This document shows positions 1-64,000 of a stretch of 64,000 nucleotides of DNA, piece after piece; within the stretch, counting starts at the first letter, position 1, and every line of letters starts with the position of its first letter. Below the pieces are notes generated by a model, which did not search any database, was not told where the DNA came from, and saw only the letters and a list, made by a program, of their open reading frames with translations. Both the position numbers and the translations under genes were made by a program. Origin of the DNA: Pseudomonadota bacterium. Its GTDB lineage: Bacteria; Pseudomonadota; Gammaproteobacteria; Burkholderiales; Casimicrobiaceae. Location of the stretch: the NCBI GenBank assembly GCA_018241765.1, contig JAFEDD010000023.1, positions 49,596 through 113,595 of the forward strand, in the 5' to 3' direction.

Positions 1-798
1 AACCATCGCGCGCTCTTTGAGGGGGCCGGCTTCGCCGTTCACGACTACGCCTACTACGACGCCGCAACGCGCGGCCTGGATTTCCCCGCGTTTCTTGCCG
101 CCGTTCGCTCGATGCCCGCCGGCAGCATTGTCGTGCTGCATGCTTGCTGTCACAACCCAACCGGCGTCGACCCGACAGCCGAGCAGTGGGCTCAGATCAT
201 CGCCGCCGTGCGCGAGGCTGGGTTGATTCCCTTCCTCGATCTCGCCTATCAGGGCTTCGGCGACGGCGTGGACGCCGACGCGGCAGTCGTTCGTCAGTTT
301 GCATCGACGCCCGGACCGCTGTTCGTGTCGAGCTCGTTCTCGAAATCGTTTTCGCTCTATGGCGAGCGAGTCGGCGCGCTGTCGATCGTTGCCGCCAATC
401 GCGACGAAGCACAGCGCGTTCTGTCGCAACTGAAGCGTGTGATCCGCACCAACTACTCGAACCCCCCCACCCACGGCGGAGCGATCATCGCCGCAGCGCT
501 GAGTGACGCCGAGGCGCGCAAGCTCTGGGAGCAGGAACTGGCGGCGATGCGTGAGCGTATCCGGTCCATGCGCGTGGCACTGCACGCGGCACTGAAGCAA
601 CGCGCGCCGCAGGCGAACTTCGAAAACATCCTGTCGCAACGCGGCATGTTTTCCTATTCGGGGCTGACCAAGGAGCAAGTGCATCGCCTTCGCAGCGAGT
701 TCGGTGTGTACGCGCTCGACTCCGGCCGCATCTGCGTCGCCGCCCTGAATCCGCGCAACGTCGACTACGTCGCCGACAGCATCGCGCACGTGCTTTGA
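1..798 (+). CDS. tyrB: Aromatic amino acid/aspartate aminotransferase (class I PLP), 5'-truncated by window edge
   Basis: Frame open from base 1 (NHRALFEGAGF...); motifs HACCHNPTG, PFLDLAYQGF, SSFSKSFSLYGERVG (PLP lysine); TyrB versus AspC cannot be resolved by eye. Confidence 0.85.
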   Translation, partial: NHRALFEGAGFAVHDYAYYDAATRGLDFPAFLAAVRSMPAGSIVVLHACCHNPTGVDPTAEQWAQIIAAVREAGLIPFLDLAYQGFGDGVDADAAVVRQFASTPGPLFVSSSFSKSFSLYGERVGALSIVAANRDEAQRVLSQLKRVIRTNYSNPPTHGGAIIAAALSDAEARKLWEQELAAMRERIRSMRVALHAALKQRAPQANFENILSQRGMFSYSGLTKEQVHRLRSEFGVYALDSGRICVAALNPRNVDYVADSIAHVL

Positions 799-819
799 GG
801 AAAGCTTGCACGCCGCCGT

Positions 820-847
820 TTGCGTGCCGATGAAATTACGCTACAAT
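820..847 (+). promoter_or_regulatory. Candidate sigma70 promoter of the tRNA pair
   Basis: TTGCGT-16 bp-TACAAT ending 11 bp upstream of tRNA-Gly. Confidence 0.5.
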
Positions 848-858
848 CACTCTTCGTT

Positions 859-934
859 GCGGGAGTAGCTCAGTTGGTAGAGCGCAACCTTGCCAAGGTT
901 GAGGTCGCGAGTTCGAGACTCGTCTCCCGCTCCA
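859..934 (+). tRNA. tRNA-Gly(GCC)
   Basis: 76 nt cloverleaf: GCGGGAG/CTCCCGC acceptor stem, anticodon loop CTTGCCAA, GTTCGAG T-loop, encoded CCA. Confidence 0.98.
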
Positions 935-944
935 GGTTTTTCGG

Positions 945-972
945 ACGGAACCGCAACGGTTCCGTTTTCGTT
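945..972 (+). other. Perfect hairpin in the inter-tRNA spacer (processing signal or weak terminator)
   Basis: ACGGAACCG-CAA-CGGTTCCGT followed by TTTCGTTT. Confidence 0.55.
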
Positions 973-996
973 TGCGGCATCCCAATGACGCAACAC

Positions 997-1070
997 GGCG
1001 GGTTAGCAAAGTGGTTATGCAGCGGATTGCAAATCCGTAGACATCGGTTCGATTCCGGTACCCGCCTCCA
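997..1070 (+). tRNA. tRNA-Cys(GCA)
   Basis: 74 nt cloverleaf: GGCGGGT/ACCCGCC acceptor stem, anticodon stem-loop GCGGA-TTGCAAA-TCCGT, GGTTCGATTCC T-arm, CCA end. Confidence 0.97.
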
Positions 1071-1114
1071 TCCCCCTGTTTGAAGACTTCCAAGGAAATC
1101 CGGCAATCGCGCTG

Positions 1115-1148
1115 AAAACCCCGTCCAGACGGGGTTTTTTGTTTTCAG
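1115..1148 (+). terminator. Intrinsic terminator after the tRNA pair
   Basis: AAAACCCCGTC-CA-GACGGGGTTTT plus further T run. Confidence 0.8.
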
Positions 1149-1273
1149 ACGTCCAACGCGATCCGGGGGCAGCCATACACAAAGCGGGTACTTTTGCGGG
1201 TACCCGCCTACATCCGATCTCGTGGTTCTGAGAGCATCACGCCTCATTCAACCTTGAAGCGGAGCACGTCGTC

Positions 1274-2062
1274 ATGGATCTTGGAATCAAAGGGCGCTGG
1301 GCGCTCGTCTGCGCGGCCAGCAAGGGACTTGGCAAGGGTTGCGCTGCGGCCCTTGCGTCCGAGGGCGCCAACATCGTGATCACCGCTCGCGGGGCGGAAG
1401 CCTTGGAGGAGACCGCGAGCGCGCTGCGCCGTGCCAACCCCGACATTGAAGTACGCAGCGTGCAAGGCGACATCACCACGGTGGATGGGAGAAGTCGCGC
1501 ACTCGCGGCGGCACCGCAAATCGACATTCTCGTCACCAACGCGGGCGGGCCGCCACCGGGCGACTTTCGCCAGTGGAACCGCGACGACTGGCTGAAAGCG
1601 ATCGACGCCAACATGTTGACGCCGATCGAATTGATCAAGGCGGTCATCGACGGCATGTGCGAACGTGGATTCGGTCGAATCGTCAATATCACGTCGGGTG
1701 CCGTCAAAGCCCCGATCGACGCACTGGGGCTGTCCAACGGTTCGCGCTCCGGCTTGACCGGCTTCGTCGCCGGATTGGCACGCCAGCCTCGCGTCGCGGG
1801 CCGCAACGTGACGGTGAACAACCTGCTTCCGGGCCCGTTCGCAACCGATCGCATGAACAGCATCGTTGCAGCGCAAGCCGCGCGTGATGGCAGGCCTGCT
1901 GCCGATGTGCTCGCCGCGCGCGTGGCAAGGAACCCGAGCGGCCGACTGGGCGACGCTGCGGAATTCGGTGCCGCCTGCGCGTTTCTGTGCAGCAGCCATG
2001 CCGGATTCATCACCGGGCAGAATCTCCTCATCGACGGCGGCGAGTACCCGGGCACCTTCTGA
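1274..2062 (+). CDS. Short-chain dehydrogenase/reductase (3-oxoacyl-ACP reductase-like)
   Basis: CAASKGLG nucleotide-binding loop, DILVTNAGGP, SNGSR in place of YxxxK, ITGQNLLIDGG. Confidence 0.88.
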   Translation: MDLGIKGRWALVCAASKGLGKGCAAALASEGANIVITARGAEALEETASALRRANPDIEVRSVQGDITTVDGRSRALAAAPQIDILVTNAGGPPPGDFRQWNRDDWLKAIDANMLTPIELIKAVIDGMCERGFGRIVNITSGAVKAPIDALGLSNGSRSGLTGFVAGLARQPRVAGRNVTVNNLLPGPFATDRMNSIVAAQAARDGRPAADVLAARVARNPSGRLGDAAEFGAACAFLCSSHAGFITGQNLLIDGGEYPGTF

Positions 2063-2260
2063 TTCGCCGTAGCGTTCCGACGCCAGCGTCGGGTGCCGTG
2101 CACCACCGCCCCTCTGGCGCAAAGCCGCACCGCCGCCCCTCTCGTCCTCCGAACGCGGCGCTCGCGTAGCATTGCCTTGGCGCCATAGGGTGCAGCATCG
2201 CGCTGCCAACGCTGCCCGCTTCATGGCCGGCCACCAACCGATTCGGGACAGAAAAAAACG

Positions 2261-3754
2261 ATGCGCAACATCTTCTCCGGCATCAGCACCATCCTCGCCG
2301 TCTGCACGCTGCTCGCCGCAGCGCCAACCAGCGCGGCGCCGGGGGATTTGGATATCACCTTCGGCGCCGGTTCTGGCAAGGTGATAACCACGATTGGCAC
2401 GAGCCAGGACCGAGGACGTGCGATCGCCCTGCAACCCGACGGCAAGATCGTCGTCGCCGGGTATTGCGTGAACGGGATCAACTACGAGTTCTGCCTCGCT
2501 CGCTATCAGTTCAACGGCGCACTCGACACCGATTTTGGTTCAGGCGGCACGGTCATCAGCCCCTTCGATTCATCCGACGGCCTAGCTTGGGCCATCGCAC
2601 TTCAACCCGACGGCAAGATCGTCGTCGCCGGGGCTTGCTACAACAGCACCAACGGCGATTTCTGCCTCGCCCGCTATCAGGCCAGCGGCGCGCTCGACAC
2701 CGGTTTTGGTTCAGGCGGCAAGGTCATCAGCCCCATCGGTTCAGGCCACGATGCAGCCTACGCCGTCGCGCTGCAACCTGATGGCAAGATCGTCCTCGCC
2801 GGAGGTTGCCGGAACGGCAGTGGCTACGTCTTCTGCCTCGCTCGCTATCAGGTCAACGGCGCGCTCGACACCAGTTTTGGTTCAGACGGCAAGGTCATCA
2901 ACCCCAACGGCTCTGACGACGACCGAGCCTGGGCCATCGCCCTGCAACCCGACGGCAAGATCGTCGTCGCCGGGTCTTGCAAGAACGGCAGCAACTTTGA
3001 CTTCTGCCTCGCCCGCTATCAGGCCAACGGCGCGCTCGACTCCGGTTTTGGTTCAGGCGGCACGGTCATCAGCCCCATCGGTTCATACAACGACTTTGGC
3101 CAAGCCATCGCGCTGCAACCGGACGGCAAAATCGTCGCCGCCGGGTCTTGCGAAAACGGCAGCAAGAACGACTTCTGCCTCGCCCGCTATCAGGCCAACG
3201 GCGCGCTCGACTCCGGCTTTGGTTCAGGCGGCAAGATCATCAGCCCCATCAGTTCATCCACCGACTTTGGCGCTGCCATCGCGCTGCAACCCGACGGCAA
3301 GATCGTCGTCGCCGGGTCTTGCGCGGGTGTCAGCAGCTACGACTTCTGCCTTGCTCGCTATCAGGCCAACGGCGCACTCGACACCAGTTTTGGTTCAGGC
3401 GGCAAGGTCATCAGCCCCATCGGTTCATCCACCGACTATGACGGCGCCATCGCGCTGCAACCCGACGGCAAGATCGTCGTCGCCGGGTCTTGCGACAACG
3501 GCAGCGACTACGACTTCTGCCTCGCCCGCTTCGAGGGCGGGCCGTTCGGCTATCGCAACTGCACGATGGACATCGACGGTGATGGTGTCGTGCTCGCGAC
3601 GACCGACGCGCTGCTTCTTGCCCGCACGTCACTCGGCATGACCGGCAGCGCTGTCATCAACGGCATCAGCTTCGCCAGCCACGCCACCCGCAAGACCTGG
3701 CCTGACATCCGCAACTATCTGATCACCCAGTGCGGCATGACGCTCGCGCCGTAG
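2261..3754 (+). CDS. Secreted delta-60 repeat (beta-propeller-like) protein with C-terminal DxDGDG module
   Basis: Signal peptide; seven ALQPDGKIVVAG...ARY...GALDxxFG repeats; C-terminal CTMDIDGDG...TTDALLLAR..LGMTG. Confidence 0.85.
   Translation: MRNIFSGISTILAVCTLLAAAPTSAAPGDLDITFGAGSGKVITTIGTSQDRGRAIALQPDGKIVVAGYCVNGINYEFCLARYQFNGALDTDFGSGGTVISPFDSSDGLAWAIALQPDGKIVVAGACYNSTNGDFCLARYQASGALDTGFGSGGKVISPIGSGHDAAYAVALQPDGKIVLAGGCRNGSGYVFCLARYQVNGALDTSFGSDGKVINPNGSDDDRAWAIALQPDGKIVVAGSCKNGSNFDFCLARYQANGALDSGFGSGGTVISPIGSYNDFGQAIALQPDGKIVAAGSCENGSKNDFCLARYQANGALDSGFGSGGKIISPISSSTDFGAAIALQPDGKIVVAGSCAGVSSYDFCLARYQANGALDTSFGSGGKVISPIGSSTDYDGAIALQPDGKIVVAGSCDNGSDYDFCLARFEGGPFGYRNCTMDIDGDGVVLATTDALLLARTSLGMTGSAVINGISFASHATRKTWPDIRNYLITQCGMTLAP
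2341..3531 (+). repeat. Intragenic tandem repeat, period exactly 171 bp (57 aa), seven units
   Basis: Leu codon of ALQPDGK starts at 2429, 2600, 2771, 2942, 3113, 3284, 3455. Confidence 0.95.
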
Positions 3755-3931
3755 TCGCGGAATCGTCGTGGCACGTGCCGTGGCGCGCGCGGCCGATGCC
3801 GACCATCGCCGTCTGCCACACTGCGCGCCGTGCCGGCCTACGATGGCGCGGCCATCACAACATCGTGACGACTCGAGCCGTGCGCTTACCTTCACGCAAG
3901 AGAGGGTAGCGTCTCGGCGCGGCCGGTCAGT

Positions 3932-3965
3932 GCGTAGCCTCGCTGCAACGAAGTGGAATCGAGGG
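3932..3965 (+). repeat. GTAG-type REP element, copy 1
   Basis: GCGTAGCCTCGCTGCAACGAAGTGGAATCGAGGG; internal CCTCG...CGAGG palindrome after a GTAG tetranucleotide. Confidence 0.8.
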
Positions 3966-4009
3966 CGATGGATCTCGGTTCGAATCGACACGCCAGGCGC
4001 AGCAGTAGT

Positions 4010-4043
4010 GCGTAGCCTCGATGGAACGAAGTGGAATCGAGGG
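4010..4043 (+). repeat. GTAG-type REP element, copy 2
   Basis: GCGTAGCCTCGATGGAACGAAGTGGAATCGAGGG. Confidence 0.85.
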
Positions 4044-4296
4044 TGATGGCATGACGCAAGCGGTGCTTGCAAGGGCTACCCGTGCCGACGCGAACGAGCC
4101 CGAGCGAAGCCGCCGTGGTCGCGCTGCGCGAAAACGCCCGCACCCGGAGGCTCGTGCTGAGCGTGATTGGGCGAAGAATTTCCTTGATTGGCGCGGTTTG
4201 CATGGCAACTTTCACGTACCGACGCCATCGTCGCGTCATCGACTTGTTCTCGGTACGATGTGACACTCAATTAACTCATTGATTTACAAGTAAAAC

Positions 4297-4400
4297 ATGT
4301 TTTTGAGTACTTCGTATGAGAGTTTTTTAGATTTTCAAGTCGACTTTTGCCGTATTTCGAGCTGGAAGCCCGTTGTAGATGCGCCTTCCAGCATCAAGCT
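4297..4400. repeat. ~115 bp dispersed palindrome, copy A (left arm degenerate and shortened)
   Basis: Dyad AAGTC|GACTTT at 4341/4342; right arm AAGCCCGTTGTAGATGC at 4366; outer AAGCT at 4396. Confidence 0.7.
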
Positions 4401-4432
4401 GTATCGCGTGCCAATTCCGTGTGGAAGCGCAG

Positions 4433-4467
4433 CACGTACCCTCGATAGAACGAAGTGGAATCGAGGG
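4433..4467 (+). repeat. GTAG-type REP element, copy 3 (variant)
   Basis: CACGTACCCTCGATAGAACGAAGTGGAATCGAGGG. Confidence 0.75.
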
Positions 4468-4633
4468 CGATGGCATGAAGCAAGCGCCGCGCGCAGGCGC
4501 GGGCTTGACCGCGCTTGGCGGTCTTCGACGCCGGGTTGCGATGATCCACCGAGCGCGAGCGACTAGAATTCGCGCTTTCGCTGGCTGCCGCGTGTAGCCT
4601 CCTCCTCCCCCTTACCGCACCCATCCGGCCGCC

Positions 4634-5644
4634 TTGCTCCGATTCGTCCTGACCCGCCTCGGCCTGCTCGTGCCCACGTTCATCGGCATGACGTTGGTGG
4701 CGTTCTTCCTGATTCGTCTGGTGCCGGGTGACCCCATCGAGACCCTGGCGGGGGAGCGCGGCATCGATGCCGCACGCCACGCCGCACTACTGAAGGAGCA
4801 CGGGCTCGACCGGCCGCTCGCGGTGCAGTACACGCTCTACATCGGGCGCGTGCTGCATGGGGATCTCGGGAAGTCCATGATCACGCAGGCGCCCGTGCTG
4901 AGCGAATTCAAGTCTTTGTTCCCGGCCACCATCGAGCTCGCGCTGTGCGCGATCCTGTTCGCGCTGCTGCTGGGTATCCCGGCCGGGATCATCGCGGCGG
5001 TGAAGCGAAATTCGATCTTCGACCATGGCGTGATGGGCGTATCCCTCACCGGCTATTCGATGCCCATCTTCTGGTGGGGACTGTTGCTGATCCTGCTCTT
5101 TTCCGTGAAGCTCGATCTGACACCGGTGTCCGGCCGACTCGACGTGAAGTACTTCGTCGAGCCCGTCAGCGGCTTCTTGCTCATCGATTCGATCATGGCG
5201 GGCGACAAGGACGCATTCCGCTCTGCGCTGAGCCATCTGATCCTCCCCGCCATCGTCCTCGGGACGGTGCCGCTTGCCGTCATCGCCCGCATGACGCGCT
5301 CGGCGATGCTCGAAGTCCTTGGTGAGGACTACATCCGCACGGCACGCGCGAAGGGCTTGTCGCAATTTCGCATCGTTTCACTGCACGCGTTGCGCAACGC
5401 GCTGATCCCGGTCGTCACCGTCATCGGCTTGCAGGTGGGCGTGCTGTTCACCGGTGCGATCCTGACCGAGACGATCTTCTCCTGGCCTGGCGTCGGAAAA
5501 TGGCTGATCGAGGCGATTTCGCGCCGCGACTACCCGGTGTTGCAGGGAGGCGTGCTCCTGATCGGCACCATGGTGATGGTCGTCAACCTGCTGGTTGATC
5601 TCACCTACGGCATCATCAACCCGCGCATCCGGCACCAACGATGA
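4634..5644 (+). CDS. dppB: Dipeptide ABC transporter permease
   Basis: TTG start; LVPGDP, GDLGKS, EAA loop EDYIRTARAKGL, DLTYGIINPRI. Confidence 0.92.
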   Translation: MLRFVLTRLGLLVPTFIGMTLVAFFLIRLVPGDPIETLAGERGIDAARHAALLKEHGLDRPLAVQYTLYIGRVLHGDLGKSMITQAPVLSEFKSLFPATIELALCAILFALLLGIPAGIIAAVKRNSIFDHGVMGVSLTGYSMPIFWWGLLLILLFSVKLDLTPVSGRLDVKYFVEPVSGFLLIDSIMAGDKDAFRSALSHLILPAIVLGTVPLAVIARMTRSAMLEVLGEDYIRTARAKGLSQFRIVSLHALRNALIPVVTVIGLQVGVLFTGAILTETIFSWPGVGKWLIEAISRRDYPVLQGGVLLIGTMVMVVNLLVDLTYGIINPRIRHQR

Positions 5645-6546
5645 GCGCGGCAACCGGCACAGCCATGCAGGGTGATTCGGGCGCGCCCGTCGGGCGCTTT
5701 CGAGAATTCTGGGGCTACTTCAGCGCCAATGCCGGCGCGGTTCTGGGTTTGGTCATCGTCATCACGGTCTTGCTGATGGCTCTGTTGGCGCCAGTCATCG
5801 CACCGTATCCGCCTGATCTCACCAACAACGCGGTCTTTCTCAAACCGCCGTTCTGGCAGGATGGCGGGTCGCTCGCCTATCCGCTCGGGACCGATGCGAT
5901 CGGTCGCGACATCCTGTCGCGACTCATTCACGGCGCCCGCCTGTCGCTCGTCATCGGCATCGCCGTCGTCGCCATCTCCGTGCTGATCGGCACCGTTCTC
6001 GGGCTGACCGCCGGCTACTTCCGCGGCTTCTACGAAACCGCCGTCATGCGCCTGATGGACATCGTACTCACGTTGCCGAGCCTGCTGCTCGCCATCGTGA
6101 TCGTCGCGATTCTCGGCCCCGGCTTGATGAACGCCATGCTGGCGGTTGCGGTGGTCGTGCTGCCGCACTATGTACGCATTGCACGCGCGGCGGTCATCTC
6201 GGAGTCGTCGCGCGACTACGTCACGGCGGCTCGCATGAACGGGGCCGGGCATCTGCGCCTGATGTTCAGTGAAATTCTGCCGAACTGTGCCGCGCCGCTG
6301 ATCGTGCAGGCTTCGCTTGGCATATCGACCGCGATTCTCGATGCTGCGGCGCTCGGCTTTCTCGGGCTTGGCGCACAACCGCCAGCACCCGAATGGGGCA
6401 CGATGCTCGCCGATGCGCGTGAGTTCGTACTGCGTGCCTGGTGGGTCGTCACCTTTCCCGGACTCATGATCCTGATCACGGTGCTTGCCTTCAATCTGCT
6501 GGGTGACGGCTTGCGCGACGCGCTGGACCCGAAACTCAAACGCTGA
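5641..6546 (+). CDS. dppC: Dipeptide ABC transporter permease
   Basis: LGTDAIGRDILSRL, RDYVTAARMNG, FNLLGDGLRDALDPK; ATGA overlap with dppB. Confidence 0.92.
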   Translation: MSAATGTAMQGDSGAPVGRFREFWGYFSANAGAVLGLVIVITVLLMALLAPVIAPYPPDLTNNAVFLKPPFWQDGGSLAYPLGTDAIGRDILSRLIHGARLSLVIGIAVVAISVLIGTVLGLTAGYFRGFYETAVMRLMDIVLTLPSLLLAIVIVAILGPGLMNAMLAVAVVVLPHYVRIARAAVISESSRDYVTAARMNGAGHLRLMFSEILPNCAAPLIVQASLGISTAILDAAALGFLGLGAQPPAPEWGTMLADAREFVLRAWWVVTFPGLMILITVLAFNLLGDGLRDALDPKLKR

Positions 6547-6555
6547 CGGAGGACG

Positions 6556-7560
6556 ATGATGGCGCTGCTCGAAATCGAGAACCTATGCGTCGACTTCCCG
6601 ACGCGTGGTGGCGTGCTGCACGCGGTCGACTCGGTCAGCCTCTCGCTGGATACCGGCGACGTGCTCGGCATCGTCGGCGAATCGGGGTCCGGCAAGAGCG
6701 TCACCATGATGGCACTCATGGGGCTGGTCGCATTTCCCGGGCAGGTGCGCGCCGATCGCCTGCGTTTCGACGGACACGACCTCTTGGCGGCCACGCCTCG
6801 CGAGCGCGCGCGCTGGGTCGGCCGCGATCTGGCGATGATCTTTCAGGAACCCACGACGAGCCTCAACCCGTGCTTCACGATCGGGTTCCAACTTGCCGAG
6901 ACCCTTCGCGTGCATCTGGGACTCGATGGCCGCGATGCGCGCCGTCGTTCGATCGAATTGCTCGAGCAGGTTGGCATCCCCGCACCCGAGAGCCGCCTGA
7001 AGGCCTTTCCGCATCAACTGTCCGGCGGCATGAATCAGCGCGTGATGATTGCAATGGCCATCGCCTGCAACCCCAAACTGCTCATCGCCGACGAACCGAC
7101 GACCGCACTCGACGTCACCATTCAAGCCCAGATTCTCGATCTCCTGCGGCAGTTGCAACGGGAGCGCGGCATGGCGTTGGTGCTGATTACTCACAACATG
7201 GGCGTCGTGTCGGAAATGGCGCGCCGCATTGCCGTGATGTACGCTGGCCAAGTCGTTGAAGAGCGCGCGGCGGCGGAACTCTTCGCCACGCCGCTGCATC
7301 CCTACAGCGAAGCGCTGTTGGCGGCACTACCCGAACGCAGCGATGGCGAACGACTCGCCACGATTGGCGGCATGGTGCCAGGCCTGCACGATCGCCCTGC
7401 CGGCTGCCTGTTCCACCCACGTTGCGACTACGCGGACGCTCGTTGCCGCAGCGAACGGCCGGCGCTGCGTCCGTTGGTTGACGCGCATGTGCGCTGCCAC
7501 TATCCCATCACCGGCAATCCGAAGCGCGACGCCGCCAAGCACGAGGGAGTCAGCGCTTGA
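6556..7560 (+). CDS. dppD: Dipeptide ABC transporter ATP-binding protein
   Basis: Walker [18 protein letters not shown], Walker [14 protein letters not shown]-terminal Cys-rich oligopeptide-transporter tail. Confidence 0.92.
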
Positions 7561-8594
7561 GCGACACACGCCCCATCGAAGCCGCCGCGCCACCGGTGGT
7601 CGTGGCGCGTGACCTGCGTCAGACCTACAAGGTTCGGCGCGGGTTGCTTCGCCCACCCGCCGAATTGCAAGCGGTGCGCGGCGTAACCTTCGAGCTTTGC
7701 CGAGGCAAAACCCTCGCCATCGTTGGCGAATCGGGGTGCGGCAAATCGACGCTGGCCCGCATGGTGTCGCTCATCGAGCCCCCGAGCGCCGGGCAGTTGA
7801 CGTTGCTCGGGCTCGACAGCACCAGCGGCGACGCAGCGAGCCGCGCCACGCTTCGACGCGCGGTGCAACTGGTGTTCCAAAATCCCTACGGTTCGCTCAA
7901 TCCGCGCAAAAAAATCGGGGCAATCCTCGAGGCGCCGCTCGCCATCAACACCAATCTGACCGCGACCGAGCGTGCCGCAAGCGCACGCGAAATGCTGGCG
8001 CTGGTAGGGCTGCGTCCCGAGCACTACGATCGCTATCCGCACATGTTTTCGGGTGGCCAACGACAGCGCATCGCCATCGCCCGAGCGTTGATGCTGAAGC
8101 CCGCTCTGGTCGTCGCCGACGAACCGGTGTCGGCGCTCGACGTCTCGATCCAGGCTCAGGTCCTCAATTTGCTCGCTGATTTGCAACGTGAGCTCGGCCT
8201 GGCCTATCTCTTCATATCGCATGACCTTGGCGTCGTTCGCCACATTGCGCACGATGTGCTCGTCATGTATCTCGGCAGCGCCGTGGAACAAGGCAAGAAG
8301 CGCGTCATTTTCGCGCAACCACTGCACCCCTACACCCGTGCATTGCTCGGCTCAACCCCAGCGATTGCGGGTGCCGCAGGCACTCTTCCTCGCGTCATTC
8401 TCAAAGGTGAGTTACCCTCGCCGCTGAATCCGCCGACCGGCTGCGTATTCTCGACCCGATGCCCGCACGCGATCGAACGCTGTCGGGTCGAGCCTCCGGC
8501 GCTGCGCACGATCGCCGACCGCGACGTCGCATGCCATCTGGCAGAACAATTCATCGAGCCGGCAAGTGGCTCACCGCAACACTTGCAACCCTAA
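7557..8594 (+). CDS. dppF: Dipeptide ABC transporter ATP-binding protein
   Basis: [41 protein letters not shown]. Confidence 0.92.
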
Positions 8595-8612
8595 CCACGA
8601 GGAGTCCAAAAG

Positions 8613-10244
8613 ATGCATTCAACCTCTCGCCGCCTGTCGGCGCCCGGTTTCGTCAAGCGCGCGCTGGTATGCGCGCTTGCGGTACCGGCGCTGATGGCCG
8701 CTGCGCCGATCGCCGCCAAAACGCTGGTGTACTGCTCTGAAGGCAGCCCCGAGAATTTCTACCCGGGCGTCAACACGACCGGCACGTCGTTCGACGCCAA
8801 CTCGCAAATCTACAGCCGCATCGTCGATTTCGAACGCGGCGGCACGGCCGTGGTGCCGGGATTGGCCGAACGCTGGACGATTTCGCCGGACGGCAAGGAA
8901 TACACCTTCCATTTGCGCAAGGGCGTGAAATGGCACAGCAACCGCAATTTCAAACCGTCGCGCGACATGAACGCCGACGACATCATCTTCGCCGTCGAGC
9001 GGATGTGGAAGGAATCGAACCCCTACTTCAAGGTCACGAGCAGCAACCACTCGTACTTCAGCGACATGGGGCTCGACAAGCTGCTGAAGTCGGTGGAAAA
9101 GATCGATGACCACACGGTCAAGATGACACTCACCAAACCCGACGCACCGTTCCTGTCGAGTTGGGCGATGGAGTTCGCCGCCGTTCAATCGAAGGAGTAC
9201 GCCGATGCGATGCTGAAGGCCGGCACGCCCGAGAAAATTGATCAGGAGCCCATCGGCACGGGGCCGTTCTATCTGGTGCAGTACCAGAAGGACGCGATCA
9301 TCCGCTACAAGGCATTCCCGAGCTACTACGGCGGCAAGGCCAAGATCGACGACCTCGTGTTTTCGATCACGCCCGATGCCTCCGTTCGGTGGGCAAAACT
9401 GCAAAAGGGCGAATGTCACGTGATGCCCTACCCGAACCCGGCGGACCTCGACGCCATGCGCAAGGATTCGCGCATCGCCGTACTCGAGCAGCCCGGTCTC
9501 AACATCGGCTATCTGGCTTACAACGTGACCAAGAAGCCGTTTGACGACGTGCGAGTACGCAAAGCGGTCAACATGGCCATCAACAAGCAGGCCATCATCG
9601 ACGCCGTCTACATGAGCACGGGTGTCGCCGCGAAGAACCCGATCCCGCCGACACAGTGGTCCTACAACAACGCGATCAAGGATGATCCCTTCGATCAGGC
9701 CGCCGCGAAAAAGCTTCTCGCCGAAGCCGGGTACGCCAATGGCTTCACGACCGACCTGTGGGCGATGCCGGTGCAACGGCCGTACAACCCGAACGCCAAG
9801 CGCATCGCCGAACTGATGCAGGCGGACTTGGCCAAGGTCGGCATCAAGGCTGAAATCAAGAGCTTCGAGTGGGGCGAGTACCGCAAGCGCATGCAAAACG
9901 GCGAGCACCAGATGGGCATGCTCGGATGGACCGGCGACAACGGAGACCCGGACAACTTCCTGCACACGCTTCTCGGCTGCGAATCCGCAAAAGCCAACGG
10001 CAGCAACGTGGCGAAGTTCTGCTACAAGCCGTTCGACGATTTGGTCGTCAAGGCCAAGACGATCACCGACACAGCCGAGCGGACCAAGCTCTATCAACAG
10101 GCTCAGGTGATCTTCAAGGAGCAAGCGCCCTGGTTCACCATCGCTCACGCTGTGCAGCTGAAGCCGATGCGCAAGGAAGTCATCGACTTCAAGTTGAGCC
10201 CGTTCGGCCGTCACACCTTCTATGGTGTCGACATCAAGGAATGA
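8613..10244 (+). CDS. dppA: Dipeptide ABC transporter substrate-binding protein
   Basis: Signal peptide then KTLVYCSEGSPENF, PIGTGPF, LQKGECHVMPYPNPAD, MGWTGDNGDPDNF. Confidence 0.93.
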   Translation: MHSTSRRLSAPGFVKRALVCALAVPALMAAAPIAAKTLVYCSEGSPENFYPGVNTTGTSFDANSQIYSRIVDFERGGTAVVPGLAERWTISPDGKEYTFHLRKGVKWHSNRNFKPSRDMNADDIIFAVERMWKESNPYFKVTSSNHSYFSDMGLDKLLKSVEKIDDHTVKMTLTKPDAPFLSSWAMEFAAVQSKEYADAMLKAGTPEKIDQEPIGTGPFYLVQYQKDAIIRYKAFPSYYGGKAKIDDLVFSITPDASVRWAKLQKGECHVMPYPNPADLDAMRKDSRIAVLEQPGLNIGYLAYNVTKKPFDDVRVRKAVNMAINKQAIIDAVYMSTGVAAKNPIPPTQWSYNNAIKDDPFDQAAAKKLLAEAGYANGFTTDLWAMPVQRPYNPNAKRIAELMQADLAKVGIKAEIKSFEWGEYRKRMQNGEHQMGMLGWTGDNGDPDNFLHTLLGCESAKANGSNVAKFCYKPFDDLVVKAKTITDTAERTKLYQQAQVIFKEQAPWFTIAHAVQLKPMRKEVIDFKLSPFGRHTFYGVDIKE

Positions 10245-10269
10245 CCGAACGCTCGCGCGTTCAAACTTG

Positions 10270-10297
10270 CGGGCCGCCTAGCGGCCCGTTTTTTTTT
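10270..10297 (+). terminator. Intrinsic terminator after dppA
   Basis: CGGGCCGC-CTA-GCGGCCCG followed by nine T. Confidence 0.9.
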
Positions 10298-10317
10298 GCG
10301 TCAGACCTGCGACGCGA

Positions 10318-11730
10318 TCAAAACGATGCCGTCGAGCGCACCGACTGAATCGGCGTCGCGGCGCCGTAGGCTTCAGCCGACGCGTAATTCTCAAACCGCG
10401 TGAACTCGCCGCGGAAGGTCAGATTCACGGTGCCGATCGGCCCGTTGCGCTGCTTGCCGATGATGATCTCCGCCACGCCCTTCTGGGCCGATTCCTGGTT
10501 GTAGACCTCGTCGCGATAGATGAAGAGAATCACGTCGGCATCCTGCTCGATGGCGCCGGACTCGCGCAGGTCGCTCATGACCGGACGCTTGTTCGGGCGT
10601 TGTTCGAGAGATCGGTTGAGCTGCGACAGCGCGATCACCGGCACCTGAAGCTCCTTCGCGAGCGCTTTCAGCGAGCGTGAGATTTCGGAGATTTCGGTGG
10701 CCCTGTTTTCGCCACCGCTTGCGCTCTGCATCAGTTGGATGTAGTCGACGATGATGAGCCCGAGCCCGCCGACTTGCCGCGCCAGACGGCGGGCGCGTGC
10801 CCGCAGTTCGAAGGGGTTCAAGGCGGGCGTCTCGTCGATGTACATCGGGGAAGCATCGAGCTGCGACAGCGCTTCGGTGAAACGCGACCAGTCGCCCTCC
10901 GACAGCCGGCCCGTACGCAGCACGTGCTGGTCGAGTTTGCCGACCGAGCCGATCAAACGCATCGCGAGCTGCAAGGAGCCCATCTCCATCGAGAACACGG
11001 CGACTGGCTGCTTGAGCTTCACGGCCACGTGCTCGCCAATGTTGAGAGAAAACGCAGTCTTGCCCATCGAAGGGCGTCCGGCGACGATGACGAGGTCGCC
11101 GCGCTGCAACCCTGCCGTCATGCGGTCGAGATCGGCGTAGCCAGTCGCGATGCCGGTGACGTCACTCGGGTTTTCGCGTCGATAGAGCTCCTCGACACGT
11201 TCGATCGCCTGCGCCGTGAGGTCCGAAAGCGACACGAAGTTCTGCTTGCTGCGATCGCCGGACTCGGCGATTTCGAATACCTTGCCCTCGGCCTCGTCGA
11301 GCAGTTGCTCACTGCTGCGCCCCATCGGGTTGAACGCTGCCTCGGCGATCTCGGTGGCGACACCCGCGAGACGTCGCATCACCGAGCGATCGCGCACGAT
11401 TTCGGCGTAGCGCCGCACGTTCGCCGCCGTCGGAACCGCGTTGGCGATGGCGCCGATGTAGGCCAGGCCGCCGACGTAGTCGAGCTTGCCGGCCGCGCGA
11501 AGACTCTCGGCCACGGTCACCGCGTCGGCAGGATGATTGTCTGCGGCGAGCCGGTTGATATGTTCGTAGACGAGGCGGTGGCCTTCGTTGTAGAAATCCG
11601 CAGCGGACAACACGTCGGCCACGCGATCGATGGCGTTGTTGTCGATGATCAACGCGCCGAGCACCGACTGCTCGGCCTCGATCGAATGCGGCGGGATGCG
11701 CAGGGATTGAAGTTCGGTGTCGACAGCCAT
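10318..11730 (-). CDS. dnaB: Replicative DNA helicase
   Basis: PPHSIEAEQSVLG, Walker A AGRPSMGKT, IIVDYIQLM, LSQLNR, DLRESGAIEQDAD, KQRNGP; start placed at MAVDTELQ (11739 also possible). Confidence 0.97.
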   Translation of the reverse strand: MAVDTELQSLRIPPHSIEAEQSVLGALIIDNNAIDRVADVLSAADFYNEGHRLVYEHINRLAADNHPADAVTVAESLRAAGKLDYVGGLAYIGAIANAVPTAANVRRYAEIVRDRSVMRRLAGVATEIAEAAFNPMGRSSEQLLDEAEGKVFEIAESGDRSKQNFVSLSDLTAQAIERVEELYRRENPSDVTGIATGYADLDRMTAGLQRGDLVIVAGRPSMGKTAFSLNIGEHVAVKLKQPVAVFSMEMGSLQLAMRLIGSVGKLDQHVLRTGRLSEGDWSRFTEALSQLDASPMYIDETPALNPFELRARARRLARQVGGLGLIIVDYIQLMQSASGGENRATEISEISRSLKALAKELQVPVIALSQLNRSLEQRPNKRPVMSDLRESGAIEQDADVILFIYRDEVYNQESAQKGVAEIIIGKQRNGPIGTVNLTFRGEFTRFENYASAEAYGAATPIQSVRSTASF

Positions 11731-11880
11731 CTGCGGCATTTTATCGGGCGAGGCCGACCTCATGATCGATTGCGCGGCCCGAGCGACGGAGGGTATTCAC
11801 CGAGCACGATGCGTGTTAGGATGCCTCCGCCGTGCAAACGGCATGGACGAGGGTCGGGGCGACGTCGGATTGCCCGAATA

Positions 11881-11894
11881 TTGAACCACATCAA
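11881..11894 (+). promoter_or_regulatory. FNR/DNR/NnrR-type box upstream of the oxidase operon
   Basis: TTGAA-CCAC-ATCAA, one mismatch to TTGAT-N4-ATCAA. Confidence 0.7.
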
Positions 11895-12068
11895 ATCGTT
11901 TGCATTGCACGCTCAGCACAATAACGCCACTTGTGCCCTGCGTGTGCTGATCGCGCTGAAACTGCCGACCCTCGGTCGCCAGGATTTCATTGCGAGAGGC
12001 CACGCGGCGCGGCACACCACGATCGAAACCCATCCGCAAGGATGACGCATCACGAGGGAGAACCTACC

Positions 12069-12221
12069 ATGGACCACGACGACGAGAACGCACCCGTTCC
12101 CTTCATGCAACGGCTGCTCGACAGTCCGTTCATTCTGCTCTTTCTTGGAGTCACGATCCCGATGGTTCTCTACAACCTGTGGGGCGTCATCGAAATCCTC
12201 ATGCTGCCCACCACCAAATAG
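12069..12221 (+). CDS. Small single-TM subunit of the heme-copper oxidase (50 aa)
   Basis: RBS GAGGGAG; MDHDDENAPVPFMQRLLDSPFILLFLG...; first gene of the operon; start re-assigned from the 11931 ORF. Confidence 0.75.
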   Translation: MDHDDENAPVPFMQRLLDSPFILLFLGVTIPMVLYNLWGVIEILMLPTTK

Positions 12222-12233
12222 CGAGGTCGCACG

Positions 12234-12773
12234 ATGAGCGCCATTCTCCCCCCCGCAGAACGACTCTGGTACAAACACCCGATCGATCGCGTCGAAGGCA
12301 CCTGGATCACCATCGCGTTGGTCTGGTGTCTCATTCTGTTCTTCATGATGGTCGGCTGGCACATCTGGGGCAAACAGAACCTCTCCACCGAAACCTATCG
12401 CACGACGCCGGAACAGTTCATGACCAAGGCGGAAGCGGTTGCCGCCAAGTACACCGTGCGCACCGAGACCGAGCAAAACATCCCCGTCGTCGCGCCGCCG
12501 CCCGGCAGCGACGTCTACATGCTCGGACGTCTTTGGAACTTCTGGCCGATCCTCGAGCTGCAGAAAGACAAGACCTATCGCCTTCACCTGACGGCCATGG
12601 ACTACAACCACGGCTTCTCGTTGCAACCGGCGAACATCAACATCCAACTGGTGCCCGGCTTCGAGCACGTGGTGACGGTTACACCCAATCAGGCAGGCAC
12701 GTACTCGGTGGTCTGTAACGAATTCTGCGGCATCGGTCATCACCAGATGGTCGGGCGCATCTACGTCAAGTGA
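12234..12773 (+). CDS. Heme-copper oxidase subunit II (CuA), B-family-like, no heme c
   Basis: One TM helix; HGFS and CNEFCGIGHHQM CuA ligands. Confidence 0.92.
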   Translation: MSAILPPAERLWYKHPIDRVEGTWITIALVWCLILFFMMVGWHIWGKQNLSTETYRTTPEQFMTKAEAVAAKYTVRTETEQNIPVVAPPPGSDVYMLGRLWNFWPILELQKDKTYRLHLTAMDYNHGFSLQPANINIQLVPGFEHVVTVTPNQAGTYSVVCNEFCGIGHHQMVGRIYVK

Positions 12774-12783
12774 GGAAGCGGTC

Positions 12784-14481
12784 ATGAGCGCCACCACAAC
12801 CTACCGTACCTGCCCGCGCTCCGGGCTTCAGTTCGAAAATCAGGCCGAGAAGCTGATCAAGGCCAATGCCGTCATGGCCGTGCTCTGGCTCGCATTCGGC
12901 GGCATTCTTGCCATCGGCGTCGTGCTGACGCGTTGGCCCGCCATTCACTGGCTGCCGGCCGATACGTTCTACATGGTTCTGACCGCCCACGGCCTCGACA
13001 TGCTGATCTTCTGGATCATCTTCTTCGAGATCGCCGTGCTCTACTTCGCCTCCTCGACGCTGCTGCGATGCCGAATCGCGACGCCCAAGGTCGCGTGGCT
13101 CGCCTTTGGCCTGATGGTCATCGGCTCGATCATGAACAACGTCGCCGTCTTCCGCGGCGCGTCCAGCGTCATGATGACGTCGTACGTGCCGATGATGGCC
13201 GAACCCAGCTTCTACCTCGGCATCATCCTGTTCGCCGTGGGCGCGCTGATCGGCTGTTTCGTGTTCTTCGGCACCTTGGTCGTCGCCAAGCGCGAGAAAA
13301 CCTACGAAGGCTCGGTGCCGCTGGTCACGTTCGGCGCATTGACGGCCGCCATCATCGCGGTGTTCACACTGCTGTCGGGCGCGCTGATCATCGTTCCGGC
13401 GTGGCTGATGTCGCTTGCCGTCATGAACGTCGATCCGCTCATCTACCGTACCGTCTGGTGGGCTCTGGGGCACAGTTCGCAGCAAATCAACGTCGCCACG
13501 CACGTCTCGGTGTGGTATTTGGTCGCAGCCGTCGCACTGGGCGCCAAGCCCATGAGCGAACGCGTATCGCGCGTTGCGTTCCTCCTCTACATCCTGTTCC
13601 TGCAACTCGCCAGCGCGCACCATCTGCTGGCCGACCCTGGCGTCGGCACCGCGTGGAAGGTCGTGAACACGAGCTACTTCATGTACCTCGCCGTGCTCGC
13701 ATCGATGCTGCACGGACTGACCGTTCCCGGCGCGATGGAAGTCGCGCAGCGGCAGAAGGGTTACACCAAGGGATTGTTCGAGTGGCTGCGCAAGGCACCC
13801 TGGGGCAATCCGACGTTTGCCGGCGTGTTCATTTCGATCATCGGGTTCGGCTTCCTCGGCGGCATCACCGGCGTCATGATGGGTACCGAGCAGCTCAACC
13901 TGATCATCCACAACACCATCTACGTTCCGGGGCACTTCCACGCCACCGTCGTGGTGGGCACCACGCTCACCTTCATGGCGCTGACGTTCTACCTGATCCC
14001 GGTGCTGTTCAAGCGGGAAATGATTTCGCCCAAGCTCGCGCAGTGGCAGCCCTATCTGTTTGGCTTCTCGATGTACTTCTTCTGCCTCGTCATGATGGGC
14101 GCGGGAACACTCGGCGTATCACGGCGCCATTGGGACATGGCGTTCCAGGGCAACGCACTCGCCTACGAGTGGCCGGGTGCCGCGTACCTGATGATGGCAC
14201 TGGTGGGCATCGCTGGCGTTGCGGCCATTCTCGGCGGCATCATCTTCGTCTACATCACGGTGGGCTCGCTGTTGTGGGGACGAAAGCTCGAGCCGGGCAA
14301 GAGCAGTGCGGCGTTCACCCCCGTCCCGCGTGCGGCCCCGACCACGGCGGCCCAAACGTACGGATCGATGGGGTTTGCCGCACCGGGCACGTTCGCACTG
14401 GCCATGATCTTCCTCGTGGCGTTCGTGCTCTACTACTTCATCAACTGGAAGTATCTGTCGACCCTCTGGGGCCTCAGCTGA
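12784..14481 (+). CDS. Heme-copper oxidase subunit I, eNOR-like putative nitric oxide reductase
   Basis: Six His ligands (TAHG, GHSSQQ, SAHH, GHFH); His+4 position is Gln instead of the cross-linked Tyr of O2 reductases. Family membership is secure; the NOR function is inferred. Confidence 0.8.
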   Translation: MSATTTYRTCPRSGLQFENQAEKLIKANAVMAVLWLAFGGILAIGVVLTRWPAIHWLPADTFYMVLTAHGLDMLIFWIIFFEIAVLYFASSTLLRCRIATPKVAWLAFGLMVIGSIMNNVAVFRGASSVMMTSYVPMMAEPSFYLGIILFAVGALIGCFVFFGTLVVAKREKTYEGSVPLVTFGALTAAIIAVFTLLSGALIIVPAWLMSLAVMNVDPLIYRTVWWALGHSSQQINVATHVSVWYLVAAVALGAKPMSERVSRVAFLLYILFLQLASAHHLLADPGVGTAWKVVNTSYFMYLAVLASMLHGLTVPGAMEVAQRQKGYTKGLFEWLRKAPWGNPTFAGVFISIIGFGFLGGITGVMMGTEQLNLIIHNTIYVPGHFHATVVVGTTLTFMALTFYLIPVLFKREMISPKLAQWQPYLFGFSMYFFCLVMMGAGTLGVSRRHWDMAFQGNALAYEWPGAAYLMMALVGIAGVAAILGGIIFVYITVGSLLWGRKLEPGKSSAAFTPVPRAAPTTAAQTYGSMGFAAPGTFALAMIFLVAFVLYYFINWKYLSTLWGLS

Positions 14482-14519
14482 TTCCTTGACGTTGGTTCTG
14501 TGATGGAGAAGGATTCACC

Positions 14520-15413
14520 GTGAGCATGTCGCTTGCGCAGGGGGGACCTGCCGCGCCCACATGGCGTACCGTGGTCGGCATCTTCAAACTGCGCATCGGC
14601 GTGCTGATCATGCTCACGGCGCTCGCCGGGGCAGCCTTCTCCACCGCACCGGCGCCGGCGGCCTGGAAGGTCGCCCTCATGGCGCTGTGCGTCCTCGCCT
14701 CCTCGGCGGCGGCGGGTGCGTTCAATCAGTTCATCGAAGCGGACAGCGACCGCCTGATGAAGCGCACCCAGGGTCGCGCCTTCGCGACCGGAACGCTGAA
14801 GGCCGGGCCGTTCTGGCTCGGCATCATTCTTGTGCTGCTGGCCGCCGCCGTCGCAGCAACAGCATGGTTCATCAACGTAACGGCGGCGGTGTTTTTGTTC
14901 CTCGGCGCATTCACCTATGCGGTCGTCTACACCGTCGTACTCAAGCGCCGAACGTGGTGGAACATCGTCTTCGGTGGCGCTGCGGGCAGTTTCGCGGTGC
15001 TGACTGGCGCCGCAGCGGCCGATCCGTCGATCGGAGCATTGCCGGCGCTCTTTGCGCTCGTCTTGTTGCTCTGGACCCCCCCGCACTTCTGGAGCCTTGC
15101 CATTGCAACGCGCGATGACTATGCCGCCGCAGGCATTCCGATGCTACCGGTCGTCGTCGGCGTCGAGCGCGCCGCCCGCGTGGTCCATGGCAACGCAATC
15201 GCCCTGGTTGCGGCCTCGCTGTTGCCAGCGCTCTTTGGCGCCGGGCCCGCCTATCTGGTGGCCGCGATCGTCGGCGGCGGTTTCTTTCTGTATCGCACCC
15301 ATGCGCTTGCACGGCACCCGGAGCGGCGAACCGCGATGGCATCGTTCTTCGCCTCGATGCTGCAACTCGCCGCCTTGATCGTCGGAATCGTCGTCGATGC
15401 TGCCCTGCACTAG
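14520..15413 (+). CDS. cyoE: Protoheme IX farnesyltransferase (heme O synthase)
   Basis: GTG start; FKLRIG, FNQFIEADSDRLMKRT, YTVVLKRRT, WTPPHFWSLA..DDYAAAGIPMLP. Confidence 0.93.
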   Translation: MSMSLAQGGPAAPTWRTVVGIFKLRIGVLIMLTALAGAAFSTAPAPAAWKVALMALCVLASSAAAGAFNQFIEADSDRLMKRTQGRAFATGTLKAGPFWLGIILVLLAAAVAATAWFINVTAAVFLFLGAFTYAVVYTVVLKRRTWWNIVFGGAAGSFAVLTGAAAADPSIGALPALFALVLLLWTPPHFWSLAIATRDDYAAAGIPMLPVVVGVERAARVVHGNAIALVAASLLPALFGAGPAYLVAAIVGGGFFLYRTHALARHPERRTAMASFFASMLQLAALIVGIVVDAALH

Positions 15414-16398
15414 CAAACGGCCCATCTCCTCGCACGAAGGTGCGCAAGCTCGACTCGCTCTGCGCAGATCGGTCGCTCCACGCGACCAAACGGACGCCAC
15501 TGCGCCATCGAAGCATCGCGCCTGCGCCCCACGTACGCTCCTTCATGAGGCGGCTCGATTCGCGGCACTCATCGTTCTCGGCCTCACGGCCGGCTTCGTC
15601 AACGCGGCCATCGGCGATCGGCTCGATGAGCGCGCGGCGATGGCGGCGAGCCAGGCCGTCATCGGCACCATTCCGCCCGACTTTACGCTGCTCGATCGCA
15701 AGAACCGCCCCGTTCGCCTGTCGAGTTACCGTGGAAAGCCGTTGTTGATCAGCTTCATCTACACCGGCTGTTTCACCATTTGCCCGACGCAGACGCGCAT
15801 GCTGCAGGAGTCGCTGCGCGGACTCGAGCGCATGGGCGGTCTTGGCGACTTCAACGTCGTCAGCATCGGGTTCAACCAGCCGTTCGATTCGCCGCAGGCG
15901 TTGCGCGCCTTCGCCGCACAGAATCGTATCGATCAGGACAACTGGGAGTTTCTGAGCCCGCACCGAAACAACGTCGACGCGCTGACCCGCGCCTACGGCT
16001 TCACGTACGTCGAGACACCGGCGGGTTTTGACCATATCGTCGGAGTGACCCTGATCGATGCCGAGGGCCGCATTCACGCCCAGATCTATGGCAAGAACTT
16101 GACGGCCGAAAAACTCGGTGTGCCGCTCCGGCGCTTGGCGCTCAACGCCCCCCCCGAAATCGGCGGCCTGTCGTTCGACCAGGTGGTCGAACGCGTGCGC
16201 ATCCTGTGCACCGTCTACGACGCCGAGACAGGCGAATACCGGTACGACTGGAAGCTCTTCTTCGAAGTGTTCAGCGGCCTTTTGTTTTTCCTGACGGTCG
16301 GTATCTACTTCTGGCGCGAGTGGCAGAGCCAGCGGCGTGCACGCGCCGAGCGATCCACCGCCGCGGCCGTCAGCGGGACGCCTGCGCCAGAAGCGTGA
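15397..16398 (+). CDS. SCO1/SenC copper chaperone with C-terminal membrane extension (start uncertain)
   Basis: FIYTGCFTICP (CxxxC), FDHIVG conserved His, thioredoxin-like fold. Confidence 0.85.
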   Translation: MLPCTSKRPISSHEGAQARLALRRSVAPRDQTDATAPSKHRACAPRTLLHEAARFAALIVLGLTAGFVNAAIGDRLDERAAMAASQAVIGTIPPDFTLLDRKNRPVRLSSYRGKPLLISFIYTGCFTICPTQTRMLQESLRGLERMGGLGDFNVVSIGFNQPFDSPQALRAFAAQNRIDQDNWEFLSPHRNNVDALTRAYGFTYVETPAGFDHIVGVTLIDAEGRIHAQIYGKNLTAEKLGVPLRRLALNAPPEIGGLSFDQVVERVRILCTVYDAETGEYRYDWKLFFEVFSGLLFFLTVGIYFWREWQSQRRARAERSTAAAVSGTPAPEA

Positions 16399-17945
16399 GC
16401 CTCGCCGCCGCGCCGAAGTTGTGGCGCCGACTCGAACAGCTGCTCGACCGCGCGTTGGGTGCTCGCGCCAACCCCATCCGTCATCTCGGGGCGCTGGCAT
16501 TTCTCGCCTTCTGGTTGCTCGCGCTCAGCGGGCTGTGGCTGTATGCCGTACTCGACACATCAGCCAGCGGTGCGTATGCGTCGATCGAAGCGCTGTCCCG
16601 CGTGCCTTGGTCCATCGGCGGAGTACTTCGCAGCATGCACCGCTACGGAGCCGACGCTTTCGTGATGTTGACTGCGCTGCATCTGCTGCGCGAGCTCCTT
16701 CACGGACGCTTCCGCCACTTCCGCCGCTTCTCCTGGCTGACTGGCAGCGCGCTGCTGCCGATCATCGCGGTCAGTGCCGTCGGTGGCTTCTGGCTCAACT
16801 GGGATCGACTCGGCCAGTTCTCGGCCACCGCCACGGCGGAGTGGCTCGACGCGCTGCCACTCCTGGGTTCGACGTTGGCGCGCAATTTCCTGACGACGGC
16901 GAACGTCAGCGACCGTCTTTTTTCGCTGTTCGTGTTCGTGCACGTCGGAATGCCTTTGCTGCTCGTGTTTGGGCTTTGGTTTCATATTCAACGCATCACG
17001 CGCGCCGAGGTCTTTCCGCCACGGCCGCTCGCCGTTGGCTTTCTTGCCACGCTGCTCGCCCTGGCGCTCGCGCTTCCGATTCAGAGCCAGGGTCCGGCGC
17101 AATTGGCCAGCATTCCGCCATCGTTGGCGATCGACTGGTTCATTCTGTTCGCTCACCCGCTGATGTACGCCACGTCGGCCGGCCTCGTGTGGGCGATCGC
17201 GATGGTTGGGTTCCTGGCGCTGTTGTTGCTGCCGTTCGTGCCCACACGCATCGCCCGGCCCACCGTCGCCGTCGTTGACCCCGACAACTGCAGCGGCTGC
17301 CAGCGCTGTTTCGTGGACTGCCCCTATGCGGCCATCACCATGGCAGCGCACCCGAGCAAGCGCGCCGGCCATCAGATCGCGGTGGTCGATGTCGATCTCT
17401 GCGCCGGATGCGGCATCTGCGTCGGCGCGTGCCCCTCCTCGACGCCTTTCCGTCACATAGAGGAGTTGGTGACCGGCATCGACATGCCGCAACAAGCGCT
17501 GACCACGTTGCGCAGCGCGTTGCGCCAGCGTCTCCAGCAGCACGCGCAATCGAGCCCGCACGACGCGGCAGACACCGGGCCCATCGTCCTCTTTCGTTGT
17601 TCACAAGGCGCCGACGCTTCCGCCGAAACCGCCGGCGACGTCATCACGCTGCCGCTGATCTGCACCGGACAACTGCCGCCCTCGTTCATCGACTACGCGC
17701 TGCGTGACGGCGCGGCCGCGGTCGTCGTGGCCACCTGTCGCCTCAGTGGCTGCACCTACCGACTTGGTGCGCAGTGGACTTCCGAGCGCCTCAGCGGCGC
17801 ACGCGAACCCCACTTGCGCGCGGCCTACCGCGACGCTCCGAACGTCATGCTCATCGAGGCCGATGCCGGCGAAAACCGCGAGATCGACATGGGTTTGACG
17901 ACGATGCGGGCTCGATTGACGCAGTTCAAAGCAACATCCGTTTGA
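16395..17945 (+). CDS. Cytochrome b N-terminal domain fused to 2x[4Fe-4S] ferredoxin and MvhD/FlpD-like domain
   Basis: GTGA overlap start; two His pairs 14 residues apart (HRY..H, FVH..H); CSGCQRCFVDCP and CAGCGICVGACP; CTGQL...ATCRLSGCTY. Confidence 0.8.
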   Translation: MSLAAAPKLWRRLEQLLDRALGARANPIRHLGALAFLAFWLLALSGLWLYAVLDTSASGAYASIEALSRVPWSIGGVLRSMHRYGADAFVMLTALHLLRELLHGRFRHFRRFSWLTGSALLPIIAVSAVGGFWLNWDRLGQFSATATAEWLDALPLLGSTLARNFLTTANVSDRLFSLFVFVHVGMPLLLVFGLWFHIQRITRAEVFPPRPLAVGFLATLLALALALPIQSQGPAQLASIPPSLAIDWFILFAHPLMYATSAGLVWAIAMVGFLALLLLPFVPTRIARPTVAVVDPDNCSGCQRCFVDCPYAAITMAAHPSKRAGHQIAVVDVDLCAGCGICVGACPSSTPFRHIEELVTGIDMPQQALTTLRSALRQRLQQHAQSSPHDAADTGPIVLFRCSQGADASAETAGDVITLPLICTGQLPPSFIDYALRDGAAAVVVATCRLSGCTYRLGAQWTSERLSGAREPHLRAAYRDAPNVMLIEADAGENREIDMGLTTMRARLTQFKATSV

Positions 17946-17963
17946 CCGGCTAACATTCCATCC

Positions 17964-18512
17964 ATGGTTGAAGTTCCCTCGACCGCACCGCGTGCGGCAC
18001 CGGCGACTCGGCGCGGACCTGCCGCGTGGGTCGGCCAGATCATCCTCTACGGGCTGTTCGCCCTGACGATCGGTGTTTTCTCACACTGGCCGCCGTATCA
18101 CCATCTCTCCGGCGATGAGGCGCTCGTCAAGCTGAGCATCGTGCATGCGGGCAAACCGGTGAGCGACTGCCGCCAACGAACGCCGGAGGAACTGGCCAAA
18201 CTGCCGCCGAACATGCGTGCGGCAACCAATTGCCCGCGCGAACGTTCGCCGCTGGTGGTCGAACTCGACATCGACGGCAAGCCGGCCGCACGCATGAGTG
18301 CACCGCCATCCGGGCTCTCGCGTGACGGCGCCTCGGCGGTTTACCGCCGCCTGCCCGTCGCGGCGGGTGAGCGTGAGTTCGCGGTGCGCATGCGCGACAA
18401 CGCGCGCTCGGCCGGCTTCGACTACACGCTCGAACGCCGCGTCACGCTGAAGCCGGCGCAAGTGCTGGTCATCGATTTCGACCCGCACCGCGGCACGCTC
18501 ACGCTGCAATGA
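17964..18512 (+). CDS. Hypothetical membrane-anchored protein of the oxidase operon
   Basis: N-terminal TM segment, beta-rich soluble domain with two Cys; ATGA overlap with the next gene. Confidence 0.7.
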   Translation: MVEVPSTAPRAAPATRRGPAAWVGQIILYGLFALTIGVFSHWPPYHHLSGDEALVKLSIVHAGKPVSDCRQRTPEELAKLPPNMRAATNCPRERSPLVVELDIDGKPAARMSAPPSGLSRDGASAVYRRLPVAAGEREFAVRMRDNARSAGFDYTLERRVTLKPAQVLVIDFDPHRGTLTLQ

Positions 18513-19918
18513 GCCCCACCACGTCAACGCTGCGCGCCGAGGCGAGTTGGGCGCGCGCCCCGGCGAACTACGCGCTCCCCGTCGCGCGCGGACGCATCCC
18601 GCTGGCACGGGGCTGGCTTGCGCTGGCCCTTTGCGCACTGGTCGGCTCGGGGCTCTTCTCGGTGCTCCTGGTGTTCGCGCGCACACCGGGGCTTGCCAAC
18701 CATCTGCCGGGCGGAGACTTCTTTCGCACGGCACTCGTCGTCCACGTCGATCTCTCGGTGCTCGTGTGGTTCGTCGCCATCGCCGGGTTGCTCTGGAGCG
18801 TGTCGAGACGTGCGCAGGGCCGCGCGAGCCGAAGCGAATGGGCGGCGCTTGCACTTGCGGGGGCTGGCGCCACGTCGATGGCCGTCGCCCCCTTCATCGC
18901 GCCCGGCGCTCCGATCATGGCGAACTACGTGCCCGTCATCGAATCGATGCCGTTCATCGTGGGCCTGCTGGGCGTGGCCGCCGGTGGCGCCGTGTTGGTC
19001 GGACATGCGCTGTTCGCTGGTCCCGGACTGGGCGACGGTCTCGACGGTGCCGCGTCGCTTCGCTTCGGGCTTTGGTGTGCCGCAGCGTGCGGCGCCATCG
19101 CACTCTTCGCGTTCGCGCTGTCCACGGCGCTCGTCCCGCGCTCGCTGGAGAGCCGCGCGTACTGGGAAATCCTCTTCTGGGGCGGTGGCCACGCACTGCA
19201 ATTCACCTGGACGCTGCTGATGCTCGTGGGCTGGCTTTGGCTCGCGCAGGCTGCGGGAGCGCAACCGCCACTGAGCGCGCGAGTCACTCTGTTGCTGTTT
19301 GCCATCGCCTTTGTCGCCTCTTTCGTGACCCCCTGGGCCTATCTTGCCCATGAGGTCACGACGGTAGAACATCGTGAACTGCACACCTGGGGCATGCGCG
19401 TCGGCGGCGGCCTCGCCATTTTCCCGATCGCGCTGGCGGTGCTGCTCGCGCTCGTGCGCCAGCGTTCCGTCACGGCCGAAGCGCGGCCGTTGCGCGCCGC
19501 GCTCGTGACCTCGATCGGACTCTTCACGGCGGGCGGCCTGATCGGCCTCACGATCCAGGGCAGCAACGTGAAGATCCCGGCGCACTATCACGGTTGCATC
19601 GTCGGCGTCACACTCGCGTTGATGGGGCTTGTCTACCACCTGCTGCCACGGCTCGGTTATCGTGCGCCACAAGGCCGTCTCGCGGTCGCGCAGCCATGGT
19701 GTTACGGCATCGGGCAGTTGATGCACATCATCGGGCTCGTGTGGTCCGGCGGCTATGGCGTGCAACGCAAGGTGGCCGGCGCCGAGCAGGTGCTGCGCTC
19801 GCCCGGTGAAGTCTTTGGTATGGGTTTGATGGGCGCTGGCGGCGCCATCGCCATCGTCGGCGGCATGCTGTTCGCCGTCGTGGTGTGGCGCGCCATGCGC
19901 AATGGGAGTACACGATGA
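18509..19918 (+). CDS. Degenerate heme-copper oxidase subunit I-like membrane protein
   Basis: Multi-TM; retains VVHVD, FWGGGHALQF and PAHYHG but no adjacent HH pair. Confidence 0.7.
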   Translation: MSPTTSTLRAEASWARAPANYALPVARGRIPLARGWLALALCALVGSGLFSVLLVFARTPGLANHLPGGDFFRTALVVHVDLSVLVWFVAIAGLLWSVSRRAQGRASRSEWAALALAGAGATSMAVAPFIAPGAPIMANYVPVIESMPFIVGLLGVAAGGAVLVGHALFAGPGLGDGLDGAASLRFGLWCAAACGAIALFAFALSTALVPRSLESRAYWEILFWGGGHALQFTWTLLMLVGWLWLAQAAGAQPPLSARVTLLLFAIAFVASFVTPWAYLAHEVTTVEHRELHTWGMRVGGGLAIFPIALAVLLALVRQRSVTAEARPLRAALVTSIGLFTAGGLIGLTIQGSNVKIPAHYHGCIVGVTLALMGLVYHLLPRLGYRAPQGRLAVAQPWCYGIGQLMHIIGLVWSGGYGVQRKVAGAEQVLRSPGEVFGMGLMGAGGAIAIVGGMLFAVVVWRAMRNGSTR

Positions 19919-21840
19919 ACCTTAGCCCCCGACGCCTGCTGCGTTCGGCGTTCATGGCGGCCGAGGCCGTGTTCAACCGCGCGTTCGGCGACAAGCTCAA
20001 CCCGTTCTATCACCTCGGGTCGCTGACCTTCTTTCTGTTCTGGATCGTCGCCGGAACCGGCCTCTACCTGTACGCCTTCTTCGACACCAGCGTGGAAGGC
20101 GCCTATCGCTCGGTCGAGGCGCTGACCACGAAGCAATGGTTCGCCGGCGGCATCATCCGCAGCGTGCACCGCTACTCCTCGGACGCCATGGTCGTGACCA
20201 TGGTGATCCATCTGCTTCGCTACTGGGCCTACGACCGCATGCGCGGCTTCCGCTGGTTGTCGTGGATTACCGGCGTCGTGCTGGTCTGGCTCGTGTTCGC
20301 GGCTGGCGTCAACGGCTACATGCTGCCGTGGGACAAGCTGGCGCAGTTCGTCACGCAGGCGAGTTTCGAATGGATCGACTGGCTGCCGGGCTTCGGCGGC
20401 ACGCTGATCCGAAACTTCATGACCGACGCCGCCGTCAGCAACCGACTCTTCTCGCTGCTCGTGTTCATTCACATCGGCGTGCCGCTGGTTACGTTGCTCG
20501 TGATGTGGGTTCACGTGCAGCGGGTGCCGAAGGCAACGACGATTCCGCCGCGACAGGTCGCCATTGCGGTGGGCATCATGCTCGTGCTGCTCGCGCTGGT
20601 TCGTCCGGTCATGAGCCAGGGCGGCCCCGCCCAACTCGCCGTGGCGCCACAGACGCTGTCGTTCGACTGGTTCCTGCTCGCTCTCTATCCACTCGTCTAC
20701 CTGTGGCCGATCGGAGCGGTCTGGGCGTTCGTGCTCGGATTCTCCGCGCTGCTCGCGGCCGCGCCTTGGGTGCCACCGCGCCGCGGTGGTGGTGCAGGGA
20801 AGCGCGTCACCTATCACCCGGGGTCGCATACCCTGCCAGCGCGCACCGGCGAGACGCTGCTCGAAGCGGGCCTGCGTGCCGGCCTCGCGCTGCCCTACGA
20901 CTGCCGCGCCGGTGGCTGCGGTGTCTGCGTGTGCACGGTGCTCAACGGTCGCGTCGATCACGGCGCCTACCAACCCGCAGCGCTGACCGAAGCCATGCGC
21001 GCGCGCGGGCAGACGCTCATGTGCTGCGCGGTGCCGCTCGACGATGTCGAACTCGAAGTCGAGCATGTTGCGTCGCTGACCGACGCCAGTGCGCCCGTCG
21101 TTCGCTATCAGGGCCGCGTCGAGCGCATGGAGCGCTTGGCACCGGAGGTGATGCGGCTTTGGGTCACCCTGCCGGCCGGCCAGCGCATCGAGTTCGAGGC
21201 GGGTCAATACATCAACATCATTCTCGACGACGGCCCGCGCCGCGCGTTCTCGTTCGCCAACACGCCGGGCAACAACGAGCAGATCGAGCTGCACGTGCGG
21301 CGCATTCCGGGCGGGCGCTTCACCACCCACGTCTTCGACGGCATGAAACCGGGCGACACGCTCGATTTCGAAGGCCCGATCGGCCGCTTCACGCTGCGCG
21401 ACAGCAACCGCCCCATTTTGTTCATCGCCGGCGCCACGGGGTTCGCACCGATCAAGAGCATCGTCGAGGACGCCTTCCAGCGCGGCATCGATCGGCCGAT
21501 GTGGCTCTATTGGGGCGTGCGCAAGCGCGACGATCTCTACATGGCGAGCCTCGCCGAGCAGTGGGCGAGCGAGCACCCGAATTTCCTGTTCGTCCCCGTG
21601 CTTTCAGATGCCGACGACGACGTCACGTGGACTGGCCGACGCGGCCTCGTGCATGAGGCATTGCTGGCCGACCACCCGAACCTGACCGGTTTCGAGGTCT
21701 ACGCCTGTGGCTCGACGCGCATGGTGGAGGCTGCCGTGCCTGACTTCATCGCGCACGGCCTGGGTGAGCAATTCTGCTTCTCGGACGCGTTCACGCCAAG
21801 CCGCCCGACTCCGCCGTCGACGCCGGCCTCGAGCGCGTGA
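19915..21840 (+). CDS. Cytochrome b N-terminal domain fused to [2Fe-2S] ferredoxin and FAD/NAD(P) reductase domain
   Basis: ATGA overlap start after GGGAG; four heme His; CRAGGCGVC...C; RAFSFAN, AGATGFAP, YACGS. Confidence 0.85.
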   Translation: MNLSPRRLLRSAFMAAEAVFNRAFGDKLNPFYHLGSLTFFLFWIVAGTGLYLYAFFDTSVEGAYRSVEALTTKQWFAGGIIRSVHRYSSDAMVVTMVIHLLRYWAYDRMRGFRWLSWITGVVLVWLVFAAGVNGYMLPWDKLAQFVTQASFEWIDWLPGFGGTLIRNFMTDAAVSNRLFSLLVFIHIGVPLVTLLVMWVHVQRVPKATTIPPRQVAIAVGIMLVLLALVRPVMSQGGPAQLAVAPQTLSFDWFLLALYPLVYLWPIGAVWAFVLGFSALLAAAPWVPPRRGGGAGKRVTYHPGSHTLPARTGETLLEAGLRAGLALPYDCRAGGCGVCVCTVLNGRVDHGAYQPAALTEAMRARGQTLMCCAVPLDDVELEVEHVASLTDASAPVVRYQGRVERMERLAPEVMRLWVTLPAGQRIEFEAGQYINIILDDGPRRAFSFANTPGNNEQIELHVRRIPGGRFTTHVFDGMKPGDTLDFEGPIGRFTLRDSNRPILFIAGATGFAPIKSIVEDAFQRGIDRPMWLYWGVRKRDDLYMASLAEQWASEHPNFLFVPVLSDADDDVTWTGRRGLVHEALLADHPNLTGFEVYACGSTRMVEAAVPDFIAHGLGEQFCFSDAFTPSRPTPPSTPASSA

Positions 21841-22829
21841 CGCCAACTGGCGGCACGCGCGGACCCTACCCGCCCAACGTGGACCCCGCGCGCCTCCGGC
21901 TGCTGCGCCGCTGCGCCATGCTGGGTGCGCTGCTGGTCGCCGCGGTCATCGGTCTCAGTGCCTTCATGCGACTGTCGGCCAGCGGACTCGACTGTCCGAC
22001 ATGGCCGAGCTGTTACGGTGAAGCGCTGCAACGAGCGCAGGCCGGCATGGCACCCGCGACGACGCCGAGCGAGGGTGTCGCGCTGGCTCGCATGGCGCAC
22101 CGCCTGCTGGCGATGGCCTTGCTGCCGCTCGCTCTGCTGCTCGCCTTCGCCGGTTTGACCGTACGCCCGCAGCCGTGGCGAGGGCGCTGGCACACGCTTG
22201 CCGCGTTGGCGCTCATCGTGTTCCTCGCCGCACTCGGGCGGGCAACGGCGGATGCGCGACTGCCGATCGTCACCATCGGAAATCTGCTCGGTGGCTTCGT
22301 GCTGTTCGCGCTGTTTTGGCGCATGGCCGCGCTCGCCACGACGACGCAACCGCCCGTGCTGCGCTGGCGGATGTGGCCGCTCCTCGCACTGCTCGCGCTC
22401 GTCATCGAGATCACGCTGGGCGCCATGGTGAGTGGCGGCTACGCGGCGCTCAGTTGCCTGTCGCTGACCGACTGCGCCAACGCGTGGTCGCAGCCCCTGG
22501 CCACGCTCGATCCGTGGCGCGAGCCGCGCTTCACGACGCTCGCCACACCCATCCACGCCGAAGGCGCGCTCTCGCATGTCCTGCATCGCTACGCGGCGCT
22601 CATCTGCACGGTGCTGCTGTGCGCCGCGGCGCTGTCGCTGCGACGTGACGGGAGAACGCGAGACGCGCTCGCCATCGTCGCGCTGACCGCGCTCGTCGTG
22701 GCACTCGGCATCGCGAGCGTCGCCGCCGGCATGCCGCTCTTCGTCGTGCTGCTGCACAACCTCGCAAGCGCCCTGCTGCTCGCCGTGACGGTCAACGCCG
22801 TGCGCGGCGCCGACGCCATCAGCCGCTGA
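21837..22829 (+). CDS. COX15/CtaA-family heme A synthase-like protein (variant)
   Basis: GLDCPTWPSCYG, AHR, LHRY, LHN motifs; helix-4 His position reads N (IGNLLGG). Confidence 0.8.
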   Translation: MTPTGGTRGPYPPNVDPARLRLLRRCAMLGALLVAAVIGLSAFMRLSASGLDCPTWPSCYGEALQRAQAGMAPATTPSEGVALARMAHRLLAMALLPLALLLAFAGLTVRPQPWRGRWHTLAALALIVFLAALGRATADARLPIVTIGNLLGGFVLFALFWRMAALATTTQPPVLRWRMWPLLALLALVIEITLGAMVSGGYAALSCLSLTDCANAWSQPLATLDPWREPRFTTLATPIHAEGALSHVLHRYAALICTVLLCAAALSLRRDGRTRDALAIVALTALVVALGIASVAAGMPLFVVLLHNLASALLLAVTVNAVRGADAISR

Positions 22830-23550
22830 GGCCAGTCACCGGCAACAGCGCCCCGTGCACCGCGCGCGCGGCGTCGGATGCGAGGAACACGATCACCTCC
22901 GCGAGCGCCTCGGGCGCCACCCAGCGCGCCGGATCCGCCTGCGGCATGTCGGCGCGGTTTTGCGGCGTGTCGATGATGCTCGGCAGCACCGCATTGACGT
23001 TGATGCCCTGCTCGCGCAGTTCCGCCGACATCGATTCCGTGAGGCGCATGACGACGCTCTTCGCCGCCGTGTAGGCACCCATGCGGGCCGCGCCACGCTG
23101 GGCGGCGAAGGCGCCGATGTTGACGATCCTGCCGCGAGCGCCGAACGCATTCGGCGCCTGCGAGAGCATTTGCGGCACCGTTGCCCGCGCCGCATTGAGC
23201 AGCGTCCGCGCATTGATGTCGAGCAGGAAGTCCCACGTCGCACGGCCGGTCTCGTGCACCGCTTCACCCATGCGAAAGCCGCCGACCAGATTGCACAGCA
23301 CGTGCACGCCGCCGAAGCGCTCGACCGCACCCGCCACCATCGCGGCCACCGATTCGCCATCGAGCAGGTCCGTTGGCGCCAGCCACTGCCGCGCGCCGTC
23401 GGCAAAGCCCGCCCGCTGCAACGCCTCCCGCGAGCGATCGACCAGCACCAGCGCCGCGCCACGTTCGGCGAAGGCACGCGCCACCGCGCCGCCAAGGTTG
23501 CCCGATGCGCCGGTCACGATGACCGTGCGTTCTTGCCACGTTTCCTGCAT
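22819..23550 (-). CDS. Short-chain dehydrogenase/reductase
   Basis: TGASGNLG, YTAAK catalytic motif, NAVLPSIIDTP; 3' end overlaps the ctaA-like gene by 11 bp. Confidence 0.9.
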   Translation of the reverse strand: MQETWQERTVIVTGASGNLGGAVARAFAERGAALVLVDRSREALQRAGFADGARQWLAPTDLLDGESVAAMVAGAVERFGGVHVLCNLVGGFRMGEAVHETGRATWDFLLDINARTLLNAARATVPQMLSQAPNAFGARGRIVNIGAFAAQRGAARMGAYTAAKSVVMRLTESMSAELREQGINVNAVLPSIIDTPQNRADMPQADPARWVAPEALAEVIVFLASDAARAVHGALLPVTGLSG

Positions 23551-23639
23551 TGCTCTGTGCCTCACTCAGTCATGTGTGTGCGAACGATTGTCGCGCAACC
23601 GCACGCGGGTGAACGTCGCAGCGCCATGAAAACTCAAAC

Positions 23640-23754
23640 AACTTTTTTCTACAAGCCGCATTCATAACGGGCTTGGAAGCCGAAAACGTTAAAACTCGAC
23701 TTTTGGCGATTTCGCGCTGCAAGCCCATTGTGGACGCCATTTGCGCATGAAGTT
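23640..23754. repeat. ~115 bp dispersed palindrome, copy B
   Basis: AACTTTT...TTCATAACGGGCTT-23-dyad(23697/8)-23-AAGCCCATTGTGGACGC...AAGTT. Confidence 0.9.
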
Positions 23755-23859
23755 ATATCGATTCCACCGCGCTATGTCGACGCTCCAGCGGGCAGACCAC
23801 GGATCGAGGTCGCTCGCACACCGTGGGACCCGATTGACCATCATCGAACGCAACCCAGC

Positions 23860-23893
23860 GCGTAGCCTCGATGCAACGAAGTGGAATCGAGGG
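23860..23893 (+). repeat. GTAG-type REP element, copy 4
   Basis: GCGTAGCCTCGATGCAACGAAGTGGAATCGAGGG. Confidence 0.85.
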
Positions 23894-24031
23894 CAATGGA
23901 CATGAAGCACGCAGCGCTTGCAGGCGCTGCCTGCACCAGCGCGATTTCGATGGTTTGGCGGGTCAATCAACGTTTTCCCAATGCTCTGCGCGTGAATTCA
24001 CGGTTTTTGGCGTGCGCGGCATGCGCGGTGC

Positions 24032-24065
24032 CCCTCGATTCCACTTCGTTGCATCGAGGCTACGC
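24032..24065 (-). repeat. GTAG-type REP element, copy 5 (inverted relative to copy 4)
   Basis: CCCTCGATTCCACTTCGTTGCATCGAGGCTACGC is the exact reverse complement of copy 4. Confidence 0.88.
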
Positions 24066-24331
24066 TTGCAGCGCCGTGTCGACGCTCAGCGGGAAGGCGA
24101 CGGCACATGGTCGCTCGCACACCGTGGGACCCGATTGACCATCATCGAACGCAACCCAGCGCGGTCAAGCCCGCGCCTACCGCGGGCTTCGCTACCCAGA
24201 GCGATCGCGGTCGCATTCGGGTCGTTTCGGGAGACGCCCATTTTCGAACCGCGCGCACGCGATTTTTTACAACCTACCTATAATCGCCGCACTTGTAAAT
24301 TGTCACGTTCGTCCTCCCTCCAGAGCTCATC

Positions 24332-25258
24332 ATGAAAACCACACCCATCACCAAAGCCGATCTCGAACGCTCCGTCATCGCCGTGCCGCCGCTTGCGCGC
24401 AACGCCGACTTCTCGCTCAACGTGGCCGCCAACGTGCGCCTGATCAAGCACCTCGAAGGCGGCGGCGTGAAAAACATCATGTACGGCGGCAACGCCAACT
24501 TCTACCATGTGACGCTCGACGAATACGCCGAGTTGCTGGCCTTCCTCGAGTCCGCGGTCGCTGCCGACACCTGGGTGCTGCCCTCGGTCGGACCCGACTA
24601 CGGCAAGGCCATGAGCCAGGCGAAGATCATCCGCACGAGCGCGTTTCCGACCGCGATGCTGCTGCCGATGAGTTTCCCCTACACCGACCACGGCCTCGCC
24701 ACCGGCATTCGCCGCATCACCGACGCCATGGGCAAGAAGGCCGTGCTCTACATCAAGGCCGCGAACTACCTGAAACCCGACAGCGTCGCCGCACTGTGCA
24801 ACGAAGGGCGCATCGCCTCCATCAAGTACGCCGCCGTGATGGCCGACCCCGCCAATGACCCGTACCTCGGCGAACTGGTCAAGGTCGTGAGCCGCGACCT
24901 CCTGGTGAGCGGCATCGGCGAACGGCCGGCCATCGTGCACCTGCGCGACTTCGGCCTGACCGGCTTCACCTCGGGTTCGGTATGCGTCGCGCCGCGCGGC
25001 TCGACGCAGATGCTCGCGCACCTGAAGGCAAAGCAGTACGCCGAAGCCGAGGCGATCCGCGCCCGCTACCTGCCACTCGAGGATTGCCGCGACGACATCA
25101 GCCCGATCCGTGTGCTGCACGACGCCGTCACGCTCGCCGGCGTCGCCGACATGGGCCCGATGCTGCCGATGCTCTCCGGACTCGAAGCCGCCGAGCGCAC
25201 CCGCGTCGAGCCCGTGGCCAAGGCACTCTTGGCGGCCGACGGGGGCTACGCCGGCTGA
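24332..25258 (+). CDS. DapA/NanA-family (dihydrodipicolinate synthase-like) aldolase/dehydratase
   Basis: Family layout with Schiff-base Lys in SIKYA; YGGNANF replaces the usual GxxGE. Confidence 0.75.
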   Translation: MKTTPITKADLERSVIAVPPLARNADFSLNVAANVRLIKHLEGGGVKNIMYGGNANFYHVTLDEYAELLAFLESAVAADTWVLPSVGPDYGKAMSQAKIIRTSAFPTAMLLPMSFPYTDHGLATGIRRITDAMGKKAVLYIKAANYLKPDSVAALCNEGRIASIKYAAVMADPANDPYLGELVKVVSRDLLVSGIGERPAIVHLRDFGLTGFTSGSVCVAPRGSTQMLAHLKAKQYAEAEAIRARYLPLEDCRDDISPIRVLHDAVTLAGVADMGPMLPMLSGLEAAERTRVEPVAKALLAADGGYAG

Positions 25259-25295
25259 CCGGCCACGCCGTGCGGACGCGCGCCGACGCCCTCTC

Positions 25296-26051
25296 ATGCC
25301 CATCCCCGTACCCGCCCGGCCCGCGGCAAACGCTCCCCCGCTCGACACGGCAGTCGTCGGCAAACGTCCGCGCCTCTCCGACGGCATCTACGGGCAGATC
25401 TTCGAGGCGATCGTCGGCGGCGAGCTCAATGTCGGTGATCAGCTGCCTTCCGAAAACGACATCGCGAGGCAGTACGACGTCTCGCGGCCGGTCGTGCGCG
25501 AGGCGCTGCAGCGGCTGCGCGCCGACGGTCTCGTCACCGCGCACCAGGGGTTGGGCTCCTTCGTCAGCGCGCAGCCGGCGCCGCGCCTGAAGGCACTCGC
25601 CGCGGCAGATAATGTCGCGCTCTTCCTGCGCTGCCAGGAGGTGCGCATCGCGCTGGAAGGCGAAAGCGCCCGCCTCGCGGCGTTGCGCCGCGACAATGCA
25701 CAGATGCGCGTGATCGACGCCGCGCAGGCGCGCTTCAAGGCCAGCGCCGACGCCGGGCACATCGACGCCGAGGAAGACCTCGCCTTTCATCGCGCGATCG
25801 CGGAGGCCACCAACAACGATTTCTTCGCCCAAGCGCTCGACAGCACGCACGAAGCGATGGCCGGGTTCATGCGGCTCACCATCAGCCTCACTCGCTCCGG
25901 CTCGGCGCGACGCGCGCAGAAAGTGCTCGAAGAACACACGGCCATCGTCGAGGCGATCCGCGCCCGGGACGGCGAACGCGCCCGCACCGCCATGCAGTTT
26001 CACCTCGATCAGGCCCGCCAGCGTCTGATCAACCGCGAGCGCGACGCCTGA
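25296..26051 (+). CDS. GntR/FadR-family transcriptional regulator
   Basis: QLPSENDIARQYDVSRPVVREALQRL...GLGSFV HTH; FCD domain with DLAFHRAIA, EHTAIV. Confidence 0.92.
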   Translation: MPIPVPARPAANAPPLDTAVVGKRPRLSDGIYGQIFEAIVGGELNVGDQLPSENDIARQYDVSRPVVREALQRLRADGLVTAHQGLGSFVSAQPAPRLKALAAADNVALFLRCQEVRIALEGESARLAALRRDNAQMRVIDAAQARFKASADAGHIDAEEDLAFHRAIAEATNNDFFAQALDSTHEAMAGFMRLTISLTRSGSARRAQKVLEEHTAIVEAIRARDGERARTAMQFHLDQARQRLINRERDA

Positions 26052-26203
26052 GCGGAACGAAGCGCCCTCAATTTGCCCACCCCTCGAACATACTCCCACA
26101 ATGTCGTTTGCGGCGACCGGTTCGCGTCTGTTAACTTTGAATGATCGCGTCGGTCGGCACAGGTCGGTCAGTTCGCGCGGCGCAACACAATACGGGAGAG
26201 GAA

Positions 26204-27001
26204 ATGAACTTGAAAACAAATGCATTGGTGACGTTGTTCATGGTGGTCGCCATGGCGGCTGCCGCGGCCGATCGCGCCGATCCGCCGGGCCGCGTCGCCT
26301 CCGCCGGCGCGCCGCCCACACCCGAAGCGCTCGGCAGCCTCACGGCGGACTTGGTGTTCACCCCGATGACCCCTTGCCGCATCGTCGATACTCGTCTGAC
26401 GGGGTCCGGCGCCTTGAATGCCAACAGCACCCGCAACTTCCTCGCGCTCAACGCTGCCAATTTTTCCAGTCAGGGCGGATCGAGCAGCAACTGTGGGACC
26501 CTTGGGTTGAATGGCGGCGGCGTTGTGCTGGTCGTCACGGCGATCACGCCCAGCGCGGCCGGGTACGCCACGCTCCACGCATATGGCTCATCGACGCCCG
26601 CCACCGTGAACCTCCAATACGCCGCCGGCGCCATCCAGTCGGGCAGCCAGCTGGTGCAAATTCCGAACCCGCTGTCGTCGTACGATTTCACCCTCTACAC
26701 GTCCGCACAATCGCACTTCACGATCGACTTCGTAGGCTATTTCGCGCCACCCGTGGCCACTGCGCTCGCGTGCTCGGACACCAGCAACACGGTGGCATCG
26801 GTCGCCGCTGGGGGCTCCGCCAACGTGAACGCTCCTCTCTGCCCCGCGGGCTTCACGCCCACGGCAACCAATTGCGAAAGCGGCACCTGGGAGATGCCGC
26901 TGGTGTTCTTTCATGGCGGGACGTGTTCGGCGAAAAACAACGGCGCAGCGCCCGCTGAGCTGCGCGCGTCGCGCACGTGCTGCCGCGTGCCCGGCCGTTG
27001 A
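26204..27001 (+). CDS. Exported hypothetical protein with PCRIVDTR motif and Cys-rich C-terminus
   Basis: RBS GAGAGGA; signal peptide; FTPMTPCRIVDTR; DFVGYF; seven further Cys. Confidence 0.75.
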   Translation: MNLKTNALVTLFMVVAMAAAAADRADPPGRVASAGAPPTPEALGSLTADLVFTPMTPCRIVDTRLTGSGALNANSTRNFLALNAANFSSQGGSSSNCGTLGLNGGGVVLVVTAITPSAAGYATLHAYGSSTPATVNLQYAAGAIQSGSQLVQIPNPLSSYDFTLYTSAQSHFTIDFVGYFAPPVATALACSDTSNTVASVAAGGSANVNAPLCPAGFTPTATNCESGTWEMPLVFFHGGTCSAKNNGAAPAELRASRTCCRVPGR

Positions 27002-27015
27002 GACCGCCGCAACCC

Positions 27016-28416
27016 ATGAAGGGCTTCACCCTGTTGCGCGCGTCGCGCGCGCGCATCCAGCGATTCGTGGCGGGCGTGGCGGCAACGGCGTTTGCCGCCA
27101 CACTGCTCAGCGTCGATGCCGCCGTGCTCGCCTACGTCCCGTCCCACACCGGGTCATCCGTCACCGTCGTCGACACGGCCAGCAACGCCTTGCTGACCAG
27201 CATTGCAGTCAGCAGCGCACCCATCGGCGTCGCCGCGTCGCCCGACGGCCGCTTCATCTATGTCGCGAGCCATAACGGCAATGCGATCAGCGTCATCTCG
27301 ACCAACGCGCAGAGCGTGGTGGCGACCATCGTCGTCGCCGGCAAACCGATGGGCGTCGCGGTGTCGCCCGACGGCTCGCGCCTGTACGTGACGCACTTCG
27401 CCCCGGCGGCGGCCTCGGGCGCCGGCTCCGTCTGGGTAGGCGGCACGCTGTCGGTGATCGACACCCTCGCACGCACGGTACTGGGCGCGATCAACGTCGG
27501 CGCCAATCCGGCGGGAGTCGCCGTGGCGCCCAATGGCAGCAGGGTGTACGTCGCCAACGCCGGCGACGGCACGGTGAGCGTGGTGACGGCGGCGTCGAAT
27601 ACCGTGACGGCGACGCTTGCGGTGCAGTCGAACCCGGTGGGTGTGGCGGCCTCGGCCGATGGTCAGCGCGTGTACGTCGCCAACAGCGGCAGCGCGTCGC
27701 TCAGCGTGATCGACGCCACCTCGCTGACGGTCACCAACAGCATCACCGTCGGCGGCTACGCCAGCGGCGTCGCCGTCAGTGACGATTCAAGCCGTGTGCT
27801 GGTCAGCAACAACTTCGACGACTCGGTCAGCGTGATCGATGCCGCGACTCTGGCGGTCGTCGCCACCATCAAGAGCGGCATCGGGGCGGCGCCATCGGGT
27901 GTCGCCTTCATTCCCGGCACCGCAAACGCACTCGTCGCCAACACCCAAGGCGCAACGCTGAGCCGCGTCGCCACCGCCACCGCCAGCGCGAGCGTGGTGA
28001 CGCCGGCGTCGCTTGGCTGGCCGATCAGCCTGGGCAAGTTCATCGCCACGACGCCGACGTGTGCGCTGGATGTCAGCGGCGACAATCTGGTCACCGGCGC
28101 CTCCGACGGGTTGCTGATCCTTCGCTACCTGCTCGGCGTGCGCGGCAGTGCACTGATCCAGAACGTAAGCGGCATTGCCAGCGGCGTGACGGCACCGATC
28201 ATCGAGCAACGCATCGCGGCGCTCAATGTCGATGCCGACGGAGATGGCACCTCACAGGCAACCACCGACGGCTTGCTGCTCGTGCGCGCCATGCTGCACC
28301 TGACGGGCACGGCGCTCATCGGCAACGCCCGCAACACCGGTTTCGGCGGGGTTCGCAGCGCCAGCCAGATCCTTCAGTGGATCACCGACACCCACGGCGC
28401 GAGTTGCCTGTTGTGA
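27016..28416 (+). CDS. Secreted YVTN/YncE beta-propeller protein with duplicated C-terminal DxDGDG-like module
   Basis: Repeated PxGVAxSPDGxRxYVAN units; CALDVSGDN..ASDGLLILRYLLG and VDADGDG..ATTDGLLLVRAML. Confidence 0.85.
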   Translation: MKGFTLLRASRARIQRFVAGVAATAFAATLLSVDAAVLAYVPSHTGSSVTVVDTASNALLTSIAVSSAPIGVAASPDGRFIYVASHNGNAISVISTNAQSVVATIVVAGKPMGVAVSPDGSRLYVTHFAPAAASGAGSVWVGGTLSVIDTLARTVLGAINVGANPAGVAVAPNGSRVYVANAGDGTVSVVTAASNTVTATLAVQSNPVGVAASADGQRVYVANSGSASLSVIDATSLTVTNSITVGGYASGVAVSDDSSRVLVSNNFDDSVSVIDAATLAVVATIKSGIGAAPSGVAFIPGTANALVANTQGATLSRVATATASASVVTPASLGWPISLGKFIATTPTCALDVSGDNLVTGASDGLLILRYLLGVRGSALIQNVSGIASGVTAPIIEQRIAALNVDADGDGTSQATTDGLLLVRAMLHLTGTALIGNARNTGFGGVRSASQILQWITDTHGASCLL

Positions 28417-28495
28417 CCCTCGTCCGTCTCCGTGCGCGCGCCGTTTCAGCGGCGCGCAACCGCCCCGACAGACACCGCGCCGCAAGCGAGCACCC

Positions 28496-29134
28496 TCATG
28501 TCCCCCGCACGTACGGATTCATGCGCCGCTCGCGACCGAAGGTGCTCTCCGGGCCGTGGCCCGGAATGAACACGGTGTCGTCCCCCATCGGCCACAGCCG
28601 GGTGCGAATGCTCTCGATCAGCGTCGCGTGATCGCCCTGCGGAAAGTCGGTGCGCCCGATGGAGCCGGCAAACAGCACATCGCCGACGAAGGCGCGCTGC
28701 AACGGCTTCGAATGGAACACGACATGCCCCGGTGTGTGACCAGGGCAGTGGCGCACCTCGAGCACATGCCCGGATAACTCGACCGTGTCGCCATCCTCGA
28801 GCCAGCGACTCGGCGTGAACGACTCGACGCGCGGCAGGCCGAACATCGTGCCCTGCTCCGGCAGCGCGTCGATCCAGAACTGGTCGCCGCGGTGCGGTCC
28901 GATGATCGGTATGCCGAGCCGCGCGGCCAGCTCCGCGCTGCCACCGGCGTGATCGATGTGCGCATGCGTGATCCAGATCTGGCGGATCGTCACGCCAAGT
29001 CGCGCCGCCGCCGCGAGCAGGCGTTCGATCTCGCCGCCCGGATCGATGATCGCCGCGTCGTGCGTCTCGTCACACCACAAGAGCGAACAGTTTTGCTGGA
29101 ACGGCGTGACCGGAATCGTTTGGTAATGCAACAT
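28496..29134 (-). CDS. Metallo-beta-lactamase-fold hydrolase (YcbL/GloC-like)
   Basis: THAHIDH, PGHTPGH, GDVLF, PGHG. Confidence 0.92.
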   Translation of the reverse strand: MLHYQTIPVTPFQQNCSLLWCDETHDAAIIDPGGEIERLLAAAARLGVTIRQIWITHAHIDHAGGSAELAARLGIPIIGPHRGDQFWIDALPEQGTMFGLPRVESFTPSRWLEDGDTVELSGHVLEVRHCPGHTPGHVVFHSKPLQRAFVGDVLFAGSIGRTDFPQGDHATLIESIRTRLWPMGDDTVFIPGHGPESTFGRERRMNPYVRGT

Positions 29135-29165
29135 GTCGGCAGTGTACCGAGCGCATCGCCCTGCC

Positions 29166-30614
29166 TCACCCCGCGTTGGTGTAGGCCGTCTTCACCGTCG
29201 TGAAGAACTCCGCCGCGTAGCGCCCCTGTTCGCGCGAACCGTAGCTCGACCCCTTGCGGCCGCCGAATGGCACGTGATAGTCGACCCCGGCCGTCGGCAG
29301 GTTGACCATGACCATGCCCGACTGCGAATGCCGTTTGAAGTGCGTGGCGTACTTGAGCGAGGTCGTCGCGATGCCGGCCGAAAGGCCGAACGGTGTATCG
29401 TTGGCCACCGCGAGCGCCGCCTCATAGTCCTTCACGCGGATCACGCTGGCGACCGGGCCGAAGATCTCCTCGCGATTGATGCGCATGTCGGGCGCGCTGT
29501 CGGAGAAGAGCGCAGGCCGCATGTACCAACCCTCGTGCCCCTCGCTGCTCGTCTTCACGAGCTCACCGCCGCAGGCGAGCGTCGCGCCTTCGTCGCGGCC
29601 GATCTCCAGATAGCCCTGGTTCTGCGCGAGCTGATCCTTGCTCGATACCGGACCGATGTCGGTGCCTGCCTTCAGCGCATCGTCGACCTTCAACGCCGCC
29701 ATGCGGGTTTTCATCGCCTCGATGAACTTCGGATAGATGCCCTCGGTCACGATCAGCCGGCTGGCCGCCGTGCAGCGCTGGCCGGTCGAGAAAAATGCCG
29801 ACTGCACGCAAAGCTCGACCGCCGTTTTCAGGTCGGCATCATCGAGCACGATCTGCGGGTTCTTGCCGCCCATCTCGAGTTGCACCTTCTTCAGCCGCTG
29901 CGCCGCAGCGGCCGCGATGCGGCTGCCGACGCCGACCGAGCCGGTGAAGCTGATGGCATCGATGTGGCGATGCTGCACGATGCCTTCGCCGACCACCGAG
30001 CCACGACCCATGACGAGGTTGAAGACACCTGCCGGCAACCCGCTGCGCGAGATGATCTCGGCCAGCGCCCATGCCGAACCCGGCACCAGATCGGCCGGCT
30101 TGATGACGACACAGTTGCCATAGGCCAGCGCCGGCGCGATCTTCCACGCCGGAATCGCAATCGGGAAATTCCACGGCGTGATGAGCCCGACGACCCCGAC
30201 CGGCTCGCGCGTGATTTCGACGCCGATGCCCGGCCGCACCGACGGAATCGTCTCCCCGGCCAGCCGCAGGCACTCGCCCGCGAAGAACTTGAAGATGTAG
30301 CCGGCGCGCGCGGCCTCGCCGACGCCCTCGGCGAGCGTCTTGCCCTCCTCGCGCGACAGCAGCGTGCCCAGTTCGCTGCGACGCGCGAGGATCTCGTTGC
30401 CGATCATGTCGAGCGCATCGCTGCGCGCCTGCACGCCGCTCGTCGACCAGGCCGGCGCCGCCGCATGGGCCGCCGCCACGGCCTGCTCCAACTGCGCGGC
30501 ATCGGCCTGCGCGTATTCGCCGATGACGTCATCGAGGCGTGACGGGTTCACGTTGGGCGCGTAGGTCGCGCCCGCCACCCACGCACCGTTGATGTAGTTG
30601 TCGTGTCGCTTCAT
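29166..30614 (-). CDS. NAD(P)-dependent aldehyde dehydrogenase (alpha-ketoglutaric semialdehyde dehydrogenase-like)
   Basis: ITPWNFP, FTGS, LEMGGKN, GQRCTA catalytic Cys, EEIFGP; start at MKRHDNY after GGAG. Confidence 0.88.
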   Translation of the reverse strand: MKRHDNYINGAWVAGATYAPNVNPSRLDDVIGEYAQADAAQLEQAVAAAHAAAPAWSTSGVQARSDALDMIGNEILARRSELGTLLSREEGKTLAEGVGEAARAGYIFKFFAGECLRLAGETIPSVRPGIGVEITREPVGVVGLITPWNFPIAIPAWKIAPALAYGNCVVIKPADLVPGSAWALAEIISRSGLPAGVFNLVMGRGSVVGEGIVQHRHIDAISFTGSVGVGSRIAAAAAQRLKKVQLEMGGKNPQIVLDDADLKTAVELCVQSAFFSTGQRCTAASRLIVTEGIYPKFIEAMKTRMAALKVDDALKAGTDIGPVSSKDQLAQNQGYLEIGRDEGATLACGGELVKTSSEGHEGWYMRPALFSDSAPDMRINREEIFGPVASVIRVKDYEAALAVANDTPFGLSAGIATTSLKYATHFKRHSQSGMVMVNLPTAGVDYHVPFGGRKGSSYGSREQGRYAAEFFTTVKTAYTNAG

Positions 30615-30633
30615 CGCTGTCTCCGTGGCAAGG

Positions 30634-32385
<1,752 letters not shown>

Positions 32386-32425
32386 GGCAGCGTGGCTCCT
32401 TCGATGACGACGACGGGAACCCCAA

Positions 32426-32439
32426 TGATAGCGCTAACA
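32426..32439. promoter_or_regulatory. LacI-family operator upstream of the dehydratase gene
   Basis: TGATAGCGCTAACA, near-perfect palindrome with central GCGC. Confidence 0.7.
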
Positions 32440-32477
32440 CGAAACCCTTCGCGGCACGGGTGCTTCGCCGACACTGC

Positions 32478-33518
32478 CTAAGCGGAAGCGCGCGGCACGA
32501 TCGCGAAGCCGATGTCGCGCACTCGCGCGCCGATGTCGCGCTCCTCGATGCGATCGAGAATGAAGCGCGCCGCCTGCCGGCCGATGGCCGCGCCGTCGAT
32601 ATGCACCGTGGTCAGCGCGGGGTGCAGATCGGGGGCGAAGGAGAGGTCACCAAAGCCCATGACCGCGACGTCACCTGGCACGCGCAGACCGCGCGACAGC
32701 GCCTCGACCAGCGCCCCTTGCGCCAGCACATCGGAGCTGCACACGACGACGTCGGGAGGCTGCGCGGTGGCAAGCAGCTCGGCGGTGGCCTCTCGACCAT
32801 GGCCGAGCATGGTCGGCGGCACGACCTCCCGAACGGCCACCACGTCGACACCGAACGAGCGCATGCGATGCGTGAAGCCCGCGCATCGCTGCCGCGCACG
32901 CTGATCACTCGCGCTGACCAGTGCCGGTCGCCGGTAGCCGCGTCGGTGCAGAAATTCCGCCGTTTCCATGCCGACGCGCTCATGCGAAAAGCCAACCAGC
33001 ATGTCGATCGGCGTCGGCGTCAGGTCCCACGTCTCGACCACCGGAATGCCGCTCGCGAGCAGCATGCGACGCCCCTGCGGCGAATGCATGATCCCCGTCA
33101 GCACGATGCCATCGGGGCGGCGGCCGACGATCGCCGCGATCAGCGCATCCTCGCGTACCCCGCCGTAGCCCGTCTGGCCAAGGAGCAGTTGGCAGCCCGC
33201 CTCGGCAAAGGCATCGGTCAGCGCCTGCACGGTGTCGAGGAACACCGAGCCGGCGATGGTCGGCACCAGCGCCGCGATGAGGCCGGTGCGATTCGAGGCC
33301 AAACCGCCGGCAATCAGGTTCGGCACGTAGCCGGTGCGGGCGACGGCATCGCGAATGCGCTCGAGCGTGTCGGGCGCCACCCGGTCAGGCGTGCGCAACG
33401 CGCGCGACACGGTGATGGCGGACACGCCAGCCAGCGCCGCGACATCACGCAGCGTGCTGCCGCCGCTACCACGGCGCACGCCACGGCGAGAGGTGGCAAG
33501 GGATCGCGAAGCACTCAT
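32478..33518 (-). CDS. LacI-family transcriptional regulator
   Basis: TLRDVAALAGVSAITVSRAL HTH, YVPNLIA hinge, sugar-binding domain; start placed at MSASRS. Confidence 0.92.
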   Translation of the reverse strand: MSASRSLATSRRGVRRGSGGSTLRDVAALAGVSAITVSRALRTPDRVAPDTLERIRDAVARTGYVPNLIAGGLASNRTGLIAALVPTIAGSVFLDTVQALTDAFAEAGCQLLLGQTGYGGVREDALIAAIVGRRPDGIVLTGIMHSPQGRRMLLASGIPVVETWDLTPTPIDMLVGFSHERVGMETAEFLHRRGYRRPALVSASDQRARQRCAGFTHRMRSFGVDVVAVREVVPPTMLGHGREATAELLATAQPPDVVVCSSDVLAQGALVEALSRGLRVPGDVAVMGFGDLSFAPDLHPALTTVHIDGAAIGRQAARFILDRIEERDIGARVRDIGFAIVPRASA

Positions 33519-33565
33519 CGGCGAAAGCGCGCCGTGTGACGGCGGAAGTTGGGATGCGCGCGCCA

Positions 33566-33579
33566 TGTTATCGCTGACT
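33566..33579. promoter_or_regulatory. LacI-family operator (autoregulatory position)
   Basis: TGTTATCGCTGACT resembles the 32426 site; ~50 bp upstream of the regulator start. Confidence 0.5.
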
Positions 33580-33711
33580 CGGGCGCGATCGACGGCCGAC
33601 CTCGACGTCGGCGCGCGGAAGGTCGCACCATCGCCATCCACCCGGCGTGATTCACGCGGGGCGTCGTGCCGCGGCAACCGCGACCGCATCGCGCGCCAGC
33701 GAAACCTCGGG

Positions 33712-33758
33712 TTGACAGCCGATGCCGTTTCGCTACCATTGCGATGTTACCGCTGTCA
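33712..33758 (+). promoter_or_regulatory. Sigma70 promoter plus downstream LacI operator for the udh-lactonase-TRAP operon
   Basis: TTGACA-16-TACCAT, then TGTTACCGCTGTCA at 33745-33758. Confidence 0.7.
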
Positions 33759-33882
33759 TCGCTCGCCACCACCCGCGTTCCGATGCGCCAATGCGCTCAA
33801 GGAGGACCCATGCGCCGCATGACCCGACGACCACCGCCGCAGGGGCGGGTTCCCGTTTCTGCTGCGCACCGCGCTTTGCCCG

Positions 33883-34686
33883 GTGTCCGCCGTGCTTGAC
33901 CGGCTGCTGTTGACCGGCGCCGCCGGCGCACTCGGGCGTGCGTTGCGCCCGCGCCTGGCCGCGATGGCACGCACGCTGCGACTGTCGGACATCGCGGCAC
34001 TCGATGCCCCCGCCGCCCACGAAGAAGTGATGTGCTGCGATCTCGGCGACCGTGACGCGATGGAGCGATTGGTGGCCGGTTGCGACGCCGCCGTGCACCT
34101 CGGTGGCATTTCGGTCGAGGGGCCGTTCCCGCCGATCCTCAACGCCAACATCGTCGGCATGCACCACCTCTACGAGGCGGCGCGCATCCACGGCATGCGC
34201 CGCATCGTCTTCGCGAGTTCGAATCACGTCGTCGGTTTCTATCGCCAGAGCGAAGTCATCGATGCCACCGCACCGCCCCGCCCCGACGGCAACTATGGCG
34301 TCAGCAAGGCGTTCGGGGAACTGATCTCGCGCTTTTATTTCGATCGCTACGGCATCGAAACGGTGTGCATTCGCATCGGCTCAGCCCAGCCGCACCCGCT
34401 CGACCGCCGCATGCTGGCGAGCTGGCTCAGCTACGACGACCTGACCGAACTGATCCGCTGTTCGCTGTTCACGCCGAACGTCGGTCACACCATCGTCCAT
34501 GGCGCCTCCGCCAACCGCGATCGGTGGTGGAACGACCGCCATGCGGCGCACTTGGGCTGGACGCCGAAAGACAACACCGAGCCGTGGCGTGCGCAACTCG
34601 AAGCAGCCCCGGCCGTTGCTGCCGATGATCCGCTCTTGATTTATCAGGGCGGGCGCTTCACGGCACAAGGACCGTTTCCGGAATAG
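33883..34686 (+). CDS. udh: Uronate dehydrogenase-like NAD-dependent extended SDR
   Basis: LLLTGAAGALG, LRLSDI, VHLGGISVE, FASSNHVVGFY, YGVSK, CIRIGS. Confidence 0.75.
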   Translation: MSAVLDRLLLTGAAGALGRALRPRLAAMARTLRLSDIAALDAPAAHEEVMCCDLGDRDAMERLVAGCDAAVHLGGISVEGPFPPILNANIVGMHHLYEAARIHGMRRIVFASSNHVVGFYRQSEVIDATAPPRPDGNYGVSKAFGELISRFYFDRYGIETVCIRIGSAQPHPLDRRMLASWLSYDDLTELIRCSLFTPNVGHTIVHGASANRDRWWNDRHAAHLGWTPKDNTEPWRAQLEAAPAVAADDPLLIYQGGRFTAQGPFPE

Positions 34687-34703
34687 CACGCGCCCTGACG
34701 ACG

Positions 34704-35594
34704 ATGGCGGCCGAACTCATTCTCGATGCCCGCAACGCCACTGGCGAGAGCCCCGTGTGGGTGCCCGCCGAAGCGGCGCTCTACTGGGTGGACATCCCCG
34801 CGCGCACTATCTGGCGCTGGGAGAGCGCGAGCGGCGCCGTGCGCTCGTGGTCGCTTCCGGAGATGGTCGGCTGCATCGCGCACATCGACGGCGCGCGCTG
34901 GCTGGCTGGGCTCGAGCATTCGCTGAGCATCGTCACGCTCGGCGACGATCGCGCGGCGCGCTGCGAGCCCTTTGTGAGCGTGCGCCACGCCGCCGCCGGC
35001 ATGCGCTGCAACGATGGCCGCTGTGATCGCGACGGCCGCTTCATCGTCGGCACCATGGCGCTCGACATGGCGGCAGCGCTGCCGCTCGGAACGGTGACGG
35101 CTTATGGCCGCGACGACGGCGTGCGGCTGCTGGCGAGCGGACTCATCACGCCCAATGGCCTCGCCTTCAGCCCCGAGGGCACGACGATGTATCTGTCCGA
35201 CTCGCACCCGAACGTGCAGGCGATCTGGGCCTTCGATTACGACCGCGCGAGCGGTGAGGCGAAGAACCGCCGCCTGTTCGTCGACATGAAAGCGCTGCCC
35301 GGCCGACCCGATGGCGCCGCCGTCGATGCCGAAGGTTGCTACTGGATCTGCGGCAACGACGCCGGCCTCGTGCACCGCTTCACGCCCGAGGGGCGGCTCG
35401 ATCGCTCGCTGGCGGTGCCGGTCAAAAAGCCGGCGATGTGCGCCTTCGGCGGCGCCGATCTCGACACGCTCTTCGTCACCTCGATCCGCCCTGCGCTGCC
35501 CGACGAAGCGCTGGCCGACCAGCCACTGGCCGGCGGCCTCTTCGCGCTCGACCCCGGCGTGCGTGGCATCGCCGAACCCCGGTTCCGTCCTTGA
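34704..35594 (+). CDS. SMP-30/gluconolactonase-family lactonase
   Basis: [48 protein letters not shown]. Confidence 0.92.
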
Positions 35595-35658
35595 ATTTCC
35601 GCGTCCTCCCTCCCCCGAAAAAAGCCGTTCCCCACCCCTCACTTCATCAGGAGACACC

Positions 35659-36642
35659 ATGACCCGCTCAGCCACCCGCTGCGTTCGCCACACGCTCACC
35701 TTCGCCATCGCCGGTGCGCTGGCGCTGCAGGCCGGCGCCACCGACTTTCGCTCGGCGGAAGGGCACCCCGACGACTACCCGACCACGCTCGCCGTGCGCC
35801 ACATGGGCGAGACGCTGAAAAAGCTCACCAACGGCAAGCACTCGATCACCGTGTTCGCGGGCAGCAAGCTCGGCCAGGAAAAGGACGCCATCGAGCAGAC
35901 CAAGATCGGTGCCATCGCGATGACCCGCGTCAACGTGGCGCCGATGAACAACGTCTGTCCGGCGACCATGGTGCCGACCATGCCGTTCCTGTTTCGCAGC
36001 ACCGAGCACATGCGCCACGTGCTCGACGGGCCGATCGGTGACGAAATCCTGAAAGCCTGCGAGAGCGCGGGCTTCGTCGGGCTCGCGTTCTACGACAGCG
36101 GCGCCCGCTCGATCTACACGCCGAAAAAGCCGGTGAAGACGATCGCCGACGTGAAGGGCATGAAGATTCGCGTGCAGCAGTCCGACCTCTGGGTCGCGGT
36201 GATCGAGGCAATGGGCGCCAATGCGACGCCGATGCCCTACGGCGAGGTCTACACGGGCCTGAAGACCGGCCTGATCGATGCGGCCGAGAACAACATTCCG
36301 TCCTACGAGAGCTCGCGGCACTACGAAGCGGCGAAGTATTACTCGAAGACCGAGCACTCGATGGCGCCGGAGATCCTCGTGTTCTCCAAGCGCGTCTGGG
36401 ACACGCTGACGCCCGAGGACCAGAAGGCGATCCGTCAGGCCGCGAAGGAATCCGTCCCCTACATGCGCAAGCTCTGGGACGAGCGCGAGGCGAAATCACT
36501 CGCCATCGTGAAGGCCGGTGGCTCGATCATCAACGACGTCGACAAGTCCGGCTTTCAGGCTGCGATGAAGCCGGTGTATGACAAGTTCATCACCGACCCG
36601 AAGTACAAGGACCTCGTGCGCCGCATCCAGGAAACCAAGTAG
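35659..36642 (+). CDS. dctP: TRAP transporter substrate-binding protein
   Basis: Signal peptide; [33 protein letters not shown]. Confidence 0.93.
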
Positions 36643-36718
36643 ATCGCGCAAGCTCCGTGGCGGCGCACGATGCGCCGCCATGCGCCGCGTCCCGCGCCAC
36701 CCAGCAAGGCAGGCCACC

Positions 36719-37207
36719 ATGTACACCAAGCTCTGTTACCGCATCGCGCGCACCGCGATGTGGCTCGGCGTCGTCGGCATGATCGCACTCGTCGCCGCCG
36801 TCACCTGGCAGGTGATCGGCCGCTACGTATTGAACAACACACCCACCTGGGCGGAGACGCTCGCGCTGCTGCTGGTGCTCTACGTGACGATGCTCGGCAC
36901 CGCCGTCGGCGTGCGCGATCGCGGCCACATCGCCTTCGATTCGCTGCTGACGATGGTGCCGGGGCCGGTGCGCCGCATGCTCGAGTACCTGATCCACGTG
37001 CTGATCTTCGTGTTCGGCGCGCTCATGGCGTGGAACTGCGCGTACCTGATGGAATCGGTGTGGACCTACCGCCTGCCCACGCTCGGCATCTCCGAGGGTT
37101 GGCGCTACTTTCCGGCCGCCGTGGCCGGTGTGCTGATCATGATGTTCTCGATCGAGCACATCATCGCGCTGGCCCGTGGTCGGGAAGTCGAAAGCGCCTG
37201 GAAGTGA
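36719..37207 (+). CDS. dctQ: TRAP transporter small permease
   Basis: Four TM segments; QVIGRY...PTWAE, HIAFD. Confidence 0.9.
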   Translation: MYTKLCYRIARTAMWLGVVGMIALVAAVTWQVIGRYVLNNTPTWAETLALLLVLYVTMLGTAVGVRDRGHIAFDSLLTMVPGPVRRMLEYLIHVLIFVFGALMAWNCAYLMESVWTYRLPTLGISEGWRYFPAAVAGVLIMMFSIEHIIALARGREVESAWK

Positions 37208-37220
37208 CGGGCTCCACATC

Positions 37221-38513
37221 ATGACCATCGCTCTCATCATCCTCACGCTGAGCTTCACCATCTTCCTGCTGCTTGGCGTGCCGGTGGCCTTTGCCATCGG
37301 CCTGTCCGCCCTGTGCACCCTGCTCTACGAGGGCATGCCGCTCGCCGTCGGCTTCCAGCAGATGGTGTCGGGCATGAACATCTTCTCGTTTCTCGCCATC
37401 CCGTTCTTCATCTTCGCCGGCGAACTGATGCTGCACGGCGGCGTGGCCGACAAGATGGTCGACTTCGCCCGCGCCATCATCGGCCACGTGCGCGGCGGCC
37501 TCGGCATGAGCAACGTGCTCGCCTGCACGCTCTTCGGCGGCGTCTCCGGCTCGCCCAGCGCCGACGTCTCGGCGATGGGCGCGGTGATGATTCCGATGAT
37601 GAAGAAAGAGGGCTATCACGCCGACTACGCCGTCAACGTGACGACGCATGCGGCGCTGGTCGGCGTGCTGATGCCGACGAGTCACAATCTCATCATCTAC
37701 ACGCTCGCCGCGAGCGGCAAGGTGTCGATCGCCGCGCTGATTCTCGCCGGCATCCTGCCCGCCATCATCCTCACCGTGTGCAACCTGGTCGCCGCCTACG
37801 CGGTCGCCGTCAAGCGTGGCTATCCGGCCGGCGCCTTCCCCGGATGGGCCATCGTCGGTCGCTCGTTTGCGGCGTCGCTGCCGGGCCTTCTGGTCGTCGC
37901 CGTCATCCTCGCCGGCATCCTCTCCGGCATCTTCACGGCCACCGAGTCGGCCGCCGTCGCCATCCTCTACACGCTGGCGCTGACCGGCTTTCTGTACCGC
38001 ACGCTGACGTGGTCGCATTTCCTCAAGGCGGCCACCAAGGCCGTGAAGACGACCGGCACCATCCTGCTCTTGATCGGCATCTCGGCCATCTTCGGCTATC
38101 TGATCAGCCTCTACGGTGTGGCGGAGCTGACCGGGCAGGCGCTGGAGACGATGACGACGACGCCGTGGGTCATCTTCCTCTTGGTCAATCTCATCTTGTT
38201 CCTGCTCGGCACCTTTCTCGACATGGCGCCGACCATCCTGCTGTGCACGCCGATCTTCCTGCCGATCTGCATGAAATACGGCATGGACCCGGTGCAGTTC
38301 GGCATGGTGCTGCTGATCAACTGCGCGCTCGGACTGAACACGCCGCCGGTCGGCACCGTGCAGTTCATCGGCTGCACCATCGGCGGGGTTTCGGTCGGCC
38401 ACGTCATGCGCACGATCTGGCCGTTCTACGGCGCGCTGATCGCGGCGATGCTGATCGTCACCTACGTGCCGGCGTTCTCGCTGTGGCTGCCGCATCTGGT
38501 GCTGGGAAAATAG
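37221..38513 (+). CDS. dctM: TRAP transporter large permease
   Basis: AIPFFIFAGELM, FGGVSGS, LMPTS, NTPPVG. Confidence 0.93.
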   Translation: MTIALIILTLSFTIFLLLGVPVAFAIGLSALCTLLYEGMPLAVGFQQMVSGMNIFSFLAIPFFIFAGELMLHGGVADKMVDFARAIIGHVRGGLGMSNVLACTLFGGVSGSPSADVSAMGAVMIPMMKKEGYHADYAVNVTTHAALVGVLMPTSHNLIIYTLAASGKVSIAALILAGILPAIILTVCNLVAAYAVAVKRGYPAGAFPGWAIVGRSFAASLPGLLVVAVILAGILSGIFTATESAAVAILYTLALTGFLYRTLTWSHFLKAATKAVKTTGTILLLIGISAIFGYLISLYGVAELTGQALETMTTTPWVIFLLVNLILFLLGTFLDMAPTILLCTPIFLPICMKYGMDPVQFGMVLLINCALGLNTPPVGTVQFIGCTIGGVSVGHVMRTIWPFYGALIAAMLIVTYVPAFSLWLPHLVLGK

Positions 38514-38544
38514 CCGCTTCCCCTCCCCGCGAGGCAACGACGAC

Positions 38545-38970
38545 ATGAACGGCACCACGCCCGACATTCCCTGGCAAGGCATCGTCACCGACGTCGCGGA
38601 GGCGCTGATCTACGCCGACCGCGACGGCATCATCCGCGTCTGGAATGCCCAGGCCGAAGCCGTGTTCGGCTTCAGCGCCGCCGAGGCGCTCGGCCAGAGC
38701 CTCGACCTGATCATCCCCGAACACTTGCGCGAGGCGCATTGGGTGGGCTGGCGCGCCGCACTCGAGCGCGGCCGCACCCGCCTTGGCGCGCAGATACGCA
38801 CGACGCGCGGGCTGCATCGCGAGGGGCGCAAGCTCTATGTGGACATGAGCTTCGCCGTCGTCCACGACGCCGAGGGCCGCGCCTGCGGCTCGGTCGCCAT
38901 GGCCCGCGACGCCACCGAGCGCTATCTCGCCGAGCGCGCCCGACGCGACACCGCCAAGCCCGGCGGCTGA
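38545..38970 (+). CDS. Stand-alone PAS-domain protein
   Basis: EALIYADRDGII..WNAQAEAVFGFSAAEALGQSLDLIIPE; no output domain. Confidence 0.85.
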   Translation: MNGTTPDIPWQGIVTDVAEALIYADRDGIIRVWNAQAEAVFGFSAAEALGQSLDLIIPEHLREAHWVGWRAALERGRTRLGAQIRTTRGLHREGRKLYVDMSFAVVHDAEGRACGSVAMARDATERYLAERARRDTAKPGG

Positions 38971-39118
38971 GCCGCGCCCGCCCGCCGCCCGCGAATCCGA
39001 CACCGGCCACGACCAACGCGCCGGCCATCGACAAAACATCAACAAAATCAACGCATTATGCAAATGCGCACGCCTTTCTTGGCTCGCGACGCGCATCCAT
39101 GCGATGTTTTTTCATAAC

Positions 39119-39232
39119 AACTTTTTCATGGAAGCACGTCCATAACAGGCTTGGAGCCCGTTTTCGCTTGATGTCGACTTTTGGCGTTTTCAGCTTCCAA
39201 GCCTGCTATAGACGTCATCGCAGTAAAAAGCT
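39119..39232. repeat. ~115 bp dispersed palindrome, copy C
   Basis: AACTTTTT...TCCATAACAGGCTT-23-dyad(39175/6)-23-AAGCCTGCTATAGACG...AAAAAGCT. Confidence 0.9.
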
Positions 39233-39383
39233 ATTGGCGCACACGATGTCCGCGCGGGCAGCGTGAGCACGAAACCGCACAAAAAAAGGCGTCACCCGGC
39301 AACCCCATCACCCGATCCGGCTCGTTTCAGTCACCAACGGCCCCGCATCGGGGCTCGCCCCGGCCCTCGGAAAGGAGCCCTCC

Positions 39384-40253
39384 ATGTTGCACAAAGCCTT
39401 GTTCGTCGCCGTCGCCGCCGCCACGGTCGCCCTCGCCGCGCCGACGCCGGCCGCCGCCGTCGGCCGCATCGCCGACGTCACCGTCTTCGACCGCGACACG
39501 GGTCGCACGCTGCCGATCTACACCTATCGCGGCGAGTACTGGGTCGCCGGACGGCCCGGCGCCAAGTACGCCATCTCGGTGCGCAACCTCGGTCCCGGCC
39601 GCATCCTGGCCGTGACCTCGGTCGACGGCGTCAACGTGGTGAGCGGGCAGACCGCCGGCATCAACCAGCCCGGCTACGTGTTCGATGGCTATCAGAGCTA
39701 CCAGATCGCCGGTTGGCGCAAGAGCAACGCGCAGATCGCCGCGTTCGAGTTCGTCGCCTCCGGCGCCTCCTACGCCGAGCGCACCGGACGGCCGGCCAAC
39801 GTCGGCGTCATCGGCGTCGCGGTGTTTCGCGAACTCGTGCGCCCGCCGCTGCCGGTCGAACCGCAGGTCTACCCGGGCTCGCCCTACGGGGGCGGCAAGG
39901 CGCAGGCCGATGGCGCACGCTCGGCTCCTTCGGCGGCAGTGCCAGCGCCGGCGCCTGCGGAATCTTCGGCCCCGATGAGCGAACCGCCCGCCGCAGCGAG
40001 CGCCAGAAGCGCCAACCGCGAGAAGCTCGGCACCGGTCACGGTGAGCGCGAATGGTCGTCGGCGACGACAACCGACTTCGAGCGCGCGAGGTCCAGCCCG
40101 AACGAAGTCATCAGCATCCGCTACGACAGCTACGACAACCTCGTCGCGATGGGCATCGTGCCGGCGCCGCGCCCGCCGTGGCCGCGCAGCCCGAACCCGT
40201 TCCCGAGTGACAACGGCTACGTGCCCGACCCGCCACCGCGCCATCGCTGGTAG
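39384..40253 (+). CDS. Exported hypothetical protein upstream of the ECF sigma factor
   Basis: RBS AAGGAG; signal peptide; SVDGVNV, NVGVIGVAVFRE, LGTGHG, IRYD motifs; Pro/Ala linker. Confidence 0.8.
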   Translation: MLHKALFVAVAAATVALAAPTPAAAVGRIADVTVFDRDTGRTLPIYTYRGEYWVAGRPGAKYAISVRNLGPGRILAVTSVDGVNVVSGQTAGINQPGYVFDGYQSYQIAGWRKSNAQIAAFEFVASGASYAERTGRPANVGVIGVAVFRELVRPPLPVEPQVYPGSPYGGGKAQADGARSAPSAAVPAPAPAESSAPMSEPPAAASARSANREKLGTGHGEREWSSATTTDFERARSSPNEVISIRYDSYDNLVAMGIVPAPRPPWPRSPNPFPSDNGYVPDPPPRHRW

Positions 40254-40300
40254 GCGGTGGGCTGGATGCTGGAGGCGGCCCCGCGTGGATAATCCCGCGC

Positions 40301-40888
40301 ATGGTCGCCGCCAGCGAAGACACCGACGAGACCCTGATGCGCCGCTACGCCGGAGGCGACATGAACGCATTTGCAGCCCTCTACGACCGCCACGAGCGCG
40401 CGCTGTGGCGCTTCGTGCTGCGCAGCGTCCAGAGCGCCGCCGTCGCCGATGATCTCGCGCAGGACGTCTGGTTCGCCGTCACCCGCGCCGCCCAGCGCTA
40501 CCAGCCGAGCGCCAAATTCCGCACCTGGCTCTTCACGATGGCGCGCAACCGCATCATCGATCACGCCCGCACCAGCAAACCCCACCACAGTCTCGACGCC
40601 GAGGGCGACGACGGCGAGCCGATGTTCTCCGAACTCGCGGCCGAGTCGCGCCTCGGCCCGCTGCGCGCCGTCAGCTCGCGCGAAGAAGCGCGCGCGCTGA
40701 TCGAGGCCATCGAGCAATTGCCGCCCGAGCAACGCGAAGCCTTCCTGCTGCAAGCCGAGGGCGACATGAGCGTCGAGGACATCGCCGCCGCCACCGGCGT
40801 CAGCTTCGAGACCGCCAAGAGCCGCCTGCGCTATGCGCGCAACAAGCTGAAGGCGCTGCTCGCCGATCACGCGCAGGCTCGGCCATGA
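40301..40888 (+). CDS. ECF RNA polymerase sigma factor
   Basis: Region 2 DLAQDVW...FRTWLFTMARNRIID; region 4 LPPEQREAFLL...ETAKSRLRYA. Confidence 0.95.
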   Translation: MVAASEDTDETLMRRYAGGDMNAFAALYDRHERALWRFVLRSVQSAAVADDLAQDVWFAVTRAAQRYQPSAKFRTWLFTMARNRIIDHARTSKPHHSLDAEGDDGEPMFSELAAESRLGPLRAVSSREEARALIEAIEQLPPEQREAFLLQAEGDMSVEDIAAATGVSFETAKSRLRYARNKLKALLADHAQARP

Positions 40889-41958
40889 GCGAACGCCGCG
40901 ACCCGCTGCTCGAAGCCTACGAGCGCGCCAGCGCGCTCGACGAGGCACGCCCGTCGCCCGCGTTGCGCGAGGCCGTGCTCGCCCAAGCCGCGCGCGCTGC
41001 CCAAGCCACCGCCGCGCCGCCGCTGCCGCCCGCGCGTGGTCTGCCCGAAGCCATCGTCAACCGCCCCGCCGCCAACCACGGCGCGTGGTACTGGCGCGCA
41101 GCCGCCGGCCTCGTGCTCGGCATCGTCGGTGTGTGGATGTATCGCCTCGGCAGCGCTCCGACGCCGGAAGCAAATGTCGCCCAAGCCCCCGTCGCGGCAC
41201 CGTCCCGCAGCACGGAGTCGGGCGCGGACGCGCCCAGCCAGACGGCCGAAATCGCCGCCAGCACCGCAGCAGGCGCCCCGCCGCCGCCGGCGGCCGAGCC
41301 TCGCACCGCCCTCGCCAGCGCCGCAGCGAGCCGCGCACCCGCTGCACGCGCGCCTGCGCAAGCCAAACCCGCAGCGACCGAGACGAGCGTCGCCGTCGCT
41401 GCCCCCCCGCCCCCACCCGCGCCAGCTGCGGCAGCCAGAGCCCGCGCGGCGCCCCCACCACCGGCATCCGCCGCAGCGCCGCCGCCGGAGCCATTTCCCG
41501 CCGACACCCGCGTCGCCGCCGCACCACAAGCGTCGGTGCGCGCGCCAACGGCACCCGCCGCCGCAGCGCCCTTCCCTTCCGCTTCAGTCGCCGCCGCACC
41601 CGCCGCCGCCAGCGAAGCGCCTTCCGAAGACCGGATCGCGCTCGCCGAAAGCGCCAAGCGTGCCGTTCGCCCCCGCAGCGTTGCGCCGGCGGCCAGCGAG
41701 ACCGCAGCCGTCGCGGAGCCGCCCGCCCAAGCAGCCCGCAGCGGCGACATGACACCCTCGATGCGCCAGGGCATGGCCAACGCCGCACTGTTCGCCGCGC
41801 TGCGCTCGGGAGAAGTGCAAGCCGTGCGCAGCGCCATGGCTCGCGGCGCCGACGTCAATGCCCGCGACGAGCACGGCCGCACGCCGCTACAGATCGCCCG
41901 CGAGGGCAATCACGTCGAAATCATCCGCCTGCTGGAAGCGGCCGGCGCGAAGCCGTGA
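40885..41958 (+). CDS. Putative anti-sigma factor: N-terminal domain, one TM, Ala/Pro linker, C-terminal ankyrin repeat
   Basis: ATGA overlap with the sigma gene; TM WYWRAAAGLVLGIVGVW; GADVNARDEHGRTPLQIA ankyrin signature. Confidence 0.75.
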   Translation: MSERRDPLLEAYERASALDEARPSPALREAVLAQAARAAQATAAPPLPPARGLPEAIVNRPAANHGAWYWRAAAGLVLGIVGVWMYRLGSAPTPEANVAQAPVAAPSRSTESGADAPSQTAEIAASTAAGAPPPPAAEPRTALASAAASRAPAARAPAQAKPAATETSVAVAAPPPPPAPAAAARARAAPPPPASAAAPPPEPFPADTRVAAAPQASVRAPTAPAAAAPFPSASVAAAPAAASEAPSEDRIALAESAKRAVRPRSVAPAASETAAVAEPPAQAARSGDMTPSMRQGMANAALFAALRSGEVQAVRSAMARGADVNARDEHGRTPLQIAREGNHVEIIRLLEAAGAKP

Positions 41959-41991
41959 GCGAAGCGCGATGCCGCGGGCTGCGGCACGGCA

Positions 41992-43263
41992 TTACGAGGC
42001 GCCAGTCGCGAACATCCCGACCACGGCGATGGCCATGACCAGCGTGGCGAGCCAGCCCAGCCAACGCAGGCGGCGCCCGATGACGAAGCGTCCCATCACG
42101 CGCGGGTTGGTGCCGAGCAGCATCATCACCACCATGATCGGCAGCGCGATGACGCCGTTGATGACGGCGCTCCAGTACAGCGCCTTGATCGGGTCGAGAT
42201 CGGTGAAATTGAGCGCAACCCCGCCCACCGTGGCCACGGCGATGATGCCGTAGAACTCCTTCGCTTCGTGCAGCTTCTTGTCGAGGCCGCTCTTCCAGTC
42301 GAAGCTCTCGACGACGGCGTAGGCGGCGGAACCGGCCAGCACCGGCACCGCGATCATGCCGGTGCCGATGATGCCGAGGCTGAACAGCAGGAAGGCGAAA
42401 TCGCCAGCGAGCGGCCGCAGCGCATCGGCCGCCTGCGCCGAGGTCTGGATGTCGGTGATGCCGGCGCGATGGAGCGTGGCCGCCGCGGAGAGGATGATGA
42501 AGAAGGCGATGACGTTGGAGAACGCCATGCCGACATACGTGTCCCAGCGGATGCGGCGCAGGTGCCCACGCATCGCGTCTTGGCTGATCGGCTCGCCGCG
42601 TTCGCGCACCGCACGCAGGTCCTCCATCTCCTGCGCTGCCTGCCAGAAGAAGAGATACGGGCTGATCGTGGTGCCAAAAATGGCCACGATCATCGTCACC
42701 GTGTCGCGGTTCCACGCGAGCGTCGGCCACACGACGCGCGAGGCGACCTCGAACCACGGCACCTGCACGGTGAAGGCAACGGCCACGTAGGCGAGCAGCG
42801 CAAGCGTCAGCCACTTCAGGTAGCGCACATAGCGCTCGTACGACAGAAACACTTGCAGCACGAGGCACAGCAGCCCGAAGGTGACCGAGTAGACGTGCTC
42901 GGAGCCGCCGAGCAACAGCCGCAGCGCCTCGCCCATCGCCGCGATGTCGGCGGCGATGTTGATGGTGTTGGCGATCAGCAGCAAGCCGACGATGGCATAG
43001 AGCACCGAGCGGGGAAACTGCGCCTTGATGTTTGCGGCGAGCCCTTGCCCCGTCAGGCAGCCCAGGCGCGCGCTGATCATCTGGATGCCGCTCATCAGCG
43101 GCCAGGTCAACACGACGGTCCACAGCAGGTTGAAACCGAACTGCGCACCGCCTTGCGAATAGGTGGCGATGCCGCTCGGGTCGTCGTCTGCCGCGCCGGT
43201 GATGAGGCCGGGACCGAGTTGCTTCAGGCGCGCGCTGGCGGCGAGTTTTTTCAGAGGTTCCAT
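41992..43263 (-). CDS. NRAMP-family divalent metal transporter
   Basis: LGPGLITGAADDDPSGIATYSQ, FGTTISPYLFFWQ. Confidence 0.92.
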   Translation of the reverse strand: MEPLKKLAASARLKQLGPGLITGAADDDPSGIATYSQGGAQFGFNLLWTVVLTWPLMSGIQMISARLGCLTGQGLAANIKAQFPRSVLYAIVGLLLIANTINIAADIAAMGEALRLLLGGSEHVYSVTFGLLCLVLQVFLSYERYVRYLKWLTLALLAYVAVAFTVQVPWFEVASRVVWPTLAWNRDTVTMIVAIFGTTISPYLFFWQAAQEMEDLRAVRERGEPISQDAMRGHLRRIRWDTYVGMAFSNVIAFFIILSAAATLHRAGITDIQTSAQAADALRPLAGDFAFLLFSLGIIGTGMIAVPVLAGSAAYAVVESFDWKSGLDKKLHEAKEFYGIIAVATVGGVALNFTDLDPIKALYWSAVINGVIALPIMVVMMLLGTNPRVMGRFVIGRRLRWLGWLATLVMAIAVVGMFATGAS

Positions 43264-43428
43264 CGCGTTGCAGCCCGGACGAGATCAGATACGAGACGTC
43301 GCGACGTGCAACGCGAGGGTGCGAGTGCCCGCAATGCAGGGGGAGCATCCGGCACCCGCGCGCTCAGTGTGCGCGCGACTGGCTGACCGGCGACTGACCT
43401 GCGGCCGCTGCCCGCGCTTGGCTCCCCG

Positions 43429-46400
43429 TCAGGCCGGTCGCCGCACCCGATACCACGCCGCGTAGATGGCGGGTACCGCGAGGATGGTGAGCACGGTGGC
43501 GACGATCAGCCCGGCCATGATGGCCACCGCCATCGGCCCCCACAGCACGCTGCGGGTGAGCGGAATCATCGCCAGCACGGCGGCCGCCGCCGTCAGCGCG
43601 ATCGGTCGGAAGCGCCGCACGGCCGCCTCGCGCGCGGCCTCCCACGGATGTGTGCCGTGCTGCGCGATGTCCTGCTTGATCTGGTCGATCAGGATGATCG
43701 TGTTGCGCATGATGATGCCCATCAGCGCGATCAGGCCAAGCATCGCGACGAAGCCGAAGGGCTGACGGAACGTGAGCAGCCCGAGCGCCACACCCACGAC
43801 GCCGAACGGCGCCGTGATCAGCACCATCGCCGCCAGCGAGAAGCGTTGCAGTTGCAGCATCAAGAGCGCCAGCCAGACGAAGATCATCAGCGGCACGCCC
43901 ACCGCGATGGAGCCTTGGGCCGTGTTGTTCTCTTCATACGCGCCGCCCGCTTCGATGCGATAGCCGGGCGGCAGCGCCGCGCGCAACGCGTCGAGTTGCG
44001 GTTCGATCTGCGCCGATACGTCCGGCGCCTGCACGCCGGCGCGAATGTCGGAGCGCACGGCGAGCGTCGGCACCCGCGAATAGCGACGTATGATCGGCTC
44101 TTCCATGACCTGGCGCACGCTCGCCACTTGCGTCAGCGGCACCGTTCGGCCGCTGGCGGTCGGCACCTGCAGGTCGCCGATCTGCGCGAGCGCCACCCGC
44201 TCGGCCGGCGTGCCGCGCAACACGACATCGATCAGCCGATCGCGCTCGCGGTACTGACCGATCGTCGCGCCCGACACCGCGCCGCCGAGCGCACGCGCAA
44301 CGCCCAGTGAGCTGACGCCGAGCGCGCGCGCGCGATCCTGATCGACCTCGATCTCGATGGCGGGCGAGCGGTCACCCCAGTCGGTGTTGACTTCGACCGT
44401 CTGCGGATGTCGGCGCATGACGACGGCGACCTGCTCGCCGATTGCCTTGAGCCGTGCGATGTCGGGGCCGCTGACGCGAAAGATGACCGGATAGGCCACC
44501 GGCGGGCCGAGCGGCGTGCGCAGCGCGCGCCCGCGCACGCCCGGGAAGCGCTCGTCGAGCGCGTGCTGCAGCTTGAGCGCCACGCGATCGCGGGCAGCCA
44601 CGTTGTCGGTGAGGATCAGCGTGTGCGCGAAGTTCGGCCGGAACAGCTCCTGGTTGAGCGACAGGAAAAAGCGCGGCAGGGACATGCCGACACTGGTGAC
44701 GTAGGTGTGCACGTCGGGGTCGGCCTTCAGGATCGCTTCGAGCTGCGCCACACGCGCCTCGGTCGCCTGAAAGCTCGAACCCTCGGGCAGCCACATCTCG
44801 ACCATCACCTCGGTGCGATCACTGGTCGGGAAGAACTGCTTCTCGGTGAATCCCATGCCGATGACGCCCACCGCGAGGCTCGCGACGGTCACCGCGATGG
44901 TGATCCAGCGGTGTTCGATGCAGGCGTCGATCGCGCGGCGCAGGCGCACATAGAACGGTGTGTCGAAATGCTCGTGCGGCTCGCCCGCTGCGGTGGCGTT
45001 CTTGGGCGTGCGCAGCAACCAGTAACCAAAGAGCGGCGTCGCGATGATGGCGGCAAACCACGAGATGACCAGCGCGAGCGTGGTCACGCTGAAGAGGCCG
45101 AAGGTGTATTCGCCGGTGGCCGACTTGGCGGTGGCGATCGGCAGGAACCCCGCCGCCGTGACCAGCGTGCCCGAGAGCATCGGCCACGCCGTGCTGGCGT
45201 AGGCGAAGGTGGCTGAGGCGAACTTGTCGAAGCCTTCCTCGAGCTTGCGCACCATCATTTCGACGACGATCATCGCATCGTCGACGAGAAGGCCGAGCGC
45301 CACGATCAGCGCACCCGTCGAGATGCGGTGCAGGTCGATGCCGAACACGCGCATCGCCAGAAACGTCGCCAGCAGCACGAACGGAATGGTCAGCGCGACC
45401 ACTGCGCCGGCACGCCAACCGAGTGACAGAAAGCTCACCGCGAGCACGATGGCGACGGCTTCCAGCAGCGAGCGCATGAAGGTACCCACCGCCTCCTTGA
45501 CCACGCGGGGCTGGTCGCTGACCTGATGAAATTCGATGCCCACCGGCAGATCGCGCACGATGCGCGCCATCTCGGCATTGAGGTTGGTTCCGAGGCGCAG
45601 CACGTCGCCGTCGCTCTTCATCGACACGGCGAGCGCAATGGCCGGCCGCCCGCCGAAGCGGATCGTCTGCACCGGCGGGTCGGCGTAGCCGCGACGAACC
45701 TCGGCGATGTCACCGAGGCGAATCAGCCGCGGCGGCGTGCCCGGCACCGCGAGTTGCAGTTCACGCACCGCCGCCACCGAATCGAAGTTGCCGGTGACGC
45801 GCAACGCCACCGCGTTGTCGCGTGTCTGCACGACGCCAGCCGGGGCAACCGCGTTTTGCGCCTGCAATTGCTGCGCGATGGCATTGCCGTCGATACCGAG
45901 TGCGGCGAGCTTCGCGTTGGCGATCTCGACGTAGATCTTGTCGTCGACGACGCCCACCAGCTCGATCTTGGACACATCGGGCAGCCGCAGCAGTTCGCGG
46001 CGCACGTCCTCCACGCGGTCACGCAGCTCGGAGAGCGTGAAGCCGTCGCCGGTGAAGGCGTAGATGGAGCCGAAAACATCGCCGAATTCATCGTTGAAGA
46101 ACGGCCCCTGCACATCGGGCGGCAACGTGTAGCGAATGTCGCCGATCTTCTTTCGGACCTGATACCAGAGCGCCTGGATTTCCGCCCGTGGCGCCGTGTC
46201 CTTCAGTTCGAGCACGATCATCGATTCGCCCGGCTTCGAGTAGCTCTGCGTGCGCTTGAAGTGGGGCATCTCCTGCAATTTCTTCTCGATGCGGTCGGTC
46301 ACCTGCGCGTCGACCTGCGCCGTCGTGGCGCCGGGCCACAGCGTGCGCACGGTGATCGCACGGAACGTGAAGTCCGGGTCCTCGCGCTGCCCGAGCTGAA

Positions 46401-46521
46401 AGTACGCCGCGAGCCCCGCGATGGCGATCGCGAGGATGAAGAAGATCGTCAGTTGCTTGTGCCGGATGGCGGCGGCGGAGACGTTGAAGCGCCCGCCGTC
46501 CGGCAGATTGGGGCCGGTCAT
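43429..46521 (-). CDS. RND efflux permease (AcrB/AcrD/AcrF family)
   Basis: GQREDPDF, GLLVDDA, NTIILID, RFRPIALT; start at MTGPNL overlapping the adaptor stop. Confidence 0.93.
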   Translation of the reverse strand: MTGPNLPDGGRFNVSAAAIRHKQLTIFFILAIAIAGLAAYFQLGQREDPDFTFRAITVRTLWPGATTAQVDAQVTDRIEKKLQEMPHFKRTQSYSKPGESMIVLELKDTAPRAEIQALWYQVRKKIGDIRYTLPPDVQGPFFNDEFGDVFGSIYAFTGDGFTLSELRDRVEDVRRELLRLPDVSKIELVGVVDDKIYVEIANAKLAALGIDGNAIAQQLQAQNAVAPAGVVQTRDNAVALRVTGNFDSVAAVRELQLAVPGTPPRLIRLGDIAEVRRGYADPPVQTIRFGGRPAIALAVSMKSDGDVLRLGTNLNAEMARIVRDLPVGIEFHQVSDQPRVVKEAVGTFMRSLLEAVAIVLAVSFLSLGWRAGAVVALTIPFVLLATFLAMRVFGIDLHRISTGALIVALGLLVDDAMIVVEMMVRKLEEGFDKFASATFAYASTAWPMLSGTLVTAAGFLPIATAKSATGEYTFGLFSVTTLALVISWFAAIIATPLFGYWLLRTPKNATAAGEPHEHFDTPFYVRLRRAIDACIEHRWITIAVTVASLAVGVIGMGFTEKQFFPTSDRTEVMVEMWLPEGSSFQATEARVAQLEAILKADPDVHTYVTSVGMSLPRFFLSLNQELFRPNFAHTLILTDNVAARDRVALKLQHALDERFPGVRGRALRTPLGPPVAYPVIFRVSGPDIARLKAIGEQVAVVMRRHPQTVEVNTDWGDRSPAIEIEVDQDRARALGVSSLGVARALGGAVSGATIGQYRERDRLIDVVLRGTPAERVALAQIGDLQVPTASGRTVPLTQVASVRQVMEEPIIRRYSRVPTLAVRSDIRAGVQAPDVSAQIEPQLDALRAALPPGYRIEAGGAYEENNTAQGSIAVGVPLMIFVWLALLMLQLQRFSLAAMVLITAPFGVVGVALGLLTFRQPFGFVAMLGLIALMGIIMRNTIILIDQIKQDIAQHGTHPWEAAREAAVRRFRPIALTAAAAVLAMIPLTRSVLWGPMAVAIMAGLIVATVLTILAVPAIYAAWYRVRRPA

Positions 46522-47669
46522 GGTTTGCTCGCGGGAGTTTCGGCGGCCGCTGCCGTGCGGGTGGCGGGCGCGGCGTCGAGCAGACGTACCTTCTGCCCCG
46601 GCAGCAACAAGTTGGCGCCAGCAGTGACGACCACATCGCCCGGTTTCAGGCCCGATGCGATCGCCACGCCGTCGGCCGTGCTCTCGCCGAGTTTGACCTC
46701 GACCGCGCGCACCGTCTCCGTCGCCCGATCGACGACCCACACGCGCGGCGTGTTGTCGCGCGTGTAGAGCGCCGTGTTGGGCACCACGATGGCCTGCTCG
46801 GAGGCGAGATCGAGACGCACGGTGGCGCTCATGCCGAGCTTCAGCGCGTCATCGGCGTCGCTGATGGCGAGCCGTGCGGCATAGGTGCGGCTGGCCGGGT
46901 CGGCCGCCGGCGCCAGCTCGCGCAGCGTGGCGCGGTAGAGCTTGCCGGGCACGGCGTCGACGTGCGCCGTGAAGCCGCGCGCCTGCCGCATCAGCGCCAC
47001 CGAGCGCTCCGGGACGTTGACGACGAATTCCTTCTCACCCAGTTGCGCGACGCGCACCACGCTCTGCCCCGCCGCCACCACGCTGCCTGCCTCCGCATCG
47101 ATGGCCACGACGACGCCGTCGCGGTCGGCCTTCAGCGTCTGGAAGGCGAGACCATTCTGCGCGTTGGCCAACTGCGATTGCGCCGCCTTGAGGCGCGCAC
47201 TCGCGGCCTCGGTCGCCGCACTCTGCCGCTCCAGCGCGGCGCCGGAGACGAAGCCGCGGTCGCGCAATTCCTTCTGGCGCTTGAGCTCGCTTTGCTGCAA
47301 CTGCCAGTCGGTTCGCGCCACATCGACCTGCGCCGCCTGAGCGTGGATCGCCGGCATCACGTCAGCCGAATCGAGCACGGCGAGCGCCTGCCCGGCGCGG
47401 ACCCCCTGCCCGACGTCGACCAGTCGCCGCGCGATCTTTCCGGGCACGCGAAAGCCGTAGCGCTGCTCGTAGCGCGGGCGGACTTCGCCGGGCAGGTAAT
47501 TGACGTCGGCCAGTGCGCTCATGCCAACCTGCAAGGTGCGCACCGGGCGCGGCGGCTCGGCCTTGGCGGGGGCGGAAGCGGCTTTCGCGTCGTCGGCGCT
47601 GCCGCAACCGCCGAGCGCGAGCGCGGCCAGCAGCGGCACGAAAAGGAGGGTGACGGAGGAGAGTTTCAT
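46518..47669 (-). CDS. RND periplasmic adaptor (membrane fusion lipoprotein)
   Basis: Lipobox LGGC; GFRVPGKI...VGQ; ADPASRTY; LKLGMSA; start at MKLSSV after GAGG-like RBS. Confidence 0.92.
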   Translation of the reverse strand: MKLSSVTLLFVPLLAALALGGCGSADDAKAASAPAKAEPPRPVRTLQVGMSALADVNYLPGEVRPRYEQRYGFRVPGKIARRLVDVGQGVRAGQALAVLDSADVMPAIHAQAAQVDVARTDWQLQQSELKRQKELRDRGFVSGAALERQSAATEAASARLKAAQSQLANAQNGLAFQTLKADRDGVVVAIDAEAGSVVAAGQSVVRVAQLGEKEFVVNVPERSVALMRQARGFTAHVDAVPGKLYRATLRELAPAADPASRTYAARLAISDADDALKLGMSATVRLDLASEQAIVVPNTALYTRDNTPRVWVVDRATETVRAVEVKLGESTADGVAIASGLKPGDVVVTAGANLLLPGQKVRLLDAAPATRTAAAAETPASKP

Positions 47670-48442
47670 GGTTGAGGTGGGGTCGTGTCGCGGTTGAATT
47701 CGGGGAGGCCGGTGGCGCGGCTCATGGCCTCCACCGTGCTGTCGGGGATGCCTGCCACGTGCGCCCAGTAGCGGATCAGCGCCAGCGATGCTTCCTGTTG
47801 GTAGGTGCCCAGGCCGGGCAGCACCGGGCAGCGGAGGTCGGAATCGCTGCGCTCGTGGCGCAGGGAATGGAGCCCGATCATCAGCGCGTAGCTGTGCTTG
47901 AGGAGCCGCACGCCCTCGCCCGGCGCCAGGCGCGGCAGATGGCGTTCGAGCTCGGCGCCCGCGGTGAGCAGCCAGCCGACGAGCCGGCTCTGGAAGTTGG
48001 CGGCCGCCTCGGCGGGCACCGCGTTCGGCGCGAAGCCGATGCAGCACGCGCCAAGCGCCATGTGCGTCGGATCGTCGATCATGTGCCGGCGAGCAAGCGC
48101 GTGGATATCCTCGAAGCGAAACGGCGCCTCTCCCTGCAAGCGCTCGATCAGGGCGGTGAAGAACATCTCCTCGTGGCGCAGATGCAGCGCCAGGTACATC
48201 TCTTCCTTGGTCTGGAAGTAGAGGTAGACGGTGCCCTTGGCGAGGCCGGCCGCCTCGGCGACGTCGGCGACGTTGGCCAGTTCGTTGCGCTCGGCGAAGA
48301 GCCGCTCGGCGGCATCGAGAATGGCCTGTCGCCGCGCTTCCTTGTCGTCGCCGTCGACCGCGCGCACGCGCGGACGGCCACCGCCGGCGTCGCGCCCGAG
48401 GTTGGCCGCGCAAACGGCGGAACAGAGTTTGAAGCGTGTCAT
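47666..48442 (-). CDS. TetR/AcrR-family regulator
   Basis: ILDAAERLF...VAEAAGLAKGTVYLYFQTKEE. Confidence 0.93.
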   Translation of the reverse strand: MTRFKLCSAVCAANLGRDAGGGRPRVRAVDGDDKEARRQAILDAAERLFAERNELANVADVAEAAGLAKGTVYLYFQTKEEMYLALHLRHEEMFFTALIERLQGEAPFRFEDIHALARRHMIDDPTHMALGACCIGFAPNAVPAEAAANFQSRLVGWLLTAGAELERHLPRLAPGEGVRLLKHSYALMIGLHSLRHERSDSDLRCPVLPGLGTYQQEASLALIRYWAHVAGIPDSTVEAMSRATGLPEFNRDTTPPQP

Positions 48443-48457
48443 GGCGCGTCCTCGATT

Positions 48458-48513
48458 AAATGACCGCGAGTCAGTAGGGCGCGAACTGTAAATGACTCAC
48501 GGTCATTTGTAAA
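48458..48513 (-). promoter_or_regulatory. tetR-RND promoter with two TetR-type operators
   Basis: Minus strand TTTACA-17-TACAGT; AAATGACTCACGGTCATTT (48490-48508) fills the spacer; inverted copy at 48458-48476. Confidence 0.8.
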
Positions 48514-48580
48514 GTGGTGCGTCCGCCGACGGCGGTGCGCGCGGGGTTCCGGCAGGGCAACGAAGCTCACCCGACAAAAC

Positions 48581-48594
48581 TTGATCTGGGTTAA
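48581..48594 (+). promoter_or_regulatory. Candidate FNR-type box upstream of the DUF2189-like gene
   Basis: TTGAT-CTGG-GTTAA. Confidence 0.45.
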
Positions 48595-48652
48595 ATTTCG
48601 CCGCAGCGGCACGCAGGCCGTGAAATCACCACGAAAGGGACGACAGCGCACC

Positions 48653-49495
48653 ATGGCGACCGGCGAATCCGTGCCCGCCACCGATCCGGCAACCGTGCCC
48701 GCGCCGGACGCGCCGCGCGCCGACGCGGCGGCGGCTTCCTTCCTGATCCCCATTGCCCGCGACGTCGCCCCGCGCGAGGTGCTTGAATGGCTCAAGCTCG
48801 GGTGGCGGGATCTGGTGCGCTCGTACCTGACCGGCGTGTGGTTCGGGGTGTGTTTCGTGGCGATGGGCGCGCTGTTGATGTTGACCTTCCGGCAGGCGCC
48901 GGCCTGGCTGATGGCGCTCGTCTCCGGATTTCTTCTGGCGGGGCCGTTCTTGTGCACCGGTTGCTACGCGATTTCGCGGGCGCTCGAGCGCGGGTGCGAG
49001 GTTCGCATTCGCGCGGCGGCGCTGGCGTTTCGTGACAACACGAAGAACCTGGCGCTGTTCGCGGCCGTGCTCGGCGTGCTGGAACTGCTCTGGGGACGCG
49101 CCTCCCTCGTCGTCTTCGCGCTCTTCTACCAAGGCGGGCTGCCCGATTCGGGCGACGTGCTGGCCGCGTTTCTGACGCTGAAGAACGTGCCCTTCGTGAT
49201 CGCCTACACGCTGGTGGGCGCGATCTTTGCGACGCTGGTGTTCGTGGTCAGCGCGGTGGCGATGCCGTTGATGCTCGACCGCGGCACCGATGCCATCTCC
49301 GCGGCGTTGACCAGCGTGCGCGTCTGCCTTGCGGCGCCGCTGACACTGGCGCTGTGGGCGCTGTGCATCGCCGCGCTGACGCTCGCGGCGATGCTGCCGG
49401 GCTTCGTCGGACTGATCGTCGTCGGGCCCTGGCTTGGGCACGCCACCTGGCACGCCTACCGTCGGCTGGTGCCGCCCGCCCCCGCCGTTGCGTGA
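48653..49495 (+). CDS. DUF2189-like integral membrane protein
   Basis: WLKLGWRD, GFLLAGP..CTGCYAISR, PLMLDRG, PWLGHATWHAYR. Confidence 0.8.
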   Translation: MATGESVPATDPATVPAPDAPRADAAAASFLIPIARDVAPREVLEWLKLGWRDLVRSYLTGVWFGVCFVAMGALLMLTFRQAPAWLMALVSGFLLAGPFLCTGCYAISRALERGCEVRIRAAALAFRDNTKNLALFAAVLGVLELLWGRASLVVFALFYQGGLPDSGDVLAAFLTLKNVPFVIAYTLVGAIFATLVFVVSAVAMPLMLDRGTDAISAALTSVRVCLAAPLTLALWALCIAALTLAAMLPGFVGLIVVGPWLGHATWHAYRRLVPPAPAVA

Positions 49496-49504
49496 GGCCG
49501 CGGC

Positions 49505-50311
49505 TTACATGCGCGCGAAGCGGTGCGCGTGGTGGCGTGACACGACGATGCGCTCGGAGACGCCGTGCAGCGACAGCAGCACGCGCCCGCTGAAATCGCG
49601 CTCGGCGCTGCGCACCGCGCGCAAATTGACGATGGTCGAGCGGTGCGCCTGCACGAAGAGCGACGGATCGAGCTGCTCGGCCAGGTCTTTCAGCGCGATG
49701 CGGATCAAGTGCTCCTCGCCATCGCGCGTGTACACCGACACGTATTTGTCCTGCGCCTGAAGGTAGGTGACCTCGTCGACCGGCACGATGCGCACGGTGT
49801 CGCCGAGCCCCGCGCGCAGAAACTGCAACCACGGCGTGCCACCGCCACCGCGGTTCAGGTGCCCCGCCAGCGTGAGCGCGCGCGCCAATTCGTCGAGCGC
49901 ACCGGCCGACGGGCCCCCTGCGGCGAGCGCCAGACGGCGGCGCAGCCGCTCGACCGTTTCCGCCAGGCGTTCGTCGGCGACCGGCTTCACGAGGTAATCC
50001 ACCGCCTCGCGATCGAAGGCTTCGAGCGCATGCGCATCGTAGGCCGTGACGAACACCACCAGCGGCGCCGGAGTGTCGCTGGCCAACAGGCGCTCGGCCA
50101 CCGCGAGACCGCTCAGGCCCGGCATGCGGATGTCCAGAAAGAGCACGTCGGGCGCGTGCTGCTCGACGGCGAGCAGCGCCGCCGGGCCGTTGCCGACGAC
50201 GTCGGCGACGATGAGCTCCGGCCACAGCCGCGCCAGCGCCTCGCGCAACGAGCGCGCAAGCGGCGCCTCGTCCTCGGCGATCAATGCGATGGGGCGTGAT
50301 GGTGAAGGCAT
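49505..50311 (-). CDS. LytTR-family response regulator
   Basis: IAEDE, LFLDIRMPG, FVTAYD, DYLVKP; C-terminal AQDKY...FVQAHRSTIVN; start likely MPSP (50326 possible). Confidence 0.93.
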   Translation of the reverse strand: MPSPSRPIALIAEDEAPLARSLREALARLWPELIVADVVGNGPAALLAVEQHAPDVLFLDIRMPGLSGLAVAERLLASDTPAPLVVFVTAYDAHALEAFDREAVDYLVKPVADERLAETVERLRRRLALAAGGPSAGALDELARALTLAGHLNRGGGGTPWLQFLRAGLGDTVRIVPVDEVTYLQAQDKYVSVYTRDGEEHLIRIALKDLAEQLDPSLFVQAHRSTIVNLRAVRSAERDFSGRVLLSLHGVSERIVVSRHHAHRFARM

Positions 50312-50312
50312 C

Positions 50313-50427
50313 AGCTTTTTCTCCAAATGACGTTCATAACGGGCTTGGCGCTCATTTTTCCTGAAACTCGACTTTCAGTGTTTCTTCGATGCAAGCCCGT
50401 CATGGATGCGGATTACGTGAAAAAGTT
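50313..50427. repeat. ~115 bp dispersed palindrome, copy D
   Basis: AGCTTTTT...TTCATAACGGGCTT-23-dyad(50369/70)-23-AAGCCCGTCATGGATGC...AAAAAGTT. Confidence 0.9.
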
Positions 50428-50452
50428 GTTGACCGTTTTGACGTTCGCAGGG

Positions 50453-51622
50453 TCACGACGCATCGGGCCACGGCAGCAGCAGGCGAACGAGCGTGCCCTC
50501 GCGCTGCTGTTCGATGACCAGACGCGCGCCTTCGCCGTGGAGGGCACGCAGCCGCTCGCGCACATTGGACAAACCGGTGCCGGTGCCCGCCGTGGCCGGA
50601 TCGGCGCCGAAGCCGAGCCCGGTGTCGCTGACCTCGATGTCAAGCAGCTCGCCCCGGCGCTGGGCGCGGACACGCAGCGTGCCGCCGCCGATCTTCGGTT
50701 CGAGCCCATGCTTGATCGCGTTTTCGACGAGCGGTTGCAGCAGAAGCGGCGGAAACGGCAGCGCCCGTGTCGCCTCGTCGGCCTCGATCGCGTAGCGCAG
50801 TCGCTCGCCCATGCGCAGACGCAGGATTTCCAGATAGTCCCCGACGATGGCGAGCTCATCGCCCAGCGTGACCCGATCCCGCCGCGACGTCGCCAGCGTG
50901 TTGCGCAGGTAGCCGATCAGGCGCTCCGTCATGTGCTTGGCGGTGGCCGGATCGTGCTCGATCAGGCTCACCACGTTGGCCAGCGTGTTGTAGAGGAAGT
51001 GCGGTTCGACCTGCGCGCGCAGCGTCTTCAGTTCCGCGGTGGCGCGCTGCCGCTCGGCGCGCTCCACGGCCGCCTCGAGTTCGGCGCGCTCGCGGCGCTC
51101 GATCTCGCGTCGACGCGCCGTCTCGGTCGCCTCCCACAGCAGCCAGCCGATGCCGACCGTCATGCACACCGAGAAGACGAAGCCGCGCCAGTTCTCGCTG
51201 AAGTCGAGCCACAGAGCACCGCGCAAAAGCGAACCGGCCAGCACATAGCCAGTCGCGATGGCGAGCACCGGCAGCACGGCCGCGAGCATGAACGGGTGCA
51301 TCAACCACGGCGCCGCGCGCGGGTGCCGCCGCGCACTCACGATGGTCAGGCGATAGAAGAAGTGCTGGGCGTAGCCGATGGCCACGGTGAAGGTCGCCAC
51401 TTCGCCCAGCAATCGCCAGGTGATCCGATGGCCAAGCCCGAGAATGAACAACGCGATCGCCGCCACCACGACGGCGCACAGGATCGCCGTGAAGACGATG
51501 TTGCGCAGCGTCGACGGCGGCCAGCGACGAAACCACGGCACCACCTGCAACGGGTGATAGTCGGTTCCGGGTCGCAGCCGCTGGCGCAGCCGTTCGTTGC
51601 GTTCGTCATTCATGGGGCGCAT
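50453..51622 (-). CDS. LytS/YehU-type sensor histidine kinase
   Basis: TM sensor; LRAQVEPHFLYNTL; QPLVENAIKHG; DTGLG; GTGLSNVRERL. Confidence 0.92.
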   Translation of the reverse strand: MRPMNDERNERLRQRLRPGTDYHPLQVVPWFRRWPPSTLRNIVFTAILCAVVVAAIALFILGLGHRITWRLLGEVATFTVAIGYAQHFFYRLTIVSARRHPRAAPWLMHPFMLAAVLPVLAIATGYVLAGSLLRGALWLDFSENWRGFVFSVCMTVGIGWLLWEATETARRREIERRERAELEAAVERAERQRATAELKTLRAQVEPHFLYNTLANVVSLIEHDPATAKHMTERLIGYLRNTLATSRRDRVTLGDELAIVGDYLEILRLRMGERLRYAIEADEATRALPFPPLLLQPLVENAIKHGLEPKIGGGTLRVRAQRRGELLDIEVSDTGLGFGADPATAGTGTGLSNVRERLRALHGEGARLVIEQQREGTLVRLLLPWPDAS

Positions 51623-51712
51623 CTTGCCCCACCCTGGTGCCGCCGAGGGGGCGCGGCGACGAACGGCCGCAGCGGCGCGCGAAGCGCCAACGGCCGGCGC
51701 GAATGAAGCGCG

Positions 51713-52246
51713 TTATTTGTCGGCTTCGTAGCGCGCAACGGCGGTGAGGATCTCGGCGCGCGCCTCGGCAGCCTCGGCCCAGCCGGTGATGCGCACGAAC
51801 TTGCCCGATTCGAGGTCCTTGTAGTGCTCGAAAAAATGCGTGATGCGGTCGATTTCGAGCGGCGGCAGATCGCGCGGACTTTGCACATTGCGATAGATGC
51901 TGGTCAGCTTGTCGACCGGCACGGCGAGCAGCTTCTCGTCGCTACCCGCCTCGTCCTGCATCTTCAGCATGCCGATCGGGCGACAGCGCACGACGACGCC
52001 CGGCATCAGCGACACCGGCGAGAGCACCAGCACGTCGGCCGGATCGCCGTCACCCGACAGCGTCTTCGGGATATAGCCATAGTTGCACGGATAGTGCATC
52101 GCCGCCGACATGAAGCGATCGACGAAGATGGCGCCGCTCTCCTTGTCGACCTCGTACTTGATCGGCTCGCCGTTCATCGGAATTTCGATGACGACGTTGA
52201 TGTCGTTGGGCACGTCACGGCCAGCGGAGAGTTTGTCGAAGCTCAT
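51713..52246 (-). CDS. ppa: Inorganic pyrophosphatase
   Basis: KYEVDK, VDRF, YPCNYG, DGDPAD, DEAGSDEK, HFFEHYKDLE. Confidence 0.97.
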   Translation of the reverse strand: MSFDKLSAGRDVPNDINVVIEIPMNGEPIKYEVDKESGAIFVDRFMSAAMHYPCNYGYIPKTLSGDGDPADVLVLSPVSLMPGVVVRCRPIGMLKMQDEAGSDEKLLAVPVDKLTSIYRNVQSPRDLPPLEIDRITHFFEHYKDLESGKFVRITGWAEAAEARAEILTAVARYEADK

Positions 52247-52539
52247 GCAGAAAAAATAGCGGAAATGGACGACCAGGGAGGCGCGCACGCACGGCACGGA
52301 AAACCGTGGCGCTGCGCCGCCGCATTCTAGTCGCCAAGGCTGACGCAAAACTGGCGCGCAACCACCGGCGGACGGGCGCCCGCTATACTTCGGGCTCTTT
52401 TTCCGCACCGCCCCACGGGGTCATTTCCCTGACTGGTCCAGCCACGACGGTCGACCGCTCAGCGCAATGACATCGCCATGGGGCGCGGACGAGCGGCGGC
52501 CCACGTCGCCGCCGTGCGCCACACCCTCACCCACCCGGC

Positions 52540-53937
52540 ATGATCAAGGCACTCATCGAGCGCGTACTGCCCCGCAAGAAGCCGCTTCGCGTCGAGCATT
52601 CCGGCAGCGCGCTCGGCCTCAGTCCGGCGCGCATGAGCCGCAACGCGGTTCAGGTATGCGACAAACTGCAACGCGCCGGCTACGAAGCGTGGATCGTCGG
52701 CGGCGCCGTGCGCGACGCGCTGCTCGGCGCGCAGCCCAAGGACTTCGACGTGGCCACCAACGCCACGCCCGAGCAGGTGCGCCACGAGTTCCGCCGCGCC
52801 TTCATCATCGGGCGCCGCTTCAAGCTCGTGCACGTCATGTTCGGCGACGAGACGATCGAGGTGTCGACCTTCCGCAGCAATCGCGGCGGCGAAGTCGCCT
52901 CCGACGAGACCGGGCGCATCACCTCCGACAACGTCTACGGCACGCAAGTCGAGGACGCCGCGCGCCGCGACTTCACGATCAACGCGCTCTACTACGACCC
53001 GATCCACGACATCGTCGTCGACTACATGGGCGGCCTGAAGGACGTCGAGCGGCGCACGCTGCGCCTGATCGGCCGCGCGGAAACGCGCTATCGCGAGGAC
53101 CCGGTGCGCATGCTCCGCGCGGTGCGCCTCGCCGTCAAACTGCGCTGCACCGTCGCGCGCGGCACCGCGACACCGATCCGCGAACATGCGGAGCTGATCC
53201 GGAACGTTCCGCCGGCACGCCTGTTCGACGAAATCCAGAAACTCCTGCTCTCCGGCTACGCCCGCGACACGCTGGCGGAACTGCGTCGCCACGGTCTCGC
53301 CGAGGGCCTGCTGCCGCTGCTCGACCTGATCTACCAGCAACCGGGCGGCCAGCGCTTCATCGAACTCGCCCTCGACAACACCGACCAGCGGGTGCGCGAC
53401 GACAAGCCGGTCTCACCCGCCTTCCTCTTCGCGAGCCTTCTGTGGCACGAAGTGGTCAAACGCTGGGCGGAAATCGAATCCCGCGGCGAGCACCGCATTC
53501 CCGCGCTGCTGCAGGCGATGGAGGAAGTCTTGGACGAGCAGCGGGAAACGATCACGCTGCCACAACGCTTTGCCGGCATCACGCGCGAAATCTGGCTCAT
53601 GCAGCCGCGCTTCGAGCAACGCACCACCAAGGCCGCGTTGCGCATGGTCGAACAACAGCGCTTCCGCGCGGCCTATGACTTCCTGCTGCTGCGCGCGGCC
53701 GCCGGCGAGATCGAACAGGAACTGGCCGACTGGTGGACGCACTTCATCGAGTCCGACCCCGAGATCCGCGCCGAACTCATCGCCCAGCGGCAACGCGCCC
53801 AGCGACAACACGAAAGCGGCCCGCGCGACGGCCAGGGTCGCCGTCGGCGCTCGCGCGGCGGACGCGCTCGCCAGCGCGGTGAGCGCAGCGCAGCCGACGG
53901 CGGCCCCGACGTCCTCGCCCCCGAAAACGACGCGTGA
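52540..53937 (+). CDS. pcnB: Poly(A) polymerase I
   Basis: VGGAVRD, PKDFDVAT, IIGRRFKLVHV, RRDFTIN, EDPVRMLRA, RFRAAYDFL. Confidence 0.95.
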   Translation: MIKALIERVLPRKKPLRVEHSGSALGLSPARMSRNAVQVCDKLQRAGYEAWIVGGAVRDALLGAQPKDFDVATNATPEQVRHEFRRAFIIGRRFKLVHVMFGDETIEVSTFRSNRGGEVASDETGRITSDNVYGTQVEDAARRDFTINALYYDPIHDIVVDYMGGLKDVERRTLRLIGRAETRYREDPVRMLRAVRLAVKLRCTVARGTATPIREHAELIRNVPPARLFDEIQKLLLSGYARDTLAELRRHGLAEGLLPLLDLIYQQPGGQRFIELALDNTDQRVRDDKPVSPAFLFASLLWHEVVKRWAEIESRGEHRIPALLQAMEEVLDEQRETITLPQRFAGITREIWLMQPRFEQRTTKAALRMVEQQRFRAAYDFLLLRAAAGEIEQELADWWTHFIESDPEIRAELIAQRQRAQRQHESGPRDGQGRRRRSRGGRARQRGERSAADGGPDVLAPENDA

Positions 53938-54602
53938 TGACGACCGCCGATCGCGGCACCCCGCGCTTGCCGCTCGCTGCGGCCGAGACAGCGTCGCCGC
54001 ACGAACGCGTGTGGATCGCCCTCGGTGCCAATCTGGGCGACCCGCTCACGCAAGTCACACGCGCCATCGCGGAGCTCGGCGCCATGCCGCAGTCCAGCCT
54101 CGTTGCCGCCTCATCGCTCTATCGCAGCGCGGCATGGGGCGCGAGCACGCCGCAGCCCGATTACATCAACGCCGTCGTCGTCATCGACACCGCGCTGTCG
54201 CCAAGCGCGCTCTTGGCGGCGACCCGCGCCATCGAAGCGCGGCACGGGCGCATCCGTAGCGCCGAGCGCAACGCCGCGCGCACGCTCGACATCGACATCC
54301 TGCTCTACGGCGAGCGCGTCGTGCACGACGACGCGCTCAGCATTCCTCATCCACGGTTGCACGAGCGCGCGTTCGTGTTGTTGCCACTCACCGAAGTCAC
54401 GCCCGACGCCGTGGTTCCCGGACGCGGCATCGCCAGCACCCTGCTCGCCGCGCTGCCACTTTCAGTATTGTCCGAGACGCAACGCATCGGCTGCCCGAAG
54501 GACACCTCCGGCGACGACGCCTCCAAGCCGGCGGGCCTTGGTTACACTTCACCCACTGACAAGCCACCAACACCGGGGATGATCTTGGGGAGCACACTGT
54601 GA
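53934..54602 (+). CDS. folK: 2-amino-4-hydroxy-6-hydroxymethyldihydropteridine diphosphokinase
   Basis: IALGANLG, QPDYINAV, RTLDIDIL, IPHPRLHERAFVLLPL. Confidence 0.95.
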   Translation: MMTTADRGTPRLPLAAAETASPHERVWIALGANLGDPLTQVTRAIAELGAMPQSSLVAASSLYRSAAWGASTPQPDYINAVVVIDTALSPSALLAATRAIEARHGRIRSAERNAARTLDIDILLYGERVVHDDALSIPHPRLHERAFVLLPLTEVTPDAVVPGRGIASTLLAALPLSVLSETQRIGCPKDTSGDDASKPAGLGYTSPTDKPPTPGMILGSTL

Positions 54603-56671
54603 CGCTGCCGCACGCGTCGTCGCGGTCGCGTTGGCACGTCGCCGTCGCGCTGGCGCTGGCGGTCGTCGCCGATTCGGCCGGCGCACTGTCGTTCGGCGGC
54701 GAACAGGTGCAATCGAGCCTCGGCCACCCGCTGAAGCTGCGCATCGCACTGCTCGGCGACGCGCCTTCCGAGAGCCTCGAGACGAGCTGCTTCCGCATCG
54801 TCCCGGCCACACGCGGCGAGGGTTTGGGCAGCCTCGCGTCGGCGCGCATCGAGGTGCAGCGCGGCGCCACACCAGCCGTCATCATCCGCAGCGCGCAGCC
54901 GGTCAACGACCCCATCGTGCGCCTCGCCATCGAGCACACCTGCGACACACCGATCCGTCGCGACTACACCGTGCTGCTCGACCCGCCGTCATTGAATGCG
55001 CCGAGCGCAGCCGCAACAACCGCCGCCATCGCCCCGCCCACCGCGTCGTCGCCAGAGCGCGCCGCCGAGAGCGCTGCGGCTGCCAGCGGCCCGGCCACCG
55101 CGACTGCCCCAGTACGCGACACCCGTCGAACCGGCGCGACGCGCTCCACGCCCACGAAAGCGTCGAGCGCCAGCCGTCGCAACGCCAACACCGCCGCGAA
55201 CGCGCGTGCGCCGAAAGCCGACCGCGAAGCTTCCGTCAGCAGCCGCGACCACCTGCAGGTTCGTGGTGACGGCGCCCCTGCCGGCATCGATGACGCCGCG
55301 CTCGCGGCACTCGCGGTGCCGCGCCTTCGCATTTCGAGTGATCTGCCGACCTTCGACACCGCCACGGCAGGCACGCCTGGCGCTTCACCGGCAGCGGCGA
55401 ACGGCGCCGACAACGAACTGCAAGCCGCCATCGCCCGCGAACGGCGCGCCCGACTGCTGGCCACTCCCATCGATCAAGACCTCGCGCCGCGCCTCGAAGC
55501 CGACCTCGTCGTCGCACAGCGGCGCCTGGCGGAGCTGCAAATGCAACTCAGCGCTGCGGCCGGCAGCGCGCCCACGACCGCCACGACCGCCGCGACGGCA
55601 AGCGTCGACAAGGCTTCGGCGCCACCGGCGGCGACCACGAAGGTCGCGAGCCGCGCGGATGGAAGCGGCTTGGCGTGGCGCGACTGGCTCTGGATTCCGG
55701 CCGCGCTGCTGGTGCTCGGTCTGCTGCTGTTCCTGATGCGGCAACGCAAGGCACGCGAGCAATCGAGGTCGTTCACGACCGAGGCCGACGGCGTGACCGT
55801 CGTCGAAGACACCGCCCGCGGCGCAACGCCGCCGACGGCGCGCGCACCCTCGCCGTCGCTTCACGCCGACGACGGGTTCGACGACACGGCGCTCGGTATC
55901 GTCGCCAGCGACCGGGCCGGCGCTCCGGCTCCAGCGGCGGTCCGGTCCCCCTTGGCGGACGTCCGTGACAGCGAAGCGAAGCCGGCCAACGCCATCGATC
56001 GCCCGATCGGCACGATGTTCCCGCTGCGCGACGCCGAAGCCCACGTCGACGTCACCGAACTGTCACAGATCACCGACGAGGCGCAGGTCTACGCCGATCT
56101 CGGGCGCAATGACCAGGCGATCGAACTGCTGCGCGGGCATATCGACAATCAGGAAGCGTTGGAGCCCGAGCGTGCATCACCCGCGCCCTGGCTGATGATT
56201 TTCGATCTCTACCGGCGCACGAACAATCGCGCGGGATACGACGAACTCGCGCCACGTTTTCGCAAGCTCTTCAACGGCCGCATGCCCGATTGGGACAATT
56301 ACGGGCACGAGCTCGCGCTCGACGACGGGCTCGAAGCCTTCCCGCATCTGGTCGCACGCATCGAGCGCGACTGGGGCACGCCGGAGGCGAAAAAGTACCT
56401 CGAGGAGCTGCTCTATGACAACCGTGGCGGATCGCGCCTTGGTTTCAGTCTCGCCGCCTACCGCGACATCCTCTTGCTGCTGCAACTCCACGATGCGCTG
56501 GGCGACACCGTCAATGACGGAGCCAACCGCTCGTCACTCGCGTGGGAAGCGCGCGGCGCCGATGACAGCGACGGCACCCCGAAGTGGGATCTCTCGCTCG
56601 ACATGATCGAACCGCCGGGCAACGGTGAACTCGACTCGTTCCTGAAGGACATGCCGCGACGCGAGGAGTAG
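54599..56671 (+). CDS. FimV/HubP-like polar landmark protein lacking an obvious LysM domain
   Basis: ALSFG..QVQSSLGHPL...DYTVLLDPP N-terminus; coiled coil; TM; cytoplasmic AQVYADLGRNDQAIELL and FPHLVARIERDWG segments. Confidence 0.7.
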   Translation: MTLPHASSRSRWHVAVALALAVVADSAGALSFGGEQVQSSLGHPLKLRIALLGDAPSESLETSCFRIVPATRGEGLGSLASARIEVQRGATPAVIIRSAQPVNDPIVRLAIEHTCDTPIRRDYTVLLDPPSLNAPSAAATTAAIAPPTASSPERAAESAAAASGPATATAPVRDTRRTGATRSTPTKASSASRRNANTAANARAPKADREASVSSRDHLQVRGDGAPAGIDDAALAALAVPRLRISSDLPTFDTATAGTPGASPAAANGADNELQAAIARERRARLLATPIDQDLAPRLEADLVVAQRRLAELQMQLSAAAGSAPTTATTAATASVDKASAPPAATTKVASRADGSGLAWRDWLWIPAALLVLGLLLFLMRQRKAREQSRSFTTEADGVTVVEDTARGATPPTARAPSPSLHADDGFDDTALGIVASDRAGAPAPAAVRSPLADVRDSEAKPANAIDRPIGTMFPLRDAEAHVDVTELSQITDEAQVYADLGRNDQAIELLRGHIDNQEALEPERASPAPWLMIFDLYRRTNNRAGYDELAPRFRKLFNGRMPDWDNYGHELALDDGLEAFPHLVARIERDWGTPEAKKYLEELLYDNRGGSRLGFSLAAYRDILLLLQLHDALGDTVNDGANRSSLAWEARGADDSDGTPKWDLSLDMIEPPGNGELDSFLKDMPRREE

Positions 56672-56773
56672 CTGCGGCTCGGCGTCAGCGCCTCGGAAGA
56701 CGGCAGACACGGCCGCGGCAGGCATCCGATAGAGGATTGACCGCAGCGCGTGGCGCCCCACGAAGCGCACCGG

Positions 56774-57451
56774 TCAGGGCAGCGCCTCGCACAGTGGCCG
56801 CCGCACCGACAATCCGCCCGTCTGCGGCGTCACGACGAACTGGCAGGCATCGTAGCCTTGGGCCTTGATGCGGCCGATGATCTCCGCCAGCACCTCGGGA
56901 GCGACGCGCGGCTCGCGAGCGAGCACCCAGCCATATCGGTGCGACGGGTGACCCACGACCGCCCAGCGATACGCCGGGTCGAGCGCGATGACCCAGTAGT
57001 CGAAGGCGAACCAGAAGCGGTATTCGTCGAACAGACGAAGAAAGGTGACTTCGAGCCGCGACGCGGGTGGCCCGCCAGCGGGGCGTGCCCGCCCGAGCGC
57101 ATGCTCCTTGCGGCCGTCGTCGTGCGTGCACACGTTGTCGATGTCGATCCATGTGGGATGGTCGGCATCGAGCGTGTACGTCGCGCGCGTATCGCGCACG
57201 CAGTTGCGCTGGAAGAAATGCGGGATGGACGCCACTTCGTGCCAAGTGCCCGCATATTGGCGGGCGTCGAAGGGTTCGACCGGCGTCATGTCGACACCGG
57301 TGCCGCAACCGCCGAGCCAAAGCAGCAGCCCGAGCGCGAGCGCGGAGCCCACGCGGCGGCGCTTCCGCGAGCGCCGCGCGCCGACGCGCTCAGCCGCCGG
57401 TCGCGCACCGCTGCGAATCATCGAGGGCGTCGGTACCGCAAGGTTGCGCAT
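56774..57451 (-). CDS. blc: Bacterial lipocalin (start uncertain)
   Basis: Lipobox LGGC; FDARQYAGTWHEVA; YWVIALD..Y; WVLAR. Confidence 0.85.
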   Translation of the reverse strand: MRNLAVPTPSMIRSGARPAAERVGARRSRKRRRVGSALALGLLLWLGGCGTGVDMTPVEPFDARQYAGTWHEVASIPHFFQRNCVRDTRATYTLDADHPTWIDIDNVCTHDDGRKEHALGRARPAGGPPASRLEVTFLRLFDEYRFWFAFDYWVIALDPAYRWAVVGHPSHRYGWVLAREPRVAPEVLAEIIGRIKAQGYDACQFVVTPQTGGLSVRRPLCEALP

Positions 57452-57581
57452 GGTGAGCCCTTCGCTTCGAGGTGTGGTGACGCCCTCGCGCCAATCCACC
57501 ACCGAACGTCGTCGCCGGAGCCCGGCCGACTGGGCGCGGTCATGCGACCGCGCCTGCGATCGGCGCCACACGGCGCCGTCG

Positions 57582-58277
57582 TCAGTCGAGCTTCATCGTG
57601 AACGGAATCTCCACCTCGTGGCTGACGTCCGATCGCTCCGTGCGGCACGCACTGTCGGTGAGCGGTGTGTTGAACGTGCGCTGCACTGCGTTGCGCATGT
57701 TGGCCGGGGAGACCTCTCTGACGCGAACGTTGGTGAAGGTTCCGTCCGGGTTCACGGTGACCAGGATCGTGCCATCGATGCGGTCGACACCAGCCTTGTT
57801 CATGTCGCGCACCGGTGGCGAATCGGGTCGACACGCGGCCGGCAACTGCGACATGCCAAGGCGGCTGACCGTTGGCCTGGGCGCCGGGGGCGCCGGGGGC
57901 GCTGGCGGCGCCGGGGGCGGCGGTGGCTCGATCTTGTACTCGGTCTTCGGCGGCTCGCTCGTCGTCGTGATGCTGGGCGCGGCGGGCGCCTGTACCTGCA
58001 CCTCGACGGGCGGCACGTACGGAGGCGGCGGCGCGGCCGGCGGCGGCGGCGGCAGATTCGGCATCTTCGGCGGCGGAGGCGGCGGTGGCGGCGGCGGTGG
58101 CGGGGGCAGCTTGACCTCCTCCACGATCTTCGCCTCCAGCGGCTTCTTGATCACTTCCACCGCCTTGCGCGCCAGTCCGGTCACCAACGCGTAGATGATG
58201 AACAGATGCAGCGCAACGACGACAGCGATCGCGACCGATCGCTTGCTCGACTTCGCGGGTTTATAGGTGTAATCCAT
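57582..58277 (-). CDS. tonB: TonB-like energy transducer with divergent C-terminal domain
   Basis: VVALH TM with conserved His, poly-Pro linker, position after exbB-exbD-exbD. Confidence 0.8.
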   Translation of the reverse strand: MDYTYKPAKSSKRSVAIAVVVALHLFIIYALVTGLARKAVEVIKKPLEAKIVEEVKLPPPPPPPPPPPPPKMPNLPPPPPAAPPPPYVPPVEVQVQAPAAPSITTTSEPPKTEYKIEPPPPPAPPAPPAPPAPRPTVSRLGMSQLPAACRPDSPPVRDMNKAGVDRIDGTILVTVNPDGTFTNVRVREVSPANMRNAVQRTFNTPLTDSACRTERSDVSHEVEIPFTMKLD

Positions 58278-58330
58278 GCGTGTTCAGCGCTTTCTTCGTC
58301 TTGTCGCTTCGTGTTCGATGACGTAGCGCG

Positions 58331-58756
58331 CTACAGGAATTGTTCATGCCCGAGGATGCCCATCTTGACCAGCCCCGCGCGCTGCGACGCTGCCATGACG
58401 TAGGCGACCACCGAGTACTTGGCCTGCTTGTTCGGCCGTAGATGAATCTCTGGCTGCACCGCTTGCGCCGCGGCCGCGGCCATCTTCGCTTCCAGTTCGG
58501 CGTGACTTGGAACGGGCACTCCGTTCCAGTACACGACGCTGTTTTCGTCGATGTCGACCTTGACGATTTCCGGTTCAACCAGTGGTTTGTTCGGACTCGG
58601 TGGCGGCATGTTCATGTTCACCGAGTGCAGCTGGATCGGGATCGTGATGATCAGCATGACCAAGAGCACGAGCATCACGTCGATCAACGGCGTGGTGTTC
58701 ATGTCGACCATGACGTCGTCACCGTCGCCGCTCGAAGAGCCTACGTTCATTCCCAT
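58331..58756 (-). CDS. exbD: Biopolymer transport protein ExbD (copy 2)
   Basis: MNTTPLIDVMLVLLVMLIIT. Confidence 0.92.
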   Translation of the reverse strand: MGMNVGSSSGDGDDVMVDMNTTPLIDVMLVLLVMLIITIPIQLHSVNMNMPPPSPNKPLVEPEIVKVDIDENSVVYWNGVPVPSHAELEAKMAAAAAQAVQPEIHLRPNKQAKYSVVAYVMAASQRAGLVKMGILGHEQFL

Positions 58757-58790
58757 AGGTGCAATCCTTCCTTTTGGATGCGCGCGCGGC

Positions 58791-59219
58791 TCAGTCGCGC
58801 GACGGCGGTTCGGTAAGGAACGCGATCTTCGAAATGCCGGCCGAGCGGCAAGCGAAGATCACGCGCCCGACACCATCGTAGTTGGCGCTCAGGTCGCCAC
58901 GGATGTGCACTTCGGGCTGCGGGTCCATCTTCGAGAACTTCTTCAGCCGCTCGGTGAGATCGCGAATATCCCGTATCGGGGTGTCGTACATGAACATACG
59001 CCCCTTGTTGTCGACGGAGACGACGATGTTCTCGGGCTTGGATTCCCGGATCTGGATCGTCTCTTTCGGCAGTTCGACCTTGACCGACGTCGTGACCACC
59101 GGAATGGTGATCAGGAAGATGATCAGCAACACCAGCATCACGTCCACCAGCGGTGTGGTGTTGATGGTGGAGTTGACCTCGTCGTCGTCGCCGCTCGCGC
59201 GGCCAACGTTCATGCCCAT
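58791..59219 (-). CDS. exbD: Biopolymer transport protein ExbD (copy 1)
   Basis: INTTPLVDVMLVLLIIFLIT, IRGD. Confidence 0.93.
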   Translation of the reverse strand: MGMNVGRASGDDDEVNSTINTTPLVDVMLVLLIIFLITIPVVTTSVKVELPKETIQIRESKPENIVVSVDNKGRMFMYDTPIRDIRDLTERLKKFSKMDPQPEVHIRGDLSANYDGVGRVIFACRSAGISKIAFLTEPPSRD

Positions 59220-59251
59220 GATGTAGGCTCCGCTGCGCGGGTCAGCGTGGC

Positions 59252-60142
59252 TTACTTCTTGGCGCCGGCCGCGATCAGCACCGAGTGCAGATCGGAACCA
59301 AAGCCGCGAACTTTTTCGAGCGTCGTCTTGTTGCGGCGAACGATGAAGTTGTAGCCAAGCACGGCAGGCACGGCAACGGCCAGACCGATCGCCGTCATGA
59401 TCAGCGCTTCACCGACCGGACCGGCCACCTTGTCGATGGAAGCCTGACCCGACACGCCGATTTTCACCAGGGCGTTGTAGATGCCCCACACCGTTCCGAA
59501 CAGCCCGACGAACGGAGCCGTCGAACCCACGGTGGCGAGGAACGCGAGGCCGTTCTGCATGTTGCTCTGGACGGACTCCGTGGCGCGCTGGATCGACAGC
59601 GCCACCCAATCGGACAGCCCGATCTGCGCGGCAATGCCACTGTGCTTCTTGGTTGCTTCGAGGCCCGCCTCGGCGATGAAGCGGAACGGGCTTTGTCCCT
59701 TCATGGCTTCGACGCCCTGAGCCACGCCCGGCGCGCTCCAGAACGACTTGTCCGTCTCCCTGGCCTGGCGCCCGATCTTCGAAAGCTCGATCAGTTTCGC
59801 GACCATGATGTACCAGGTGCCGACCGACATCACGACGAGGACGAGCAGCGTGATCTTGGCGACGATGTCACCTTCCGCCCACAGCGCCTTGAGGCCATAG
59901 GGGTTCTCGACCTTTTCGGTAGCGGGTTTGCCAGGTTGAAATGGGGTGGCGGCGGGCGCTGCGGCGGCCGGTGCCGCGGGCGCTGCATCCGGCGTGGCCG
60001 GCGCCGCGGGGGTAGTGGCGGCCGGCGCGCTGCTGGAAGCGGGCGCCTGCGCAAACGCACTCATCGGTGCGCTCGCTACCGAGGCGAACAACACCACACC
60101 GGCAAGCGCGGCGCTGCCGGCACGGTGAATCGCTTTTTTCAT
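59252..60142 (-). CDS. exbB: ExbB (MotA/TolQ/ExbB) with signal peptide and Ala/Pro N-terminal extension
   Basis: LATVGSTAPFVGLFGTVWGI, EALIMTAIGLAVAVPA; start at MKKAIH. Confidence 0.93.
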   Translation of the reverse strand: MKKAIHRAGSAALAGVVLFASVASAPMSAFAQAPASSSAPAATTPAAPATPDAAPAAPAAAAPAATPFQPGKPATEKVENPYGLKALWAEGDIVAKITLLVLVVMSVGTWYIMVAKLIELSKIGRQARETDKSFWSAPGVAQGVEAMKGQSPFRFIAEAGLEATKKHSGIAAQIGLSDWVALSIQRATESVQSNMQNGLAFLATVGSTAPFVGLFGTVWGIYNALVKIGVSGQASIDKVAGPVGEALIMTAIGLAVAVPAVLGYNFIVRRNKTTLEKVRGFGSDLHSVLIAAGAKK

Positions 60143-60504
60143 TTCGATGGACACGGAAGACTCCTTTTTTTGCCGCAAGGCATCATCGGCGTGCTCGACG
60201 GCACGCGACACTATGTGAGGTTGGTGAGACGGGAAAGGGCGCAATGTAACCGAGAAAGCGGGGATGCGCCAATGGCGACGTACCGCTCCAAGCCACGAAA
60301 TGGCTTGGATGCCGCAGGTTGCTGCGTCGGCGAGCCGCGAAAACCATGGGGTAGCGGCATGAACGAACACCACCGGCGCGCAATGCTCCGCGCAAGCCGT
60401 GAACGAACGACCACACTCCGCCCCGCGACGACGCCAGGTTGCACCGCGCCACATTCCTTGTGAGAAAGCGACCTTGCACCTCGTGAGTGCCGAGGGTCGC
60501 AAAT

Positions 60505-60537
60505 GACTAAAAACGGACTAAAAACGGACTAAAAACG
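60505..60537 (+). repeat. Tandem 11 bp repeat (GACTAAAAACG)x3
   Basis: Three exact copies followed by a degenerate GACTTCAGAAACG. Confidence 0.95.
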
Positions 60538-60632
60538 ACTTCAGAAACGGACGAGCCGACGGCCACCGGTTGCCGATGGCGTCGGCTCGAAAGCCGCGCG
60601 AATTATCTCAGATGTTCGCGCGGCGCCGGTCG

Positions 60633-63308
60633 TTACTTGAAGCTGTACGCGCCACGAATCCAGAAAACGCGGCCAACCGCATCGGCAAAGCGCGGGTCGT
60701 AGCCTTTCTGGAACACCGTTCCTTGATTCGAGAACGGCGGCTTCGTGTCGAACACGTTCTTCACGCCGAGCGTCACACCGAGGTTCTTCACGCCCGTCCA
60801 GGTGCCCGAAAGGTCGACCAGCGTGTACGCCTTGACATCGTTCTCGAAGCCAGGGTCGACGGCGTTCTGGTCGGTGTAGCCGGACTTGTGACGAATGTTG
60901 AGCTGAGCCGCCCACGGACCACGACTCCAACCCAGGCCGAGGACGTGCTGCCAACGGAACACCGGCGCCGAGTCGACGTAGCGACCGACGTTCGGGATAT
61001 AGGCATCACCGGCCGTGCGCTGATAGTCGTAGGAGTGGACCCAGGTGCTGTTCAACGACACGTTGAAGTTGCCTGCGGTTCCAGCGTTGAACGCGTACGA
61101 GGCGGAGAGGTCGACGCCGTCCGTTTTCACGCCACCGAGGTTGTCGTTGAGCGTGATGACATACGCGATCGCGTTGCTGTTGGTGAACTCGTTCTGGCAG
61201 CGATCGAGGTTCGCCTGTTGCGCCACCGGCAATTGCTTGCATCGCACAAAGCGCGAGGCGTATTTGACCGGATCGGCGAAGATGGCCTGCTCGGGGAACG
61301 CGCCGATCTGGTCGGTGAGCTTGATGTTCCAGTAGTCCGCCGTCAACACGACACCCTTCATCGGCTCGAAGCCGACGCCAAGCGTGAAGGTCTTCGATTT
61401 TTCCGGCTTCAGCGCGCGGTTACCGCCCTGCAGCGCCTGGGCCTGTTGGCCGCAATCGCGCGATTCGACGCCGCCTGCCGCGGGTTTGCCACCCGGGCAC
61501 AGCAACGGGTCATCGTAGGCGTCGGCGGTGAACGTCGCCGCTTGCGGACCAAACAGCTCATCGAGCGCGGGCGCGCGGAAACCAGTGTTGTACGAGCCGC
61601 GCACCACCCATGCCTGCGTCGGTTTGAAAAGGAAGCCGATCTTCGGGTTGAAGGTGCTGCCGAAGTCACTGTAGCGGTCGTAACGCGCGGCCAGTTGAAT
61701 CTCCAGCGCCTTGGTGACCGGGAGGATCATTTCGGCCGAGAGTGCGGCGACGTTGCGGTTGCCGCCCGCGTGGTAGGGCTCACGACCCAGCGACGGGATT
61801 TGCGTCACGACATCATCGATGGTGTCATTGCGATAGTCTTCCCGACGGTACTCGGCCCCGACGGAGATGGCTGCGGCGCCGCCGCCCAGATTGAACAGGT
61901 CACGCGATGCGCGCAGATCGACGCCCTTGGTCGACCCTTTCGCCACCTGACCGGTGCCGCGCATTTTGGCCGCTTGAATGGCGTCGTTGCCGGCGGCGGT
62001 CTGGTCGCCAAACGGATTCAGCAATCCGCTGGTGATGCCGGCCTGAATCATCGACTTGTTGACGTAGCCATCGGAGGGCCCGTCATCGCCGCTGCTCTGC
62101 GTCCAGTACATGCCACCACGGTAATCCCACCCGGCGACCGCGCCGGACAGGTCGACGACGGCGCGCTGGCCGACGGTGTTCGACGTGCTTTCACGCTGCC
62201 CGGCGGGCGTCATGCGCCAGCCCACGGTGATGTTGGCGTTCGGGTTGATGCCGGGGAAGGTTCGCGGGAAATACGGGCTGCTCGGGGTCATGACGAGACC
62301 GGTCACGGGGTCCGGCGCCACGCGCGCGATCGTCTCGGTCGAAGCGCGGTAGTACTCTGCCGAGAGCTTGTGGCCACCGCCGAGGTTCAATGCGCCACGC
62401 GCGAGGACGGTGACTTGCTCGACATCGGGCTGAATGTCGATGGCCGAGGTGTAGTCAAAACGACAGGTCCGCGCCGAAAGAGGCAACGAACCCAAGCCCG
62501 GCGCGCAGCCAGATGCACGCGACGGGTTGCCCGAGAAGGCGCCCGCGTTCTGCGTGAAGTTGGCCGGGAACGAGGTGCCCGAGGTGAGGAACAGCCCGCG
62601 ATCCGGAATGACGCCGGTTGCGGCGAAGGAACGATCCGTCGCCTTGATCTTGTCGGCCTGACGCCAGTCGAGCACGCCGAAGACGTTGAAGTTGTCCTTG
62701 TTGAGGTCACCGAACCCGCCCGACACCGTCGCGCGGCGCTCGCCGCCGCCGGTGTGCTGCGGCAGCTGATATTCGGCAGAAACCGTTGCACCCTGATAGT
62801 CGCTGCGCGTGATGAAGTTGATCACACCGCCGATCGCGTCGGTGCCGTAAATGGCGGACGCGCCATCACGAAGCACTTCGATGCGCTCGATCGCGGCGAA
62901 CGGAATCGCGTTCAGATCGACCGTGGAGGAATCGAAGGCGAACGAGGCGACGCGGCGACCGTTCAGCAGCACGAGCGTCTTGTTGGCGCCGAGACCACGC
63001 AGGTTGGCGTTCGATTTGCCCTGTGTGCCGCTGCCGATGACCTGGCTCGACCCCATCGTCGACTGGCTCGACGCGACGCGCTGAACCACCTGCTCGGCGC
63101 TGGTCACACCGGCCTCGCGCAACTCCTTCGCGCTCAGTACGGTGATCGGCAGCGCCGATTCGTCGGAGATCGAGCGTTTGATGTTGGAGCCGGTGATTTC
63201 AACCTTCTCGACCTTTTGCGGCTCCGACTGCGCGTACGCCGCCCCGCCCGCCATCACGGCCATCGCGTTGATGACGGCGACTGCGATGTACTTCCTTTTG
63301 ATTTGCAT
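60633..63308 (-). CDS. TonB-dependent outer membrane receptor
   Basis: Signal peptide; EKVEITGS TonB-box region; NLRGLG..KTLVLLNGRR; IERIEVLRDGASAIYG; C-terminal aromatic YSFK. Confidence 0.95.
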   Translation of the reverse strand: MQIKRKYIAVAVINAMAVMAGGAAYAQSEPQKVEKVEITGSNIKRSISDESALPITVLSAKELREAGVTSAEQVVQRVASSQSTMGSSQVIGSGTQGKSNANLRGLGANKTLVLLNGRRVASFAFDSSTVDLNAIPFAAIERIEVLRDGASAIYGTDAIGGVINFITRSDYQGATVSAEYQLPQHTGGGERRATVSGGFGDLNKDNFNVFGVLDWRQADKIKATDRSFAATGVIPDRGLFLTSGTSFPANFTQNAGAFSGNPSRASGCAPGLGSLPLSARTCRFDYTSAIDIQPDVEQVTVLARGALNLGGGHKLSAEYYRASTETIARVAPDPVTGLVMTPSSPYFPRTFPGINPNANITVGWRMTPAGQRESTSNTVGQRAVVDLSGAVAGWDYRGGMYWTQSSGDDGPSDGYVNKSMIQAGITSGLLNPFGDQTAAGNDAIQAAKMRGTGQVAKGSTKGVDLRASRDLFNLGGGAAAISVGAEYRREDYRNDTIDDVVTQIPSLGREPYHAGGNRNVAALSAEMILPVTKALEIQLAARYDRYSDFGSTFNPKIGFLFKPTQAWVVRGSYNTGFRAPALDELFGPQAATFTADAYDDPLLCPGGKPAAGGVESRDCGQQAQALQGGNRALKPEKSKTFTLGVGFEPMKGVVLTADYWNIKLTDQIGAFPEQAIFADPVKYASRFVRCKQLPVAQQANLDRCQNEFTNSNAIAYVITLNDNLGGVKTDGVDLSASYAFNAGTAGNFNVSLNSTWVHSYDYQRTAGDAYIPNVGRYVDSAPVFRWQHVLGLGWSRGPWAAQLNIRHKSGYTDQNAVDPGFENDVKAYTLVDLSGTWTGVKNLGVTLGVKNVFDTKPPFSNQGTVFQKGYDPRFADAVGRVFWIRGAYSFK

Positions 63309-63543
63309 GTGAGTTTCCCCGTTTGGTGACAAGAACTGACTCGCGCATTCTGCACGGCGCCGCGCTTGCTGTCAGCCCCCTGTCAGCCGTGGCCGCGCCG
63401 CGACGGGTGCGTGCAACGCTGGTGTCTCGCCTGCGCTCGGCGGGCAACAATTTGATTCGATTGATGTTTTTTTGATCGCACGCGCGCTCGGAGCGGGCGT
63501 TCGCGGCCGCTTGGCCCGCCGTTCGCCGCACATGTCATTGATC

Positions 63544-63658
63544 AACTTTTCGTTCAAATGACCTTCATAAAGGGCTTTCAGCGATATTTTCGCCAAAGTC
63601 GACTTTCGGCATATTTCGCACCAAAGCCCGTTATGGATGCGGCTTTTCATGCAAAGTT
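63544..63658. repeat. ~115 bp dispersed palindrome, copy E
   Basis: AACTTTT...TTCATAAAGGGCTT-23-dyad AAAGTC|GACTTT(63600/1)-23-AAGCCCGTTATGGATGC...AAAGTT. Confidence 0.92.
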
Positions 63659-63938
63659 GCTTGCGATTCGTTGTACCGCTGCAACAGGGGGCACGGGGCC
63701 GGGCGTCAGCGGCGCGGCCGACCCTTGTCCGTTGGGACGAACGACGACAGATTGCGACCGGCGTCGACCGGAATTCGGGCCGCTTGGCGTACGATTGCGC
63801 ACTGCCTCGGGGGCGTCAAGGCCACGTCGCCGCAACGCGCGGAACGTGCCGCCCAGTGGGGAACGCCCCGCGCCAGCAGGTCGCGCGCCGCCCCGCTCGC
63901 TCCTCGAACCGGAACTCACGCAATCGGAGGGACTTCCC

Positions 63939-64000
63939 ATGAAAAGACTCACGCTGGCGGTCACGCTGGCCACCCTGTCACTCGGCGCGGTCACCGTGGC
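63939..64000 (+). CDS. Start of an exported protein, truncated by window edge
   Basis: RBS GGAGG then MKRLTLAVTLATLSLGAVTV signal peptide. Confidence 0.7.
   Translation, partial: MKRLTLAVTLATLSLGAVTV

Follow-up and report, generated by a model that had tools for sequence, protein, structure and literature searches.

The 64,000-nucleotide stretch of a Casimicrobiaceae genome analysed here (the window) encodes a protein that joins a cytochrome b to a ferredoxin and a C-terminal MvhD/FlpD-like domain, and raises the question of what such a domain does on a membrane cytochrome b, and in the company of which partners. The original prediction, made from the window alone, had recognised these three parts, had seen neither an HdrA nor a hydrogenase gene, and had proposed that the MvhD-like domain serves as a docking relay, possibly to the flavin domain of a paralogous fusion encoded nearby. 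We refer to the protein as cbFF and to its paralogue as cbFNR; their coordinates and those of their neighbours are collected in Table 1.

Domain architecture of cbFF

The cbFF reading frame starts with a GTG at 16395, which overlaps the stop codon of the upstream SCO1 gene (GTGA), and ends at 17945. Its product is identical to a cbFF already in the database (P0003), and a database search returned over 2800 full-length homologues that share its architecture. Pfam bore out the predicted domains: Cytochrome_B (PF00033) matched residues 29-199 (E 1.2e-18, 68 bits against a cut-off of 27.2), Fer4 families (PF12838/PF00037) scored above threshold over residues 291-349, and FlpD (PF02662) matched residues 397-505 with 36.7 bits against a cut-off of 22.3 (39.9 bits in the genome-wide search). 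The motifs on which that prediction had been built were likewise confirmed in the translation, namely two pairs of haem histidines, H82/H96 and H183/H197, each 14 residues apart (H-x13-H), and two ferredoxin cysteine motifs, C299-x2-C302-x2-C305-x3-C309-P and C336-x2-C339-x2-C342-x3-C346-P.

The haem histidines lie in the part made of helices A-D, the pairs in helices B and D, and all four were invariant in 104 representatives of the family (pairwise <50% identical). The best PDB match of the membrane part was cytochrome b6 (6rqf_I, 2.4e-17), with bc1 cytochrome b also among its best relatives, and its top NCBIfam match was ExtP (NF040969), at 101.9 bits, below the cut-off of 290. Helices E and F flank an ef-loop with a 'DWF' motif, whose D247 is invariant. 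This loop is collinear with the 'PVWYF' of the genome's own bc1 cytochrome b, a separate, canonical protein encoded on another contig, and its homology to a Qo site is drawn solely from that weak profile alignment (5.2 bits, conditional E 0.0016); the Cytochrom_B_C Pfam model gave no match to the ef-loop region, and helices E-F alone (residues 200-292) matched no Pfam family at E <= 10. cbFF appears to keep a Qo-like ef-loop with an invariant Asp at the position of the Glu of PEWY. Neither a Rieske nor a cytochrome c1 gene was found in the cluster here or in related loci.

The Fe-S head that follows the membrane part resembles components of Hdr systems in both sequence and fold. The eight ferredoxin cysteines were kept in ~95% of the 104 representatives, and the best PDB sequence matches of this domain were to the C-terminal ferredoxin domain of HdrA (8rvu_a, 6e-10). 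The MvhD-like domain matched MvhD in phmmer searches (9sw2_D, 5.9e-5; 5odc_D, 7e-4), and in this alignment its four cysteines, C402, C423 (ICTGQL), C448 and C453 (TCRLSGCTY), fell on C13, C42, C67 and C72 of MvhD, the putative cluster ligands. A structural model of the head (pLDDT 92.3) gave MvhD/ElpC chains as the first four Foldseek matches (5odc_D, 8rvu_F, 5odh_D and 7bkb_F; prob 1.00, TM by target 0.63-0.71), with HdrA ferredoxin domains ranking after them, and the head as a whole aligned as a single block to residues 569-771 of HdrA2 (NF040770). The C-terminal domain is thus a genuine MvhD/FlpD relative, as had been suggested. All four cysteines are conserved among close relatives of cbFF; across the representatives C402, C423 and C448 were kept in 96 of 104 and C453 in 78 of 104, and as roughly one in four of the distant members has another residue in place of the latter, some of the family may lack the [2Fe-2S] site. 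The MvhD residues that face HdrA, Cys16, His68 and Asp71, are Gly, Arg and Gly in this cbFF, and C12 is not retained either. To speak of a loss of all HdrA-facing residues would be too strong, as an Asp stands at the Asp71 position in 58 of 104 family members. An HdrA-like FAD-binding core in front of the ferredoxin-MvhD block was absent, the N-terminal part of cbFF being a cytochrome b without a FAD/NAD fold in Pfam.

The operon around cbFF and its conservation

Table 1. Positions of cbFF, its domains and the surrounding operon in the window.
Feature	Position	Strand	Basis
Candidate FNR/CRP-type box TTGAACCACATCAA	11881..11894		One mismatch to TTGAT-N4-ATCAA
50-aa membrane peptide opening the operon	12069..12221	+	ORF; tblastn match at the same position in 56/80 related loci
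Subunit II with CuA ligands (H...CNEFCGIGHHQM)	12234..12773	+	Translation; weak COX2 Pfam match on orthologues
Haem-copper subunit I, B-family lineage, probable eNOR subunit I	12784..14481	+	PF00115 3e-62, translation
CtaB haem O synthase	14520..15413	+	TIGR01473, 245.6 bits vs cut-off 210.3
SCO1/SenC copper chaperone, stop overlapping cbFF start	15397..16398	+	PF02630 2.7e-14
cbFF (cytochrome b - 2x[4Fe-4S] ferredoxin - MvhD/FlpD fusion), 516 aa	16395..17945	+	ORF, translation, Pfam, homologues
cbFF membrane domain, bc1/b6-type dihaem cytochrome b, helices A-D + E-F	16479..17249	+	PF00033, PDB match, conservation
cbFF 2x[4Fe-4S] ferredoxin domain, predicted cytoplasmic, residues 291-349	17265..17441	+	Fer4 families, 8 Cys
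cbFF MvhD/FlpD-like domain, residues 397-505, C402/C423/C448/C453, probable [2Fe-2S] site	17583..17909	+	PF02662, phmmer, Foldseek
182-aa single-pass membrane protein, predicted periplasmic beta-sandwich	17964..18512	+	Homology to P0130, model
Divergent COX1-like protein, 469 aa	18509..19918	+	PF00115 E 6.5e-16, translation
cbFNR (cytochrome b - plant-type [2Fe-2S] ferredoxin - FNR-type FAD/NAD(P)H reductase), 641 aa	19915..21840	+	Pfam
COX15/CtaA haem A synthase homologue, start overlapping cbFNR stop	21837..22829	+	PF02628 2.5e-33

Start and stop codons overlap between SCO1 and cbFF, between the 182-aa and COX1-like genes, between COX1-like and cbFNR and between cbFNR and CtaA, the mark of a translationally coupled operon. 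The candidate FNR/CRP-type box is intergenic, ~175 bp upstream of the first operon ORF, and the window has just one further site with at most one mismatch to its consensus. Subunit I of the neighbouring haem-copper enzyme keeps all six canonical histidines, and its cross-linked tyrosine is replaced by glutamine (GHSSQQ); when aligned to the ba3-type 7deg_A, this Gln falls at the Tyr of GHPVVY. Judged by sequence, the enzyme is probably a tyrosine-less, B-family-derived NO reductase of the eNOR type, an assignment drawn from the Gln (not the Asn of sNOR/bNOR), the composition of the operon and orthologues in Ca. Accumulibacter that are 68-72% identical; an eNOR has been reported in Ca. Accumulibacter. 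The sNOR cluster of ammonia oxidisers, norSY-senC-orf1, was considered and dropped, because in sNOR and bNOR an Asn takes the place of the Tyr and 'orf1' is a small 6-TM protein, whereas subunit I here has Gln and the operon fits the description of eNOR.

Downstream of cbFF, the 182-aa protein carries an invariant pair of cysteines, C69 and C90, predicted to be periplasmic, and was present in 78 of 80 related loci. It has no family in Pfam or NCBIfam, and its model (pLDDT 95) gave only generic beta-sandwich matches in a Foldseek search of the PDB, none at E <= 0.001. The COX1-like protein is without the adjacent HH pair of CuB/FeB ligands (CuB-less). In cbFNR the reductase part is BenC-like and the cytochrome b part is 48% identical to cbFF over 274 aa.

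This gene order is common to 80 named genomes, among them three isolates and several Ca. Accumulibacter, and the cluster also occurs together in Steroidobacteraceae and other Gammaproteobacteria MAGs; it is common in heterotrophic Comamonadaceae-like bacteria and in Accumulibacter. cbFF stood next to SCO1 and CtaB, and near CtaA, in the loci examined, and of the 80 closest proteobacterial loci 69 had cbFNR no more than 10 kb away; 10 of the 11 loci without cbFNR end early, which leaves a single locus with sufficient flanking sequence and no cbFNR. A sample of 301 Burkholderiales species contained 36 genomes with a cbFF head, every one of which also had an eNOR-type subunit I, and the head was found in none of the 261 genomes without this subunit; it was not found at E <= 1e-20 in 4 of 40 sampled genomes that do have it. 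A contig scan gave 592 confirmed matches, which are not a count of species with cbFF, as the pattern searched for falls within the cytochrome b part, which cbFF has in common with cbFNR.

Natural gene fusions were also found. In the 692-aa homologue P0130, cbFF is joined to the 182-aa protein (its C-terminal 190 aa are 44% identical, 1e-45), and in the metagenomic P0187 a cbFF-type cytochrome b module is joined to COX1, with a C-terminal part 55% identical to the COX1-like protein. Fusions of cbFF with the 182-aa part, which forms the C-terminus, occur in other, distant lineages, where they adjoin eNOR genes, and no cyt b-FNR gene was found beside these distant forms within the available flanks. 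A fused form also adjoins nirS, a cupredoxin, CtaA and a Crp-type regulator, a denitrification context. The constant genomic partner of cbFF is the eNOR-type oxidase cluster, not cbFNR.

That both cytochrome b fusions occur in an eNOR operon is already known, having been described in 2026 for Ferrigenium straubiae (bioRxiv 10.64898/2026.01.22.701106). The operon reported there comprises eNOR II, eNOR I, haem O synthase and sco1 together with two cytochrome b fusions, called 'rather unusual' and said to have 'partial similarity to bc1 complex chain C', one with [Fe-S] only and the other with [Fe-S], FAD and NADH; both were detected in the proteome of the denitrifying Fe(II)-oxidising culture (bioRxiv 10.64898/2026.01.22.701106).

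Proposed role of cbFF and competing explanations

The observed domain identities, conservation, fold, operon linkage, co-occurrence and gene fusions are best explained, we think with fair likelihood, if cbFF is a cytochrome b-[Fe-S] accessory subunit of an eNOR-type nitric-oxide-reductase operon and acts as a transmembrane electron wire, probably one that connects the eNOR or the quinone pool to the cytoplasm. From homology we infer the following cofactors and topology: the six membrane helices would form a bc1/b6-type dihaem cytochrome b with a Qo-like ef-loop, and the chain after helix F would be cytoplasmic, carrying the 'HdrA C-terminal ferredoxin domain + MvhD' block, as in HdrA2 and QmoB, with two [4Fe-4S] clusters and probably one [2Fe-2S] cluster. 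Electrons would pass through haems bL and bH to or from the cytoplasmic Fe-S chain, of which the MvhD-like cluster would be the outermost entry or exit point; at the other end would lie either a quinol/quinone site or the periplasmic side close to the CuA subunit. A physical complex may well exist, in which cbFF would share one membrane assembly with the 182-aa protein and, in Burkholderiales and Rhodocyclales, also with the CuB-less COX1 paralogue and the NAD(P)H-linked cbFNR. Flow could run in either direction, from NAD(P)H or ferredoxin to the membrane, or from quinol to the cytoplasm driven by NO reduction. The purified eNOR of Rhodothermus marinus reduces NO with artificial donors (PMC11214002), so catalysis is not strictly dependent on cbFF.

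The automatic NCBI and JGI name of the family, 'hydrogenase iron-sulfur subunit', and the genuine FlpD homology would suit a conventional Hdr- or hydrogenase-linked subunit whose partners are encoded elsewhere in the genome. A search of the whole genome (3.24 Mb, 90% complete) returned neither an above-threshold HdrA nor a [NiFe]-hydrogenase large subunit, and no FlpD protein besides cbFF, extending to the genome what had been noted for the window; cbFF is strictly linked to the eNOR cluster, and the real QmoB/HdrA-type FlpD proteins found in this bacterial order score much lower and make up a class of their own, with other genes around them. This reading, which we regard as extremely improbable, is largely refuted. 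The docking relay of the original prediction fares better. Worked out further, it would dock the MvhD-like domain on the flavin domain of cbFNR and pair the two cytochrome b modules in a bc1-like heterodimer, with electrons from NAD(P)H entering cbFF through the FAD/[2Fe-2S] head of cbFNR. The similarity of the two modules fits such a pairing, as the cytochrome b of bc complexes is dimeric, and with cbFNR nearly always adjacent in the 80 closest loci some interplay in this clade is plausible. In Mvh-Hdr, moreover, the MvhD cluster passes electrons towards a flavin (PMC12350162, PMC13580544). As a general answer, however, docking is unsupported: the distant fused members adjoin eNOR genes with no cyt b-FNR gene within the available flanks, and there the head must work without cbFNR; the flavin domain of cbFNR is FNR-type and unrelated to HdrA; and the residues with which MvhD faces HdrA are replaced in cbFF. 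A complex prediction of the cbFF Fer4-FlpD head with the cbFNR Fer2-FNR head (residues 295-640) gave a score of 0.01 (mark 0.32), which counts neither way. We consider the docking model unlikely.

Alternatively, cbFF could bring cytoplasmic reductant into or across the membrane for the assembly of oxidase cofactors, not for turnover; it might serve the O2-dependent synthesis of haem A by CtaA, or keep the cysteines of SCO1/CuA or of the 182-aa pair reduced. Eukaryotic Cox15 needs a ferredoxin and a ferredoxin reductase, and in keeping with such a role cbFF always adjoins SCO1 and CtaB, cbFNR is translationally coupled to CtaA in the window and the 182-aa partner has its invariant periplasmic cysteines. 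We nevertheless think a maturation role quite unlikely, since the canonical oxidases of the A and B families need no such protein to mature and a dihaem, three-cluster wire is unusually elaborate for a chaperone; the presence of both fusions in the Ferrigenium proteome alongside eNOR subunits would suit structural subunits better, without deciding the matter. In a further reading, reverse electron flow or bifurcation of the Qo type, which we hold to be unlikely, quinol would be oxidised at the Qo-like site, one electron going to the high-potential eNOR and the other by way of the b haems to the cytoplasmic Fe-S/FAD domains, with NO reduction driving the reduction of NAD(P)+ or ferredoxin. The conserved Asp of the ef-loop and a cluster without a Rieske gene and with CuA on the periplasmic side are consistent with this, the large driving force of NO reduction should make it thermodynamically possible, the hypothesis has been stated for Ferrigenium (bioRxiv 10.64898/2026.01.22.701106), and MvhD-type domains are otherwise known from bifurcating complexes (PMC12350162, PMC13580544). 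Against it, the Qo homology is weak, and the heterotrophic Comamonadaceae-like bacteria and Accumulibacter that carry the cluster have no obvious need for reverse flow. The specific proposal that cbFF is the core of a Rieske-less Qo-type bifurcating module strikes us as very unlikely. Quinol would be oxidised in the conserved ef-loop pocket, with one electron drawn to CuA/eNOR by NO reduction and the other led through bL/bH into a low-potential cytoplasmic chain ending at the MvhD-like cluster, and NO respiration would directly yield reduced ferredoxin or, via cbFNR, NAD(P)H; if true, Hdr parts would have been assembled into a membrane equivalent of flavin-based bifurcation.

Enzymes of the eNOR type have been reported as some of the most widespread NO reductases and N2O sources (PMC11214002), and the proposed electron-wire role of cbFF bears on how electrons reach them in vivo. 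If it holds, NO reduction would draw directly on cytoplasmic reductant, or be coupled to its production, in many Burkholderiales, Rhodocyclales (among them Accumulibacter, a wastewater organism) and iron oxidisers, and energy-yield estimates for aerobic denitrification would change. cbFF also shows the 'HdrA ferredoxin + MvhD' block to be a portable electron connector, in use beyond anaerobic Hdr systems, and the automatic name of the family is therefore misleading.

Comparison with known systems

The Ferrigenium eNOR operon follows the same logic as that of cbFF, a likeness drawn from its description. Its text does not contain the words MvhD or FlpD, nor does it report the gene fusions described here (cbFF + 182-aa, cyt b + COX1), and the genes it calls unusual are near-universal in the cbFF clade. 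A literature search for MvhD/FlpD fused to cytochrome b or tied to haem-copper enzymes gave only archaeal Hdr or unrelated oxidase papers, and the Accumulibacter 'ba3' paper does not mention the fusions.

A dihaem module is coupled to a cytoplasmic pyridine-nucleotide or Fe-S module also in the anammox Rieske/cytochrome b complexes with NAD(P)H-oxidoreductase subunits and in the NADPH-flavin-dihaem transmembrane reductases of the NOX/FRE type, which belong to different protein families or consist of separate subunits; we know of none with an MvhD-like domain and none tied to an eNOR. The Qmo complex (QmoABC) and the Hdr-like, quinone-linked complexes HdrED and DsrMK of sulfur metabolism likewise link a membrane dihaem cytochrome b to cytoplasmic Fe-S proteins. 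Qmo is a quinone-interacting electron wire, and QmoB, like cbFF, has a ferredoxin + MvhD-like C-terminus and no hydrogenase; QmoB-like genes with this C-terminus were found in other Burkholderiales. These systems use a NarI/HdrE-type cytochrome b and HdrA-like flavoproteins and serve sulfur enzymes, whereas cbFF has a bc1/b6-type cytochrome b, lacks a flavin domain and goes with a probable haem-copper NO reductase.

With the cytochrome b of bc1/b6f complexes, cbFF shares the four-helix dihaem core and its H-x13-H pairs, but it has six helices only, a C-terminal Fe-S head and no Rieske or cytochrome c1/f partner in its cluster; ExtP, a Rieske-less cytochrome b module, is among the closest systems for this membrane part. 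With MvhD/ElpC and the HdrA ferredoxin domain (5ODC, 8RVU, 7BKB) it shares the MvhD fold and four equivalent cysteines, and HdrA2 has the ferredoxin + MvhD block in fused form, like the cbFF head. The HdrA flavoprotein core, the hydrogenase and the HdrBC of Mvh/Hdr systems have no counterpart in cbFF, and, unlike MvhD, its head is attached to a membrane-bound cytochrome b and comes from an aerobic or denitrifying bacterium.

Domain composition and membrane part of cbFF

The cbFF gene (dihaem cytochrome b, two-cluster ferredoxin and MvhD/FlpD-like domain) begins with a GTG codon at position 16395, within a GTGA that also contains the stop of SCO1 just upstream, and its frame runs to 17945 on the forward strand, encoding 516 aa; a protein search retrieved a 99% identical database copy (P0003). 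Pfam assigned residues 29-199 to Cytochrome_B (E 1.2e-18), residues 291-349 to a dicluster ferredoxin and residues 397-505 to FlpD (36.7 bits vs a gathering score of 22.3). Two haem histidine pairs (H82/H96 and H183/H197), two CxxCxxCxxxCP motifs and four C-terminal cysteines (C402, C423 in ICTGQL, and C448 and C453 in TCRLSGCTY) were readable in the translation. The motifs and three domains of the original prediction were thus borne out, and cbFF is a real, conserved protein that had been rightly described.

More than 2800 proteins were retrieved in a word-indexed search with cbFF, and the 120 best were full-length, 57-68% identical (P0003 apart) and of the same architecture. These 120 came mostly from Burkholderiales MAGs (Rubrivivax, Rhodoferax, Rhizobacter, Ideonella), Steroidobacteraceae and other Gammaproteobacteria, under the names 'hydrogenase iron-sulfur subunit' or 'cytochrome b6'. 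Among 50%-identity representatives, HMMER found 3541 matches at E <= 1e-3 in an exhaustive search, 435 of them at E <= 1e-30. Among 104 representatives of at least 480 aa, the four haem histidines were invariant, the eight ferredoxin cysteines were conserved at ~95%, D247 of the DWF motif between helices E and F was kept in 101, C402, C423 and C448 in 96, and C453 in 78; one distant sub-branch has another residue in place of C453, or a Cys a few positions away.

The solved structures closest to the membrane part were cytochrome b6 (6rqf_I, 2.4e-17) and bc1 cytochrome b; since alignment to b6 requires a one-residue gap, the helix D histidine spacing is of the bc1 type. When the family membrane-domain profile was run against all ORFs of the genome, it matched only the two operon paralogues and, on another contig, the canonical bc1 cytochrome b, where a second, collinear but weak match (5.2 bits, conditional E 0.0016) paired the family's 'pAD...lP...lDWFyl' with 'PADPLKTPAHIAPVWYF'. 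On the strength of this weak collinear match, the Qo-site ef-loop seems to be kept in cbFF, an invariant Asp standing where PEWY has its Glu; Pfam's Cytochrom_B_C model, which describes the C-terminal half of such proteins, did not detect the loop. By homology with bc1, the chain following helix F would lie on the cytoplasmic side, a placement that the lack of an export signal on the Fe-S domains fits.

The Fe-S head and the search for Hdr and hydrogenase partners

Residues 289-511 aligned as a single block to residues 569-771 of HdrA2 (NCBIfam), its fused 'ferredoxin + MvhD' C-terminus. In the PDB, the sequence closest to the ferredoxin part was the C-terminal ferredoxin domain of HdrA (6e-10), and those closest to the last domain were MvhD (9sw2_D, 5.9e-5; 5odc_D, 7e-4). 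Residues 286-516 were modelled with AlphaFold2 from 36 diverse homologues at a mean pLDDT of 92.3, and a Foldseek search of the PDB with the model placed the MvhD/ElpC chains 5odc_D, 8rvu_F, 5odh_D and 7bkb_F at ranks 1-4 (prob 1.00, TM by target 0.63-0.71), followed by HdrA ferredoxin domains. The C-terminal domain is therefore, as judged by sequence and predicted fold, an MvhD relative, and the outcome that would have told against the original prediction, a domain unlike FlpD/MvhD, did not occur.

In a pairwise alignment, MvhD C13, C42, C67 and C72 paired with the four C-terminal cysteines of cbFF, which would form a putative [2Fe-2S] site, whereas MvhD C12 and C16 had no cysteine counterpart. 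In recent structural work, Cys16, His68 and Asp71 of MvhD lie at the HdrA interface (PMC13580544); their counterparts in the window's cbFF are Gly, Arg and Gly, though 58 of the 104 family members have Asp at the Asp71 position.

The absence of an HdrA or hydrogenase partner, first remarked in the window, also extends to model searches of the whole genome (3.24 Mb, 76 contigs, 90% complete). The FlpD model matched cbFF only, the [NiFe]-hydrogenase large subunit gave zero matches, and the HdrA2 model found the cbFF head and otherwise generic dinucleotide-fold or ferredoxin stretches far under threshold; CCG domains occurred in three other genes of ordinary sizes. A conventional Hdr or hydrogenase role for cbFF is accordingly highly improbable. 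True HdrA/QmoB-type proteins (~750 aa) with a ferredoxin + FlpD C-terminus are present in other Burkholderiales species beside HdrA-like, HdrC-like and CCG proteins, and their head-profile scores of ~100 bits, vs ~136-294 bits for cbFF orthologues, mark them as a class apart. At one such locus (L104, G226:C1:1955500-1966500), a 746-aa QmoB/HdrA-like ORF (4962-7202, reverse strand; FAD fold, Fer4 and FlpD; 127 bits) adjoins an HdrA-like protein, an HdrC-like ferredoxin and a CCG (HdrB-like) protein, the conventional setting of the FlpD domain, which is absent from the window's genome.

The probable eNOR-type operon and its recurrence

Stop and start codons overlap at four junctions of the gene cluster around cbFF, which therefore constitutes one operon.

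Genes of the operon, with the number of loci, among 80, in which tblastn with the window's proteins found a match
Feature	Position	Strand	Loci with a match
50-aa membrane peptide	12069-12221	+	
CuA subunit II	12234-12773	+	
Subunit I, all six canonical His, Gln for the cross-linked Tyr (GHSSQQ vs GHPVVY)	12784-14481	+	71/80
Haem O synthase	14520-15413	+	
SCO1	15397-16398	+	73/80
cbFF	16395-17945	+	
182-aa single-pass protein	17964-18512	+	78/80
COX1 paralogue, 469 aa, without the HH pair of CuB/FeB ligands	18509-19918	+	68/80 (opposite strand at times)
Cytochrome b-Fer2-FNR paralogue (cbFNR), cytochrome b part 48% identical to cbFF	19915-21840	+	69/80 (cyt b-FNR head)
CtaA	21837-22829	+	

Absence of the tyrosine has served as the criterion for naming putative NO reductases among haem-copper enzymes (PMC11214002), and sNOR and bNOR have Asn at this position (PMC3475470). 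Because the window's subunit I has Gln there, as opposed to the cross-linked Tyr of oxygen reductases or the Asn of sNOR/bNOR, and because loci of Accumulibacter, for which eNOR is reported, encode a 68-72% identical subunit I adjoining cbFF, the enzyme is probably an eNOR, the tyrosine-less, B-family-derived NO reductase type. An FNR/CRP-type palindrome with one mismatch, TTGAACCACATCAA, lies at 11881-11894 in the intergenic promoter region upstream, and Crp/FNR-family regulator genes adjoin the cluster in two related loci (L005, L106); from this candidate box, the operon may respond to low oxygen or NO.

The gene set recurs in Steroidobacteraceae and other Gammaproteobacteria MAGs. The 80 named loci were obtained by scanning a single genome for each species; several belong to Accumulibacter species and three to the isolates Piscinibacter caeni MQ-18, Simplicispira lacusdiani CPCC 100842 and Ramlibacter cellulosilyticus USB13. 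Gene order differs among clades and the genes remain clustered. Eleven loci lacked the cyt b-FNR head, ten of them on contigs ending early on that side and one (L049) with full flanks. In one sample of 301 Burkholderiales species, the cbFF head was found in 36 genomes, all 36 of which also had the eNOR-type subunit I, and in none of the 261 genomes without that subunit; 4 of the 40 genomes with subunit I lacked the head at the threshold used. Related genomes are not independent cases, but the comparison involves 28 genera. In a distant lineage (L106, 13484-17428, reverse strand, beside the fused homologue P0138), eNOR genes and the fused cbFF-182 protein are interleaved with NirS (cytochrome cd1 nitrite reductase), a cupredoxin and a large multihaem cytochrome c, making a compact nitrite-to-N2O island.

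Fusions, partners and the proposed role

Many cbFF relatives are ~690-720 aa long, their additional C-terminus being a homologue of the 182-aa protein (44% identity, 1e-45), and P0187, a 761-aa metagenomic protein, joins an N-terminal cbFF-type cytochrome b module to a C-terminal COX1 paralogue, to which the window's paralogue is 55% identical over its full length. All fusions are compatible with the inferred topology. They speak for a single membrane assembly in which the 182-aa protein and the COX1 paralogue accompany the cytochrome b module. In the model of the 182-aa protein (pLDDT 95), a TM helix is joined to a beta-sandwich; the protein has an invariant Cys pair, and no specific structural relative of it was found. 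At three loci (L043, L068 and L080, Ramlibacter cellulosilyticus among them), its reading frame is open far upstream, giving frames of 638-887 aa, so that the cbFF-182 fusion may exist in Burkholderiales also; the cyt b-FNR gene at L046 lies in an 863-aa frame. P0173, an 827-aa representative match, combines the cytochrome b module with flavodoxin, FAD_binding_1 and NAD_binding_1, a third head variant resembling the diflavin cytochrome P450 reductase; since it bears this third head type, the membrane module seems to anchor cytoplasmic reductase heads in general.

In more distant lineages, fused cbFF-182 forms adjoin subunit II/I, CtaB and SCO1, in one case also nirS, a cupredoxin, a multihaem cytochrome c, CtaA and a Crp-type regulator, and the flanking DNA examined contained neither a cyt b-FNR gene nor a COX1 paralogue. 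cbFNR is thus not the universal partner of cbFF. In the original prediction, the MvhD-like domain was a docking relay, possibly to the flavin domain encoded at 19915; these distant forms weaken docking as a general mechanism and leave it room as a clade-specific addition, and overall we consider it unlikely.

We regard it as fairly probable, in general terms, that cbFF is a cytochrome b-[Fe-S] accessory subunit of the eNOR-type operon. Its predicted build is that of a transmembrane electron wire, which would start at a Qo-like pocket on the P side and reach the cytoplasm by way of haems bL and bH, the two [4Fe-4S] clusters and the terminal MvhD-type cluster. The MvhD-like domain is best viewed as a portable connector, probably acquired en bloc with the HdrA-type ferredoxin domain and serving eNOR, not Hdr. 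Electrons might pass from a cytoplasmic reductant (NAD(P)H via cbFNR, or ferredoxin) to the quinone pool or eNOR; alternatively, NO reduction might drive electrons from quinol into the cytoplasm, as proposed in a preprint on Ferrigenium straubiae (bioRxiv 10.64898/2026.01.22.701106). Reverse electron flow or bifurcation strikes us as somewhat more doubtful than docking, and a maturation role, in which cbFF would supply reducing power for haem A or CuA maturation, as slightly less likely again. Docking, reverse flow or bifurcation, and maturation are refinements that overlap the accessory-subunit reading, not separate from it.

No biochemical study of any family member was found in the literature searched. 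The family was already noticed in the preprint, whose authors reported two unusual genes in the eNOR operon, found their proteins in the proteome and proposed a supercomplex coupling NO reduction to NAD+ reduction (bioRxiv 10.64898/2026.01.22.701106); the window's protein is a further member. The preprint mentions neither MvhD nor FlpD. What is new here is that the head is homologous as a block to HdrA-ferredoxin + MvhD, as the predicted fold confirmed, that cbFF co-occurs strictly with subunit I of the eNOR type, that natural fusions link the 182-aa protein and the COX1 paralogue to the cbFF module, and that cbFF forms without the FNR paralogue exist.

What the first reader, a model, noticed from the sequence alone, without database searches (positions are those of the whole stretch)
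23640..23754. Dispersed ~115 bp palindromic element with invariant geometry (five copies in 64 kb)
Seen: copies at ~4297-4400, 23640-23754, 39119-39232, 50313-50427 and 63544-63658, all intergenic. Layout: AACTTTT - ~12 bp - TYCATAACGGGCTT - 23 bp - dyad in (G/C)TC|GACTTT - 23 bp - AAGCCCGTYATRGAYGC - ~11 bp - AAAGTT. In copies B-E the inner arms are exactly 23 bp from the dyad on both sides, and the outer boxes are 52-53 bp away, about 5 helical turns each side. The intervening bases differ widely between copies. The neighbouring genes share no function (dpp, SDR/DapA, PAS/ECF, two-component pair, TonB receptor). Inference: spacing conserved without sequence points to selection on a structure. 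Options are a DNA site wrapped or bridged by a symmetric protein complex (topoisomerase, nucleoid or SMC-associated factor, recombinase), a long RNA hairpin, or a domesticated ERIC-like miniature element. I do not recognise it as a described family. At this density a genome would hold hundreds.
Basis: partly seen in the sequence, partly recalled or inferred. Interest (0 to 1): 0.88.

Follow-up and report, generated by a model that had tools for sequence, protein, structure and literature searches.

The report
Conserved palindromic repeat carrying methylation site
The five copies are real members of an undescribed family of about 124-bp, A/T-rich, mirror-symmetric intergenic repeats in wastewater Burkholderiales, kept at the same gene junctions across genera, and their invariant centre AGTCGACT is the sequence that a cultured relative methylates on adenine genome-wide.

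Summary
Five copies are present (A is half-decayed), the motifs occur far above chance, and the geometry is exact. More than 20 further copies from metagenomes, relatives and read-laying keep the centre TC|GA and the inner boxes in the same register, with no net indels.

It belongs to the ERIC/Correia/CIR class of small palindromic repeats, but to no described family (no hit in Rfam, E. coli genomes, plasmids or phages). It is not visibly mobile today. All same-species genomes carry the same copies. Copy D (histidine kinase-response regulator junction) and copy E (upstream of a TonB receptor) sit at orthologous sites in lineages with only 64-82% protein identity.

Three things are conserved: the centre, a few boxes with exact arm length, and A/T tracts phased every 9.5-10 bp. 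Arm-to-arm pairing beyond that is only weakly maintained. This points to a DNA-level bent, protein-bound site more than to an RNA hairpin.

The centre AGTCGACT equals a fully 6mA-methylated 8-bp motif of Casimicrobium huifangae, whose clade carries the family. Perfect IHF consensus sites flank three window copies. The function remains inferred. Interest is moderate to high.

The parts
23635..23758 (.). Copy B (the finding): full-length element between the divergent SDR gene (22819-23565, minus strand) and the DHDPS-like gene (24332-25258, plus strand). The dyad lies between 23697 and 23698.
   Evidence: Covariance model 103.8 bits; sequence; RNA fold z -4.5; gene context.
23691..23704 (.). Centre of B, AAAACTCGACTTTT. 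The family consensus is AAAAGTCGACTTTT. TCGA is invariant in all copies, and the full AGTCGACT is present in 10 of 17 copies but not in B.
23661..23674 (.). Left inner box of B, TTCATAACGGGCTT, at 24-37 nt from the dyad.
23721..23734 (.). Right inner box of B, AAGCCCATTGTGGA, at 24-37 nt from the dyad.
23637..23648 (.). Left outer box of B, AACAACTTTTTT. The C of AAC lies 56 nt from the dyad.
23749..23757 (.). Right outer box of B, GAAGTTATA. The G lies 55 nt from the dyad, and the box ends in TA.
4292..4404 (.). Copy A: right arm and centre (AGTCGACT) are intact and the left arm is decayed. It lies in an 880-nt spacer upstream of the dpp permease gene (4634-5644, plus strand), among REP-like repeats.
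   Evidence: Covariance model 32.3 bits, E 0.0027.
39114..39236 (.). Copy C: downstream of the PAS gene (38545-38970, plus strand) and 148 nt upstream of a 289-aa gene (39384-40253, plus strand) that precedes an ECF sigma factor gene.
   Evidence: Covariance model 111.6 bits; gene calls.
50308..50431 (.). Copy D: fills the gap between the LytS-type histidine kinase stop (50453) and the LytTR response-regulator start (ATG 50311-50309), both on the minus strand. The SD GGAG (50321-50324) lies inside the element. The same junction is occupied in four other lineages.
63539..63662 (.). Copy E: lies between the divergent TonB-dependent receptor gene (60633-63308, minus strand) and a peptidase S9 gene beyond the window end. 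Its centre is AGTCGACT. The orthologous site is occupied in L050 and L044.
63445..63457 (-). Perfect IHF consensus AATCAAATTGTTG, 149 nt from the dyad of E, between the element and the TonB promoter-like site. It is conserved at +149/150 in L050, L044 and the paralogous module L044b.
39046..39058 (+). Perfect IHF consensus AATCAACGCATTA, 123 nt from the dyad of C.
4272..4284 (-). Perfect IHF consensus AATCAATGAGTTA, 63 nt from the dyad of A.
63347..63375 (-). Sigma-70-like promoter match CTGACA-17-CAGAAT for the TonB receptor gene, in a block conserved across genera. The element lies about 165 nt upstream of it.

Best explanation
**What it is.** The element belongs to a previously undescribed family of about 124-bp, A/T-rich, two-fold symmetric intergenic repeats. 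It is of the same general kind as ERIC, Correia and CIR elements. The family occurs in an uncultured Burkholderiales lineage from activated sludge and in its relatives, including the Casimicrobium clade. It probably spread long ago as a small inverted-repeat element. Subfamilies, frequent TA ends and one near-perfect copy point that way. It is now fixed and retained at orthologous gene junctions.

**How it most likely works.** It most likely acts on double-stranded DNA, as a symmetric, intrinsically bent platform centred on the 8-bp palindrome AGTCGACT. In the cultured relative Casimicrobium huifangae this palindrome is a fully N6-adenine-methylated motif. A dimeric factor, the methyltransferase or a methylation-sensitive binding protein, would read the centre. 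The phased A/T tracts and the IHF-like outer boxes would let the arms bend or wrap. The assembly would modulate the adjacent promoter or promoters, in some places together with a separate IHF site.

**Shown.**
- The family exists and has exact geometry.
- Copies are conserved at orthologous sites.
- The A/T phasing is present and conserved.
- The centre motif occurs almost only inside elements.
- The centre is identical to the published methylation motif.

**Inferred.**
- The site is methylated in this organism.
- A protein binds it.
- It affects transcription.

**Confidence.** The figure of 0.45 is for the DNA-level mechanism. That the element is a new, ancient, fixed family of this class I hold at about 0.85.
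For: **Family and geometry.**
- Ten motif hits against 0.69 expected.
- All true hits of a wide-gap metagenome scan have the identical 62-nt span, while chance hits have other spans.
- Twelve copies align over 100 nt without a single gap.
- When contigs are laid on copies D and L011, every indel pair nets zero and the loose-end consensuses keep TCGA in register.

**Retention.**
- The D junction is occupied in the window genus, L018, L021 and L052, where the response regulator is 63-69% identical.
- The E site is occupied in L050 and L044, where the TonB receptor is 82% and 79% identical. The distance to the ATG is 231/231/232 nt.

**DNA-level signature.**
- Across 32 arms, A/T tracts lie at 4-6, 12-15, 24-25, 31-34, 43-45 and 51-54 nt from the dyad. 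The period is 9.5-10 bp, z 15-20.
- Positions 12-15 are 94-100% A/T, although A and T interchange and the arms pair there only at the chance level.
- The low G+C is kept in genomes of 55-66% G+C.
- The element has no polarity.
- No promoter or terminator match lies inside B or E, and E lies upstream of the conserved TonB promoter block.

**Centre and methylation.**
- AAGTCGACTT occurs only inside elements in the window and in 580 kb of loci.
- The only two AGTCGACT sites in the window are the centres of A and E. In the loci, 7 of 9 non-redundant sites are element centres.
- In C. huifangae SJ-1, AGTCGACT is 6mA-modified at 329 of 332 instances, and the genome has two orphan Type II methyltransferases (PMC13515534).
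- Genomes whose response regulator is 87-92% identical to a 'Casimicrobium sp.' protein carry the family.

**IHF.** All 3 perfect WATCAANNNNTTR sites of the window (0.18 expected) lie within 150 nt of a copy.
Against: - No direct evidence exists for methylation, protein binding or a regulatory effect in this organism. The methylome comes from a related genus, and I could not read that genome.
- Seven of 17 copies, including B, C and D of the window, lack the full 8-mer. They keep TCGA and one half-site.
- Some pairing signal does exist. Paired cells are 64.8% against 59.9% in shuffles, with covariation 7-16 nt from the dyad. Pairing at variable positions exceeds independent decay, 0.48 against 0.375. 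The L052 copy keeps complementary arms with changed sequence. A hairpin or cruciform is therefore not excluded.
- Between two close genomes, D and E together differ at 10 of 248 positions against 6% at third codon positions, so short-term constraint is not measurable.
- Degenerate copies exist (A, L018b, a possible remnant in L046), so single copies are dispensable.
- The neighbouring genes share no obvious function.
Confidence: 0.45

Rival explanations
1. The element acts as an RNA hairpin. It is co-transcribed with its neighbours, and its long imperfect stem-loop controls mRNA stability, processing or translation, as shown for ERIC in Yersinia and proposed for Correia elements.
For: - Copy D sits inside a two-gene operon, with the SD and the ATG at the base of the stem.
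- Copies B-E fold with z -3.0 to -4.5, and L011, L013 and L007 with z -4.9 to -13.8.
- There is a modest excess of pairing, and double changes occur 7-16 nt from the dyad.
- The L052 arms stay complementary with changed sequence.
- The ERIC and Correia precedents are described in PMC2229807.
Against: - The element has no polarity. Forward and reverse alignments score alike, and the outer boxes lie at 55/56 nt on either arm.
- G.U pairs are not favoured over A.C on the sense strand of the D orthologues (13 against 19).
- The A/T tracts pair at the chance level while their W character is kept.
- Several old copies fold no better than shuffles, z -0.5 to -1.8.
- E lies about 165 nt upstream of the predicted, conserved promoter.
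- The centre is conserved as sequence, not as a loop of any sequence.
- Metatranscriptome contigs were too sparse to show transcription.
Confidence: 0.2
2. The element is selfish or neutral DNA: a non-autonomous transposable element (MITE) with no host function. The apparent conservation would come from slow decay, arm-to-arm or copy-to-copy gene conversion, or repeated insertion into preferred sites.
For: - It has full-length inverted-repeat architecture, is A/T-rich, and often ends in TA on both sides (about 7 of 13 left ends and 7 of 11 right ends). These are features of bacterial MITEs (PMC2229807).
- Subfamilies exist.
- One near-perfect palindrome, L011, has 50 of 60 Watson-Crick pairs.
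- Decayed copies exist.
- Short-term divergence is about neutral.
Against: - No presence/absence polymorphism was found in any same-species genome or metagenome contig.
- No empty site was found, so a target duplication remains untested.
- No longer element with the same ends occurs in 580 kb.
- No related sequence occurs in plasmids, phages or viral contigs.
- Orthologous copies persist in up to five lineages with exact arm length, despite near-saturated substitution at other positions.
- A/T tracts persist against the G+C pressure of 55-66% G+C genomes.
Confidence: 0.15
3. The element is a strong DNA gyrase or other topoisomerase site that fixes supercoiling between transcription units, like BIME-2 or the Mu strong gyrase site.
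For: - It is about 124 bp long and symmetric about a 4-bp core, with periodic A/T versus G/C alternation.
- The E. coli gyrase motif is 130 bp long, symmetric about a 4-bp staggered cut, and has periodic flanks. BIME-2 repeats are transcription-independent gyrase sites (PMC6379681).
Against: - The period here is 9.5-10 bp, not 10.75 bp.
- The centre is a strictly conserved specific palindrome, whereas the gyrase motif is degenerate and read indirectly.
- Quinolone-stabilised scission occurs before G. A symmetric 4-bp stagger here would cut G^TCGAC, after G.
Confidence: 0.07

Closest known systems
CIR (CcrM-associated intergenic repeats) of Caulobacter, Brucella and other alphaproteobacteria
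   Same: - Intergenic repeats of about 110 bp.
- Conserved between species.
- Never found in genes.
- They carry a phylogenetically conserved adenine-methyltransferase recognition site at or near the tip of a predicted stem-loop (PMC2229807).
- TA termini occur.
- The function is unproven.
   Different: - CIR has two separate stem-loop arms joined by a linker and a 5-bp GANTC site of an essential cell-cycle methylase.
- This element is one long palindrome with an 8-bp palindromic site exactly on the dyad.
- It occurs in betaproteobacteria, which generally lack CcrM (my own knowledge).
- No sequence similarity was tested, because no CIR sequence was at hand.
ERIC / IRU / RU-1 of enterobacteria
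   Same: Imperfect palindromes of about 127 bp, intergenic, with a conserved central part, found at orthologous sites in different species and sometimes inside operons (PMC2229807).
   Different: - There is no sequence similarity: blastn against 5,426 E. coli genomes finds nothing.
- ERIC has a defined orientation that matters for its RNA effect. This element has none.
- No methylation motif is described for ERIC.
Correia / NEMIS elements of Neisseria
   Same: Inverted-repeat elements of 100-155 bp with TA ends, associated with IHF sites, lying close to promoters (PMC2229807).
   Different: - In Correia elements the IHF site is internal, the termini are the best-conserved part, and filled and empty sites are common between strains.
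- Here the centre is the best-conserved part, the perfect IHF sites lie outside the element, and no empty site was found.
BIME-1 (RIP/RIB) and BIME-2 of E. coli
   Same: Dispersed palindromic mosaics of about 100 bp that bind architectural proteins, IHF and gyrase (abstract of PMC2817692; PMC6379681).
   Different: - BIMEs are built from G+C-rich 35-bp REP hairpins and lie mainly at 3' ends of transcription units (my own knowledge).
- This element is a single A/T-rich unit found next to gene starts.
- The window has a separate REP-like family.
E. coli gyrase binding motif / strong gyrase sites
   Same: Length of 124-130 bp, two-fold symmetry about a 4-bp core, and periodic base composition in the arms.
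   Different: The period is 9.5-10 bp against 10.75 bp, and the centre is specific rather than degenerate.

Membership tests
Bacterial MITE-type small repeats (Correia/ERIC/RUP class) | Under 200 bp, non-coding, multiple dispersed intergenic copies. | tested here: met
   The element is about 124 bp. There are five copies in the window and at least about 25-30 per genome by contig laying. No conserved reading frame is present (frames read directly from the sequences).
Bacterial MITE-type small repeats (Correia/ERIC/RUP class) | Terminal inverted repeats and a long stem-loop potential. | tested here: met
   The palindrome runs the full length. In register, 64.8% of cells pair, against 34-44% when the register is slid.
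Bacterial MITE-type small repeats (Correia/ERIC/RUP class) | 5'-TA-3' at the termini and a target-site duplication. | tested here: inconclusive
   TA is present at about half of the left and right ends. No empty site was available, so a duplication could not be tested.
Bacterial MITE-type small repeats (Correia/ERIC/RUP class) | Evidence of mobility: filled and empty sites between strains or species. | tested here: not met
   All same-species genomes carry B, C, D and E at the same places. Orthologous sites are filled across genera. The two relatives without E have rearranged loci.
Bacterial MITE-type small repeats (Correia/ERIC/RUP class) | A partner insertion sequence with the same ends. | tested here: inconclusive
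   None was seen in 580 kb of loci, nor in plasmids, phages or viral contigs. Whole genomes could not be scanned.
ERIC (as a sequence family) | Sequence similarity to the 127-bp enterobacterial consensus. | tested here: not met
   blastn of the most consensus-like copy against all complete E. coli genomes finds no match.
CIR-like methylation-site repeats | A conserved methyltransferase recognition site inside a conserved intergenic repeat. | tested here: met
   The centre AGTCGACT equals motif 9 of the C. huifangae SJ-1 methylome. TCGA is invariant in all copies and the full 8-mer is present in 10 of 17. The motif occurs almost only in elements.
CIR-like methylation-site repeats | The site is actually methylated in the host that carries the repeat. 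| not testable with these tools
   The methylome exists only for C. huifangae SJ-1.
REP / BIME | G+C-rich hairpins of 20-40 bp, often clustered, linked to a RAYT transposase. | tested here: not met
   The element is 124 bp long with 41-48% G+C. A different 34-nt REP-like family is present in the window.
Integron attC site | RYYYAAC ... GTTRRRY core sites bounding gene cassettes next to an integrase. | tested here: not met
   The ends AACAAC...GTTGTT do not fit RYYYAAC/GTTRRRY (read). The neighbours are syntenic housekeeping genes of normal G+C content, not cassettes.
Intrinsic (bidirectional) terminator | A G+C-rich stem followed by a T run. | tested here: not met
   No terminator-like site is found in the B or E regions. 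The T run precedes the hairpin on both strands.
Any Rfam RNA family | A score at or above the family's gathering threshold. | tested here: not met
   Only two tRNAs are found in the window. With permissive thresholds, only sub-threshold hairpin look-alikes (plant miRNA precursors) appear.
Gyrase motif / strong gyrase site | A 130-bp symmetric pattern with flanks of 10.75-bp period, and cleavage at the centre. | tested here: inconclusive
   Symmetry and length fit. The period is 9.5-10 bp against 10.75 bp. Cleavage cannot be tested here.
ECF-sigma promoter pair (my own idea) | AAC-type -35 and TC/CGT-type -10 elements at a 16-17 nt spacing, conserved. | tested here: not met
   AACTT-N16-TCATA fits the window-genus copies. 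The -10-like part is not conserved in the orthologues L018, L021 and L044.

The most novel reading that the evidence does not exclude
The family is the dedicated dispersed target of an adenine methyltransferase with a rare 8-bp specificity (AGTCGACT). A methylation-sensitive, symmetric nucleoprotein complex would assemble on each copy, on bent DNA and with IHF nearby, and would set the expression of the neighbouring genes. These include TonB receptors, a LytS/LytTR pair, an ECF sigma operon and transporters. This would be an epigenetic regulon spread by a repeat, a betaproteobacterial counterpart of CcrM and CIR.
Probability: 0.25. Interest if true: 0.8.

Novelty: new member of a known kind. 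Interest (0 to 1): 0.6.

Why it matters
- **Link to an unexplained methylome result.** The family would connect to a published observation in Casimicrobium huifangae, a core activated-sludge bacterium. There the 8-bp palindrome AGTCGACT is fully 6mA-methylated and, by my calculation, 3-6 times over-represented.
- **Evidence for selection on a repeat.** Few bacterial repeat families show clear signs of selection. Here the evidence is orthologous retention across genera, exact arm length and phased A/T tracts.
- **A testable question.** Does a methylase together with a repeat form a regulatory network outside the alphaproteobacteria?
- **Practical use.** The repeats break short-read assemblies of these abundant wastewater organisms. 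They also matter for the genetic tools now being built for them.

Tried and rejected
- **Empty sites and mobility.** I laid contigs of four runs on 20 kb and fetched same-species genomes around B, C, D and E. All sites were filled, so nothing can be said about a target duplication.
- **RNA evidence.** Two 'RNA' wastewater runs covered everything evenly, probably from DNA carry-over. The true metatranscriptomes were too thin.
- **ECF-sigma promoter pair** (AACTT-N16-TCATA). Rejected because the -10-like part is not conserved in old orthologues.
- **Sigma-70 promoter or terminator inside the element.** None was found.
- **Small ORF.** Several copies start with ATGAC... and stay open, but B and C do not, and the variable parts show no codon pattern (read).
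- **Integron attC.** The ends and the context do not fit.
- **Gyrase site.** The period does not fit.
- **Strand polarity or replichore bias.** The element is symmetric, so it has no orientation to test.
- **Autonomous partner element.** None was seen in 580 kb.
- **Similarity searches.** Plasmids, phages, E. coli genomes and viral contigs gave nothing.
- **Genome-collection scan.** With a strict pattern it found only one copy outside the window's species (L001). The window's own genome is not in that collection, so copy number could not be counted directly.
Full report
**1. The observation**

The inner-arm motif AAGCCCGTYATRGA, with up to two mismatches, occurs ten times in the window against 0.69 expected. 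That is both arms of B, C, D and E, the right arm of A, and one stray hit.

The five copies align. A covariance model built from ten family members finds exactly these five in 64 kb. A scores only 32 bits because its left arm has decayed.

The elements have 41-48% G+C in a window of 61-73%. The gene calls are from G+C at codon position 3, Pfam, and the gene tables of public contigs. They place the copies as follows:
- A lies upstream of a dpp permease gene.
- B lies between a divergent SDR gene and a DHDPS-like gene.
- C lies between a PAS gene and a 289-aa gene that precedes an ECF sigma gene.
- D lies between the stop of a LytS-type kinase and the start of its LytTR response regulator.
- E lies between a divergent TonB receptor gene and a peptidase S9 gene.

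D is not strictly intergenic. The regulator's GGAG and the spacer to its ATG lie inside the element's terminal box.

**2. Geometry**

I stacked copies on the dyad TC|GA without gaps. The centre (AAAGTC|GACTTT), the inner box (CATAACGGGCTT, 24-35 nt out) and the T run (51-54) then fall in the same columns on both arms. The outer AAC/GTT boundary sits at 55 or 56 nt on either arm.

It returned 16 hits. The five true members (G+C-rich contigs with all the other boxes) all had the same 62-nt span. The eleven chance hits, in low-G+C contigs, had spans of 52-73 nt.

Twelve copies from six lineages align over 100 nt with no gap at all. I laid assembly contigs of four runs at 80% likeness on copy D and on the L011 copy, with these results:
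- 24-32 contigs per run were laid.
- Depth ratios correspond to about 12-18 copies per arm.
- Every listed indel was paired with an opposite one.
- The loose-end consensuses have TCGA in exact register.

The geometry claim therefore holds for more than 20 additional copies. The per-genome copy number has a lower bound of about 25-30.

**3. Whose genome, and is the family known?**

Proteins of the window are labelled 'Burkholderiales bacterium' (MAGs) where they carry a name. The runs holding the window are wastewater and activated-sludge metagenomes.

Rfam has no family for the element. blastn finds nothing in plasmids, phages or 5,426 E. coli genomes, which contain ERIC and BIME. A viral-contig scan finds nothing.

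A strict pattern scan of 185,579 species genomes found one copy, in an 'uncultured Alcaligenaceae' MAG. The window's own species is not in that collection.

**4. Not visibly mobile, but old**

Every same-species genome or contig fetched carries B, C, D and E with identical spacing.

The decisive result came from distant orthologues. The kinase-regulator junction carries the element, in register, in four other lineages:

| Locus | Assembly | Regulator identity to the window |
|---|---|---|
| L018 | GCA_027492485.1 | 68-69% |
| L021 | GCA_963852695.1 | 65-68% |
| L052 | GCA_016790165.1 | 63-64% |

In L052 the inner boxes are gone. The centre TAAGTCGACTA and the outer boxes still lie at 55/56 nt.

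The site upstream of the TonB receptor carries the element in L050 (receptor 82% identical) and in L044 (79%). The distance to the ATG is 231, 231 and 232 nt. Two further relatives (74% and 67%) have rearranged loci and no intact copy.

Among orthologues only 34-41 of 132 columns are invariant. These are chiefly AAGTCGAC, GGGC/GCCC, CTTT and AAAAGC.

With substitution that far advanced, several indels per copy would be expected under neutrality. That expectation is my inference and I did not compute it. None has changed the arm length.

At short range there is no measurable constraint. Against a 97.2% identical genome, D differs at 9 of 120 positions (2 of them in boxes) and E at 1 of 124. Third codon positions differ at 6.0%.

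**5. Hairpin or double-stranded site?**

*Evidence for pairing.*
- In register, 64.8% of cells form pairs, against 59.9 +/- 1.4% when partners are shuffled among copies and 34-44% when the register is slid. Double changes concentrate 7-16 nt from the dyad.
- Pairing at variable positions exceeds what independent decay of two arms from one consensus predicts (0.48 against 0.375, Wilcoxon p 0.002).
- L052 keeps complementary arms of changed sequence.

*Evidence against pairing being the selected property.*
- Within-copy pairing barely exceeds between-copy pairing: 0.48-0.53 against 0.37-0.45 near the centre, and no excess further out.
- Old copies fold with z of only -0.5 to -1.8 in four of seven cases.
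- G.U is not favoured over A.C on the sense strand of the D orthologues.
- The element has no polarity.

*The new observation.* Over 32 arms of 16 copies, A/T content forms tracts at 4-6, 12-15, 24-25, 31-34, 43-45 and 51-54 nt from the dyad. The period is 9.5-10 bp, z 15-20 against within-arm shuffles. The pattern is the same in the distant lineages.

Positions 12-15 are 94-100% A or T, although A and T interchange freely. The two arms pair there only as often as chance for W against W.

Composition in helical phase is therefore conserved, not complementarity. This is the signature of DNA that is bent or lies on a protein surface. The same reasoning is applied to the gyrase motif in PMC6379681. 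The A/T richness is also kept against the G+C content of the host genomes.

**6. The centre**

AAGTCGACTT occurs only in elements, both in the window and in 580 kb of fetched loci.

A 2026 methylome paper on Casimicrobium huifangae SJ-1 lists nine motifs. Motif 9 is AGTCGACT, with 6mA at position 6, modified at 329 of 332 instances. The genome has two orphan Type II methyltransferases (PMC13515534).

The site totals in that paper's Table 1 give a genome of about 4.45 Mb with 62.4% G+C. From these I expect about 53 loci. The reported 332 instances correspond to 166 loci if both strands are counted, as MotifMaker does to my knowledge. That is a 3- to 6-fold excess. This calculation is my own.

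In the window, the only two AGTCGACT sites are the centres of A and E. In about 200 kb of non-redundant loci, 7 of 9 sites are element centres.

The genomes of L044 and L021, which carry the family, have response regulators 92% and 87% identical to a protein labelled 'Casimicrobium sp.'. The family is therefore present in that clade.

I could not read the SJ-1 genome itself, so the link is strong but indirect. Seven of 17 copies, including B, C and D, have only TCGA plus one half-site.

**7. IHF sites and a larger module**

The window holds three perfect matches to WATCAANNNNTTR (0.18 expected). They lie 63, 123 and 149 nt from the dyads of A, C and E.

The E-linked site is conserved at +150 in L050 and L044. 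The non-orthologous copy L044b has one at +149.

The E and b modules also share a left flank (GCAAnGAnGCAACGA) and lie upstream of paralogous TonB receptor genes. At least these two copies are therefore parts of a duplicated regulatory module of about 290 nt.

The element lies about 165 nt upstream of a conserved promoter-like block, CTGACA-17-CAGAAT. The outer box TAACAACTTTTTG itself is one mismatch from the IHF consensus. No IHF consensus accompanies B, D or the copies in L018, L021 and L052.

**8. Interpretation**

*Class.* The element belongs to the small palindromic intergenic repeats of bacteria: under 200 bp, inverted repeats, A/T-rich, TA ends, long stem-loop potential (PMC2229807).

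*Closest analogue in logic.* This is CIR of Caulobacter, an intergenic repeat of about 110 bp conserved between species, with a conserved CcrM site at a stem-loop tip and unproven function.

*Most likely working.* The element is probably a DNA-level symmetric platform whose centre is read by a dimeric protein, either the methylase or a methylation-sensitive factor. Its phased A/T arms bend or wrap, and it acts on the neighbouring promoter.

*Rivals.* These are an RNA hairpin, a functionless MITE kept alike by gene conversion, and a topoisomerase site.

The family is new. The kind is known.

Noticed in passing
window 3932-3965, 4010-4043, 4435-4467, 23860-23893 (+) and 24032-24065 (-): A second repeat family: a 34-nt REP-like unit, GCGTAGCCTCGATGCAACGAAGTGGAATCGAGGG, with an internal CCTCGAT...ATCGAGG palindrome. 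Copies are 91-100% alike and cluster in the same long spacers as copies A and B. Two of them form a perfect inverted pair 138 nt apart.
   Followed up: no
window 23786-23862 and 24087-24163: A 77-nt direct repeat (91% identity) brackets the REP-like inverted pair next to copy B. This suggests a composite mosaic, and short-read contigs break here.
   Followed up: no
window 2375-3529 (ORF 2261-3754, plus strand): Six tandem 171-nt (57-aa) repeats, 75-81% alike, lie inside a gene whose product matches DUF5122 beta-propeller repeats.
   Followed up: no
window 4272-4284, 39046-39058, 63445-63457: All three perfect IHF consensus sites in the 64-kb window lie within 150 nt of an element. The E-linked site is conserved at the same distance in two other genera and in a paralogous module.
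   Followed up: partly
L028 16681-16973, aligned with L018 7221-7482 and L044 22223-22493 (window about 52409-52539, between the PPase and poly(A) polymerase genes): The divergent spacer between the poly(A) polymerase and pyrophosphatase genes aligns at about 70% over 217 nt between genera whose proteins are about 65-70% identical. It may hold an unannotated conserved regulatory region or small RNA.
   Followed up: no
window 63309-63380: A 72-nt block directly upstream of the TonB receptor ATG is conserved across three genera. It contains the promoter-like CTGACA-17-CAGAAT and repeated TGACA/GTCA motifs.
   Followed up: partly
window 57879-58101: A run of GGC-rich imperfect repeats encoding a glycine-rich stretch, inside the 231-aa gene next to the ExbD genes.
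   Followed up: no
window 859-931 and 997-1067: Two tRNA genes, the only Rfam matches in the window.
   Followed up: no
L046 about 9640-9740: A possible shortened remnant of the element (GATACAGC...AAAAAAGCCGTATAG, about 85 nt) lies upstream of the 74%-identical TonB receptor. The IHF site and promoter block are kept at the usual distance from the ATG.
   Followed up: partly

What the first reader, a model, noticed from the sequence alone, without database searches (positions are those of the whole stretch)
63544..63658. Copy E reveals ~10 bp phased A/T tracts symmetric about the dyad, like a DNA-wrapping sequence
Seen: in copy E, A/T tracts are centred at about +/-4.5, 13, 23.5, 32, 44 and 53 bp from a perfect AAAGTC|GACTTT dyad, separated by GC-rich steps, in an otherwise very GC-rich genome. 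Copy D shows nearly the same positions. Established: symmetric ~10 bp periodic AT/GC alternation over 110-150 bp characterises DNA that wraps proteins, such as nucleosome-positioning sequences and the gyrase cleavage motif with its central 4 bp staggered cut. Inference: the family could be genome-encoded strong gyrase sites, or positioning sites for a histone-like or other wrapping protein, with TCGA as the central 4 bp.
Basis: inference. Interest (0 to 1): 0.72.

Follow-up and report, generated by a model that had tools for sequence, protein, structure and literature searches.

The report
Dyad-symmetric extragenic repeat with phased A/T tracts
Copy E belongs to an undescribed family of about 120-bp mirror-symmetric intergenic elements in sludge bacteria (Casimicrobiaceae) that selection keeps intact, with A/T tracts about every 10 bp and a centre that is the adenine-methylated motif AGTCGACT in a cultured relative, so it most likely seats a DNA-bending protein complex.

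Summary
Copy E has A/T tracts at ±4.5, 13, 23.5, 32, 44 and 53 bp from a perfect AAAGTC|GACTTT dyad. The window holds four full copies and one half copy. I recovered 53 non-redundant copies from metagenomes, plus more from Casimicrobium huifangae.

- **Divergence:** copies share only about 53% identity, yet keep fixed blocks in both arms.
- **Shape signal:** positions ±13/14 are A or T in 98-100% of copies, with the two bases mixed.
- **Selection:** orthologous copies carry 52 substitutions, none in block columns.
- **Period:** about 9.5-9.75 bp in the core. An A/T-versus-G/C oscillation of about 10.5-11 bp, locked to the dyad, continues to ±100 bp in flanks that have no sequence conservation.
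- **Excluded:** no conserved RNA fold, no target-site duplication, no Rfam match.
- **Gyrase:** the tracts do not sit where the E. coli gyrase motif has them (r = -0.09). That reading is unsupported but not excluded.
- **Methylation:** the centre equals AGTCGACT, a published 6mA motif of C. huifangae SJ-1 (329/332 methylated). All three sampled SJ-1 sites are element centres.

Best reading: a DNA-level platform that positions a symmetric bending or wrapping complex. The protein is unknown.

The parts
63541..63661 (.). Copy E, conserved core of the element (about ±61 bp around the dyad at 63600|63601)
   Evidence: nhmmer hit 63533-63668, E = 8e-34. Block pattern GGCTT-N21-TCGACTTT-N17-AAGCC matches on both strands. 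Sequence read.
63595..63606 (.). Central perfect palindrome AAAGTCGACTTT. It contains AGTCGACT (63597-63604), the 6mA motif 9 of C. huifangae SJ-1.
   Evidence: TCGAC is kept in all 7 full or near-full copies found without the pattern; later C. huifangae copies include TTGA and CCGA centres. Methylome table in PMC13515534. Both AGTCGACT sites of the window lie in elements.
63572..63577 (+). GGGCTT block, left arm (offsets -29..-24)
   Evidence: Information content 1.3-2.0 bit. It pairs with AAGCCC and is the only helix RNAalifold keeps.
63624..63629 (+). AAGCCC block, right arm (offsets +24..+29)
63584..63590 (.). Left inner A/T tract ATATTTT (offsets -17..-11), conserved in the family only as A-or-T
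   Evidence: Offsets -14/-13 are A/T in 98% of 52 copies with about 0.9 bit. The tract is T-rich on the + strand in both arms of C, D and E, so it is not palindromic.
63611..63616 (.). Right inner A/T tract ATATTT (offsets +11..+16)
   Evidence: Offsets +13/+14 are A/T in 100% of 52 copies and in 100% of 11 pattern-free copies.
63543..63550 (+). Outer block CAACTTTT, left end (family consensus CAGCTTTT)
63653..63659 (+). Outer block AAAGTTG, right end (family consensus AAAAGCTG)
63556..63558 (+). AAA of the GAAAG block (offsets -45..-43). Its mirror TTTT lies at 63644-63647.
   Evidence: Offsets ±44/45 carry 1.45-1.76 bit and were not part of the search pattern.
63494..63540 (.). Left flank: at family level only an A/T-versus-G/C phasing of about 10.5-11 bp, with no sequence conservation
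   Evidence: This is a family average, not shown for copy E alone.
63662..63707 (.). Right flank: the same family-level phasing
50309..50430 (.). Copy D (dyad 50369|50370). It fills the gap between a histidine kinase gene and a LytTR response regulator gene.
39115..39236 (.). Copy C (dyad 39175|39176)
23637..23758 (.). Copy B (dyad 23697|23698). Identical copies lie on L005-L010 and a 94%-identical ortholog on L070.
4334..4407 (+). Copy A, a half copy: central palindrome plus the right arm. An ortholog lies on L003.

Best explanation
Copy E is one of roughly 300-450 copies per genome of a previously undescribed extragenic element of Casimicrobiaceae, which are Betaproteobacteria of activated sludge. 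It works as double-stranded DNA, as a two-fold symmetric binding platform.

**Architecture.**
- Short base-specific blocks, GCTTT-like motifs in alternating orientation, sit at about ±4, ±26, ±44 and ±55 bp, including the central AAAGTCGACTTT. A symmetric, sequence-specific protein or complex would read these.
- Interleaved A/T tracts recur about every 10 bp and put narrow, compressible minor grooves on one face of the helix.
- In the core and in about 45 bp of otherwise unconserved flank on each side, this would let some 200 bp bend or wrap around the complex.

**Proposed role.** The element would fix an architectural complex, either a nucleoid-associated protein or a topoisomerase, at defined intergenic places. 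The two adenines of the central TCGA are N6-methylated in vivo in a cultured relative.

**Shown.** Family membership, dyad symmetry, purifying selection on the blocks, A-or-T-only conservation, the phasing, and the identity of the centre with the methylated motif.

**Inferred.** Protein binding, bending or wrapping, and any role in chromosome organisation.
For: - **Real family.** Five copies lie in the window, with 7 pattern matches against 0 expected. 53 non-redundant copies came from metagenomes. Six copies lie in 61.5 kb of the C. huifangae SJ-1 genome.
- **Old copies under selection.** Median pairwise identity is 53%, and 51-68% within the window. In 7 orthologous pairs, all 52 substitutions fall outside the 38 block columns.
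- **Conservation of base class only.** Positions ±13/14 are A/T in 98-100% of copies at about 1 bit, and their orientation is independent between arms. This is reproduced in 11 pattern-free copies.
- **Phasing.** Core 9.5-9.75 bp. Flanks at offsets 63-112 about 10.5-11 bp: z = 9.6, and 0 of 2000 rotations reach the observed amplitude. The phase is the same in left and right arms and in high- and low-GC hosts. A is about as frequent as T at the peaks, both G and C are raised in the troughs, and information content is 0-0.2 bit.
- **Not an RNA hairpin.** The inner 2 x 17 nt are no more complementary within a copy than between copies. There is no excess of G-U over A-C mismatches on one strand. 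RNAalifold keeps only 7 pairs at -8 kcal/mol. Rfam gives no hit.
- **Not a promoter, operator or terminator.** Copies occur in tandem (19), convergent (11) and divergent (6) contexts. Neighbouring genes are unrelated. No consensus sites were found.
- **The centre is contacted by a protein in vivo.** AGTCGACT is 6mA-modified at 329 of 332 positions in SJ-1 (PMC13515534). All 3 sampled SJ-1 sites, and 6 of 7 sites in C. huifangae-type DNA, are element centres.
Against: - No binding protein is identified, and no footprint, ChIP or cleavage data exist.
- A wedge model, with parameters recalled from memory, predicts no static curvature beyond shuffles: end-to-end/contour 0.953 against 0.949. Any bending would have to be induced by a protein.
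- The tract spacings in the core are uneven (9, 9, 11, 8, 12, 9 bp). Several tracts belong to base-specific motifs, so part of the 'periodicity' may only reflect how the binding sites are laid out.
- The flank oscillation is absent when all 21 arms of the pattern-free copies are pooled (p = 0.39). It appears only in the 8 arms whose outer block is in register (p < 0.01, a post hoc split).
- The mid-arm segment (offsets 30-40) covaries between arms. That also fits an RNA or DNA stem, or concerted evolution.
- Methylation at 99% shows that the centre is not permanently covered.
Confidence: 0.45

Rival explanations
1. The family is a set of genome-encoded strong gyrase sites, a functional analogue of E. 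coli BIME-2 or the phage Mu strong gyrase site. The G-segment would be cut with a 4-bp stagger at G^TCGA^C and the arms would wrap on the GyrA C-terminal domains.
For: - The element is symmetric, about 120 bp long, and has phased A/T tracts.
- The flank period of about 10.5-11 bp equals the 10.75 bp of the E. coli gyrase arms.
- BIME-2 shows that a dispersed extragenic repeat can be a transcription-independent gyrase site.
- Copies lie in every intergenic context at about one per 10-15 kb.
Against: - The A/T tracts are not where the E. coli consensus has them: ±4.5, 13.5, 24.5, 32.5, 44.5, 53.5 against ±3.5, 19, 38.5, 49.5, 61. The correlation in dyad register is r = -0.09.
- The phased region spans about 210 bp, more than the 130-bp gyrase motif.
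- Strict base-specific blocks are not a property of the degenerate gyrase motif.
- A TCGA overhang puts T, not the quinolone-preferred G, 3' of the cut.
- Gyrase sequence preferences may differ between species, so this does not exclude the reading.
Confidence: 0.15
2. The family is a non-autonomous mobile element, like a MITE or a REP mobilised by a RAYT transposase. The blocks would be transposase-binding sites, and the flank phasing would reflect a preference for bendable target DNA.
For: - The copies are dispersed, extragenic, numerous and have inverted arms.
- The mid-arm sequence changes by lineage on both arms together: CATAACGGGCTT in the window lineage against TTCAATAAGGGCTT in Casimicrobium.
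- Half copies and one split copy exist.
Against: - No target-site duplication at any tested boundary.
- Copies within one genome are only 51-68% identical, so there was no recent burst.
- The ends are less conserved than the internal blocks.
- Substitutions between orthologs avoid the blocks, which points to selection rather than decay.
- The 860-bp insert in the split copy carries no transposase, and no copy was found in viral contigs.
Confidence: 0.15
3. The element acts as RNA, like ERIC or BOX elements. When co-transcribed it would fold and alter mRNA stability, processing or translation of the neighbouring genes.
For: - Copy D lies inside a two-gene operon, so it must be transcribed. It supplies the likely GGAG and ATG of the response regulator.
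- Copy E folds better than shuffles, z = -3.3.
- The mid-arm pairs covary: 69.8% of cells are paired against 64.9% in shuffles.
Against: - The consensus fold keeps only 7 pairs at -8 kcal/mol.
- About half of the inner-spacer cells are unpaired.
- There is no excess of G-U over A-C mismatches on one strand.
- A-or-T-only columns, and phasing that runs into unconserved flanks, have no explanation at the RNA level.
- Element C lies outside the abundant transcript next to it.
Confidence: 0.08
4. The element is an epigenetic module. Its purpose would be to present AGTCGACT to a dedicated, possibly orphan, adenine methyltransferase, with the methylation state read by another factor.
For: - The 8-bp methylated motif equals the element centre, and nearly all sampled sites are element centres.
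- SJ-1 has two orphan methyltransferases.
- The 166 palindromic sites fit a model in which about half of some 300 copies carry the perfect 8-mer.
Against: - Only about half of the copies carry the perfect 8-mer. In the window, B, C and D do not.
- The methyltransferase may belong to an ordinary restriction-modification system of one strain, while the element is family-wide.
- 99% methylation argues against switching by methylation state.
- It does not explain 200 bp of phased DNA.
Confidence: 0.07

Closest known systems
E. coli BIME-2 / REP elements (gyrase-binding extragenic repeats)
   Same: Dispersed, strictly extragenic, high copy number, built of inverted units. Thought to act as DNA-level protein-binding sites that are independent of transcription (PMC6379681).
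   Different: REPs are 35-40-bp G+C-rich stem-loops arranged in mosaics and linked to RAYT transposases. This element is a single A/T-rich unit of about 120 bp, with fixed block spacing, A-or-T-only columns and phased flanks.
E. coli gyrase motif / phage Mu strong gyrase site
   Same: Symmetric pattern of more than 100 bp with periodic A/T-G/C alternation around a central 4-bp site. The arm period of 10.75 bp is like the flank period found here.
   Different: Tract positions do not coincide (r = -0.09). The gyrase motif is degenerate and has no invariant blocks. The phased span here is about 210 bp.
ERIC / IRU elements of enterobacteria
   Same: Imperfect palindromes of about 127 bp in extragenic regions, sometimes inside operons (own knowledge).
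   Different: ERIC arms pair along their length and the copies are similar in sequence. Here the inner third of the arms does not pair and the copies are about 53% identical.
RIP/RIB (BIME-1 with a central IHF site) and Correia/NEMIS elements
   Same: Units of about 100-150 bp with inverted arms around a central protein-binding site that bends DNA (own knowledge).
   Different: The IHF site is asymmetric. Correia elements have terminal inverted repeats and TA duplications. Here the centre is a perfect palindrome and there is no duplication.
Nucleosome-positioning sequences (eukaryotes, archaea)
   Same: Dyad symmetry, alternation of A/T and G/C about every 10 bp over 150-200 bp, and conservation of base class rather than base.
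   Different: This is a bacterial host, the element has base-specific blocks, and no histone-fold protein was tested.
BRE, the Betaproteobacterial repeat element (PMC3110155)
   Same: An intergenic repeat of Betaproteobacteria.
   Different: BRE is about 90 bp, 69% G+C, often tandem and not dyad-symmetric.

Membership tests
E. coli-type gyrase motif / strong gyrase site | Symmetric pattern of about 130 bp centred on a 4-bp cleavage site | tested here: met
   Dyad-symmetric core of about 122 bp around TCGA.
E. coli-type gyrase motif / strong gyrase site | A/T-G/C phase of the arms as in the published consensus (A/T at ±3.5, 19, 38.5, 49.5, 61) | tested here: not met
   r = -0.09 in dyad register. 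The best shifted correlation is 0.2.
E. coli-type gyrase motif / strong gyrase site | Arm period of about 10.75 bp at offsets 17-66 | tested here: inconclusive
   The core gives 9.5 bp two-sided and 9.75 bp one-arm in a broad band. A period of 10.5-11 bp appears only at offsets 63-112.
E. coli-type gyrase motif / strong gyrase site | Quinolone-induced cleavage or preferential gyrase binding | not testable with these tools
   Needs Topo-Seq or EMSA.
MITE | Target-site duplication | tested here: not met
   No enrichment of direct repeats of 4-9 bp at any boundary. 3-mers match in up to 7 of 49 copies against 0.8 expected, judged to be residual conservation at the ends.
MITE | Terminal inverted repeats as the best-conserved part, and near-identical copies | tested here: not met
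   The ends carry about 1 bit against 2 bit for internal blocks. Identity within one genome is 51-68%.
REP/BIME | Short G+C-rich stem-loop unit | tested here: not met
   The unit is about 120 bp and 43-46% G+C. A separate REP-like 34-mer exists in the window.
REP/BIME | Associated RAYT (TnpA_REP) gene | not tested
   No whole genome could be scanned.
Structured RNA element (ERIC-like or Rfam family) | Conserved secondary structure with compensatory changes | tested here: inconclusive
   There is no Rfam hit and the consensus fold has 7 pairs. The mid-arm covaries, but 23-36% of cells are unpaired in many of its pairs and about 50% in the inner spacer.
Nucleosome-positioning-like sequence | Dyad-symmetric A/T-G/C alternation of about 10 bp without base identity | tested here: met
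   Positions ±13/14 and the flanks at offsets 63-107. The signal is weaker in pattern-free copies.
Nucleosome-positioning-like sequence | A co-occurring histone-fold or other wrapping protein | not tested
   No genome-wide protein survey was possible.
Methylation target AGTCGACT (motif 9 of C. huifangae SJ-1) | Exact 8-mer at the element centre | tested here: met
   Copies E and A carry it; B, C and D are one or two bases off. In SJ-1, 3 of 6 sampled copies carry it, and all 3 sampled sites are element centres.

The most novel reading that the evidence does not exclude
These elements are bacterial 'positioning sequences'. About 200 bp of dyad-symmetric, helically phased DNA around a sequence-specific, adenine-methylated core would seat a wrapping nucleoprotein complex, a new nucleoid protein or a topoisomerase, at several hundred fixed intergenic sites. 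That would be a hard-wired chromatin landmark system in a bacterium.
Probability: 0.3. Interest if true: 0.85.

Novelty: new variant of a known kind. Interest (0 to 1): 0.7.

Why it matters
Bacterial extragenic repeats such as REP, BIME and ERIC have been known for 40 years, but what they do as DNA is still unclear.

This family is unusually informative. Its copies are old enough that selection can be read column by column, and what selection keeps includes pure A-or-T positions and a phased A/T-G/C pattern reaching into unconserved flanks. That is a mechanical signature so far documented in bacteria mainly for the statistical gyrase motif.

It occurs in a cultured organism, Casimicrobium huifangae SJ-1, a core activated-sludge bacterium. 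SJ-1 has a complete genome, a published methylome and a new transformation system. The question of which protein sits on these elements, and whether they organise the chromosome, can therefore be tested directly.

It also explains an oddity in the published methylome. The rare 8-bp motif AGTCGACT is essentially the centre of this repeat.

Tried and rejected
- **Rfam.** The whole window at gathering thresholds and copy E at permissive E-values gave only two tRNAs and chance hits.
- **Genome-contig scan.** The pattern GTCGASTTT-N10-25-AAGCCCGTTATG gave four hits. Three are chance; L003 carries a half copy orthologous to copy A.
- **Plasmid and viral collections.** No match.
- **Sigma-54, sigma-70, ECF promoter, IHF, Fis and DnaA-box readings of the blocks.** I inspected these by eye. 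Spacing or invariant bases do not fit, and the consensus scan found nothing.
- **Presence/absence polymorphism from DNA runs at 85% likeness.** Too noisy, and no clean element-sized joint appeared.
- **Metatranscriptome contigs.** They show only that element C lies outside the abundant neighbouring transcript.
- **Fixed-position hairpins in the flanks.** None; the maximum z is 3.4 among about 1900 pairs.
- **Static curvature model.** No difference from shuffles.
- **Avoidance of AGTCGACT outside elements.** The count is 0-2 against a naive expectation of 9.5. I make no claim, because codon-position bias lowers the expectation.
- **Even spacing of copies.** The window gaps of 11-19 kb give a post hoc p of 0.002, but the gaps in SJ-1 are 5.1, 7.0 and 8.0 kb next to an empty stretch of 16 kb. 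I treat it as chance.
- **Literature search for the block sequences.** Only cloning primers turned up.

Full report
**1. The observation**

Copy E is centred on a dyad between 63600 and 63601, inside the perfect palindrome AAAGTCGACTTT (63595-63606). A/T runs of three or more bases are centred at -52, -43, -31.5, -23.5, -13.5, -4.5 and +4.5, +13, +23.5, +32, +45, +53.5. Copies B, C and D have nearly the same layout. The element is 43-46% G+C in a window of 66%.

Each full copy beats base shuffles for periodic power in the 9.25-10.75 bp band (p <= 0.005).

**2. The family**

Repeat finding and a profile search give four full copies: B at 23637-23758, C at 39115-39236, D at 50309-50430 and E at 63541-63661. 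There is also one half copy, A, at 4334-4407.

All full copies fit GGCTT-N21-TCGACTTT-N17-AAGCC. The window has 7 matches, counting both strands and one mismatch, against 0 expected.

A metagenome scan with that pattern returned 85 loci. A profile search confirmed 53 non-redundant full copies, and further copies on the same loci do not fit the pattern.

Exact-protein look-ups identify the organisms.
- The window organism is an uncultured 'Burkholderiales bacterium' that is abundant in activated-sludge and bioreactor metagenomes.
- The more diverged copies come from Casimicrobium huifangae, a cultured Betaproteobacterium of the family Casimicrobiaceae.
- In 61.5 kb of the complete SJ-1 genome there are six copies, about one per 10 kb. 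The window has one per 13 kb. This suggests a few hundred copies per genome.

Nothing similar was found in Rfam, plasmids or viral contigs.

**3. Anatomy and selection**

Copies are old. Median pairwise identity over 120 bp is 53%, and 51-68% among the window copies.

Both arms still keep discrete blocks at fixed distances from the dyad:
- CAGCTTTT at the ends;
- GAAAG at about ±44;
- a lineage-specific segment plus GGGCTT at ±24-37;
- the central AAAGTCGACTTT.

Read along one strand, these are GCTTT-like motifs in alternating orientation.

Columns outside the search pattern are informative. Offsets ±44/45 carry 1.45-1.76 bit. Offsets ±13/14 are A or T in 98-100% of copies but hold only about 1 bit, because A and T are mixed. 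The pairs across the dyad are TA 16, AT 15, TT 13 and AA 7. In C, D and E both inner tracts are T-rich on the same strand, so they are not palindromic.

Seven orthologous pairs (88-98% identical) differ by 52 substitutions, none in the 38 block columns. Eighteen of those columns were fixed by the search pattern. With them left out, zero of 52 is still improbable, about 1e-5 by my arithmetic.

Eleven copies found without the pattern reproduce the A/T positions (0.91-1.0 at ±13/14) and the periodicity (z = 14). They also show that the blocks are not invariant: variants include GGGCTC/GAGCCC, TTGA and CCGA centres, and spacers of 20-21 nt.

**4. Periodicity**

The mean spectrum of 52 copies peaks at 9.5 bp (z about 41) and has no peak at 10.25-10.75 bp. 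Analysed on single arms, which removes the effect of the 9-bp step across the dyad, the core gives 9.75 bp in a broad 9.25-10.5 bp band. The spacings between tracts are uneven: 9, 9, 11, 8, 12 and 9 bp.

Beyond the conserved core the A/T frequency keeps oscillating. Maxima lie near 68, 79, 90 and 100, and minima near 63.5, 73.5, 84, 96 and 107.
- At offsets 63-112 the amplitude is highest at 10.5-11 bp, z = 9.6, and none of 2000 random rotations of the flanks reaches it.
- The phase is the same in left and right arms (-106° and -103°) and in hosts above and below 63.5% G+C.
- The signal is strongest where the flank is non-coding (n = 54, z = 7.7).
- Per-column information there is 0-0.2 bit. 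A is about as frequent as T at the peaks, and both G and C are raised in the troughs.
- No fixed-position hairpin explains it.

One caveat applies. Pooling all 21 arms of the pattern-free copies gives no signal (p = 0.39). The signal appears only in the 8 arms whose outer block is in register (p < 0.01, a post hoc split).

**5. What it is not**

- **Not a conserved RNA.** The inner 2 x 17 nt are no more complementary within a copy than between copies. G-T and A-C mismatches are balanced between strands. RNAalifold keeps only the GGGCTT/AAGCCC helix at -8 kcal/mol. On the full mirror-pairing scheme 69.8% of cells pair, against 64.9% in shuffles, and about half of the inner-spacer cells are unpaired. 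The mid-arm segment does covary. That is also what lineage-specific recognition by a symmetric protein would produce.
- **Not a classical MITE.** There is no target-site duplication, no near-identical copies, and the ends are less conserved than the internal blocks.
- **Not a promoter, operator or terminator.** Neighbouring genes are unrelated: an ABC permease, a short-chain dehydrogenase, a DHDPS-family enzyme, a PAS protein, a LytTR regulator and a TonB-dependent receptor. Copies lie in tandem (19), convergent (11) and divergent (6) contexts. No consensus promoter or terminator is found in copy E.

Copy D fills the gap inside a histidine kinase/response regulator operon and supplies the regulator's likely GGAG and ATG.

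**6. The gyrase hypothesis**

The E. coli gyrase motif is 130 bp and symmetric. It has a central part at -16..+19 and arms periodic at 10.75 bp. BIME-2 repeats are transcription-independent gyrase sites (PMC6379681).

The published 133-bp consensus has A/T tracts at ±3.5, 19, 38.5, 49.5 and 61. The family's A/T profile correlates with it at r = -0.09 in dyad register.

Quinolones favour scission before G. A 4-bp stagger on TCGA would place T there.

The flank period matches 10.75 bp, but it lies at 63-107 bp, outside the gyrase footprint. So the family is not a member of the E. coli-type motif. A gyrase with different preferences cannot be excluded.

**7. Curvature**

A wedge model, with parameters recalled from memory and therefore approximate, predicts no static curvature above dinucleotide shuffles. 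End-to-end/contour is 0.953 against 0.949, and the net bend is 24° against 40°. A phased A-tract control bends strongly in the same model, and the gyrase consensus is also 'straight'. The phasing therefore points to direction-dependent bendability rather than to an intrinsic bend.

**8. Link to a published methylome**

SMRT sequencing of C. huifangae SJ-1 found nine methylated motifs. Motif 9 is AGTCGACT, with 6mA at position 6, modified at 329 of 332 positions. That is 166 palindromic sites. Two of the strain's methyltransferases are orphans (PMC13515534).

AGTCGACT is exactly offsets -4..+4 of the element consensus.
- In the window both AGTCGACT sites are element centres (A and E), although there are 56 GTCGAC sites.
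- In 545 kb of loci there are 33 sites inside elements and 2 outside, and both outside sites are artefacts of how the loci were selected.
- In 61.5 kb of SJ-1 itself all 3 sites are element centres, and 3 of the 6 copies carry the perfect 8-mer.

So the rare methylated 8-mer is essentially the mark of this repeat. The central adenines are reached by an enzyme in vivo at almost every copy. Whether the enzyme is tied to the element or merely shares its palindrome is open.

**9. Interpretation**

The combination fits DNA that is recognised sequence-specifically and must also deform on a protein surface. The parts of that combination are:
- two-fold symmetric base-specific blocks;
- A-or-T-only columns;
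- roughly helical phasing that runs into unconserved flanks;
- purifying selection;
- indifference to the surrounding genes.

I commit to that reading at 0.45. The bound complex is unknown. Rivals are a gyrase site family (0.15), a decayed or slowly moving mobile element (0.15), an RNA-level element (0.08) and a methylation module (0.07).

Half copies keep one arm plus the whole central palindrome. This suggests that arm plus centre is a stable sub-unit.

**10. Novelty**

No described family matches. BRE of Betaproteobacteria is G+C-rich, about 90 bp and tandem. REP, BIME, ERIC and Correia elements differ in the ways listed under closest known families. It is a new variant of the known class of bacterial extragenic repeats. 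It has an unusually clear DNA-mechanics signature and sits in a cultured host that can now be transformed.

Noticed in passing
window 3932-3965, 4010-4043, 4435-4467, 23860-23893, 24032-24065 (inverted): A second, REP-like repeat, GCGTAGCCTCGATGCAACGAAGTGGAATCGAGGG (7-bp stem CCTCGAT/ATCGAGG with a 12-nt loop), shares the intergenic regions of element copies A and B.
   Followed up: no
window 23786-23862 and 24087-24163: A 77-nt direct repeat, 91% identical, lies 301 bp apart in the same intergenic region as copy B.
   Followed up: no
window 2375-3529: Six to seven tandem units of 171 bp lie inside ORF 2261-3754. They encode DUF5122 beta-propeller blades.
   Followed up: partly
window 39342-41423: Gene 39384-40253 (289 aa, no Pfam domain) and the stretch after it are by far the most abundant part of the region in sludge metatranscriptome contigs: depth about 47 against 1-5 around it. 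The RNA contigs start about 110-160 bp beyond element C.
   Followed up: partly
L038 9442-9499 and 10362-10430: An element copy is split about 8 bp left of its centre by an insert of about 860 bp. The insert carries a 200-aa lipoprotein-like ORF and no transposase. ATTT(T)TGA occurs at both junctions.
   Followed up: partly
window 4334-4407; L003 3444-3513; L098 749-810; L080 7170-7238: Half copies keep one arm plus the complete central palindrome and are conserved between related genomes. L003 is a 3.8-kb contig binned as Opitutaceae. It carries the ortholog of copy A, so it is probably mis-binned.
   Followed up: partly
window 50309-50330: The likely start codon (50311-50309, minus strand) and GGAG of the LytTR response regulator lie inside the outer block of copy D. 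In many other copies an outward-reading ATG also abuts the element end (...AAAAGYTGATG).
   Followed up: partly
window, copies at 4.3, 23.7, 39.2, 50.4, 63.6 kb: Spacing in the window is even: 19.3, 15.5, 11.2 and 13.2 kb. A minimum gap of at least 11.2 kb has a post hoc probability of about 0.002. In SJ-1 the gaps are 5-8 kb next to an empty 16 kb, so this is probably chance.
   Followed up: yes
window 57879-58101: A GGC-rich, low-complexity stretch (glycine-rich if translated) shows internal direct repeats.
   Followed up: no
L097 16696: This is the only AGTCGACT site seen outside an element in C. huifangae-type DNA. It lies in a peroxiredoxin-family gene and is absent from the part of the related contig L103 that was fetched.
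   Followed up: no
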